A stretch of DNA of 64,000 nucleotides, from assembly GCA_002269645.1 (NCBI GenBank), contig NIVC01003325.1, forward strand, positions 1 through 64,000. Direction: 5' to 3'. The stretch is from Macrostomum lignano. Taxonomy: Eukaryota. Positions 1 through 64,000 of this stretch are shown here, piece by piece (position 1 is the first letter of the stretch; each line of letters starts with the position of its first letter). A model generated the notes under the pieces. It saw only the letters and a list, made by a program, of their open reading frames with translations. It searched no databases and was not told the origin of the DNA. The position numbers were made by a program, and so were the translations under genes.

Positions 1-666
1 TACTGTACCAGATTGTGACCTGTACTGTACCAGATTGTGACCTGTACTGTACAGATTGTGACCTGTACTGTACCAGATTGTGACCTGTACTGTACCAGAT
101 TGTGACCTGTACTGTACCAGATTGTGACCTGTACTGTACCAGATGTGACCTGTACTGTACCAGATTGTGACCTGTACTGTACCAGATTGTGACCTGTACT
201 GTACAGATTGTGAATGTCTACATGTACCTGTACTGTACCACATTGGAGTTTAGCTGTACTGTACCAGATTAGTCTAGCTGTACTGTACCAGATTGTGACC
301 TGTACTGTACCAGATTGAGTCTAGCTGTACTGTACCAGATTGTGACCTGCTACTTATCACATTTTGGAGTTTAGCTGTAGCTGTACCAGATTAGAGTCTA
401 GTTATACTGTACAAGATTGTGACCTGTACTGTACCAGATTGGAGTCTATCTGTAATGTACCCAGATTTGAGTCTAGCTGTACTGTATCAGATTGGAGTCT
501 AGTTGTACCGTACCAGATTGTTACTGTACTGTACCTAAATTAGGGTCTGTAAGCACTGTACCAGATTAGGAGTCTGTAAGCACTGTATCAGATTAGGGGT
601 CTGTAAGCACTGTACCAGATTAGGGCTGTAAGCACTGTACCAGATTAGGGGTCTGTAAGCACTGTA
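1..666. repeat. 22-bp minisatellite (TACTGTACCAGATTGTGACCTG) grading into a related 27-bp unit
   Basis: Direct inspection. Confidence 0.95.
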
Positions 667-691
667 ACAATCTTCAATTTCCACACCCCAG

Positions 692-3600
692 GTGCCACTA
701 CTGGGCGGTGATCCGTGCCGGTCATTTGTTTTTATTCCGCAACGCCGAGAAGTCTGCAATTTGTCAAAAAGTACCACCTGCTGTGCCATACTAGTAAGCT
801 TCCAATTTGTTTAAACTGTTATGATTTCAGCGGATTTCTCGATCTTGTAGAGAAAATTTATAACTGGGATACATTATGAGATGCTACTATAAGTAGGCTA
901 CACTAAGCAAATATATTACATAATGGAAGGCTTCAGTTCAATGCTAGAAAGAGTGAGACGAAAGATGGCATTTCTCGGGTTGTGCGCAATTCAATTGGCC
1001 TAGCTCTCGCTAGCCCAATGTTCTTAGGGTCGCCCTGGAGGGGCTGTGCCTGATCTAAAAATAACCCTTTTTATTGCTATCCAATCAATTTGGCCCTCGG
1101 CCTTGGGTTAGGGGGGGGGGTGTACCTGGAGTGAGTTGGAGATCTGGACTGCAGTGTGGCTAGAACGGGACTTGAGCCCCCCCCCTGAGGCTGGCCCCGG
1201 GTTAGGGTTCAGGTGCTCCTCCCATTCTGCCATTCTTTGTGTTTTTATCTGGGCTGGCATCCCGTGTTTTTATCCCTTTGTATTTTACCCGACCATTAGA
1301 TTGCCATTCCAAATCTTGGAGTTATGAGCTCTGCCCTACCTGCCCGGTCCATCTGTTGTCTCCTCTGGTTGTCTCCCTGCCTATTGTGTCTTGGCTCTCA
1401 TCTCTGACAGTGGATTGGAGTCCTAGCTGGGCTGGATGTTCGTCCCGAATCGGGGAAAACCGGCTGAGTCCGGTTTCCTCTTGCCCCTTGTGCCCCTCTC
1501 CGCCGCCCCCTTGGCCTGGCCTCCAATATAGAGCTGGATAAGTGATACCCTTGAGGCTTGCAGCCCTATAAGAGGATTTTAGGAGCTTTTACCCCTTGAC
1601 AGGAGACTCGCTCTCGGAAACAAGCCTTCCAGACTCACTCCAATATTAAGCCATTTCCGTAGACTTCAGGATATTCCCTGCTCTCGACCGCTTTCAGTAG
1701 TAACCCAAACATTTTTTATTCCAATTATTTTTTCGCGCACTCCCGAGATCTGTCTGCTGGGTGGTGGCCTGGGTGGAATTTCCTTGCACCGTCCCTGATT
1801 CCACTAATATTGGGTTGGCGGTGTCTTAGTCCATAAGGCTTGGGTTAGTAGCTCCCCTGGCCCAGACGTCAGGGTCCAACCTCGGGGTATCTCGGCTAAG
1901 GCCCCTGGAAGTGCCCCTCAGCGGCAGAGCCCCTCCCAGAGCTGATCCGCGGGTAGCCCCCGCTTCCCACACCCGTTTAACAACAACAGATCTCCTATTA
2001 GCACTCCTATCTCCTATGATGCTGGGGATCTGCGGATAGAGCAGGTGATGCTGGGGATCTGCGGTGGTGATTCTGGGGATCTGCGGGTGGTGATTCTGGG
2101 GATCTGCGGGTGGTGATTCTGGGGATCTGCGGGTGGTGATTCTGGGGATCTGCGGGTGGTGATTCTGGGATCTGTGGATGGAGATGTGATGCTGGAGATC
2201 TGCGGGTGGTGACTCTGGGGATCTGTGGATGGAGGATGCTGGGGATCTGCGGGTGGAGCAGGTGATGCTGGGGATCTGCGGGTGGAGCAGGTGATTTTGG
2301 GGATCTGCGGATGGAGGATGTGATGCTGGGGATCTGCGGATAGAGCAGGTGATGCTGGGGATCTGCGGATAGAGCAGGTGATGCTATGGATCTGTGGATA
2401 GAGCAGGTGATGCTGGGGATCTGTGGATAGAGCAGGTGATGCTGGGGATCTGCGGATAGAGCAGATGATGCTGAGGATTTGTGCATGGAGCAGGTGATGC
2501 TGAGGATTTGTGCATGGAGCAGGTGATGCTGGGGATCTGCGGATAGAGCAGGTGATGCTGGGGATCTGTGGATAGAGCAGGTGATGCTGGGGATCTGCGG
2601 ATAGAGCAGATGATGCTGAGGATTTGTGCATGGAGCAGGTGATGCTGAGGATTTGTGCATGGAGCAGGTGATGCTGGGGATCTGCGGATAGAGCAGGTGA
2701 TGCTGCGGATCTGTGGATAGAGCAGGTGATGCTGAGGATTTGTGCATGGAGCAGGTGATGCTGGGAGCTGTGCATGGAGCAGGTGATGCTGGGGAGCTGT
2801 GCATGGAGCATGCAATTTCACGATGTTTACCGCGAACCGAAAAACTAACCAACCAACCACAGCTTCGACTCGATGGAGAAGCGACACCACAGGCCGAAGG
2901 GCATGCTGTTTTGCCGGCTGCGAGCTCGCACGGACGCCACGGTGTGTCGGCCCGAGTCCAGCGGCGAGCTTGAGCTCGGCTGGACGGACGCGTACAGCTG
3001 GGAGCGGCCCCTGAAGAACAGCGTCGGAGGCCGGGAGGGCAAGTCCGCCGAGCTTGACGAGCTGGCAAGGCGTCGACGCGAAGAAGGTCTGCTGGCCTAC
3101 GCGCAGGTTGATGATCGCGCTGCGCTCGCAGGCCAAAGCCGACGCTCTTGAAGCAGCAGAAGCTGGTGAAAACTCCATTGCCCAAGTCAACGGAGCCTTC
3201 TCTGGAGAAAGCGACAGCGCGGACGTGACAAACTTCGACAGCATGCACGACATTCCGCTGCCGAGGCGAACGCCGAAGGTTTGAAATTATTTGCAGGGAT
3301 TTTGTAGGTAGAGACTCGACCTGATCTCCTTCCAGAATCTTCTCCTTTGTCCACAGATCCCCAGCATCACCTGCTCCATCCACAGATCCCCAGCATCACT
3401 TGCTCCATCCACAGATCCCCAGCATCACATGCTCCATCCACAGATCCGCAGCATCACCTGCTCCATCCACAGATCCTCAGCATCACCTGCTTCATCCACA
3501 GATCCCCAGCATCACATGATCCATCCACAGATCCTCAGCATCACCTGCTGCATCCACAGATCCTCAGCATCACCTGCTGCATCCACAGTTCCCCAGCATC

Positions 3601-5209
3601 ACCTGCTCCATCCACAGATCCTCAGCATCACCTGCTGCATCCACAGATCCTTAGCATCACCTGCTACACCCTATCTCTTATCACCTGATCCTCATCAAAC
3701 CCATCCCTTCTGACGCTGAGCTGGCAAAGCCGCTTGTGTCGCATGCGGTTCTCACGGAGCTGCACCCGCCCCCAAATACCCTCAGAAGTTCCCATTCGCC
3801 AACTTCGGCCTCAAAAAGTCCAAACCGAACTCCTACGAAGAGTCGTTCGGCACGCTACCCAGGCAGATTCCGGACGATCCGCAGCCGAGTTTTGAAACGC
3901 CGGCCGATGAGGCGATCTACGATGACGCCATGGATTCTGGAATGACGGCAGCCTTAGCCAACAGGCAGTCTGAATCGCAGGTGGAAGAGGTCTACGATGA
4001 GGCAACGGAGTCTCCACAACCGTCGGCTGAACTGGCGACCGGCCATGCCGACGAGGACCACTACGAAATTCCAGATGCCACCGACCCACCTGCTGCAAAG
4101 GCCTGGATGACTTCGAACAATGACTCGAGACCTTCACGACCGCAGCAGCCGCTGCCACCGAAGCCTCGATTGCCTGCTGCCGCTACAGCTGCCTCTGGTT
4201 TTGCTTCTGCTTCTGCCGCTGGCGGGCTGGAGAAAATGGTGACCAGCTACCAGCCGATCGACGCGTCAGTGAGATATTTCTATCAGGCCTATCAGAACCC
4301 GGCTGGACAAGCGGCTGAAGCTACTGTGTGAGTCTGATTGGCTGTGTCTGATTAGTAGCTGTGTCTGATTGGCTGTGTCTGATTGGCGGTGTCTAATTAG
4401 CTGTGTCTGATTGGCTGTGTCTGATTGGTAGCTGTGTCTGATTGGCTGTGTCTGATTGGCGGTGTCTAATTGGCTGTGTCTGATTGGCTGTGTCTGATTG
4501 GCGGTGTCTAATTGGCTGTGTCTGATTGGTAGCTGTGTCTGATTGGCTGTGTCTGATTGGCTGTGTCTAATTGGCTGTGTCTGATTGGCTGTGTCTGATT
4601 GGCGGTGTCTAATTGGTTGTGTCTGATTGGCTGTGTCTGATTGGCGGTGTCTAATTGGCTGTGTCTGATTGGCTGTGTCTGATTGGCTGTGTCTCATTGG
4701 TGGCTGTGTCTCATTGGCTGTGTCTGGGATTACGGAACTGACCTAAAAACAGGTCATGTGAGACGTATAGACATCCAGGACACCCAGGTGCCCTCAACAG
4801 TTACTCTAGAGAGCCCGAGATACTAAAACGACCCTCAAATTTCCCAACAGGAAGCTCTACCAAACCCCGCGCGGCACTTTCTGCGTTGTTGGTTTCACAT
4901 CCAGCAAGCCGCTTAAAGTGTTTCTGCTGCTCGTGCAGACTGGCAGACGGGTGGCCACCTATCAGGTGTGCGAGCAGAGCGGCGGGTTCAAGGTGCTGCC
5001 ATCGGAGGAGCGCCACCACAGCATGAGCCAGCTGCTGTACCACCACCACATCTTTGACCTGCCCGTTAGCGATTCCAATCCAGAGACCGGGGTCCGGCTC
5101 CTTAGACCGCTTGACGGCGATGAGTGAGAAGATGGAAGGGCGGAGAAACAGACAGACGGACAGACAGACAGACACACAGGCAGACAGACAGACAGACAGA
5201 CAGACAGGC

Positions 5210-5258
<49 letters not shown>

Positions 5259-5292
5259 CACAGGCAGACAGACAGACAGGCAGGCAGACAGG

Positions 5293-5330
<38 letters not shown>

Positions 5331-5341
5331 GGCAGGCAGGC

Positions 5342-5374
<33 letters not shown>

Positions 5375-5393
5375 GGCAGACAGGCAGACAGGC

Positions 5394-5438
<45 letters not shown>

Positions 5439-5461
5439 GGCAGACAGGCAGACAGACAGGC

Positions 5462-5502
<41 letters not shown>

Positions 5503-5513
5503 GGCAGACAGGC

Positions 5514-5558
<45 letters not shown>

Positions 5559-7079
5559 GGCAGACAGACAGACAGGCAGACAGACAGACAGACAGGCAGA
5601 CAGGGAGACAGACAGACAGGCAGACAGGCAGACAGGCAGACAGGCAGACAGGCAGACAGACACACAGACAGACAGGCAGACAGGCAGACAGGCAGACAGA
5701 CAGACAGGCAGACAGGCAGACAGGCAGACAGGGAGACAGACACACAGACAGACAGACAGACAGGCAGACAGGGAGACAGACAGACAGGCAGACAGACAGG
5801 CAGACAGGCAGACAGACAGACAGGCAGACAGGCAGACAGGCAGACAGGGAGACAGGGAGACAGGCAGACAGGCAGACAGGCAGACAGGCAGACAGGCAGA
5901 CAGACACACAGACAGACAGGCAGACAGGCAGACAGGCAGACAGGGAGACAGACACACAGACAGACAGACAGACAGGCAGACAGGGAGACAGACAGACAGG
6001 CAGACAGGCAGACAGACACACAGACAGACAGGCAGACAGGCAGACAGGCAGACAGGCAGACACACAGAAAGACAGACAGACAGACAGACAGACAGACAGG
6101 CAGACAGACAGACAGACAGGCAGACACACAGACAGACAGAGAGACAGGCAGACAGGGAGACAGACAGACAGGCAGACAGACACACAGACAGACACAGACT
6201 TGCAAGCCTTAATTTCATCACTGCAGAGCCATCAGTTTTCACTGTGCTGCAGCTTGGACCCTGGGCGACCGGGTCCTGTGTCAAAAGTAAGTTTCAAAAT
6301 TCCATTAGCATAAATCATTTAATCTGCCCAGCACCGATAAGCGCTGAAAGATCAAAACCCGCAAATTTCGCAGGCTGTTTGGAGGCGCGCCGAGCGGCAC
6401 ATTTGCCGCCGTGAGCGACGCAGCGACCAATCGCCTGTTCCTGTACGCCTCTCACAATGGCCAGCTCGTTAAGCTGCCCCTGGAGCGCTCGGCTGTGAGT
6501 GACAAAGAGAGTGACAGAATGATAGTGAGAGTGACAAAGAGAGTGACAAAGAGAGTGACAGAATGATAGTGAGAGTGACAAAGAGAGTGACAAAGAGAGT
6601 GACAGAATGATAGTGAGAGTGACAAAGAGAGTGACAGAATGATAGTGAGAGTGACAAAGAGAGTGACAGAATGATAGTGAGAGTGACAATGAGAGTGCCA
6701 GAATGATTTTAGAGTGACAATGAGAGTTGGTGAGACCTGGTTACCCTAGAGTTGCTTCATGCCGTGAATAAGATAGCCTTATAGAGCCAACTGAAATAAT
6801 TGCAGGGCAAGATTTGGGCCGAGCCACTCGTGAAATTCTCTTCACTGGAGGAGCTGCTGGTCCACTATCACCAGCATGAACTGGAGCTGACACTGAATAA
6901 CAGCCAGAGACGCATGGGTCTCCGCCTGACGACCCCCTGTCAGCTGTCCGAGTGAGTCATCAAGTACATGTACATCCTGACGGTTGGAGATGCTCAAGAT
7001 TTTAGATCGAGTCAATAAGTTTATAATATTTTAACACTAGGACAGAATCGAGGTAAAAGTGACAGACAGACACACAGAA

Positions 7080-7124
<45 letters not shown>

Positions 7125-8394
7125 CAAAGACAGACAGGCAGACAGACAGACACTAAGACAGACAGACAGACAGACACTAAGACAGACAGACAGACACTAA
7201 GACAGACAGATAGACAGACACTAAGACAGACAGACAGAGGTAATCTACCCGAATCTACCCGCCAATCAGCGAGGGGGAGGCCTCGGAGGCGGGGTGGGAC
7301 AGGCCGAGGAGTGGGGTCGCTCCCTTAGAGGGTCCGATTGCTTGGAATTTCCGATTAGCTGGGTATTGTGGGGCAAGAGATTCTATTGGTCGAGAAAGCA
7401 TTTAGAAGGGCACCGATTTCCTCGGAATTTCCGAGTTGAGGGGTATGTGAGGAAGGAATTCGATTGGTCGAGAGTCCTGGTGGTCCGAGCATGATTTCGT
7501 TGGTCAACACACCCCGCCTCCAGGGCCTCCCCATCGCTGATTGGCCAGCTAATCAGCAACGTGCACCAGACCGTACCATTTCCTACTACTCCTAATCAAC
7601 CGGATTAGAAAAAGCAATCCGGAAATTTCCGATTTCCCCCTCCAGACAAGTTGAGCGGAACATCAAGCGCTACCTGGGCCAGCAGATCGAGGAGGAGACC
7701 GAAGAGCTCCCGGGCTGCGGGACCCGCGGAGGCAGCGTACTCATCGAGACCAAGAAACTCGGACCCGTCACCGTGCAGAACGAGAGCAGCACCGACCTGT
7801 CGCTGGAGCCCGTGCCAATCCTGCAGGTGAAGCTGTCCAACAGCTACCAGTACAAGGGCCCGATCGATGTCAAATCCAGCGAATATCGCTGCTTCGATGT
7901 AAGCCAATTGTTGATTGCATGCGTTTTTATTAGTTTGAAGCAGGGGCTAGGTGTGCACCCCGGCGAGAGGCATTACTGAGCAGGCACACACTCACACAGG
8001 AGGGCCCCACTTTATTTATCATTAGACATGTACACTTCACTGTGCCATGGGGGCCGGGCCTCAAGGCCGTTAATTGCACGAGCAGAGCCAAGCCGAGATT
8101 CCGATTTAGCCCCAAAATAATTTGACTTCACCTGGAATCGAGACTGAGCTTGCTTGGACATCAGAGCCCCGCGCTTGACCACCGGCCCCCATTAAGCTCA
8201 GGAAGGATGTACAGCAGCTGACTTTCCTGGGGGGGGGGGTTGGCTCTTATGGTGCAATCAAGTCTTAAAAGCAATAAGAAAGCAATTCCCATTTCCAGGA
8301 GACCTTCACAGTCAGACGCAATCCAGAGATGACATTCGACAGTCTGGAGAAGCTCATGCTCTACGTTAGTTCGCATCATCAGAAGTTGCGTTAA
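692..8394 (+). CDS. Multi-exon signalling adaptor: PH-like domain, Tyr/Pro-rich linker, three degenerate SH2-like domains (5' end outside window)
   Basis: Exons 692-793, 2863-3278, ~3721-4327, 4905-5123, 6374-6494, 6806-6951, 7646-7898, 8299-8394 (TAA). Phases of the last five junctions and of the first match. PH-like CHYWAVIRAGHLFLF...ESSGELELGWTDA; YEES/YDDA/YDEA/YEIP motifs; SH2 C-terminal motifs SMSQLLYHH..LRP, FSSLEELLVHY..LTTPC and FDSLEKLMLY. AATAAA at ~8548. Needs a frame change at ~3107-3131 and a 1-nt fix in the C-run at 3769-3773. Confidence 0.75.
2015..2812 (+). repeat. 29-bp minisatellite GATGCTGGGGATCTGCGGATAGAGCAGGT
   Basis: Direct inspection; intronic, ends ~50 nt before exon 2863. 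Confidence 0.95.
3350..3665 (-). repeat. Same 29-bp minisatellite in inverted orientation (CCACAGATCCCCAGCATCACCTGCTCCAT)
   Basis: The unit is the reverse complement of units in 2015-2812. Confidence 0.95.
4330..4726. repeat. 14-bp minisatellite CTGATTGGCTGTGT starting at a splice donor
   Basis: Direct inspection. Confidence 0.95.
5146..6198. repeat. (GACA/GGCA)n compound microsatellite
   Basis: Direct inspection; a shorter GACA array is at ~7060-7237. Confidence 0.95.
6495..6722. repeat. 32-bp minisatellite GTGACAAAGAGAGTGACAGAATGATAGTGAGA starting at a donor
   Basis: Direct inspection. Confidence 0.9.
7261..7545. mobile_element. MITE-like element with ~36-bp imperfect terminal inverted repeats
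   Basis: GCCAATCAGCGAGGGGGAGGCCTCGGAGGCGGGGTG (7261-7296) versus CACCCCGCCTCCAGGGCCTCCCCATCGCTGATTGGC (7510-7545). No target-site duplication seen. Confidence 0.6.
7925..8190 (-). mobile_element. tRNA-derived SINE family A, copy 1 (intronic)
   Basis: The minus strand has an A-box-like TGGTCAAGCGCGG and a B-box-like CTCGATTCCA. The body CTCGGCTTGGCTCTGCTC...GTGTACATG is shared with 9240-9480 and 52345-52540. Confidence 0.6.
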
Positions 8395-9239
8395 AAAGTT
8401 CCCGAAAGGTGTCGTAACTGATTGACTATCACAAGATATTACATTATTGGTAACTTACAGTCTGTACTTTGCTTACCCCAGAGTTGCCTTCCGATAAAGC
8501 AAATTCAATTGATTTTAATTGAGCAAACATTTTCCAACAGCATCTCAATAAAACATACTCGTACTGACTGATTGTTTTCTCTATTTTTATATACTGTAAT
8601 CCGATTTTACTCACCTAATTAGACTTCCTAAACAAAACAGTTCCAAATCTTTCCTCATGTTCACAGTGAAGTCCCACTTGAAGCTATGGTTTGTACGAGT
8701 GCTACAATGTTGTAGTTTAGACTTGCTCTTCTAGCAGTGGCCCTTGGTTTAAAAGTCCATTAGGGAAGGTGGTCAACTTTATTCAAGCATATTGGACCAT
8801 GGACAACAGGTTTATTGATAGAATAGCAAAAACAAAAATGTGTCACTTTCTTGTAGCCAATAGTCGAATTCACGGTCCGCTCCCCAGTTAGACCGGTGTT
8901 TGATGAAACTCCACAAGGTACGCCATCACCTAACACAACCCGGATGTAAGTTCGGAAATTTTGTTTTCTAATGATAGGCAATGATTGGTCACAAACATTT
9001 TTCTTCTGAAACGGGTTCCTAAATGTCTATTAGGGGTCACAGGGTGCATATTTACTCTATGGTTAGAATATGGGGCTTCGGCCCCTCACTTCTAAGCGAC
9101 GCTCTGCCTCTGCACCCCGCTAGCAGCGGGAGATGTCTATGGTAAAAAGCCTACCTAACAACACATTATTATCACCCCTCCTCTTTTTCGAGTTGTTGTC
9201 TATGGCCAAACTAACCAACAGAAGAAGACCAAAAAGGCA

Positions 9240-9480
9240 GGGGCTGTGTGCACCCATAAGCGACATTGTCTCACAACTGGTGAGAGGCATTATTGCCCAT
9301 TCCGCCGACTCCCGCGGATGCGTACGCAGTCATACGCACAGGCAAACCCTCATACAGGAGTGCACAGCGGTCCTAGCTTTATTTATCGTTAGGCATGTAC
9401 ACTTCACTGTGCCTTGGGGTGGGGGTTGGCCTTCAAGGGCGTTAATTGCACGAGCAGAGCCAAGCCGAGATTCCAATTGC
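9240..9480 (-). mobile_element. SINE family A, copy 2 (5'-truncated)
   Basis: Shares CATGTACACTTCACTGTGCC and TTAATTGCACGAGCAGAGCCAAGCCGAGATTCC with copy 1. Confidence 0.6.
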
Positions 9481-10088
9481 AAATGCAAAACATGCATAGA
9501 ATTCACATGCCAGTACATTCAATGTACATTTCGTATTCCAAATATTTCACACTCACTAAGACCATCTTTCATGCGCTATAACCAAGCTAAGAAATTCGGA
9601 CTAATAATATAAACACATAAAACAAGTTTTTTTCGATATAGAATTGCTTAACAATATGACAAAGAGTATCTTTTTTTATTTATTTTTTCTTTCAAATGTA
9701 AACAAAACTGAAATTTATGTATCACTATTGTTTTGACCTTCATTTGTACGCTGTTGGCAACAACAATCAATATGTAGCTGGCATAATGCCGAAGAAAAAA
9801 ACGTCTTTATTCAGCAGAAAAATTGCACTTAGAGAATCTGGACGGATATTAATAAAAGGCCAAAGGCAAAATAAAAAGGTGAAATAAAAGCAGAAAATCT
9901 GGTGACTAGAGATTAGACAAATCATAGTAAAACACGATCGATCACAGGACTACTGCAAAAAGATAAATATTAAAATTTAACGCGGTTTTGTGCAAAAAAG
10001 TACATGTTAAAATTGTTAAAGAAAATAGTCATTGGTATTTTTATCCGGCGAACAAGACTACTTGTCAGTAGCATCACAGTAGTCTCGC

Positions 10089-10297
10089 CTACAGCAGCTG
10101 GCAGGAGCAGCAGGAGTTGCTGGGCTGAGCGGCACCGCCTGCAGGCGGCTGCTTCTGCGGAATGTAAGAGAAACTCGGCGGCAGGTCGAAGCTCGGGCCA
10201 TCGAACAGCATCCTGCGGGTGCAGTGCCGGGCGGCTGTCCGTCTGTCTGTCTGTTTGTCTGTCTTAATGTCTGTCTGTCTGTCTGTCTGTTTGTCTA

Positions 10298-10334
<37 letters not shown>

Positions 10335-10351
10335 GTGTGTCTGTCGGTCTA

Positions 10352-10390
<39 letters not shown>

Positions 10391-10417
10391 GTCTGTGTGT
10401 CTGTCTGTCTTAATGCC

Positions 10418-10462
<45 letters not shown>

Positions 10463-10489
10463 GTCTGTGTGTCTGTCTGTCTTAATGCC

Positions 10490-10526
<37 letters not shown>

Positions 10527-10585
10527 GTCTGTCTGTCTGTCTATCTGTCTGTCTATCTGTCTGTGTGTGTGTCTGTCTTAATGCC

Positions 10586-10622
<37 letters not shown>

Positions 10623-13600
10623 GTCTGTCTGTCTGTCTATCTGTCTGTCTATCTGTCTGTGTGTCTGTCTGTCTGTCTGTCGAGAGCTCAAACAGTGAAC
10701 TGTGAACACAGTATTGAACGCACCTGACAACGGTGAGTCGGTATCGTCCGTTGTAAGCCAGCTCAGGCCTGTAGGTGAGCTCTGTATTAATGGACGCAGC
10801 AGTCGGGTCCACGTACATGTTGAATGTCTCGGCAGTGAGAACTCTACAGTCTGAAAGCAAGAGCAAGTTTCAAAGTAGTTTATGAGAAATCTTGTTTAAG
10901 AGGACTCTAGTTTATGAGCAATGTAGTTTGTGGGGACTCTAATTTATGAGGATTCTAGTTGTCCCAGATTGAGGAATCAGAAGCGCACGTAAACACTGGA
11001 GCCACTCACTGGCCTTGGCGGCGCCATCAAGCAGTCGCTGCATGAATCTGTTCAGCGGTTCGAAACTCTTCACCGAGATCCGGTCGGGCACAAACAGCTT
11101 CGAGGTCACCAGGCCCGAGTTTGTGGGCAGGCCTGTCTGCAGCCCGGCTGTGAGAGGCGACTTCACGTAGGCCACCTGGGTGGGGAATTAATGAGGGATT
11201 TCGCTTGATTTCAGATCTATCACTTCTGTACACACTTCTTTGAACACACATCCCTGTGTACAATCTTTGTACACACCTCTGAACAAACCTCTGTACACAT
11301 CCATCTGTACACACCTCTGAAAAAAACTCTGTACACATCCATCTGTACACACCCATCTGTACACACCCATCTGTACACATCCATCTGTACACACCCATCT
11401 GTACACACCCATCTGTACACATCCATCTGTACACACCCATCTGTACACACCCATCTGTACACACCCATCTGTACACACCCATCTGTACACACCCATCTGT
11501 ACACACCCATCTGTACACCTATCTGTACACATCCATCTGTACACACCCATCTGTACACACCCATCTGTACACACCCATCTGTACACACCCATCTGTACAC
11601 ATCCATCTGTACACACCCATCTGTACACATCCATCTGTACACACCCATCTGTACACATCCATCTGTACACACCCATCTGTACACATCCATCTGTACACAT
11701 CCATTTGTACACATCCATCTGTACACATCCATCTGTACACGTTTCTGAAGAAATATCTGTACACATCCATCTGTACACACCCATCTGTACACATCCATCT
11801 GTACACACCCATCTGTAAACATCCATCTGTACACATCCATATGTACACACCCATCTGTACACACCCATCTGTACACATCCATCTGTACACACCCATCTGT
11901 ACACATCCATCTGTACACGCCTCTGAACAAATATCTGTACACATCCATCTGTACACGCCTCTGAACAAATATCTGTACACACCCATCTGTACACGCCTCT
12001 GAACAAATATCTGTGCATATCTATCCGTACACACATCTGTACACATCCTTCTGTAAACATCTCTGTACCGGTACACCTCTCTGTACACATTTCCCCTGAG
12101 CACAGCTCTCCTCACCCGGATGCAGGTGTGCTCCCTGAAGGGCACGCCAGCCGGCAGGAACTCATAAGACATGTTGCCGTCAAGTTGCAGCAGTTTGTTC
12201 ATGTTGCTGGGCCCCAGCTGCTGCTGATCGTCCGCCTCGCGTTGACTGCGCAGAGCGATTTGCACCGGGCTCATTAGGAAGTCTGCGGGTGTATCGGTAT
12301 GGGTATGGGACACTTTTGCTAGGTAAGCACACGTGGGAGACGTGGGAGACAGGAAAAGCAGGCCAGATAAAGGATAGGAATGATAGAGATTATAGGAGAT
12401 GGGAAACTACTCGTAGGATAGGGGGAAGGAGAGACGAGGAGAGATAAGAGGGGAGACGGGAGAGAGGAGATGGGAGATGGGAAGTGAAAGAGGGGAGACG
12501 GGATAGGGGAGATGGGAGACGGGAGAGGGGAGATGGGAGACGGGAGAGGGGAGATGGGAGACGGGAGAGGGGAGATGGGAGACGGGAGAGGGGAGATGGG
12601 AGACGGGAGAGGGGAGATGGGAGGGGAGACGGGAGAGGGGAGATGGGAGATCGGAGAGGGGAGATCGGAGATCGGAGAGGGGAGATAGGAGATGGGAATT
12701 GGAAGAAGGGAGACGGGATAGGGGAGATGGGAGACGGGAGAGGGGAGATGGGAGGGGAGACGGGATAGGGGGGTTGGGAGATCGGAGAGGGGAGATGGGC
12801 AAGGCAAGAGAGTAGAGACAGAACAAGTACATAGAGCACCAACCGCAGGTGGTGATGTTGAAGCTCTGCACGTCGGTGACCCGAGCTCCGGTGAGAGTGG
12901 AGGCAAACGACAGCGCATTGGTCAGAACAGTCTGGTAATCTTCGTATCGATTTGGCGCGGGAATGATCATGCTGTGCCTGTGCAAGTTGCTGTGCATTTG
13001 GCGGGGCTTGTAGTCCGGGTGCACGTCTGGCACGAATACCTGGATAGAGTTAGCGGGAGACTTGGTATTATTGGATTCCTATCAAGCATATCTCTCTTGT
13101 CAATATTTTAAGGCTCTTTCTTATAGGGTTTTAGGGCGATTTCTTTTAGGGTTTTAGGGCGATTTCTTATAAGGTTTTAGGGCGATTTCTCATAGGGTTT
13201 TAGGGCGATTTCTCATAGGGTTTTAGGGCGATTTCTTATAGGGTTTTAGGGCGAATTCTCATAGGGTTTTAGGGCGATTTCTCATAGGGTTTTAGGGCGA
13301 TTTCTCATAGGGTTTTAGGGCGATTTCTCATAGGGTTTTAGGGCGATTTCTCATAGGGTTTTAGGGCGATTTCTCATAGGGTTTTAGGGCGATTTCTCAT
13401 AGGGTTTTAGGGCGATTTCTCATAGGGTTTTAGGGCGATTTCTTATAGGGTTTTAGGGCGATTTCTCATAGGGTTTTGGGGCGATTTCTCATAGGGTTTT
13501 AGGGCGATTTCTCATAGGGTTTTAGGGCGATTTCTCATAGGGTTTTAGGGCGATTTCTTATAGGGTTTTAGGGCGATTTCTCATAGGGTTTTAGGGCGAT

Positions 13601-16153
13601 TTTTCATGAGTTTTTTAAGCGATTTCTCATGAGGTGTTTAAGCGATTTCTCATGAGGTGTTTAAGCGATTTCTCATGAGGTGTTTAAGCGATTTCTCATA
13701 GGGTTTTAGGGCGATTTCTCATAGGGTTATAGGGCGAGTTCTCATAGGGTTATAGGACGAGTTCTCATAGGGTTATAGGGCGAGTTCTCATAGGGTTTTA
13801 GGGCGAGTTCTCATATGGTTATAGGGCGAGTTCTCATAGGGTTTTAGGGCGAGTTCTCATAGGGTTTCAGGACGATCCATAGAATTCCATAGTCGCAAGG
13901 CCAACTGCGCCAACCTTGATCCCGATCTCCTGCCGCGGCAGCGGGTCTCCCACAATGTAGAACAGCCGGTAATAAAACAGCCGCATCCTGCTGACCTCTG
14001 CCAGGTGCCACTGAACCGTGGCGTCCAAGTCGAACTTTCGCTGATCAACTGCACACCGAAGCAGCATGGTCTGGACACCGCAGATCCTGCCAGGCGGAGG
14101 ACTGGCCGACAGCCATTCGTTGATCCTGGGCAGAAACTCGGACAGCGGCTCAACAAAGGGCACGGAGAACTCTTTAGTAAAGGTTGGCACACAGGCGGAC
14201 ATGCCGTAGTTGTCCATGCCGCCAGCGGACTCGTCAAAGCCGAACCCGGGCCGCACTTGAGCGGCAATGGTTCGCTGCTCAATTCTCGGCATAGCGTTGA
14301 TGTACCAGATCTGGGTTGGCTCGATCTCCTTCAGGCTGGCCCGCGGCTCCTGCCGGCACCACAGGCGGAGCCCGACGACGAAGGCGCGGATGAGGCGGCC
14401 AGGCTCGTGCTGCAGGGCCGCCTCGGGCTGCAGCTCGCCCTGCATGTTGGCCATCCGCTCGATGCACTCGCACCGGACCAGGGCGGAGATGCCGCGGTTG
14501 CTCGCCAGCCAGTTGTTGGCGGCCGACACCACCGTGCTTGAGGGATAGAATGGATGCACTTTTGAGAACGAAAAGTACATGTGCACTTTTAGCGATGGAA
14601 AATTTAATAGATGCGCATGAGACTCTGAAAAAAGAGTTGATTTGATAGATACTCGTAGCTATGAGATTCTGAAAGAGATTTGATTGATGGTAATGAGATT
14701 CTGAGAGAGATGGGGAATGAGGCTCCCAGAGAGATTTGACAGTCAGGCATGAGACTCTGAGAGAGATTTGACAGACGGGCATGAGACTCTGAGAGAGATT
14801 TGACAGTCAGGCATGAGACTCTGAGAGAGATTTGACAGACGGGCATGAGACTCTGAGAGAGATTTGACAGTCAGGCATGAGACTCTGAGAGAGATTTGAC
14901 AGTCAGGCATGAGACTCTGAGAGAGATTTGACAGTCAGGCATGAGACTCTGAGAGAGATTTGACAGTCAGGCATGAGACTCTGAGAGAGATTTGGCAGTC
15001 AGGCATGAGACTCAGAGAGATTTGACAGACGGGCATGAGACTTTGAGAGAGATTTGACACATGGTTATGAGATTCTGAGAGAGATTTTATATATGGCTAT
15101 GAGACTCTGAGAGAGATTTGATACATGGCTATGAGATTCTGAGAGAGATTTTATATATGGCTATGAGACTGAGAGAGATTTGACAAATGGACAGGAGACC
15201 GCAGTACCACCAATACAGAGCTAGACTTGCTCACTTAAACGGCATAAACTGCGGACACCGCTGCGCCTGCAGGTTACCCGGGGCAACGCAGGCTGGGAAG
15301 AAATCCACCGCAGTCAGCAGCTGCTCGAAACGCTGCATTGGCCGGTCGATCGACGAATTCGAGCCTTTGACAGACGAGCCCTGCGGCAGGGTCGCCGACT
15401 GCGGCGGCGGTGGATATCTCGGCTGGCATGGAATCGGCGGTGGGCAGGCCGAGGCGTCATCGTTGGCGTAGGCGGGCAGCTGGTACAGGTCGGCGTCTGG
15501 AATGCGTTGCCGTGGGGCTTTGCATCCGCCTACTCACCCCTTCCGCCCACGCATCCGCCTACTCACCCTTCCACCCACTCATCCGCCTACTCACCCCTTC
15601 CGCCCACGCATCCGCCTACTCACCCTTCCACCCACTCATCCACCTACTCACCCCTTCCGCCCACGCATCTGCCTACTCACCCTTCCACCCACGCATCTGC
15701 CTACTCACCCTTCCGCCCACGCATCCGCCTACTCACCCCTTCCGCCCACGCATCCGCCTACTCACCCTTTCCGCCCACGCATCCACCTACTCACCCTTTC
15801 CGCCCACGCATCCACCTACTCACCCTTTCCGCCCATGCACCCGCCTACTCACCCTTTCCGCACACGCACCTGCCTACTCACCCTTTCCGCCCACGCATCC
15901 GCCTACTCACCCTTTCCGCCCATGCACCCGCCTACTCACCCTTTCCGCACACGCACCTGCCTACTCACCCCTTCCGCCCACGCATCCGCCTACTCACCCC
16001 TTCCGCCCAAGCATATCCGTAGCCACCGCCTACGCATATCAATAAACTCCAACTCAACGCAATCACTGTCTCACCTCTTATAGCCTCATAGTAGCCAAGC
16101 GGCAGGTTGAATCCCGGCTCCTTGGTGGCATCATTAGGCTCAGTTGACGCCAT
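10089..16153 (-). CDS. Uncharacterised 587-aa protein with four internal ~110-130-aa repeats and a C-terminal CaaX (SCCSCQLL*)
   Basis: Exons 16153-16075, 15496-15235, 14536-13915, 13039-12844, 12282-12116, 11175-10989, 10850-10724, 10212-10089. All are GT-AG and phase-compatible, and the total of 1764 nt is open. Repeated pattern F.P...F/YE.F/L...N/EWL...V..ET/QT...R.FY/RV.Y. Confidence 0.8.
10238..10681. repeat. (GTCT)n compound microsatellite
   Basis: Direct inspection. Confidence 0.95.
11225..12090. repeat. 14-bp minisatellite CCATCTGTACACAC
   Basis: Direct inspection. Confidence 0.95.
12425..12800. repeat. Polypurine 7-mer repeat (GGGAGAC/GGGAGAG/GGGAGAT)
   Basis: Direct inspection. 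Confidence 0.9.
13120..13870. repeat. 23-bp minisatellite TAGGGTTTTAGGGCGATTTCTCA
   Basis: Direct inspection. Confidence 0.95.
14690..15185. repeat. 32-bp minisatellite CATGAGACTCTGAGAGAGATTTGACAGTCAGG
   Basis: Direct inspection. Confidence 0.95.
15520..16015. repeat. 29-30-bp minisatellite GCATCCGCCTACTCACCCTTTCCGCCCAC
   Basis: Direct inspection. Confidence 0.95.
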
Positions 16154-16699
16154 GCTGGCAGAAATTTGTTTTGGAATAACAAGAAATTTGAGCAGAAATT
16201 TATAGACAGAATGAAGAATATCTAACCTATATTAATGTATACTACATCGCTATATACTAGGAGCATTCGAAAATAATGAAAGTTGCAGTTAATTATCAGA
16301 TTGACAGTACAGAATTTGTTTATAATTGCTAATAAAGCAGCATAATATAATAAATTGCACCATAAATTAAAACATACATTAAACAGCTTATAAAAGTACA
16401 AAGCAAATGAACTAAATAAAAATATAAATAGCATCGGTCATATTTCGAGAAGTAATGCAAAGATTAGCGGCCATTAAAAAGAGAGAAGCGTCAGACTACC
16501 AATGTAAACTAACAAAAATGCTTATCATTATATTAAATCATGAAATTTTAGAAAATGTCATCAACTGTTTAATGCGAACGCAATAAAATGCGATATCGCC
16601 TTAATAGAAATGTTCCTAGCATCTTTAATAAGTAAAATATTAACTGGAAACATCTCACAGTGCTTGCAGATTTTCGATTTACATAAAACTGAATTTGAA

Positions 16700-17012
16700 A
16701 CTGGGAAATGTGGCGCCACACTGAAGCATGGCAGCTGGGAAAAGTGGCGCCACACTGAGGCAAGGCAGCTGGGGAATTTGGCGCCACACTGAGGCATAGC
16801 AGCTAGGGAATGTGGCGCCACACTGAGGCATGACAGCTGGGGAATGTGGCGCCACACTGAGGCATGACAGCTAGGGAATGTGGCGCCACTGAAGCATGGC
16901 AGCTGGGAAATGTGGCGCCACACTGAGGCATAGCAGCTGGGGAATGTGGCGCCACACTGAGGCATAGCAGCTAGGGAATGTGGCACCACACTGAGGCATA
17001 GCAACTAGGGAC
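16700..17012. repeat. ~34-bp minisatellite containing the palindrome TGTGGCGCCACA
   Basis: Direct inspection. Confidence 0.9.
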
Positions 17013-17074
17013 AGTGGCAGATCATGCTTTAATCAAGAAGCAACCCCAGCAAGCCAGCTGGCTGAGTTCACTGG

Positions 17075-27192
<10,118 letters not shown>

Positions 27193-27399
27193 CTGCAAGA
27201 AGGGGATCAGCGGTCGGGGGATTCAAAGGATTAAAGCTGGGATTAAACGACTCAGTTGGATGATTAGTAATGAAAAGTAATGAAATCTGAATGCTTAACT
27301 AAATCCGAATGTAAGGGCACCGATGTATTGTAGGAAATGGGATTTTTATCAGTGATGAGGATTCACCATGAAATGGGATTGTAATTGGGGATTACAGTA

Positions 27400-27870
27400 A
27401 GGATGGGATCACATCTATGTATGGGGATTAAATATGAAATGGGATCAGAGATGGGCATTAAATATGAAATGGGATCAGATATGGGCAATGAAATGGGATT
27501 AGAGATGGGGATTAAATTTGAAATGGGATCAGATTTGGGGAATAAATATGTAATGGGATCAGATTTGGGGAATAAATATGAAATGGGATCAGATTTGGGG
27601 AATAAATATGAAATGGGATCAGATTTGGGGAATAAATATGAAATGGGATCAGATTTGGGGAATAAATATGAAATGGGATCAGATTTGGGGAATAAATATG
27701 AAATGGGATCAGATTTAGGGAATAAATATGTAATGGGATCAGATTTGGGGAATAAATATGTAATGGGATCAGATTTGGGGAATAAATATGAAATGGGATC
27801 AGATTTGGGGAATAAATATTTAATGGGATCAGATTTAAGGAATAAATATGTAATGGGATCAGATTTGGTG
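27400..27870. repeat. 30-bp minisatellite AATAAATATGAAATGGGATCAGATTTGGGG
   Basis: Direct inspection. Confidence 0.95.
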
Positions 27871-28550
27871 ACAATTTTGAACGGGAATTTTAGTGGAAAT
27901 TAATTAGTTTACTAGGAATTCGAAGGCTAATGAATGAATAAGCCCAAAGCCAATTCACAAAGTCCTGACAGCAATTATAGCTTTTTCAATCAGCATTTAA
28001 AAATGAATAATAAAGTGATTGACAAACTAACCAATATATAAATGAAACTCTGTAATACTATGTGAGATCTTTGAAGTACATTATAAAGTAAAAAAGTGGC
28101 GACTAACTCTGTGTTACAAAACTAGCAGCGCAATTATATTATTATTAATGATATTTTCAGAAGGTCAGGAGACCCAGGCACATTTCACAACTGTTTCATG
28201 GCAACTCTGCAGTGTTATTGACAGACTGGAATTAAATAGAAAATCACAGAAAATTGACAAGATTTGAGATAGCTCTTTGTTTTAAATAGTATCCATCAGG
28301 GAAAGGCCTGTTCATTACACACTACTGCAATAAGTAGCTAATCAAGTGCTTAAAATCGCCCAAGTATAAATTGTTAAGGCCAAAAAAATATTAAATTGAA
28401 AAAAAGCATAAAAAATATGAGAAATTTTAAAGCTCCAAGTGGCACATAAAATCGCAGTAACAGAAAGTGAGCAGGGCTGAGTCAAAGCAGTGCAACTAAA
28501 GGGTATTTAAAGTACAATTTGTACAAGTCGACTCTGGGATGACCCTGGGA

Positions 28551-28850
28551 GGGTTACAGCCTAGTGGTTAGAGCGGCGGACTCACTCACGACTTGAAAGG
28601 TCGGGGGTTCGATTCCTGACCCACTCGGAACATTTTGTGCCATTGAGCAAGACACTTTAAATTTCTGCACTGCTTCAGTTTGTTTAACCCAGCTGTAGAA
28701 TGGATGCCAGGATTAGCTGGGGTATCTGAGGCTGTATGTGGTGACCCCCCCCCCCAGTCCTTGGACTGAAAAGCCGTACGCAGCCTTCACGTCGGTTTTA
28801 CATCTGGCCCATTAGGGCAGGTGTAGTAAATATTTATTATTATTATTAGG
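28551..28850 (+). mobile_element. tRNA-derived SINE family B with V-SINE-like core and (TTA)n tail
   Basis: A-box TAGTGGTTAGAGCG, B-box GGTTCGATTCC, core TTGAGCAAGACACTT...TGCTTCAGT, tail TTATTATTATTATTA. Confidence 0.75.
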
Positions 28851-29424
28851 GGCCGTATAGTCGCACCTGAGGCGTACCAGAGTCGCTGTAGAATCATCTG
28901 AGTCGAAAGATTCTCAGAAAAAGTCACCAGAGTTGCCAGAGTCACTAGCGACTTGTTTTCAGTGACTCTCTATGATTTAGGGATAGGAATCCCAGGATTT
29001 TAGGGATCCATTACTCTTTAGTTATTCTTGCCCCGATAACGTTTTCAACGGCTAACCAGTAGCAGCTAATACAAGTGAATAAATTTAATTACACAAAATA
29101 TGCTAGCAAAGGCGCGAAACAGAATTCATACAGACAGGTGCACCGTGTACTTACTAATAATTTAATAATATTTAAATCCGATGGCAGATTTACAACTGTG
29201 GAACAGGGAACTGTACTTCGGAGGTACCAGACAGATTGGGTCGCAAAAACTGCAGAAGCAGTCAAAAAAGAAGCAGGACAATGTTTCAGGCTAATCAACA
29301 CAGCACCAGTAAAAATGAAGCATTCAAATACAGCATGCTGTCTAAATCAGATTACATCAGGCTTCTTTATTTTCAAGTAGGATAGATCATAATGTCTAAA
29401 TTCTTAAATTGCGATAATTCAAAT

Positions 29425-30600
29425 CAGGATATGGGATCATAGTTGGGATCAATTGGGATCAGATTATGGGAATCACAGTTGGGATCAATTAGGATCAGAT
29501 TATAGAAATTAGAGTTGGGATAAATTGGGATCAGATTACAGGAATCACAGTTGGGATAAATTGGGATCAGATTAAGGGAATCACAGTTGGGATCAATTGG
29601 GATCAGATTAAGGGAATTACAGTTGGGATAAACTAGGATCAGATTACAGGAATCACAGTTGGGATAAATTAGGATCAGATTATAGAAATTAGAGTTGGGA
29701 TAAATTGGGATCAGATTACAGGAATCACAGTTGGGATAAATTGGGATCAGATTAAGGGAATCACAGTTGGGATCAATTGGGATCAGATTAAGGGAATTAC
29801 AGTTGGGATAAACTAGGATCAGATTACAGGAATCACAGTTGGGATAAATTGGGATCAGATTATAGAAATTAGAGTTGGGATAAATTGGGATCCGATTACA
29901 GGAATCACAGTTGGGATAAATTGGGATCAGATTAAGGGAATCACAGTTGGGATCAATTGGGATCAGATTAAGGGAATTACAGTTGGGATAAACTAGGATC
30001 AGATTACAGGAATCACAGTTGGGATAAATTGGGATCAGATTATAGAAATTAGAGTTGGGATAAATTGGGATCAGATTACAGGAATCACAGTTGGGATAAA
30101 TTGGGATCAGATTAAGGGAATCACAGTTGGGATCAATTGGGATCAGATTATAGAAATTAGAGTTGGGATAAATTGGGATCAGATTACAGGAATCACAGTT
30201 GGGATAAATTGGGATCAGATTAAGGGAATCACAGTTGGGATCAATTGGGATCAGATTAAGGGAATTACAGTTGGGATAAATTGGGATCAGATTAAGGGAA
30301 TCACAGTTGGGATCAATTGGGATCAGATTAAGGGAATTACAGTTGGGATAAATTGGGATCAGATTAAGGGAATCACAGTTGGGATCAATTGGGATCAGAT
30401 TAAGGGAATTACAGTTGGGATAAATTAGGATCAGATTATGGGATCACAGTTGGAATCAATTAGGATCAGATTATGGGATCACAGTTGGGATCAATTGGGA
30501 TCAGATTACAGGAATCACAATTGGGATCAGATTATGGGAATCACATTTGGGGATGGAATCAGATTACAGGAATCACAGTTAGGATCAATTGGGATCAGAT
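29425..30600. repeat. ~36-bp minisatellite GGGATCAGATTACAGGAATCACAGTTGGGATAAATT with higher-order periodicity
   Basis: Direct inspection. Confidence 0.95.
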
Positions 30601-30657
30601 TCAGGGAAATTTGAACTCTGGGATTGCAACCAATTTGAATCAGACTAGAGGTCTTAC

Positions 30658-30699
30658 AGTGAACTCAGAGGCGGGCACAGGAGCGCTAAGGTAAGGCAT
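30658..30699 (-). CDS. Candidate first coding exon of the ARHGEF39-like gene (MPYLSAPVPASEFT)
   Basis: ATG at 30699, 14 codons, GTAAGA donor in phase 0 matching the phase-0 acceptor at 27192. I found no other suitable ATG exon between 27200 and 30650. Confidence 0.5.
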
Positions 30700-30709
30700 C
30701 GCGATTAAA

Positions 30710-33704
30710 TCACTTTTGAAAGCCCAGCATAGCCAGGTGCATATTCCGCCTGTGACTCTGTATTTCGGTGAATTTATCCGAACTGGTAGCGCTGGGCAGC
30801 AGGCCCTGCTGTACGTAGCGCAGGTAATGCAGCAGATTGCAGGTGGCAATGATTCTATTCCTGGCGCAGTGGGATATATAGTGCCAAGGGGCGTCGGAGC
30901 TCTCAGAGAGTCGAACCCGATAGTGACAGAGCTTTGACTTCATCAGCGAGCAGCGCTGCTTGCCCTGGGGCGCCGAGCGGTTGGAGGTGAGCGCCTCAAT
31001 GTGCAGCTGGTTGGTGAGGGCCGCCTCGATCACCTGGGCGCCGAGGTCGCGATTGGCGAACTCGAGACAGCACCGAATGTCTCTGCGGGGCGGAGCGAGG
31101 AATGATTATCGAGTGGGGTAATTTAGGGATTGGGTTAGGGGTGTTAGGGATTGGAATAGCAGGATTCAGGGATTGAAATCCCAGGATTTAGGGATTGGAA
31201 TCTCGGGATTTAGGGGTTGGAATCCCAGGATTTAGGGAATGGAATCTCGGGATTTAAGCATTGGAATCCCAGGATTTAGGGAATGGAATCTCGGGATTTA
31301 AGCATTGGAATCCCAGGATTTAGGGATTGGAATCCCAGGATTCAGGGATTGGAATCCCAGGATTCAGGGATTGGAATCCCAGGATTCAGGGATTGGAATA
31401 CCAGGATTCAGGGATTGAAATCCCAGGATTCAGGGATTGGAATCTCGGGATTCGGGGATTGGAATACCAGGATTCAGGGATTAAAATCCCAGGATTTAGG
31501 GATTGGAATCTCGGGATTCAGGGATTGGAATACCAGGATTCAGGGATTGAAATCCCAGGATTTAGGGATTGGAATACCAGGATTCAGGGATTGAAATCCC
31601 AGGATTTAGGGATTGGAATCTCGGGATTTAGGGATTGGAATCTCGGGATTTAGGGATTGAAATCCCAGGATTCAGGGATTGGAATCCCAGGATTCAGGGA
31701 TTGAAATCCCAGGATTTAGGGATCTTGGAATCCCAGGATTCGGGGATTGGAATCCCACGGCTCTCACCTGTTAACAATGCGGTCCATAAAAGCGGACTTG
31801 CTCGCATCCAAGCCGGGAGAATTCAACCAGTCCAGAAACTCGCCGTAGACCAGCGGGTCCAGCTCAAAGCTCTGAATGTCACTGTCCGTCAGCTGCTCCG
31901 CCTGTCGCACATCAGAGTAGGACCCTGTGCGCCGGTGCCCGCACTCAGACAGCGAAGGCGAGGCTTGCTCGATCAGCGCTTTGAGGGCGGCAACCTCGCT
32001 AGTCAGCACTTCGTTCTGGCGCTCCAGCTCGATGCAGCGCTTCTCAACACGGTCCTTGGCTTGTAGCGCTTCGCTTACCTGATAATTGGCGGGGATGGGT
32101 AAGGGACTGGAGCTTGAGAATATGGGATTTGGGAGCTTCAGTGATGCTTCAGTGATCTGAGAGACTTGATGCTTCAGTGATCTGAGAGACTTGATGCTTC
32201 AGTGAACTGAGAGACTCAGCTTCAGTGATCTGAGAGACTTGATGCTTCAGTGATCTAAGAGACTTGATGCTTCAGTGATCTGAGAGACTTGATGCTTCAG
32301 AGATCTGAGAGACTTGATGCTTCAGTGATCTAAGAGACTTGATGCTTCAGTGATCTGAGAGACTTGATGCTTCAGTGATCTGAGAGACTTGATGCTTCAG
32401 TGAACTGAGAGACTCAGCTTCAGTGATCTGAGAGACTTGATGCTTCAGTGATCTAAGAGACTTGATGCTTCAGTGATCTGAGAGACTTGATGCTTCAGTG
32501 ATCTGAGAGACTTGATGCTTCAGTGATCTAAGAGACTTGATGCTTCAGTGATCTGAGACTTGATGCTTCAGTGATCTGAGAGACTTGATGCTTCAGTGAA
32601 CTGAGAGACTCAGCTTCAGTGATCTGAGAGACTTGATGCTTCAGTGATCTAAGAGACTTGATGCTTCAGTAATCTGAGAGACTTGATGCTTCAGTGATCT
32701 GAGAGACTTGATGCTTCAGTGATCTAAGAGACTTGATGCTTCAGTGATCTAAGAGACTTGATGCTTCAGTGATCTGAGAGACTTGATGCTTCAGTGATCT
32801 GAGAGACTTGATGCTTCAGTGATCTGAGAGACTTGATGCTTCAGTGATCTGAGAGACTTGATGCTTCAGTGATCTGAGAGACTTGATGCTTCAGTGATCT
32901 GAAAGATTTGATGCTTCAGTGATCTGAGAGATTTGATGCTTCGGTGATCTGAGAGACTTGATGCTTCAGTGATCTGAGAGACTTGATGCTTCAGTGATCT
33001 GAGAGACTTGATGCTTCAGTGAACTGAGAGATTTGATGCTTCAGTGATCTGAGAGACTTGATGCTTCAGTGATCTGAGAGATTTGATGCTTCAGTGATCT
33101 GAGAGACTTGATGCTTCAGTGATCTGAAAGATTTGATGCTTCAGTGATCTGAGAGACTTGATGCTTCAGTGATCTGAGAGACTTAATGCTTCAGTGATCT
33201 GAGAGACTTGATGCTTCAGTGATCTGAGAGATTTGATGCTTCAGGGATCTGAGAGATTTGATGCTTCAGGGATCTGAGAGATTTGATGCTTCAGTGATCT
33301 AAGACACTTGAGCTTCGCTACATTCTCACCTGTCTATTAGCCTCCTGAAACAGGGAGTCGTGCAGTTCCAAGCACTCGCTATTCAAATCCTCCACGTACT
33401 GCTTCATCTGAGCATTCTCACTAGCCGTGCTCATGTACAGTTTGCGAGCTTCGGCCAGCTCTCTAAGCACTGATAATCCGCTGGAGATGCTGTCCTCGCC
33501 GCTAGGGAGACCGGGAGAGGCGGCGGAGGTTCCAGATGGTGAGCTCAGGTCGGCTGCAGCCTGTTCAGAGGCCTCAGATTTGGACACTACAAGCATAGAG
33601 CGAGTTCGAGGCTTAACAGCTGGTAGAGAACTTTTCATTGGGGCAGCTGGGTTGCTGCCACCGCTGCAGCTGCTGTTGTTGCTGGTGCGGTCTTCGTCTG
33701 ACAT
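30710..33704 (-). CDS. RAB3IP: Rab GEF of the Sec2/Rabin8 family (RAB3IP/RAB3IL1-like)
   Basis: Exons 33704-33330, 32078-31768, 31082-30710 (TGA), phases compatible. Sec2 coiled coil SLFQEANRQVSEA...VLTSEVAALKALI; C-terminal DIRCCLEF, CSLMKSKLCHYRVRL, CARNRIIATCNLLHYLRYVQQGL, RRNMHLAMLGF. The paralogue cannot be resolved by eye. Confidence 0.9.
31125..31756. repeat. 22-bp minisatellite GGGATTGGAATCCCAGGATTCA (hairpin-like unit)
   Basis: Direct inspection; a stray unit is at ~28980. Confidence 0.95.
32135..33305. repeat. 25-bp minisatellite GATGCTTCAGTGATCTGAGAGACTT
   Basis: Direct inspection. Confidence 0.95.
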
Positions 33705-35932
33705 TATTAATTTATAGTATAGTGTTGACAGTTGTCAACTTTAGGCAACCAGAAGTCTGGTAGCGTTGGGTTTTGTTTTAAAGCAGAGAACAATGACACT
33801 TCAAGTGTAATTAATTGAGCTGAAAAATGGAAGTTGACGCAAATTATTGCGCCTAATATTAGGTCACTATGCAACTTATCAGTTATTACTAAAATTTTGC
33901 TTTTCAATACAATAAGAAATAATATTCTATAGCAGTATGTTTTTAACATTGTATGTGAATTATAACAAAAAATGAATTCTTAATATACGCTTGTACACAA
34001 ATATGCACTGCATGGCTATGTCACTCAATTGTTATAGGGATTATCTAAAATTTATACATGGCAATATAATACTAGCCATATTGATCACCTTTATATATGC
34101 TTATAATCCATATGCCTAAAGCCAAAGCCCTATCCCCAAATTCACTAAGTACACTAGACATTCTAGCATTCAGCCATTTTTTTAGATCATAGAGCCTAAA
34201 AATCCATTATAAAAGAAAATATAATTGTAAATAATAAATAATAGATAACAAAAATGCAGTTTTAATTTAAGTTAGTTTTAATTTTTGAGACAAGATTATT
34301 AGCATAGCCAAGCATATTTAGCTCCATACTTAGGATCAAGAAGGTGTCCTGTATGCCAGATTTTTCTGGCTTGCATTAGCCCTTCATAGTTCATTATTCA
34401 ATGGTGTGCATGTTTGGCATGCTTGAATCTTAAAAAAAAGTATTTGGTGTAGAAATCAATTTATTACACTGCAATATACACTGCGAACAAAAATGTGTAT
34501 TGTATAATAAGTAAGAAAGGTAATTTAAAAGAAAATTTCAATGTCTATATATTGCTGAATGTCTATGGTCTTTTAAAAATGTATTATGCCAATAAATTGT
34601 TAATTATCCTGCATCATTGCAATGGCTTGAATGATTAGGTTATCCCTATATTCTCTAAGTTTTGTTTGATTACTCTCAAACATTTGTAAAATGCTACAAA
34701 ATTGCATATTTGTTGCCATGCATATATTTGCATATATTCCATGCATATATTTTAACCCATTAAGACTACATTTTATGTAATACTTAAGCCTTTTAAGTAT
34801 GAAAGTATGACACAACTCACATGAGTGACAATTATCCCATTAGCATCAGCCTATACATATTTTCTAAAATATACACAAAACAACTAAATTTGAATGCTAA
34901 AGCATGTACAAATACTGAATATACCAAAGGCAACTAAAGCCTTATCCCAACTAGCTCTACCTATAAAACTGATAGTTATACCAATCATTTCTTTTACTTA
35001 TCTAAAAGTTGGTTGTTAGTATATGCCAAAAATGATTTAAAAAATGCTTTGTGATAGAAAACTGATATTGATAAAAAAGTTTACATTGCAAGATAACATG
35101 ATAACATTTCATTGACTTTACATACTTTTTGATTAAATTTAATTGCTTATCTTAGTGTGTCACTTTTGTCTCTTTTGTGTTTCTGTAACTAAAACTAGCC
35201 CTAGGCCCATATTATAAATAACTTAAATATTAGTAAAAGATATAGTTTTCTATAGTTTTAGTTTTCATTATTGCATAAAAATTGCATAAAAATTATTACA
35301 TAAAAATATAGTTTTCATTATTGCATAATACAATTTGACTCTAGCTTGGACTCTTACTTGAATATCTGAGGCTAGGTCAGTTAAATTTAACTAGTTCTAG
35401 ACCAACTAGGGAGTCTAGATCTAATTTATTGGTTGAAGATCATGAAAGCAGAAGCAGAGTTGAACCTGAAGTTTCTGAAAGTCACCATCAGCATTGGCCA
35501 AGGCAAGGAGTTCCACTACCACTTAGACTACTACTGCAGCTGTAAGATGTTTCAGTATTAGAGACTGTAAAGACTTCACTTTAGATTGTAGAACGATATA
35601 AGCTTGATACGAGGCAAGCCACTGCGATTTTTATTGTAAGTATTGAGCACGATACGTTTAGTGGATAAGGCTTAGGGGTGGAGAACAAAAGTAGCCAGAT
35701 TGAAGAACGTACATGAGTAAGAGAGAGTACATCAAGATATTGTAGAAAGGCGCACAGAGCGAAACAGGTAAAAACACCACCCCCAAACACTGAATAAAGT
35801 ACAAGCTAACATCACTAACAAAAATCAACCCAGCCAAGTCACCACACTCCTCCCCACGAAGATTAAGCGTTGGATTAAAACGGGAATAAAAGACGCAAAT
35901 CAGTTCACAGTCCATAGAAGAACAGTTCAGAG

Positions 35933-38897
35933 TCACTCGTAGCGCAGCCGGTCAGGTTCGGCTCTCGCCCTGGTCGAACGTCGAAGTAGCGCCTCAGAGC
36001 TCAACTCTGGTGCCTGGCCAGGCGTCTCTGCAGGAGCCTCTGGTTGATCGTCAGGCACCTCGACACATGGCGGTTGCTCGGCTTCGGAAGGCGCCGGAGG
36101 CTCCGGCGGCTTGCGCACTTGATCGATGTGCCGACGGACTTCTCGACCATCGTCGAACTGGCAAGAGAAAGACGCAGCCCCAGAGCAGTTGGTCACAACA
36201 GCAGGCTTCCACCTGCCGTCAGCAGCGAAGTCCCTCGCGACGACTGCGTCGCCCATCTCGATGCGGCGGTCATGGGCATGGGCGTCGTGTTGTTGCTTCT
36301 GCATTGCTTGTTGGAGCGCCACCCTGGCCTGTAGGTCAGGCCGAACTCGATCGAGCAGTGTGTGCAGCCGCCTCCCATCAGCAATTTGCAAGGTGGCGCG
36401 CCGGTCGTCGCATGGGGCGTCACACGGTAGGTAAGCAGGAAGCGCGCCACTCGATCTTCTAGTGAGCCGTCTTTTTGCTTAGCGAGCGACTTCTTCAGGG
36501 TCTGGACAGCGCGCTCCGCTTGGCCATTTGACGCCGGGTGGTACGGGGCAGTTCGTACGTGCCGGATGCCGTTCCGCTGCAGAAAATCTTCCATTTCATC
36601 GCTGACCAGGTTGCGCCCATTGTCCGTCACGATGATGTCCGGCAGCCCATGTGTAGCGAAGCTCTGCCGCAGCCGCTGGATGGTTGCCGTGGAAGTTGCT
36701 GACGCCAACACATGTACCTCCATCCACTTGGAATGGGCGTCGACATTTTCGACAATCACCAGCAGCATTTTCCCTTCGATCGGACCCGCAAAATCCAGAT
36801 GAAGGCGCGACCACGGCCTGTCAGGCCAGGCCCAGGGATGCAGCGGCGCAGGCCCCGGTGACTTCTGCAGCTCCTGGCAGTCCGAACAAGCGCCGGCGAG
36901 CTGCTCAATTGCCTCGTCCAGCTTTGGCCACCAGAAGAAGCTGCGGGCCAGCGCCTTCATTCTAGATGCGCCCTGGTGTCCTTGGTGCAAACAATGGAGA
37001 AGGGCTGTCCGGCCTGCCTCTGGAACGATGACTCGAGTTCCCCAGAGAAGGCAGCCGTCTTGAGTACTCAGCTGGTCGGCCCTGGATCTGTACGGCTGCA
37101 ACTCCGGCACGGTCCGCTCAGGCCAGTTGCCGACCTCCGTGAAGCGCAGTGCCTTTGACAGGATGGGGTCAGTTCGGGTCCAGGCTCGAATGTCGCCGGC
37201 GGTCACTGGCCCTTCGCCCAGCATGTCCATGACCAGGACAACGTCCGCAGGTGTCGGGGCCTTCGTCGGTCTTTCAGGCAGTGGCAGTCGGCTCAGTGCG
37301 TCTGCACGCAGTAGTGATTTGCCAGATCGGTGTTCCATCGAGTAGCTGTAGCCCGCCAGGATGAGCGCCCACCTCTGAATCCTTCCGGACGCCATGGCGG
37401 GAATTGGCTTAGACTCATGCAGGAGTCCTAGCAACGGCTTGTGGTCGCTGACGAGGGTGAATTTCCGGCCGTAAAGGTAAGAGTGAAATCTTTTTACCCC
37501 GAAAACGATCGCCAGAGCTTCTTTGTCCAGTTGCGAGTACTTCGCCTCGGCATCGTGCAGGGAACGCGAAGCGAAAGCGATCGGTCGATCGCAACCGTCA
37601 ACCCGATGACTGATGACGGCGCCGATGCCGTACGGAGAGGCATCGCACTCCAGCACCAACGGCTTTGTGTCGTCGAAATGCGCGAGGACCGGCGCTTTGG
37701 CGAGCAGCGCCTTGCACTTCTTAAAGGCGGCATCCTGCGAAGCGCCCCAGCACCAGTTGGCGCCTTGGTTTAGCAAGCGGTGCAGCGGGGCCAACTCGGC
37801 TGACAGGTTCGGCAGGAACTTGCTGTAATAGTTGACCATTCCGAGGAAGCTGCGTAGCTGGGTCACGTCCTGCGGTGCCGGAGCGTCCACGATGGCACGC
37901 ACTTTGTCTTGCAGCGGATGCAGGCCAGCGGCATCGATCCGATGACCCAGATAGCAGACGCTGTCCTGCATGAAGTTACACTTGCTCAGGCCGCAGCGCA
38001 GTCCACTTTGGTGCAGCCGTTGCAGCACCTGTTCCAGCGATTGCAAATGGCTCTCGTCGTCAACCCCGGTGATAATCAGGTCATCGATGAAGCAGGCCAC
38101 ATGGGGAATGGTCTGCAGCAGGCTGTCCATGTGGCGCTGGAAAATTCCAACGGCCGGAGCGACACCAAACGGGAGGCGGGTATAGCGAAGCAGGCCTTTG
38201 GAAGTGTTTATAGTGCAGATCTGCTGGGCAGCTTCATCGAGCGGCATCTGGGAGTAAGCCTGCGACAAGTCCAGCTTAGTGAACTTTTTTCCTCCTGCCA
38301 GCTTTGGAAAAAGTTCCTCGATTCGCGGCAAGGGGTACTTGTCCGGCTCCACGGCGAGGTTGACGGTCTGCTTAAAGTCGGCACAGATGCGCACGGTGCC
38401 GTCTGACTTTAGAACGGGAACAATCGGCGATGCATAATCTGAGCTGCTGACTGGCTTGAGCACGCCCTGCTCAATCTCCTTTTCGAGTTGAGCCTCCACC
38501 TTAGCCTTGAGCGCAAACGGAACGTTGCGAGCTTTGAAAAAGCGAGGCCGGGCATCAGGCTTCAAATGCAGTTGCACAGGTGGACCGTTGTACTGACCCA
38601 ATCCGGGCTCGAAAACAGCTGCATACTTTTCCAGCAAGGCTCGGATTCTGGGGTGCTCACCGTCTTTTTGCACCTGGTTGATGCTTCTCCAGTCAAGCGG
38701 CAAGCCGGCCAGCCAGTCCCGGCCGATCAGATTCGATCCGGAGCCCTTGACGACGAGTAGCGGGAGCTCCTTGGAGATCTCTCCGATACGCACGCAGACG
38801 TTGATTTTGCCGTGTAGAGGAACCGGCTCCCCTGAATACGTACGTAGCTGTGCGTTGGCCGGCTCCAGCTTGGGCAGCCCACGGAGCTCAGAGCGAA
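35933..38897 (-). CDS. pol: Pol (protease end, RT, RNase H, integrase) of the LTR element, with a frameshift at ~36380
   Basis: RT motifs LDLSQAYSQM, LPFG, FIDD; RNase H ECDASPYGIGAV; integrase HQGHQG..CSDC, LHLDFAGP, VTDNG, NGQAERAV. The C-terminal part RRLHTLLDRVRPDL continues in another frame to the stop at 35933. Confidence 0.93.
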
Positions 38898-39779
38898 AGT
38901 ATCCGATGAGATGAGCGAGACGGATGCACCAGTGTCAATCTCCATTCGAACAGGCGTCTCCTCGATGATGACAGTCGTCTCAATCGGGGGAATCTTGGTC
39001 CTCGGCTCAGCCATCACATGCAGCGTGTGCGCCTCCTCTTGGTCCACCTCCACCTCTCTAACGGCCTGGTCTATGCGACGATTGGCAGCTGCTGGCGACT
39101 TGCAGGCCGCAGCTGTGTGGCCCACCTTCGAGCAGTTGAAACACTTCTTTTCCAGAAAGGGACACTTGCTTGCCACATGTCTCTGGGAGAGGCATCTGAA
39201 ACAGCGCTTCGCTAGAGCCGTCTGTCTGGCGATCTGGAAGGCCTCTTGGCTAGCGGATTTCGTCACAAGCGAGTTGCCTTCAGCAGCCAAGGCCTGAGCC
39301 TGTGCCAGAGTCAACGCGGTGTCAAGCGTCAAATTTTTCTCTGACAGCAGTCTCCGCTGGATGGTGTCGTCATTAATGCCGAGCACGAGGCGGTCTCTGA
39401 GCATGGCACTCAGGCTGTCACCGAAGTTGCAATCCTGCGCCAATCTGCGCAGCTCGGCGAGAAAGTCGGCGATGGTTTCGCCAGGCTGACGGCCGCGGCT
39501 GTAAAACCGGAAACGGAGCACAATCTCGGGCGGTGCAGGATCAAAATGATCTTTTAACTTTTCGCAGATCGTAGCGTAGTCAGACTTGGCCGGCTCTTGC
39601 GGAGACAGCAGGCTGGCGATCAGCTGGTAGGTCTTCCTGCCGCAGACGCTCAGAAGAACCGCACGCTGCTTTTCAGGTCTGATGTCGTTCGCCTCGAAGA
39701 ACTGCTCCAATCTGGCTTGATACTGCTGCCATTTTTCACTCCCCTCTTCAAAGGGTTCAATTGAGCCCAACAAGCTCAT
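38727..39779 (-). CDS. gag: Gag (two CCHC zinc knuckles) and start of the aspartic protease of the LTR element
   Basis: MSLLGSIEPF..LEQFFEAN..MLRDRLVLGI; CFRCLSQRHVASKC and CFNCSKVGHTAAAC; protease motif IDTGASVSLI. The frame shifts to the pol frame at ~38897. Confidence 0.93.
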   Translation of the reverse strand: MSLLGSIEPFEEGSEKWQQYQARLEQFFEANDIRPEKQRAVLLSVCGRKTYQLIASLLSPQEPAKSDYATICEKLKDHFDPAPPEIVLRFRFYSRGRQPGETIADFLAELRRLAQDCNFGDSLSAMLRDRLVLGINDDTIQRRLLSEKNLTLDTALTLAQAQALAAEGNSLVTKSASQEAFQIARQTALAKRCFRCLSQRHVASKCPFLEKKCFNCSKVGHTAAACKSPAAANRRIDQAVREVEVDQEEAHTLHVMAEPRTKIPPIETTVIIEETPVRMEIDTGASVSLISSDTFALSSVGCPSWSRPTHSYVRIQGSRFLYTAKSTSACVSERSPRSSRYSSSRAPDRI

Positions 39780-42700
39780 GGCTCGTCGCCAGTGTAAAGA
39801 CTTCACTTTAGATTGTAGAACGATATAAGCTTGATACGAGGCAAGCCACTGCGATTTTTATTGTAAGTATTGAGCACGATACGTTTAGTGGATAAGGCTT
39901 AGGGGTGGAGAACAAAAGTAGCCAGATTGAAGAACGTACATGAGTAAGAGACAGTACATCAAGATATTGTAGAAAGGCGCACAGAGCGAAACAGGTAAAA
40001 ACACCACCCCCAAACACTGAATAAAGTACAAGCTAACATCACTAACAAAAATCAACCCAGCCAAGTCACCACAGAGACTAAGCCCAACTCATTATCTATT
40101 CCAATGCCATTGCCAGCAGCATTTATATTAATTGGTAAATATACTCAAGTACTCTTTACTTAAAGAAAGCTAATTGTAAAGCTGGGCTCTAACTTTTCTC
40201 ACGGTGGTATTTTCGCTTGACTGCTTTATGAGTATTATAAATTCTATCTTTTAACTTCTGTTCTATATTAGATATACATGGGTACATATACTCATTGATA
40301 TGATTAAAACAATTAAAATGATATGATCAAAGTTAAGAATATTAACTTCGATAACTTTGAGATATAGATATAGTGATACGAGTATAGTGATTGTAATAAG
40401 GCATTAATTTAGCAGGTGAATTTAGATATGCTTTTACACAACTATCAATAATTTTAGCTAGGGGAAGTAATTAGAACAGGGGTAAATTGCTACTTTTGGG
40501 AATTCACTACTAGTAAAAAGCAGTTGGGCTCTTGGGAAATCATCCCATTGCATTGCCTCTAACTTCAGTTTTATCAAGGAAATTCAAGGTAAGTAAAGGG
40601 GAAATAAGGAAGTGGGAGTAAGGATTAGTTTGCACAAGAGGAGTTTTGCCTCAACACACTATTGGGAGTCTTGTCTAAAGCACATAGCGGGGAATAGGAG
40701 TTAATGTAAAACCAACCTTTGTATAAGTAACAATTTCTTTTTATTTTTTACTTGTATTAAAACTTATATTAACTAAAATTCATTGGTGTCCTGACTCTGT
40801 TCTTTAAACACTATATACTAGGATTAGAAAAAAGCAGGCACTTAGTGGCATCAAAATCTACCAATATACCCAGAAAATCCACTAAGTTCTAAAGTAGACA
40901 AAACCAGTAAGCTGAGACTGCAAGTACTACGCTTGTCTATGATTCATATATATTAAACTAAAAAAACATTTTTATGTACTAACCTTTTGTTAAGACTTAT
41001 TAAATTGTTTATAAAAATACATACAATTTTATATCACTTAATTGTTTAATGTTTATTTATTTATGTTTTCTTTTTATAAAATATATGATATATAATATGA
41101 TTATATTTAAATCATTATATGTGCATTATAAGCTCCTTCTCATTTTTGTTCTATTTTAATATTGTTGCCTTGCTAACCTGATACTAAACTAAACTCATTA
41201 CAGTTTTCAATATTTTATAGTCCACCATTTGTCCTATTTCAATAGGTTCTAGCTCCATTAGTGCTTCTATATATAGTACAAGCTGTTGAAACCCGCGGAA
41301 TTTGAACCCGGGGAATTCCAACCTCCGGAACTATTTTTGCATGTATTCTCAAATCTGAGCCCATACTTAAACAAAAACTTTTTAATAGTTAGGAATTTAG
41401 GATAGAGTTAAACATAAAATAGAGTACATTCATATACAATTAGTATTTGAAGCAAACATTAATATTGTTAGTTTGTGGTTGGGGTGCTGCACAGAATGTC
41501 AGGCAAACTCATGGCCTTTGCCTTTCCTTGTGTCCCTTAGAAATTGGATCATTAGAAACTTCTATCTCTACCTTCTCTTCTGTTTTCTCTCTTCTTTCTG
41601 GTCTATGGTCTCTTCTCTTTCTCCTCTATCCCCTCTTTTCTCGTCTATTCCCTCTTATTATTTTCTCTCCTCTCTTCTCCTCTCTCGTCTCTGCTCTCAT
41701 CTCTCCCTTCTCTCCCTTTCTCCTATTTTATCTCTTCCCATTTCTCTCTGCTCTCTGCTTTTGGGTGTGCGCTGTAGCAGTTGTAGTTGTAGGGTTGCAT
41801 AGCCATTCTAGAGTTCTAGTCGATCTAGTTTTAATTCAATAATAGATCTAGTCATTATTTAGAATATATCTTAATTACTTTGATTATATAGATTGTTCAG
41901 ATACAAATATATATGAAATAAATTAGGGCGCATTGCACCCACAAGCCAGGAATGCATTCATTCATTCATCTGTCATCAGTGCCATCATAAAACAAAATCA
42001 AAGTGATTGTTTGAATTGTTGAACCATCAAGAAACTTATTTTACAATATTATAATAATGGTGGCTAATACCAAAGTAGATTGTATTATTGGCCCTAGTAC
42101 TAGTGCCATGGACACTGGATAACAAAGACTCCTTTTAGTTAATGTAGGCTATGCTGATTAGGAACTAATGAAGCTAAAAAATGACTAAAAGGTTAGGTTA
42201 GGCCTATAAATAGAGGTTAGATGGGATTGAAATCTTTGGATAAGATTGGGATCAAGAATTATTTTTTTCTTAGGATTGGGATTGGGATTCAAGAATTAGG
42301 ATCAGGTCTTTTAGTGTATTGTAATTTGTAGGTCCATATAAAGTTAAACAAAATTGAGCAAAAATGTCAAGATCAAAAGTAAAACACAACAAAATTAAAG
42401 CAAAATTTTGTAACAAATAAAGTAATAATGTAATGAATACAAGTTAAAAGAAAATACATTTAAATAATCACTAATTCTATAAACTTTTGATTTTTGATCA
42501 AAAGACTTGTTCCTAAATCTTTTGTTTTTTGGGGTTGGGATCCTGGTCTCGCGGAAATACAATTTTTCTTGGGATCCCAGGGTTTTGGGATCTGGATCCC
42601 ATCTGACCTCTACCTATATAAACATAAACACCCTAAATTACAAAATTGCAAAAAATAACTAGGAACCACTTCAAATATGCCCAAAGTCAGGGGCGTGGCC

Positions 42701-44699
42701 GCAAGTAATGCTAGTTTGTTTTGCCCAATTATTTTTAAGTTTAAATCATTTTAGCATATGAATTTATTCAAGTGACAACTACCCCATACTCTGAAAAATT
42801 TAACACATGCCAGAATTTTCTGGTGTGAATTCTAAAATGTCGACATACATGCAAAGCATCGTGCCAATGAAAAAAAAACTTGCTAGAAATAACTTAAAAT
42901 TAAAATTTCAGTAATATACGCCTACGCCTATAGGCCCTGAATCTTGTAGCCATGGTGCTTTACTAAATAATGTATATTTATAATCAATTAGCCTTAGTCA
43001 CTTTGGTCAAAGTGATTGTTAATTTGTTACCTAATAGTAGAAAAAATATACTGATCAAATAGATGCGCGCGCAGTTTATTAGAAACTAGATTGCAGCAAA
43101 ACCAGTTTAAAATTTAGATCCATCTAGTTTTAACAAAAATAATATAGCATTAAGAGGCAATATTTAGGAGTACAGAAAGTAAAATAGTACTTATTAATTA
43201 AAACTGTTAAAAAAAATTTAGTTGCTATTTTATTACCTTGTTAGGCAATCTTTATCTACATTAGTAAAAAAACATTTGGTCAACGTTGGATCGAGAAATT
43301 TTAATTACTTTTTATTTTTAATCAATTATTTCATTTCATTTGCTGTAAACCAGAAGAATTGTATCTAAACTTAAAAAAAACGATAAGTTGACAAGCTAAG
43401 AGTCTCTACTAAAACATGATTTTTATTTTTAAAAATTTAAGTAAAACTTTGACAAAACTAAAACTAAAAGTATTTAGGTGGTTAGGCCTATTACTAGTAG
43501 TCTTGGGTGGGCCTACCTGTGCTGTGGGCTGTGCAGCCTGTGCTGTGGTTCCAGCTAGGTCTAGTATTGTTTATGGGGGTAATAGCTAGGGCCTAGAGTT
43601 CTGGTACTGTAACTCATTTTCTAATGGCTATGGCCATGGGTCTAAGGTCGAGTATGGATCTAGGCTCATCTAGTAGGCCTAGTCTTCTGCAGGAAGTTAT
43701 ACTACAAATGAAATCTTTGAATAGAAGTAACTTGTTTAAGTTGTTTTAAATCTTATCATTTTGTTTTGATCTTATCTTGAACAAAATCTCAATATCAACC
43801 ACCTATTAAAAAGTAAAATGACTCTTATATAGGTGGCAGGCCCCTAGGCCTAGAGCCTAGGCCTATAATATTACATCTTTTCCACCCTAAGTGAAAATCC
43901 TTATTAGCATTGTTTATCTTGTTAACATTAATAAGTACTAGCAAGTATATATATGCTTAGAGAGACTGAACATTCCACATAGAATGCAATAACCATGTTA
44001 AATCAATATAGTTATATAGGTCTATTTGTGCCTATGATGCCTAATTTGTGGCTATGGGTCTTCAAATACAGTTTTAATACTATTAGCTAGCGAGCAAGAT
44101 AGTGCCATTAGCTACAAGTATTTATATAAAGTATACATAGGTCTGTTGTATTAAGTATATAGGATAAAGCCAAGCAGGCTAATTCTTTGATAAACTAGGG
44201 GGCCTACTAGGCTAGGCTTTAATGAAAAATATAAACATTATGTTAATGTTCCTCATTTGGGAAGACTTCTTATATTTGTAGCATAGTAACTGCCAAGCAG
44301 CAGGTTCAAAGTCTAGCATTTTATACATTATGGTAGCTTCAATATTATACAATAAAGAGCAATAAATATAGCTACATATTTTAAACTATGATTATAGCTT
44401 GCAACAACTTTAGTGTTCAATATTGAGCCATTTTTGCTAAAATCAATCACATACCTTAGATAGATACTTGTACCTATAGACAGACCATTTTTAGTACATG
44501 GATTGTTATATATATATTATTGTTATATGCGCATAATTGATTACATGTAAATGTATATTTAGAACTATATATAATTGAACTATACATTGCACAACACATC
44601 ACAATATATTCTGAAGGGTGTTATAAATTTGTGCATAGATTTTTACATATATGCAACTTATATTAAAAAATTATATATATCAAGGACTTACAAATTAAA

Positions 44700-44930
44700 G
44701 GTTGGGGAGGGGGGAGTTTCAATTCCCAATCACACTGGAATAATTTGTGTTCTTGAGCAACACACTTAACTCTGCATTGCTTCAGTTCTCTAGTTTTAAA
44801 ATAGGTGCCAGCATTAGCTAGGGTAATTGAGAGTGTATGGCAACCCCCCCCCCTAGTCCTTGGACTGAACAGCCATACACAGCCCTCAGATGCACTGGGC
44901 GATAGCTGTTGGTTGCAATCAGTTGTAATC
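44700..44930 (+). mobile_element. SINE family B, diverged copy
   Basis: TTGAGCAACACACTTAACTC..TGCTTCAGT and C-run-AGTCCTTGGACTGAA are collinear with 28551-28850. Confidence 0.65.
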
Positions 44931-45373
44931 AATTATGATTGTTATTGATATTGAAAATCAACAAGTTTGGTGTCATTAGAAAGTAGAATATATAAGCATT
45001 AATGTGTTGAAAAAAGCATTCTTAAAAAAGTTATCCCTTTCTATTTAGTAGACAGTAGATTTTGCTCTTTTCAAGCGTGCGGTAAAGCAAAAAAAGATGG
45101 CAGATGAAATTGCTATACACAATGTAAATTGAGATTGCCCAGTTGTTTAATTTGCTCTTTCTTAAAACTTTATCTGCTGTGTTATGTATTACTATAAGTA
45201 GGGATAGTGGGTGCCAAACTAATTCTACAAATACTGATAATTTAAATACATATATAAATTTAATGGCAGCGCACTTCTGGCGTAAAAATGCGCAGGATGC
45301 CAAAATTGAATTTGATTAACTTCACATCTTGCAGAATGTCAGCCAGCTCCAGCCTGGTCAGTCAAATAAGGTC

Positions 45374-48300
45374 ATGTCAGCCCATGGAAAATCTTCTGCA
45401 GCCCCTCATGTAGCCGCCAATGCAGCTCCTAGCGGTGACAAGGCCGACCCATTTCGCAACCGCAATGAGCTGAAGGCGAGCAAAAAACCGAAGCGCTCGC
45501 ACGGCTCGTCGCATTATCGACCGAAAGCCCCAACTGAGCTGAACGCGCTGCCGCCGCTGAAAGATGCAACCAGCGCTGATCAGATTGAACTGTTCCAGCA
45601 GAAGCTGCAGCAGTGCCGAGTTGTGTTCGACTTCAGCGACCCCGTGTCCGATCTGAAATCGAAAGAGGTTAAACGGACCTGCCTGAATGAACTGGTTTAC
45701 TTTGTCACTGTCACTAGGGGCGTGCTGCAGGACTCAACTTATCCAGAGATTATACGAATGGTGAGGAAATTTCAGTATTCAAGCCTGACAAGTGACATTT
45801 AAGCATTCCCCTGAGTCTTGGCATCTCAGCATTCCCCCCTGTGTGTCTTGGCATCTCGGCAATCCCCCCTGTGTGTCTTGGCATCTCAGCGTTCCCCTCT
45901 GTGAGTCTTGGCATCTCAGCTATTCCCCCTGTGAGTCTTGGCATCTCAGCTATTCCCCTCTGTGAGTCTTGGCATCTCAGCTATTCCCCTCTGTGAGTCT
46001 TGGCATCTCAGCTATTCCCCCTGTGAGTCTTGGCATCTCAGCTATTCCCCTCTGTGAGTCTTGGCATCTCAGCTATTCCCCTCTGTGAGTCTTGGCATCT
46101 CAGCTATTCCCCTCTGTGAGTCTTGGCATCTCAGCATTCCCTTCCCCCCCCCTGAGTCTTGGCATCTCAACATCCCCCCCCCCCTGAGTCTTGGCATCTC
46201 AGCATCCCCAAATCATGAAACGAGAGATTCAAGTAAATTGGGGCCTTATTGCGCAAGTTGGCTTTTAGTCTAAGAAACTAGAAATCCCTGGTCTGGATGG
46301 AGTGCTCCCAATGGTTGACTTATATTTGACATAATTTTTTCTCTTTATCCCTCCTACGCCTCATCTTTTCTCTCCCTAAAGTGCCCATTTACAAGTACAA
46401 AAATTTTCCTTACCCCCGCCAATGTACAAATGTACAAATGTACACATGCTTGGGTCACAAAGCCACCCACCCCTCCCCAACCCCCCGCCAATTTACAAAT
46501 GTACAAATGTACACATGCTTGGATCATAAAGCCGCCCATCCCCTCCCCCAATCCGCAGATTGCGTGCAACATTTTCCGCAATCTGCCTCCGTCCGACAAC
46601 GCCGAGTTCGATCCAGATGAGGATGATCCAACATTGGAGGCTTCTTGGCCACATCTGCAGGTCTGCTATAGCCTTTATAAATCGTTTAATAACAATGCCT
46701 TAAAATGAAAGAAGTCTCCGAATGACCTGATTTCATAATATTCTAGTTCATCTACGAATTCTTTCTGCGCGTACTGGAGTCGCCAGATTTCCAACCTTCC
46801 GTGGCTAAAAAGTACATCGACCAGCGGTTCGTACTGCAGGTGTGTTAATAATGAAATGTTAATGTTAAAGTAACAAAATCAGATATTGATATGTCAACTA
46901 CTCTACTGTTAGTAGAAATTCAAGTAAATGAATAGCAAAACATAAAACACGATAGCCATTTGCTTGTTCATCTACTGTTAGTAGAAATGCGAGTAAATAA
47001 ATAGCAAAACATTAAACACGATAGCCATTTGCTTGTTCATCTACTGTTAGTAGAAATGCGAGTAAATGAATAGCAAAACATTAAACACGATAGCCATTTG
47101 CTTGTTCATATACTGTTAGTAGCAATGCAAGAAAAATATGGCAAAAACTTTTAACTGTTACTAAGATTTACATTGAACTGATCTGACAGTCTGATCACTT
47201 ATCCCAATTTAATAATCCCTCTTCAAACCTCAGCTCCTCGAACTATTCGACAGCGAAGATCCTCGAGAGCGCGACTTTTTGAAAACTGTTCTCCACCGAA
47301 TCTATGGCAAATTTCTCGGCCTGAGAGCTTTCATTAGGAAGCAGATTAATAATATTTTCCTGCGGTTCATCTATCAGACTGAGAAGTTCAATGGTATTGG
47401 CGAGTTGCTTGAGATTCTGGGCAGCATCATCAATGGATTTGCGCTGCCGTTGAAGGCTGAGCACAAGCAGTTCCTCATGAAGGTGCTGCTGCCGCTGCAC
47501 AAGGCCAAGTCTCTCGGCATGTTTCACGCCCAGCTGGCCTACTGTGTAGTGCAGTTCCTTGAGAAGGACTCAACCCTCACCGAGCCGGTGGTGCTGGGGC
47601 TGCTCAAGTTCTGGCCCAGGACAGTCAGCTCCAAGGAGGTGATGTACCTCGGCGAGATTGAAGAGATTCTGGACGTGATCGAGCCGGCCCAGTTTGAGAA
47701 GATTATGAGACCGCTGTTTAGACAGGTGGCCCGGTCTGTGGGCAGCTCGCATTTTCAGGTAGGAACTCGTGCTTCTCTTTCTGTAAGGTATTGCATTACG
47801 GTTAGATAAGGCATGTTGTATGAATGCGTTGGCTGCGTTTTGCTGTCTGAGTAGCTTTTAGATACCTAGGATAGTTTTTAAAAACCTTTGGAAGTAGATA
47901 GGGTAGTTGGTAGTCACCTAGGGTAGTTTGTAAGTACTTAGGGTAGTTTATAGACAACTAGGGTAGTTTATAGACACCTAGGGTAGTTTGTAAGTACTTA
48001 GGGTAGTTTGTAAGTACCTAGGCTAGTTTGTAAGTACCTAGGGTAGTTTATAGACACCTAGGGTAGTTTGTAAGTACCTACGGTAGTCTGTAGACACCTA
48101 GGGTATTTTGTAAGTACCTACGGTAGTTTTTAAGCACCTAGGGTAGAATTTAGTACCCGGGGTAGTTTGTAGATACAAGACAATCCGAGTTCTCTAGTAT
48201 GTATTTATTTTCAAAAGCAAGTTACAAGCTAACTGCACCAATCCGCAGGTGGCCGAGCGAGCGGTGCTCTACTGGAACAATGAGTACATTGCATCACTGG

Positions 48301-50534
48301 TTGAGGAGCACAATGAAGTCCTCATGCCCATTCTGTTCCCAGCGTTCTACAGGATTTCGCGCGAGCACTGGAACCAAACCATTGTGGCCATGGTCTACAA
48401 TGTGCTCAAGACCTTTATGGAGATGAACACTAAACTCTTTGATGATCTCACCAACGCCTACAAGAATGAGAGGCAAAAGTGAGTTTGAAAACTTTTCATC
48501 TCTACTATGCGTGCCTGAGAATCTGGCCTTATCCGCCCCTTATCCGCTTTTGAGAATCTGCCCTTATCCGCCCCTTATCCGCTTCTGAGAATCTGCCCTT
48601 ATCCGCCCCTTATCCGCTTCTGAGAATCTGCCCTTACCCGCCCCTTATCCGCTTCTGAGAATCTGCCCTTACCCGCCCCTTATCCGCTTCTGAGAATCTG
48701 CCCTTATCCGCCCCTTATCCGCTTCTGAGAATCTGCCCTTACCCGCCCCTTATCCGCTTCTGAGAATCTGCCCTTACCCGCCCCTTATCCGCTTCTGAGA
48801 ATCTGCCCTTATCCGCCCCTTATCCGCTTCTGAGAATCTGCCCTTATCCGCCCCTTATCCGCTTCTGAGAATCTGCCCTTACCCGCCCCTTATCCGCTTC
48901 TGAGAATGTGCCCTTACCCGCCCCTTATCCGCTTCTGAGAATCTGCCCTTATCCGCCCCTTATCCGCTTCTGAGAATCTGCCCTTATCCTCCCCTGAGAA
49001 TCTCCCTTTATCCGCCCCTTATCCGCCCCTGAGAATCTCCTTTAATCCGCCCCTGAGAATCTCCCCTTATCTGCCCCTGAGAATCTTCCTTTATTCTCCT
49101 CTGAGAATCTCCCTTTATCCGCCCCTTATCCGCCCCTGAGAATCCCCTTTAATCCGCCCCTGAGAATCTCCCCTTATCCGCCCCTGAGAACCTCCCTTTA
49201 TCCGCCCCTGAGAATCTCCCTTATTCGCCCCTGAGAATCTCCCCTTATCCGCCTCTGGGAATCTCCCCTTATCCGCCCTTGAGAATCTCCCCTTATCCGC
49301 CCTTGAGAATCTCCCCTTATCCGCCCTTGAGAATCTTCATTTATTCTCCCCTGAGAACCTCCCCTTATCCGCCCCTGAGAATCTCCCTTATTCGCCCCTG
49401 AGAATCTCCCCTTATCCGCCTCTGGGAATCTCCCCTTATCCGCCCTTGAGAATCTCCACTTATCCGCCCTTGAGAATCTCCCCTTATCCGCCCTTGAGAA
49501 TCTTCATTTATTCTCCCCTGAGAATCTTCATTTATTCTCCCCTGAGAACCTCCCCTTATCCGCCCCTGAGAATCTCCCTTATTCGCCCCTGAGAATCTCC
49601 CCTTATCCGCCTCTGGGAATCTCCCCTTATCCGCCTCTGGGAATCTCCCCTTATCCGCCTCTGGGAATCTCCCCTTATCCGCCTCTGGGAATCTCCCCTT
49701 ATCCGCCCTTGAGAATCTCCCCTTATCCGCCCTTGAGAATCTTCATTTATTCTCCCCTGAGAATCTTCATTTATTCTCCCTTGAGAATCTTCATTTATTC
49801 TCCCCTGAGAATCTCCCCTTATCCGCCTCTGGGAATCTCCCCTTATCCGCCCTTGAGAATCTCCACTTATCCGCCCTTGAGAATCTCCCCTTATCCGCCC
49901 TTGAGAATCTTCATTTATTCTCCCCTGAGAATCTTCATTTATTCTCCCCTGAGAATCTCCACTTATCCGCCCCTGAGAATCTCCCCTTATCCGCCCCTGA
50001 GAATCTCCCCTTATCCGCCTCTGGGAATCTCCCCTTATCCGCCCCTGAGAATCTCCACTTATCCGCCCTTGAGAATTTCCCCTTATCCGCCCCTGAGAAT
50101 CTCCACTTATCCGCCCTTGAGAATTTCCCCTTATCCGCCCCTGAGAATCTCCACTTATCCGCCCTTGAGAATTTCCCCTTATCCGCCCCTGAGAATCTCC
50201 ACTTATCCGCCCTTGAGAATTTCCCCTTATCCGCCCCTGAGAATCTCCACTTATCCGCCCTTGAGAATTTCCCCTTATCCGCCCCTGAGAATCTCCCCTT
50301 ATCCGCCTCTGGGAATCTCCCCTTATCCGCCCCTGAGAATCTCCACTTATCCGCCCTTGAGAATTTCCCCTTATCCGCCCCTGAGGATATCCACTTATCC
50401 GTCCCAGGAATTTTCCAATCCTCTGGCCAATAAATTTCAACTATTTTGCGGCATCAAATGTCTTCAGAGAGCGAAAGCGGGAGAAGGACCGGGACGACTT
50501 GCTGCGAAAGTTCGACGATATTCGCGTGAAATGA
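45374..50534 (+). CDS. PPP2R5: PP2A regulatory subunit B' (B56), alpha/epsilon/widerborst-like
   Basis: Exons 45374-45760 (acceptor at 45335), 46559-46660, 46747-46839, 47234-47758, 48249-48478, 50468-50534 (TGA), phases compatible. Motifs [52 protein letters not shown]. Confidence 0.97.
45790..46205 (+). repeat. 30-31-bp minisatellite GTGAGTCTTGGCATCTCAGCTATTCCCCCT (B56 intron 1)
   Basis: Direct inspection. Confidence 0.95.
46900..47150. repeat. ~66-bp tandem repeat (3-4 copies, CTACTGTTAGTAGAAATG...)
   Basis: Direct inspection. Confidence 0.85.
47900..48178. repeat. 20-bp minisatellite CCTAGGGTAGTTTGTAAGTA
   Basis: Direct inspection. Confidence 0.9.
48510..50400. repeat. Minisatellite with a 34-bp unit changing to a related 24-bp unit (GAGAATCTCCCCTTATCCGCCCCT)
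   Basis: Direct inspection. Confidence 0.95.
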
Positions 50535-51454
50535 AAATATGAAAATGTTGTCATATTAAAATGTTTACCTCTTTCGTTTAGAAGAACAAATTTCAATTGA
50601 ATGGTATGCGTTTGTTTCTAGTGCACAGGAACTTGTACTTTGTCTAATTAAGCAACTCTGAACTCTGGCAGTTCTGATAGAATTTGACCTTCAATTTTTC
50701 ACATGCCACAATTTAATTTTGGTAGCTTAGTACAAAAAATGCTTACAACATTCGCGCAACTCTACTTTGTAGTGTTATAAGTAGTAGACATGTAAATTTA
50801 ACAGTAGACATGTAATTCTGGTTGTTTCTGACAATTCAGCTATATATATGTATAGTAGCAGTCTTCAAGTTGTGCCATGCTTCTCCAATATAGTGGTTTT
50901 TCGATACATATCGGCCAGTAGAAATCATATAATTATTTGTTGCTCAACTAAAATTTTTTTTCAAATGCAAATTTTAAATTAGTTTTTTTCAATTTATAAT
51001 CGAGTTAATCTACTTTGCTGCCTACTCAATCAGTAGTGTGTTTAGTGCATAGCTGCTATACTTTTAGCGTCCTCTATTGCCAGTCTGTTTTCTATAAGTG
51101 TTTAATATGACCATATATAACTTCCTGCGTATCTGTGTGCTTGTGCGTGTTGTGTTTTGTACACCAAATTTTGTATTGGACTCTGAGATAGTGCAGATTG
51201 ATAATTATTATTGCTTTACAATTATAATGCGTCTTATCTGTTAGCAAAGTTCAACAATTGACCTGTGCTGTCAGTAAGCAAATATATTTTTGTGAAGCTG
51301 TGCGACTCTGTAGATGGGGAGTTCTTTTCTTAACGCTTTGCACACTAAAGCCACTTGAAAGTGTGTTGCTTCTTACTAGCAATTCTGAAGCCGTCTTATC
51401 ACTTACTCGCTCTTGCTCCTTTTTTAATTCCTGGACACGACTCAGTTTCCTCCT

Positions 51455-52330
51455 TTGCCTAAATATCCCCTGTCCCTGTCTCCCCTGTCTCTGTCTCCCC
51501 TGTCCCTTCTCCCCTCTCTCTGTCTCCCCTGTCCTTGTCTTCCCTGTCTCCCCTGTCCCTGTCTCCCCTGTCCCTGTCTCCCCTGTCCCTGTCTCCCTTG
51601 TCCCTGTCTCCCCTGTCCCTTCTCCCCTGTCTCTGTCTCCCCTGTCCTTGTCTTCCCTGTCTCCCCTGTCCCTGTCTCCCTTGTCCCTGTCTCCCCTGTC
51701 CCTTCTCCCCTCTCTCTGTCTCCCCTGTCCTTGTCTTCCCTGTCTCCCCTGTCCCTGTCTCCCCTGTCCCTGTCTCCCTTGTCCCTGTCTCCCCTGTCCC
51801 TTCTCCCCTGTCTCTGTCTCCCCTGTCCTTGTCTTCCCTGTCTCCCCTGTCCTTGTCTTCCCTGTCTCCCCTGTCCCTGTCTCCCTTGTCCCTGTCTCCC
51901 CTGTCCCTTCTCCCCTCTCTCTGTCTCCCCTGTCCTTGTCTTCCCTGTCTCCCCTGTCCCTGTCTCCCCTGTCCCTGTCTCCCCTGTCCCTGTCTCCCTG
52001 TCCCTGTCTCCCTTGTCCCTGTCTCCCCTGTCCCTTCTCCCCGTCCCTTCTCCCCTGTCTCTGTCTCCCCTGTCCTTGTCTTCCCTGTCTCCCCTGTCCC
52101 TGTCTCCCTTGTCCCTGTCTCCCCTGTCCCTTCTCCCCTGTCTCTGTCTCTCCTGTCCTTGTCTTCCCTGTCTCCCCTGTCCCTGTCTCCCTTGTCCCTG
52201 TCTCCCCTGTCCCTGTCTTCCCTGTCTCTGTCTCCCCTGTCCTTGTCTTCCCTGTCCCTGTCTCCCCTGTCTCTGTCTCCCCTGTCCTTGTCTTCCCTGT
52301 CTCTGTCTCCCCTGTCCCTGTCTCCTCTGT
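51455..52330. repeat. Pyrimidine-rich CCCTGTCTC-type repeat
   Basis: Direct inspection. Confidence 0.95.
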
Positions 52331-52344
52331 CTGTTTTTAGCCCA

Positions 52345-52540
52345 GCGGTGATGCGCCAGCGGCCCAGGCTCGATTCCAAGTGCCTTCACATTAATTTGTG
52401 CCTAAATTCCTCGGCTTGGCTCTGCTCTTGCAACAAACAGTCTTGAAGGCCAAACCCAGAGGCACAGCGAAGTGTACATGCCTTACGATTTATAAAGTTA
52501 GGGCCGCTTTATACATCTATATAGGGTGCAGTGCCTGCTT
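52345..52540 (+). mobile_element. SINE family A, copy 3
   Basis: GGCTCGATTCCAAG B-box-like motif followed by CTCGGCTTGGCTCTGCTC and GAAGTGTACATGCC, the reverse complement of copies 1 and 2. Confidence 0.55.
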
Positions 52541-52914
52541 AAGACAAGATCCATGTAGATTAATGGATTCGAATCCCGATCACAGATTTTTTAATTCTCT
52601 AGGCAGACGTTTATCAACTCCCACACACTAAATTTACACTGCCAGAACCTGGTTTGGATTCTCCAGTTGGCATCCGCGCAGCTTTATCCAAAAATGTAGA
52701 GAATTTTGTGCAAACTTCTGTTAGTCATTTGTTTCCTACCTAAACCCAGGTTGAGTTCATTTGAACAAAACTCATCCGGTTGACATCAACATGTAGCAGC
52801 AGCCAATATTGGTGAGAGTTTGCATCCGGCATCGAATTCCTGTTTTCTGACTAAGTCGATGTGTTCATTGGTTACAGAGATTCGTTGCTTGAGCAGCGCA
52901 GAGACTAAAATTCT

Positions 52915-53592
52915 GCGGCTCACGGGGAATTGCTGAGATGTCAAGGCTCACGGGGAATTTGCTGAGATGTCAAGGCTCACGGGGAATTGCTGAGATGTCA
53001 AGGCTCACGGGTAATCGCTGAGATGTCAAGGCTCACGGGGAATTTGCTGAGATGTCAAGGCTCACGGGGAATTGCTGAGATGTCAAGGCTCACGGGTAAT
53101 CGCTGAGATGTCATGATGCTCATGGGGAATTGCTGAGATGTCAAGGCTCACGGGTAATCGCTGAGATGTCATGGCTCATGGGGAATTGCTGAGATGTCAA
53201 GGCTCACGGGGAATTGCTGAGATGTCAAGGCTCACGGGTAATCGCTGAGATGTCAAGGCTCACGGGGAAATTGCTGAGATGTCAAGGCTCATGGGGAATT
53301 GCTGAGATGTCATGGCTCATGGGGAATTGCTGAGATGTCAAGGCTCACGGGGAATTGCTGAGATGTCAAGGCTCACGGGGAATTGCTGAGATGTCAAGGC
53401 TCATGGGAAATTGCTGAGATGTCAAGGCTCATGGGAAATTGCTGAGATGTCAAGGCTCATGGGAAATTGCTGAGATGTCAAGGCTTACGGGGAATTGCTG
53501 AAATGTCAAGGCTCATGGGGAATTGCTGAGATGTCAAGGCTCATGGGGAATTGCTGAGATGTCAAGGCTCACGGGGAATTGCTGAGATGTCA
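52915..53592 (-). repeat. 28-bp minisatellite CACGGGGAATTGCTGAGATGTCAAGGCT, inverted relative of 45790-46205
   Basis: Its reverse complement AGCCTTGACATCTCAGCAATTCCCCGTG aligns with AGTCTTGGCATCTCAGCTATTCCCCCTGTG. Confidence 0.92.
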
Positions 53593-54149
53593 ATGAAGTC
53601 CATGAGGAATTGTTGGGAGTTAGGAAAAATCATTTTCTGTAAGATAACCAAACATAACAATAGCGACTGACTAAGATCAAAACCCACAGATTATGAAAAT
53701 AATTTAATTAATTACTTCTTTGTTGCCTCCAGTCTATATTTAACGTTGCAATTGTATCGTCAGAGAAGCGGTAAAAATAGAATTAAGGAAGGTGGAGTAA
53801 ATTTATTAATAAATTAATTAAGAAGCCATATATACTCAAAAAGAAGAAAATCTAACCGATTGAATTAAAGCAAAAAAACAAAACCAAAGTGCAGTATTTG
53901 ATAGGAAAAAGTATTTTATGCGTTATTTAGTCAAACCGTTTACGTAGTCAAAACGACTGGATTTTAATATGCACTTCAATTTTAGAACAGAGACTTATGT
54001 AGTATAGAGAGTTTACCGAAATCTTTCTTGCACTTGAAGTTAGACCTAAGCAAAATATAGGTGTATCAAGCTATTTAGAAATAAAATTTTCCATTGAAAA
54101 CACAGTAAAGTGCAATTACAGCATACACTCACTATAGCACTATGCAGAT

Positions 54150-55070
54150 ACAGTCTGCACCACCCACTCAGAGCCACCACCCACTCAGCTGCACCACCCA
54201 CTCAGAGTCACCACCCACTCAGAGTCACAACCCACTCCGATCAGCATCACCACCCACTCAGAGTCACCACCCACTCAGAGCCACCACCCACTCAGCTGCA
54301 CCACCCACTCAGTCACCACCCACTCAGTCACCACCCACTCAGGGCCACCACCCACTCAGCTGCACCACCCACTCAGTCACCACCCACTCAGCATCACCAC
54401 CCACTCAGAGTCACCACCCACTCAGAGTCACAACCCACTCCGATCAGCATCACCACCCACTCAGAGTCACCACCCACTCAGAGTCACAACCCACTCCGAT
54501 CAGCATCACCACCCACTCAGAGTCACCACCCACTCAGAGTCACAACCCACTCCGATCAGCATCACCACCCACTTAGAGTCACTAACCACTCAGTTACACC
54601 ACCCACTCAGGGTCACCACCCACTCAGTTACACCACCCACTCAGTTACACCACCCACTCAGTTACACCACCCACTCAGTTACACCACCCACTCAGGGTCA
54701 CCACCCACTCAGTTACACCACCCACTCAGTTACACCACCCACTCAGTTACACCACCCACTCAGTTACACCACCCACTCAGTTACACCACCCACTCAGCTG
54801 CACCACCCACTCAGTTACACCACCCACTCAGTTATACCACTCACTCAGTTACACCACCCACTCAGTTATACCACTCACTCAGTTACACCACCCACTCAGT
54901 TACACCACCCACTCAGCTGCACCACCCACTCAGTTACACCACCCACTCAGTTACACCACCCACTCAGTTACACCACCCACTCAGTTACACCACCCACTCA
55001 GTTACACCACCCACTCAGTTACACCACCCACTCAGTTACACCACCCACTCAGGGTCACCACCCGCTCAGC
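54150..55070. repeat. ~17-bp minisatellite CACCACCCACTCAGTTA and variants
   Basis: Direct inspection. Confidence 0.95.
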
Positions 55071-55106
55071 ATCTCTTCACCATCCAGTTGCTATCCGAAC
55101 TCGGAG

Positions 55107-58100
55107 CTACTCGAACTCGTTGACCAGCTTAAAGAACTCTGTGGCGATGAAGCCAGTCGGGAGGCTGGGAGGTCCGAACAGCAGGCAGCTACCGGATCCC
55201 GGAATGACCAGAGCGAACAGGCAGGCAGGCTGCAGGCGGAAGCACTGCATCAGGCAGTCAATGGGGGATCTGACGTGCAGGCCGGACCAATCATGGGCTA
55301 CAAGCACGCTTGATGTAGCAGAGAAGCTGGGCTGCACATCGCTGGCGTAGAGAGAAGCGCCTTTGGCCACTGAATTCGGATTGCAGTGTGCTCAATAATC
55401 AGTGAGATTGCAGTGTGTGTGCTCAATAATCAGTGAGATTGCAGTGTGCTCAATAATCAGTGAGATTGCAGTGTGCTCAATAATCAGTGAGATTGCAGTG
55501 TGCTCAATAATCAGTGAGATTGCAGTGTGTGCTCAATAATCAGTGAGATTGCAGTGTGCTCAATAATCAGTGAGATTGCAGTGTGTGCTCAATAATCAGT
55601 GAGAGTGCAGTGTGTGTGCTCAATAATCAGTGAGATTGCAGTGTGTGCTCAATAATCAGTGAGATTGCAGTGTGCTCAATAATCAGTGAGAGTGCAGTGT
55701 GTGTGCTCAATAATCAGTGAGATTGCAGCTCAATAATCAGTGAGATTGCAGTGTGCTCAATAATCAGTGAGATTGCAGTGTGTGCTCAATAATCAGTGAG
55801 ATTGCAGTGTGCTCAATAATCAGTGAGATTGCAGTGTGTGCTCAATAATCAGTGAGAGTGCAGTGTGTGTGCTCAATAATCAGTGAGATTGCAGTGTGCT
55901 CAATAATCAGTGAGAGTGCAGTGTGTGCTCAATAATCAGTGAGATTGCAGTGTGCTCAATAATCAGTGAGATTGCAGTGTGTGCTCAATAATCAGTGAGA
56001 TTGCAGTGTGTGCTCAATAATCAGTGAGATTGCAGTGTGCTCAATAATCAGTGAGATTGCAGTGTGCTCAATAATCAGTGAGATTGCAGTGTGCTCAATA
56101 ATCAGTGAGATTGCAGTGTGTGCTCAATAATCAGTGAGATTGCAGTGTGTGTGCTCAATAATCAGTGTCATTGCAGTGTGCCCAGTAATAAATCATTCTT
56201 TACAAATATATTCAGGTGACAAAACAAGCCAGAAGACGGTCTCACCAGCAAAGATGTCCATTTCATAGAAGTGAATGTACCTGAGATTCGCGTCAGCAAC
56301 AGCGGTGACATTCATGTACAAGGCGAGATACCTGCCCACAATGAGCCGCGTGCAGTTGATGCTGATTGGCCTCTCAGCGGCAGTTGGCACGTGTGTGTAG
56401 TAAAAGCAGGTGTCGAAGAGGTCTTTGTTGAATGCAGACCACACGGCTGGGTTGTTGGTCACTCCTGGATGGGGTGTGCGGCGTGAAACATGAAAAACAC
56501 TCAGATCTGTGCTACATGTAGCTTAGCTAGGCTTGGCATGGGAGGAGCGATCAGAGGGGCGAGTCAAAAACAGACTCATAGAAGCCCTCACACAGGGTTT
56601 CGATAGCGTAATTTTGTTGTTTATTGTTTTCGATTCTGATATTGTGCTGTAGTTTTGCATTGTTTTTTAGGTGTTTTGCTGTCGCTTTTGTTGTCGCTTT
56701 TGTTGTCGCTTTTGTTGTTGCTTTTATTGTTGCTTTTGTTGTCGCTTTTGTTGTTGCTTTTGCTGTCGCTTTTGTTGTTGCTTTTGCTGTCGCTTTTGTT
56801 GTCGCTTTTGCTGTCGCTTTTGTTGTTGCTTTTGCTGTCGCTTTTGTTGTTGCTTTTGCTGTCGCTTTTGTTGTCGCTTTTGCTGTCGCTTTTGTTGTTG
56901 CTTTTGCTGTCGCTTTTGTTGTTGCTTTTGCTGTCGCTTTTGTTGTTGCTTTTGCTGTCGCTTTTGTTGTTGCTTTTGCTGTCGCTTTTGTTGTCGCTTT
57001 TGCTGTCGCTTTTGTTGTTGCTTTTGTTGTCGCTTTTGCTGTCGCTTTTGCTGTCGCTTTGTTGTCGCTTTTGTTGTCGCTTTTGCTGTCGCTTTGTTGT
57101 CGCTTTTGTTGTCGCTTTTGCTGTCGCTTTTGTTGTCGCTTTGTTGTTGCTTTTGTTGTCGCTTTTGTTGTCGCTTTGTTGTCGCTTTTGCTGTCGCTTT
57201 TGTTGTCGCTTTGTTGTTGCTTTTGTTGTCGCTTTTGTTGTCGCTTTGTTGTCGCTTTTTCTGTTGCTTTTTTTGTCGCTTTGTTGTCGCTTTTGTTATT
57301 GAATTTTTTGCAGATTTGTATTTACGCTTGTTTTAGTTTTCTTGTTACTTTTTTGTAGTTTTGTAGTTAATTTTGTCGTTGTTCTGTTGTCGTTTTGTGT
57401 CGTTTTGTTGCTGCCTTTGTTGTTATTGCTGTAAAGAGTAATCTCTGTATTTAATGAAAAAAATGATTTTTTGCTTTCTCGTGTCTTTACTTTTCCCGTT
57501 GCTATTTCTGCAACTGTGATGAAAGCTGCTCACCGATGACTATCTTGGAGAATCTTTTTGACCATCTGTCCGGTCGGTTCCAGACCCGAACACCGAAGAT
57601 GGCGTACGGCAGGGACAGGTCCAGCATCAGCCACGGCTGCGGGTCCCAAGGCCTGGTGTGAAACAGTCTTCCACTCGTGGCTCCGTCGTTCACCTGAATG
57701 GGGTTCGCTGATCTCCGATGCGTGGAGGAGGCCCTAACCGGCCTGTTCTTTGGCACCTGGGTCAGCTCGAAGCCTGCGAAGTGAGTGACGGTTTTTAATT
57801 GGTTTGACGATCTATTATGATCTACCGTGATCTACTGTAGTCCAACATGATCTACCGTGATCTACTGTAGTCCAACATGATCTACCGTGATCTACAGTAG
57901 ATCCAACATGATCTACCGTGATCTACTGTAGTCCAACATGATCTACCGTGATAGAATTTGATATAGCTACTGTGGTTTACCTTAATCTATCTTAAACTCC
58001 TGTGATCTACCGTCATTTTCTGTGATCTACCGTCATTTTCTGTGATCTACCGTCATTTTCTGTGATCTACCGTCATTTTCTGTGATCTACCGTCATTTTC

Positions 58101-58767
58101 TGTGATCTACCGCAATCTACCGTGATCTTCTGTGATCTACTGTGATCTACCGCGATTTTCTGTGATCTACCGCAATCTACCAAGATCTATTTTGGCAGCA
58201 TGTGGTTTTTAACTCGCACTGAAACGCCCACTCGAAGGGGGGAAATGGATGGAAACCTGACTTTTACTTTAATTGATGGTTAAGACAAAGCTAAAACAAA
58301 AATGCTTTTCAAAACAGCGATTGCAGGAAATTGGAAGAGATTTGGTTGGCAACCATTAGCGATGCATTTTGCCTTCGCTTCCTGCCGTTCATATTTGCAG
58401 ATTGTCTGTCTGTCACCTAAAATCACCTTCAAACCCGGGTTGCCTTACCGCAATCCGACATCGGTGACAAACATGACAACCCCCAAGATACTCTACCCCT
58501 ACCTTCCTTCCTACCTACCTACCTACCTACCTACCAACCAACCTACCAACCTACCTACCTACCTACCTACCTACCTACCTACCTACCTACCTACCTACCA
58601 ACCTACCTACCTACCTATCTACCTATGTTCCTATCTGCCTACCTACCAGCCTTTTCGCAGAGGCCAAAGCAACAAAGACAAGAATCTCACTCACCAGTCA
58701 CAGCCGCAAAGCAAATATGCCCGACCAACAGTCCGTAAAAAAGTTGGTGGCCGAACTTCACTTTCAT
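55107..58767 (-). CDS. Secreted F-type lectin (fucolectin-like) domain + PAN/apple-like domain protein
   Basis: Exons 58767-58695 (signal peptide [24 protein letters not shown]), 57773-57534, 56464-56246, 55369-55107, all phase 1 and compatible. [39 protein letters not shown]; then [14 protein letters not shown]. Confidence 0.85.
55380..56180. repeat. 25-29-bp minisatellite GTGTGCTCAATAATCAGTGAGATTGCA
   Basis: Direct inspection. Confidence 0.95.
56680..57300. repeat. 12-bp repeat TTTTGTTGTCGC
   Basis: Direct inspection. Confidence 0.95.
57815..58647. repeat. TGATCTACCG-based arrays (57815-58190) and (CCTA)n (58500-58647)
   Basis: Direct inspection. Confidence 0.9.
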
Positions 58768-58984
58768 TTCCTTTAGAAAAGTTTTTACGTCGTAAAGGAA
58801 TTCGGATCCGATGGTAAAGCTGTTGCAGCTGTTTAATGTGACCTGCTCTTAAATTTCCTGAAACTGCAGTATCTGACTCTTCTTTATCCAATGCCCCCAT
58901 TCCCATTGGATCGGCATTGCAAACTCAATGCCTTCATTTCTGCTCAGGCAGTAGCTACCTCTGTGTTGGTCTTGAGCAAACAAA

Positions 58985-60405
58985 ATCCCGATCCCAGATC
59001 CCGATCCCAGATCCCGATCCCAGATCCCGATCCCAGATCCCGATCCCAGATCCCGATCCCAGATCCCGATCCCAGATCCCGATCCCAGATCCCGATCCCA
59101 GATCCCGATCCCAGATCCCGATCCCAGATCCCGATCCCAGATCCCGATCCCAGATCCCGATCCCAGATCCCGATCCCAGATCCCGATCCCAGATCCCGAT
59201 CCCAGATCCCGATCCCAGATCCCGATCCCAGATCCCGATCCCAGATCCCGATTCCAGATCCCGATCCCAGATCCCGATCCCAGATCCCGATCCCAGATCC
59301 CGATCCCAGATCCCGATCCCAGATCCCGATCCCAGATCCCGATCCCAGATCCCGATCCCAGATCCCGATCCCAGATCCCGATCCCAGATCCCGATCCCAG
59401 ATCCCGATCCCAGATCCCGATCCCAGATCCCGATCCCAGATCCCGATCCCAGATCCCGATCCCAGATCCCGATCCAGATCCCGATCCCAGATCCCGATCC
59501 CAGATCCCGATCCCAGATCCCGATCCCAGATCCCGATCCCAGATCCCGATCCCAGATCCCGATCCCAGATCCCGATCCCAGATCCCGATCCCAGATCCCG
59601 ATCCCAGATCCCGATCCCAGATCCCGATCCCAGATCCCGATCCCAGATCCCGATCCCAGATCCCGATCCCAGATCCCGATCCCAGATCCCGATCCCAGAT
59701 CCCGATCCCAGATCCCGATCCCAGATCCCGATCCCAGATCCCGATCCCAGATCCCGATCCCAGATCCCGATCCCAGATCCCGATCCCAGATCCCGATCCC
59801 AGATCCCGATCCCAGATCCCGATCCCAGATCCCGATCCCAGATCCCGATCCCAGATCCCGATCCCAGATCCCGATCCCAGATCCCGATCCCAGATCCCGA
59901 TCCCAGATCCCGATCCCAGATCCCGATCCCAGATCCCGATCCCAGATCCCGATCCCAGATCCCGATCCCAGATCCCGATCCCAGATCCCGATCCCAGATC
60001 CCGATCCCAGATCCCGATCCCAGATCCCGATCCCAGATCCCGATCCCAGATCCCGATCCCAGATCCCGATCCCAGATCCCGATCCCAGATCCCGATCCCA
60101 GATCCCGATCCCAGATCCCGATCCCAGATCCCGATCCCAGATCCCGATCCCAGATCCCGATCCCAGATCCCGATCCCAGATCCCGATCCCAGATCCCGAT
60201 CCCAGATCCCGATCCCAGATCCCGATCCCAGATCCCGATCCCAGATCCCGATCCCAGATCCCGATCCCAGATCCCGATCCCAGATCCCGATCCCAGATCC
60301 CGATCCCAGATCCCGATCCCAGATCCCGATCCCAGATCCCGATCCCAGATCCCGATCCCAGATCCCGATCCCAGATCCCGATCCCAGATCCCGATCCCAT
60401 CCCGA
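58985..60405. repeat. Highly homogeneous 13-bp array GATCCCAGATCCC
   Basis: Direct inspection; only two variant units seen (~59250 and ~59470). Confidence 0.97.
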
Positions 60406-60774
60406 TTACAGTATGAAAGAATCAGTTGATTTGTTACATATCTCACTTATTTAACTTGATGGAATAACATCTATTGCAGTGATGGAATGTATTTTTGATT
60501 CGGAAATTTTGGAAATCGCACACTCACTGTTCTCCATTAACGTTTATTAAAAAACAGCATACATATAATGCACATTTTACGTTCGTTTGTGCATGATACT
60601 AGTAACAGTAGGTTAATGAAGCTATGCTTGTAAAAACACTTATATGACAAGATTTCCACTCATTTAATTATTTAAAGACCCTTTCGGTGTCGAGGCAAAA
60701 GTAAAAAAAATACATGTATTCAATTCAGGTGTGTCAGAGTTCATGATTGAGATGTGTCTCAGTATTGATGTCAT

Positions 60775-61200
60775 AGTACATGATTGATGTCACAGTACAT
60801 GATTGATGTCGAAGTACATGATTGATGTCACAGTACATGATTGATGTCACAGTACATGATTGATGTCACAGTACATGATTGATGTCACAGTACATGATTG
60901 ATGTCATAATACATGATTGATGTCATAATACATGATTGATGTCAAAGTACATGATTGATGTCACAGTACATGATTGATGTCAAAGTACATGATTGATGTC
61001 ACAGTACATGATTGATGTCATATTACATGATTGATGTCATAATACATGATTGATGTCATAGTACATGATTGATGTCACAGTACATGATTGATGTCAAAGT
61101 ACATGATTGATGTCATAGTACATGATTGATGTCACAGTACATGATTGATGTCAAAGTACATGATTGATGTCATAGTACATGATTGATGTCACAGTCCATA
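60775..61200. repeat. 19-bp minisatellite GTACATGATTGATGTCACA
   Basis: Direct inspection. Confidence 0.95.
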
Positions 61201-61232
61201 ATTGATGTCTCATCACATGAATAATGTCCCAC

Positions 61233-61682
61233 TTAGTTCACGGAGTTTCGTGAATGGCAGGCCTCCAGCTGCAGGGACATTCTGCCTCGGTGCCTCCCTC
61301 CGCTGCTGCCGCCCTTGCCAACTGCGATGGTGACGAGGTCGCAGCATCCGAGCTCAGCCTCCACGATGCTGCACGCGCTGTCCTTGTACTTCTCGAAGGA
61401 CAGGAAGCCCGTGATGACCATGCCCTCGAGGATCTTGATCTCCCGGCCGGCTTCCTTGGACAGCTCGGCTGGCAGCTGGTAGAAAGTCCAGCTGCCGCTG
61501 CCGCCTCTTGATGTTGATTTTCGATGCAGCTGCTGGGATCGACTGGGAGCCCCTGCTGCTGGCTGAGCCAACAGCCGCTCCTGGGGCGGCCACGGCTGCG
61601 ACTGCTCGAGCGGATTTTCCTCTGCTGACTGGCTTGGGCTCTGTTCGTGACGTCCGAGCATCAGGCACTGGCTCAGGCCCAT
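61233..61682 (-). CDS. Hypothetical 149-aa protein starting MGLSQC
   Basis: Open frame with strong GC3 bias like the other exons. ATG directly follows an acceptor (ctaccag|ATG) at the end of a (TATC)n intron. A probable non-coding upstream exon lies at ~62240-62150. Confidence 0.55.
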   Translation of the reverse strand: MGLSQCLMLGRHEQSPSQSAEENPLEQSQPWPPQERLLAQPAAGAPSRSQQLHRKSTSRGGSGSWTFYQLPAELSKEAGREIKILEGMVITGFLSFEKYKDSACSIVEAELGCCDLVTIAVGKGGSSGGRHRGRMSLQLEACHSRNSVN

Positions 61683-61687
61683 CTGGT

Positions 61688-62064
<377 letters not shown>

Positions 62065-62254
62065 TTGTGTTCCCTCAGCCCCCAAAGCTAGTCTTTTTCT
62101 GTCTTGTTTCTTTTGCTGCATCGATCTTCCTTCGCGGATCGTCTTTACCGGCTACATTGAGTAGAGATATTTTGATATTTCCGTCAAGGACTTTGTCGTC
62201 CTTGATTTCCGATTTGCGCTGTTGTGCAGCCCATCCGCCTTCTTATAACTGCCA

Positions 62255-62590
62255 ATCTAATTAACTTCTAGTCTAACTGCCAATCTAATTAACTACCAGT
62301 TGAACTGCCAATCTAATTAACTACCAGTCTAACTGCCAATCTAATTAACTACCAGTTGAACTGCCAATCTAATTAACTACCAGTCTAACTGCCAATCTAA
62401 TTAACTACCAGTTGAACTGCCAATCTAATTAACTACCAGTTGAACTGCCGATCTAATTAACTACCATTCTCTGCAAGTCTAATTAACTGCCAATCCAATT
62501 GATAATCTAATCAACTACCAAACTAACTGCCAATCTAACTACCAACCTACTCTATAACTATCAATCTAGCTACCAATCTAACTTCTAATC
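62255..62590. repeat. 25-bp minisatellite ACTGCCAATCTAATTAACTACCAGT
   Basis: Direct inspection. Confidence 0.9.
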
Positions 62591-63197
62591 AGCATATAAT
62601 TACCGATCCCACTGCCTTAAGTATAGCAACCAAAAGTCACAGAATACAAAGCAAATAACTGAGTACAAAACTTACAATTTTAGTCAGGAATTTCTTGGTC
62701 AGCCAGTTGAGTTTCAATTTCAATAAGGAGAGAATTTTGGAATAAAATCCGTTGACAATTTGTTTTATCGAATCCAAGCCGCGCAACCATTGGCTGAAGG
62801 CTCGGGATCAGCATTTAATCCTCGGATTAGTGGCAAAATTTCCTCAGAATTCTGTCTGGCCAAATGCAGGGAACGCCTACTAGGAATCGATTTATGAATT
62901 TCCAAAAATCGCTCAAAATCATTTCCGTTGCCGGAGATGGCGCTGAAGGCTGAAGTTTAGGATTTCGCTGTTTCGGAATCATTTTTATCCCGCACAAGCC
63001 GCCCAGTTCAAACTTCAATGTTGGTTTAAAGTCACCCTCTATTCCGGACTGTCAGGTCTTTTTAAGGCTTATGCATTAATTGTAAAAAATGAACCACCGT
63101 TGCGTATTGAGCGCGTTAATTGTGGTCTATCTGGAAAATTAAGGACAGTTATTGTTTTCGCTGCCATTTTTGAGTTCGTCTTTCTACGATCTATACG

Positions 63198-64000
<803 letters not shown>

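What the first reader, a model, noticed from the sequence alone, without database searches (positions are those of the whole stretch)
27192..30712. RhoGEF start codon lies 10 nt after the Rab GEF stop: candidate bicistronic or zero-gap operon mRNA
Seen: on the minus strand the RAB3IP-like TGA (30712-30710) is followed by TTTAATCGCG and then an ATG (30699). This opens 14 codons and ends in a strong GTAAGA donor in phase 0, which fits the ATG-less DH exon acceptor at 27192. There is no room for a promoter or a polyA signal between the two ORFs. Known: SL trans-splicing and operons occur in flatworms and nematodes, and termination-reinitiation occurs over short gaps. Inference: a Rab8-type GEF and a Rho GEF are co-expressed from one transcript, either by reinitiation or by trans-splicing at the AG just before the TGA (ctttcaaaAG|TGA), which would make the two mRNAs mutually exclusive.
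Basis: partly seen in the sequence, partly recalled or inferred. Interest (0 to 1): 0.78.

Follow-up and report, generated by a model that had tools for sequence, protein, structure and literature searches.

The report
Spliced-leader operon, not a zero-gap bicistron
In this flatworm (Macrostomum lignano) the Rho GEF gene most likely gets both its 5' end and its start codon from the trans-spliced leader RNA joined at position 27192. The ATG found 10 bases after the Rab GEF stop is most likely a chance feature of that gene's 3' untranslated region, so the locus is an ordinary flatworm operon.

Summary
The sequence facts are correct. On the minus strand there is TGA at 30712-30710, a 10-nt spacer, ATG at 30699, 14 open codons, GTAAGA, and a phase-0 acceptor at 27192.

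The window is M. lignano contig NIVC01003325.1, and GenBank already annotates three minus-strand genes here:
- Mlig007695g1, a Rabin8/RAB3IP-like protein
- g2, a DH-PH RhoGEF, marked 5'-partial
- g3, an unknown protein, marked 5'-partial

In all three genomic copies of the locus, the g2 CDS begins at or within 3 nt of the cttcTTGCAG| acceptor. That acceptor matches the published trans-splice motif [T/C]TNCAG. The species' single 35-nt spliced leader ends in ATG, and joined at 27192 it reads ATG|TCT CTG, in frame.

No genomic ATG can serve. An in-frame TGA lies 33 nt upstream, and the first in-frame ATG downstream would truncate the DH domain.

The proposed donor is GT in this copy only. The two other copies have ATAAGA and still carry annotated RhoGEF genes. 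ATG-to-donor combinations of this kind occur in 44% of shuffled spacers.

Co-transcription (an operon) is plausible from the shared transcriptional-unit name. A zero-gap bicistron, reinitiation, and SL addition at 30713 are not supported. This is a known kind of system and of low interest.

The parts
33330..33704 (-). Rabin8/RAB3IP-like gene (GenBank BOX15_Mlig007695g1, PAA51976.1), exon 1, starting with a genomic ATG at 33704
   Evidence: Exon model solved on the L001 copy to give the annotated 352 aa. The exact protein is in GenBank. Mapped to the window.
31768..32078 (-). Rabin8-like gene, exon 2 (Sec2p coiled coil)
30710..31082 (-). Rabin8-like gene, last exon, including the stop TGA at 30712-30710
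   Evidence: Pfam RAB3A-like_C is matched to profile end 150/150. The gene call ends at 30710.
30652..30699 (-). Read here as part of the Rabin8-like 3' UTR or intercistronic RNA, not as a coding exon.
   Evidence: Sequence. GT is AT in copies L002 and L003, with an S-to-F change. The chance rate is 44%.
29432..30587 (.). 36-bp minisatellite array filling the first third of the spacer
   Evidence: TRF
29366..29371 (-). First AATAAA after the Rabin8-like stop, a candidate poly(A) signal for g1
   Evidence: Its use has not been shown.
27422..27868 (.). 30-bp minisatellite array in the spacer
   Evidence: TRF
27223..27225 (-). In-frame TGA 33 nt upstream of the acceptor. It closes the RhoGEF frame in genomic DNA, so no contiguous genomic start codon exists.
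   Evidence: Sequence. The ORF listing shows the frame open only from 27198.
27193..27198 (-). TTGCAG 3' splice acceptor behind a pyrimidine tract, the inferred SL trans-splice site. The SL (...TTGCATG) joined here reads ATG|TCT CTG GCA, in frame.
   Evidence: It matches the published trans-splice motif [T/C]TNCAG, and the SL sequence is published (PMC8629364). The annotated 5'-partial CDS starts at or within 3 nt of it in 3 copies.
26918..27192 (-). RhoGEF (BOX15_Mlig007695g2, PAA51975.1, 'partial'), exon 1: a 38-residue N-terminal tail and the start of the DH domain. The first in-frame genomic ATG is at 26979, inside the DH domain.
22938..23222 (-). RhoGEF exon 2 (DH)
21533..21796 (-). RhoGEF exon 3 (end of DH, start of PH)
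18445..18744 (-). RhoGEF exon 4 (PH)
17075..17558 (-). RhoGEF exon 5, ending at stop TGA 17077-17075. The five exons give 535 aa from the first Ser, and the 534- and 535-aa versions are exact GenBank proteins.
10089..16150 (-). Third same-strand gene (BOX15_Mlig007695g3, PAA51974.1, 579 aa, 5'-partial, no Pfam domain). Its annotated CDS starts right after a genomic ATG that sits 4-8 nt behind an acceptor, about 920 nt after the RhoGEF stop.

Best explanation
The window is Macrostomum lignano contig NIVC01003325.1. Three genes lie head to tail on the minus strand: a Rabin8/RAB3IP-like Rab GEF (g1), an ARHGEF39/tag-52/FGD-like DH-PH Rho GEF (g2), and an unknown 579-aa protein (g3). They belong to one annotated transcriptional unit.

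The RhoGEF mRNA is made by spliced-leader trans-splicing at the TTGCAG acceptor at 27193-27198. The 35-nt SL (CGGTCTCTTACTGCGAAGACTCAATTTATTGCATG) is joined to base 27192, and its 3'-terminal AUG serves as the initiator codon, in frame (AUG UCU CUG = M-S-L-A-S-T...). Translation gives a 536-aa protein with a complete DH domain.

The ATG at 30699 and the GTAAGA after it lie in the Rab GEF's 3' UTR or the intercistronic RNA, and they are a chance combination. The two GEFs are probably co-transcribed as an operon and separated by polyadenylation and trans-splicing. They are then translated from separate mRNAs.

Shown: the gene identities, the position and frame of the acceptor, the absence of any usable genomic ATG, the loss of the donor in two copies, and the annotation boundaries and names. 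Inferred: that SL reads map to 27192, that the SL AUG is the codon used, and that one promoter drives all three genes.
For: 1. Organism and locus. The RhoGEF composite hits M. lignano BOX15_Mlig007985g2 at 99% identity. Locus L004 is 100% identical to window 43704..20710, and its record coordinates equal the window coordinates.
2. Annotated 5' end. The GenBank RhoGEF CDS is 5'-partial and starts at the first base after TTGCAG in copies L001/L003 and L002, and 3 nt later in the window's own record. According to the authors, gene boundaries in this annotation were cut by TBONE at experimentally mapped trans-splice and poly(A) sites, with the SL trimmed (PMC5730564).
3. SL and motif. The SL sequence ends in ATG, and the trans-acceptor motif is [T/C]TNCAG (PMC8629364). 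TTGCAG fits this motif.
4. Frame and need for the SL AUG. ATG+TCT is in frame with the 535-codon ORF. An in-frame TGA lies 33 nt upstream. Pfam DH covers residues 38-223 with the full 1-180 profile, and the first genomic in-frame ATG, at residue 72, would remove about 33 DH positions.
5. Precedent. Flatworm SL AUGs are used as initiators. [quoted passage not shown] 2006, as cited in PMC9851317, and PMC12582326). The Macrostomum annotators note that the SL's final ATG is a likely start codon (PMC10468722).
6. Against the upstream mini-exon. GT is AT in 2 of 3 copies, and those copies still carry annotated RhoGEF genes of 535 aa and 319 aa.
7. Substitution pattern. The only difference between copies in the first 130 nt of the RhoGEF exon is synonymous (CGG/CGA), whereas the 14-codon ORF carries an S-to-F change.
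8. Operon. g1, g2 and g3 share one TU prefix in each of three copies and have consecutive accessions. g3 is also 5'-partial at an acceptor. In this species 15% of genes are in operons, with repeat-inflated spacers.
Against: - No SL-containing read, cDNA or ribosome footprint could be inspected here. Trans-splicing at 27192 is inferred from how the annotation was built and where the CDS starts.
- The meaning of the shared 'MligNNNNNN' prefix is inferred from the methods text. gN can also number duplicate loci (PMC5816591).
- The stop-to-acceptor spacer is 3517 nt, and still about 1.9 kb after removing the two TRF arrays. That exceeds the 1-kb repeat-adjusted threshold used to call operons in PMC8629364.
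- AATAAA or ATTAAA signals occur from 29371 onward, so g2 could have its own promoter.
- In this particular haplotype the GTAAGA donor exists, and flatworm acceptors are often shared between cis- and trans-splicing (PMC12582326). A minor cis-spliced isoform is therefore not excluded.
Confidence: 0.78

Rival explanations
1. The 14-codon exon (30699-30658) is cis-spliced to 27192, so a single mature mRNA carries both ORFs. The RhoGEF is then translated by termination-reinitiation 10 nt after the Rab GEF stop.
For: The letters are there and the phases fit in this haplotype. GTAAG matches the species' donor motif GT[G/A]AG. The stop-ATG spacing is identical in all copies. Transcriptional units bridging g1 and g2 were assembled, and spliced bridging reads could have contributed to that.
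Against: The donor GT is AT in 2 of 3 copies, which still have annotated RhoGEF genes. All three annotated CDSs start at the acceptor, not at MPYLSAP.... The 14 codons carry a non-synonymous difference. The pattern arises in 44% of shuffles, and a second such candidate exists at 28643-28590. The site lacks the exonic AG of all real donors here. From established knowledge, reinitiation after a 352-codon ORF is inefficient without special elements.
Confidence: 0.05
2. SL trans-splicing occurs at the AG just before the Rab GEF stop (caaaAG|TGA, 30713). This would make the Rab GEF and RhoGEF mRNAs mutually exclusive.
For: An AG is present there.
Against: The SL ends in AUG, so the product would read AUG-UGA, an immediate stop. 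The site is AAG rather than the CAG of the [T/C]TNCAG motif, and it lacks a pyrimidine tract. It would still need the non-conserved 30658 donor. The annotated g2 starts 3.5 kb downstream.
Confidence: 0.01
3. The RhoGEF is SL trans-spliced at 27192 with the SL AUG as its start, but it is monocistronic. It has its own promoter in the 3.5-kb spacer, the upstream RNA is an outron, and the Rab GEF terminates independently.
For: The spacer is about 1.9 kb after subtracting tandem repeats, above the 1-kb operon threshold. Several AATAAA/ATTAAA signals lie between 29371 and 27824. About 60% of trans-spliced M. lignano genes are not in operons.
Against: Three genomic copies each give g1 and g2 (and the third gene) the same transcriptional-unit name, which implies an assembled RNA spanning them. 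The authors state that repeats inflate operon spacers. Transposon-derived sequence such as the SINE-like element near 28600 was not subtracted.
Confidence: 0.15
4. An unannotated ATG-containing 5' exon elsewhere (in the spacer or upstream of g1) is cis-spliced to 27192 and provides the real start.
For: A second phase-0 ATG-to-GTGAGT candidate exists at 28643-28590 and is retained in copy L003.
Against: That candidate lies in a tRNA-SINE-like repeat. A transcript-based CDS would have been extended into any such exon, but it is 5'-partial exactly at the acceptor in three copies. The N-terminal tail length (38 aa before the DH domain) already matches the Paragonimus ortholog (37 aa).
Confidence: 0.03

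Closest known systems
SL trans-spliced operons (transcriptional units) of Macrostomum lignano (Wudarski et al. 2017, PMC5730564; Ustyantsev & Berezikov 2021, PMC8629364)
   Same: Same species and same published annotation. The genes are on the same strand and share one TU name. The downstream genes begin at [T/C]TNCAG-type acceptors. There is a single 35-nt SL. The spacers are swollen by minisatellites and transposons.
   Different: The g1-g2 spacer (3.5 kb, about 1.9 kb without tandem repeats) is longer than the authors' 1-kb repeat-adjusted cut-off. The g2-g3 spacer (about 0.9 kb, about 0.6 kb adjusted) fits it. No paper describes this locus.
Flatworm mRNAs that use the SL 3'-terminal AUG as initiator methionine (Cheng et al. 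2006, J Biol Chem 281:733; 'slORFs', PMC9851317)
   Same: The SL ends in AUG. The acceptor is in phase 0 with the ORF. No genomic AUG can give the full conserved domain.
   Different: The phenomenon was shown experimentally in Schistosoma mansoni. For M. lignano it has only been remarked on (PMC10468722), and for this gene it is inferred.
Caenorhabditis elegans operons resolved by SL2
   Same: A polycistronic pre-mRNA is resolved by 3' end formation of the upstream gene plus SL trans-splicing of the downstream gene.
   Different: C. elegans uses a specialised SL2 and spacers of about 100 nt, and its SLs do not donate the start codon. Here there is one SL, a kilobase-scale repeat-rich spacer and an SL-borne AUG.
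Termination-reinitiation or dicistronic mRNAs (calicivirus TURBS-type; Drosophila dicistronic genes)
   Same: Only the appearance of a stop followed within 10 nt by an ATG.
   Different: There is no evidence here that both ORFs sit on one mature mRNA. The connecting donor is absent in two of three copies.
RAB3IP/Rabin8-GRAB family and ARHGEF39 / C. elegans tag-52 / FGD-like DH-PH GEFs
   Same: g1 has a Sec2p coiled coil plus the Rabin8-like C-terminal domain. g2 has complete DH and PH domains, and its best non-Macrostomum hits are named FGD3-like, tag-52 and ARHGEF39.
   Different: g2 lacks the FYVE domain of true FGDs. The adjacency of the two GEF genes could not be checked outside M. lignano.

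Membership tests
SL trans-spliced operon (flatworm type) | Adjacent genes on the same strand with no opposite-strand gene between them | tested here: met
   g1 33704-30710, g2 27192-17075 and g3 16150-10089 are all on the minus strand. The next gene is convergent.
SL trans-spliced operon (flatworm type) | The downstream gene's mature 5' end is a 3' splice acceptor that receives the SL | tested here: inconclusive
   TTGCAG fits the published motif, and the annotated 5'-partial CDS starts at it in 3 copies. The SL reads themselves could not be viewed.
SL trans-spliced operon (flatworm type) | One primary transcript or promoter for all genes | tested here: inconclusive
   The TU prefix is shared in three copies. 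The naming rule is inferred from methods text. No RNA data were available.
SL trans-spliced operon (flatworm type) | Repeat-adjusted intergenic distance below 1 kb (criterion of PMC8629364) | tested here: inconclusive
   g1-g2 is 3517 nt from stop to acceptor, or 1914 nt after removing TRF arrays. The 3' UTR end and transposon content are unknown. g2-g3 is about 920 nt, or about 600 nt adjusted.
SL-AUG-initiated ORF (Cheng et al. 2006) | The SL ends in AUG | tested here: met
   The published M. lignano SL ends ...TTGCATG.
SL-AUG-initiated ORF (Cheng et al. 2006) | The AUG is in frame with the main ORF at the acceptor | tested here: met
   The exon starts in phase 0 at 27192, and 535 codons run to TGA at 17075.
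SL-AUG-initiated ORF (Cheng et al. 2006) | No genomic AUG can give the complete protein | tested here: met
   An in-frame TGA lies at 27225-27223. The first in-frame ATG (26979, residue 72) lies inside the DH profile, which starts at residue 38-39.
SL-AUG-initiated ORF (Cheng et al. 2006) | Translation actually starts at the SL AUG | not testable with these tools
   This needs Ribo-seq, N-terminal proteomics or reporter assays.
Bicistronic mRNA with termination-reinitiation | Both ORFs are on one mature mRNA, joined by the 30658 donor | tested here: not met
   The donor GT is AT in 2 of 3 copies, and the annotated mRNAs are separate and start at 27192.
Bicistronic mRNA with termination-reinitiation | The stop-start arrangement is beyond chance or conserved | tested here: not met
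   44% of shuffles give an equivalent candidate. The only comparison available is between near-identical copies.
RAB3IP/Rabin8 family | Sec2p coiled-coil GEF region plus the Rabin8-like C-terminal domain | tested here: met
   PF25555 E=7.6e-42 over 1-150/150. PF06428 E=5e-06, 26.8 bits, just under the 28.5 cut-off.
Dbl-family RhoGEF (DH-PH) | Complete DH domain followed by a PH domain | tested here: met
   PF00621 E=4.1e-42 over 1-180/180. PF00169 E=1.2e-09.

The most novel reading that the evidence does not exclude
In the haplotype of this window only (GTAAGA instead of ATAAGA), part of the polycistronic pre-mRNA is cis-spliced from 30658 to 27192. This would give a true Rab-GEF/Rho-GEF bicistronic mRNA whose second ORF starts 10 nt after the first stop. 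It would be an allele-specific switch between SL-AUG initiation and reinitiation at one shared acceptor.
Probability: 0.05. Interest if true: 0.55.

Novelty: new member of a known kind. Interest (0 to 1): 0.14.

Why it matters
The value here is mainly corrective. In flatworm genomes, an "ATG-less" first coding exon behind a good acceptor usually means the start codon comes from the spliced leader. It does not usually mean a hidden upstream exon. GenBank flags such CDSs as "partial" although the protein is probably complete apart from its first Met. Knowing this avoids false bicistron or fusion calls; UniRef already holds a fused g2+g3 model of 1082 aa.

If the operon is real, a Rab8-type GEF and a Rho GEF share one promoter. 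That is a small hint of coordinated control of vesicle traffic and actin. Operon membership alone does not show a functional link.

Tried and rejected
- The SL sequence was searched in the window and no SL RNA gene was found.
- ARAGORN found no tRNA in the spacer, although a tRNA-SINE-like stretch is visible.
- I tried to rebuild the 345-aa third-gene product of copy L001 by exhaustive splice search, to look up its name. The attempts gave a time-out, then 0 solutions, then 500 ambiguous solutions, and I abandoned this. The name of the window's own g3 came instead from the cluster look-up.
- Synteny in another flatworm: the Paragonimus heterotremus ortholog fills a 40-kb contig, and the 9.4 kb upstream holds no Rabin8-like sequence. 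The contig is too short to decide.
- The gene names Mlig007985, Mlig005324 and Mlig007695 were not found in any paper text or in the held supplements of PMC5816591.
- No Macrostomum transcript-derived protein beginning MSLASTP... or MPYLSAP... was in the protein collection, so no direct cDNA check was possible.
- A fusion reading (a donor at caaaa|GTGATT skipping the stop) was rejected. Its phase 2 does not fit the 27192 exon, which hits a stop after about 30 codons in that frame (reasoned), and the Rabin8 domain ends at its canonical end.

Full report
**What is in the sequence**

On the minus strand the Rab GEF reading frame ends ...GGC TTT CAA AAG TGA, with TGA at 30712-30710. It is followed by TTTAATCGCG and then ATG at 30699. 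Fourteen codons (MPYLSAPVPASEFT) run to 30658 and are followed by GTAAGA.

At 27200-27193 there is tcttgcag, and the next exon starts with TCT at 27192 in phase 0. That exon has no ATG before the DH domain.

Pfam confirms the two gene identities:
- The last exon, 31082-30710, matches the Rabin8-like C-terminal domain up to profile position 150 of 150. The TGA is therefore the normal end of this protein.
- The 27192 exon opens a RhoGEF (DH) domain.

**Which genome and which genes**

A composite of the RhoGEF exons hits Macrostomum lignano protein BOX15_Mlig007985g2 ("partial") at 99% identity. The next-best hits are arthropod and flatworm proteins named FGD3-like, tag-52 and ARHGEF39.

Fetching the contigs that encode the neighbouring proteins showed three copies of this locus in assembly GCA_002269645.1 (Mlig_3_7). 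One of them, NIVC01003325.1, is 100% identical to the window over 22,995 bases, and its record coordinates equal the window coordinates. The window is therefore the first 64 kb of that contig.

Exact-sequence look-ups gave the GenBank names of the three genes:

| Gene | Product | GenBank name and accession | Source |
|---|---|---|---|
| g1 | Rab GEF, 352 aa | BOX15_Mlig007695g1, PAA51976.1 | |
| g2 | RhoGEF, 534 aa, "partial" | BOX15_Mlig007695g2, PAA51975.1 | |
| g3 | unknown protein, 579 aa, "partial", same strand | BOX15_Mlig007695g3, PAA51974.1 | |

The other two copies are named Mlig007985 g1/g2 and Mlig005324 g1/g2/g4.

I rebuilt the RhoGEF as five exons: 27192-26918, 23222-22938, 21796-21533, 18744-18445 and 17558-17075. 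This gives 535 codons from the first Ser. The 535-aa and 534-aa versions are both exact GenBank entries, and the stop at 17075 agrees with the gene call. The protein has a complete DH domain (residues 38-223, profile 1-180 of 180) and a PH domain.

**Where the RhoGEF mRNA starts**

In copies L001/L003 and L002, the annotated 5'-partial CDS begins at the first base after cttcTTGCAG. In the window's own record it begins 3 nt later.

The authors built this annotation from RNA-seq "transcriptional units". These were cut into genes by their TBONE pipeline only where trans-splice and poly(A) sites had been mapped experimentally, and the spliced leader was trimmed off (PMC5730564). A 5'-partial ORF that starts exactly at an acceptor is what a trimmed, SL-trans-spliced mRNA looks like.

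The species has a single 35-nt SL, CGGTCTCTTACTGCGAAGACTCAATTTATTGCATG. The enriched motif at its trans-splice acceptors is [T/C]TNCAG (PMC8629364), and TTGCAG fits it.

Joining the SL to 27192 gives ...UUGCAUG|UCU CUG GCA, so the SL's terminal AUG is in frame with the whole ORF. No genomic alternative exists:
- The frame is closed by TGA at 27225-27223, 33 nt upstream of the acceptor.
- The first in-frame ATG downstream (26979, residue 72) lies about 33 positions inside the DH profile.

Use of the flatworm SL's 3'-terminal AUG as initiator is established for Schistosoma mansoni. There the AUG is in frame in 28% of trans-spliced mRNAs, and more than 40 cDNAs need it (Cheng et al. 2006, as summarised in PMC9851317, and PMC12582326). 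Macrostomum genome annotators have noted the same likely role (PMC10468722).

**Why the ATG at 30699 is most likely not a start**

1. The donor is not conserved. The window (identical to L004) has ACT|GTAAGA, but copies L002 and L003 have ACT|ATAAGA. Both of those copies still carry annotated RhoGEF genes that begin at the same acceptor.
2. The 14 codons carry a non-synonymous difference between copies (TCT to TTT). In contrast, the only difference in the first 130 nt of the RhoGEF exon is synonymous (CGG/CGA).
3. None of the three transcript-based proteins contains MPYLSAP....
4. The pattern is not unusual. The spacer has four GTRAG sites on this strand, and two of them have an upstream in-frame ATG in phase 0 (30699-30658 and 28643-28590). 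In dinucleotide-preserving shuffles, 44% give at least one such candidate.
5. All four real RhoGEF donors have AG|GT at the exon edge, whereas the candidate has CT|GT.

This would place the SL AUG directly before UGA, and the site does not resemble the CAG-type motif.

**Is it an operon?**

In each of the three copies, the non-homologous genes g1 and g2 (and the third gene) carry the same MligNNNNNN prefix. By the authors' description, that prefix names a transcriptional unit or a cluster of near-identical units. The suffix gN can also number duplicate loci, so my reading of the names is an inference. Unrelated adjacent genes can only share a prefix if they were cut from one assembled RNA.

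The third gene is also 5'-partial at an acceptor a few bases before its own ATG, about 920 nt after the RhoGEF stop. Of that distance, 318 nt is a 34-bp tandem repeat.

The g1-g2 spacer is 3517 nt. Two minisatellite arrays occupy 1603 nt of it, and a tRNA-SINE-like element is also present. The remaining distance of about 1.9 kb is above the 1-kb repeat-adjusted limit used in PMC8629364. AATAAA or ATTAAA signals occur from 29371 on.

Co-transcription is therefore likely but not shown. A separate promoter with an outron remains a fair rival, at about 15%.

**Mechanism proposed**

A primary transcript runs through g1, g2 and g3. The g1 mRNA is cleaved and polyadenylated somewhere after its stop, possibly after AATAAA at 29371. 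The SL is spliced onto 27192 and again just upstream of the g3 ATG. Each mRNA is then translated on its own, and the RhoGEF starts at the SL-borne AUG.

- Shown: the anatomy, the frames, the polymorphism and the annotation boundaries.
- Inferred: the SL junction itself, use of the SL AUG, and the single promoter.

**Comparison with known systems, and novelty**

This is the standard M. lignano arrangement: 30% of genes are trans-spliced and 15% are in operons. It is combined with the known flatworm SL-AUG start. It differs from C. elegans operons in having one SL, long repeat-rich spacers and an SL-donated start codon. It is not a termination-reinitiation bicistron.

The locus is already annotated in GenBank, though its CDS is labelled partial and no paper discusses it. 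I file it as a new member of a known kind, with low interest.

The most novel reading still open is that the GT haplotype produces some cis-spliced bicistronic RNA. I put that at about 5%.

**Dead ends**

- Synteny could not be tested, because the Paragonimus contig is too short.
- No transcript-derived Macrostomum protein with either N-terminus is in the collections.
- The attempt to rebuild the L001 third gene by brute force failed.

Noticed in passing
window 35565-40072 (minus-strand ORFs 36193-38793 and 38727-39806; LTRs near 35581-35936 and 39808-40064): A Ty3/Gypsy-type LTR retrotransposon with long gag and pol ORFs sits about 1.9 kb upstream of the Rab GEF ATG, in the same orientation. 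Copy L003 has an empty site there, and copy L002 has 2.5 kb of different sequence. The insertion is therefore private to this copy and could affect the unit's promoter.
   Followed up: partly
window 24916-25857 versus 22151-23092: A 942-bp duplication at 99.3% identity places a second copy of the 3' 155 nt of RhoGEF exon 2, including its GTGAGG donor, inside intron 1. It could be a decoy exon or an assembly artefact of the 21-bp minisatellite next to it.
   Followed up: partly
window 16150-16165; L001 16610-16630: The acceptor before the third gene differs between copies: TTTCAG|CCAGCATGG in L001, TTTCTGCCAG|CATGG in the window. GenBank starts the CDS at different bases (SMASTEPND... versus ASTEPND...). 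The SL's last five bases (GCATG) equal the genomic bases before GCG, so SL trimming is ambiguous here. The SL AUG would be out of frame with this gene's own ATG.
   Followed up: partly
L001/L003 RhoGEF (P0001), corresponding to window about 18640-18700: The Mlig007985g2 copy is annotated as only 319 aa, with a frameshifted tail (...[24 protein letters not shown]) inside the PH exon. This suggests a 1-nt indel, meaning either a decaying copy or an assembly error.
   Followed up: no
UniRef A0A1I8FYC9 (P0026), covering window 27201-10089: An older gene model of 1082 aa fuses the RhoGEF and the third gene and starts FLQ-SLAST, reading through the acceptor. It is an example of operon genes being merged by ab initio prediction.
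   Followed up: no
window about 28540-28700 (plus-strand element): A stretch resembling the 3' half of a tRNA (GGTTCGATTCC-type T arm in reverse complement) lies in the spacer. It is probably a tRNA-derived SINE. ARAGORN calls no tRNA. It also hosts the second chance ATG-to-GTGAGT candidate.
   Followed up: partly
window-wide, for example 32142-33316, 31146-31757, 29432-30587, 27422-27868, 24916-25644, 13106-13876, 11246-12061: Almost every intron and spacer of the three genes is filled with minisatellite arrays of 14-36 bp units and (CTGT)n/(TCTA)n runs. These differ in copy number between the three genomic copies and account for most length differences between them.
   Followed up: no
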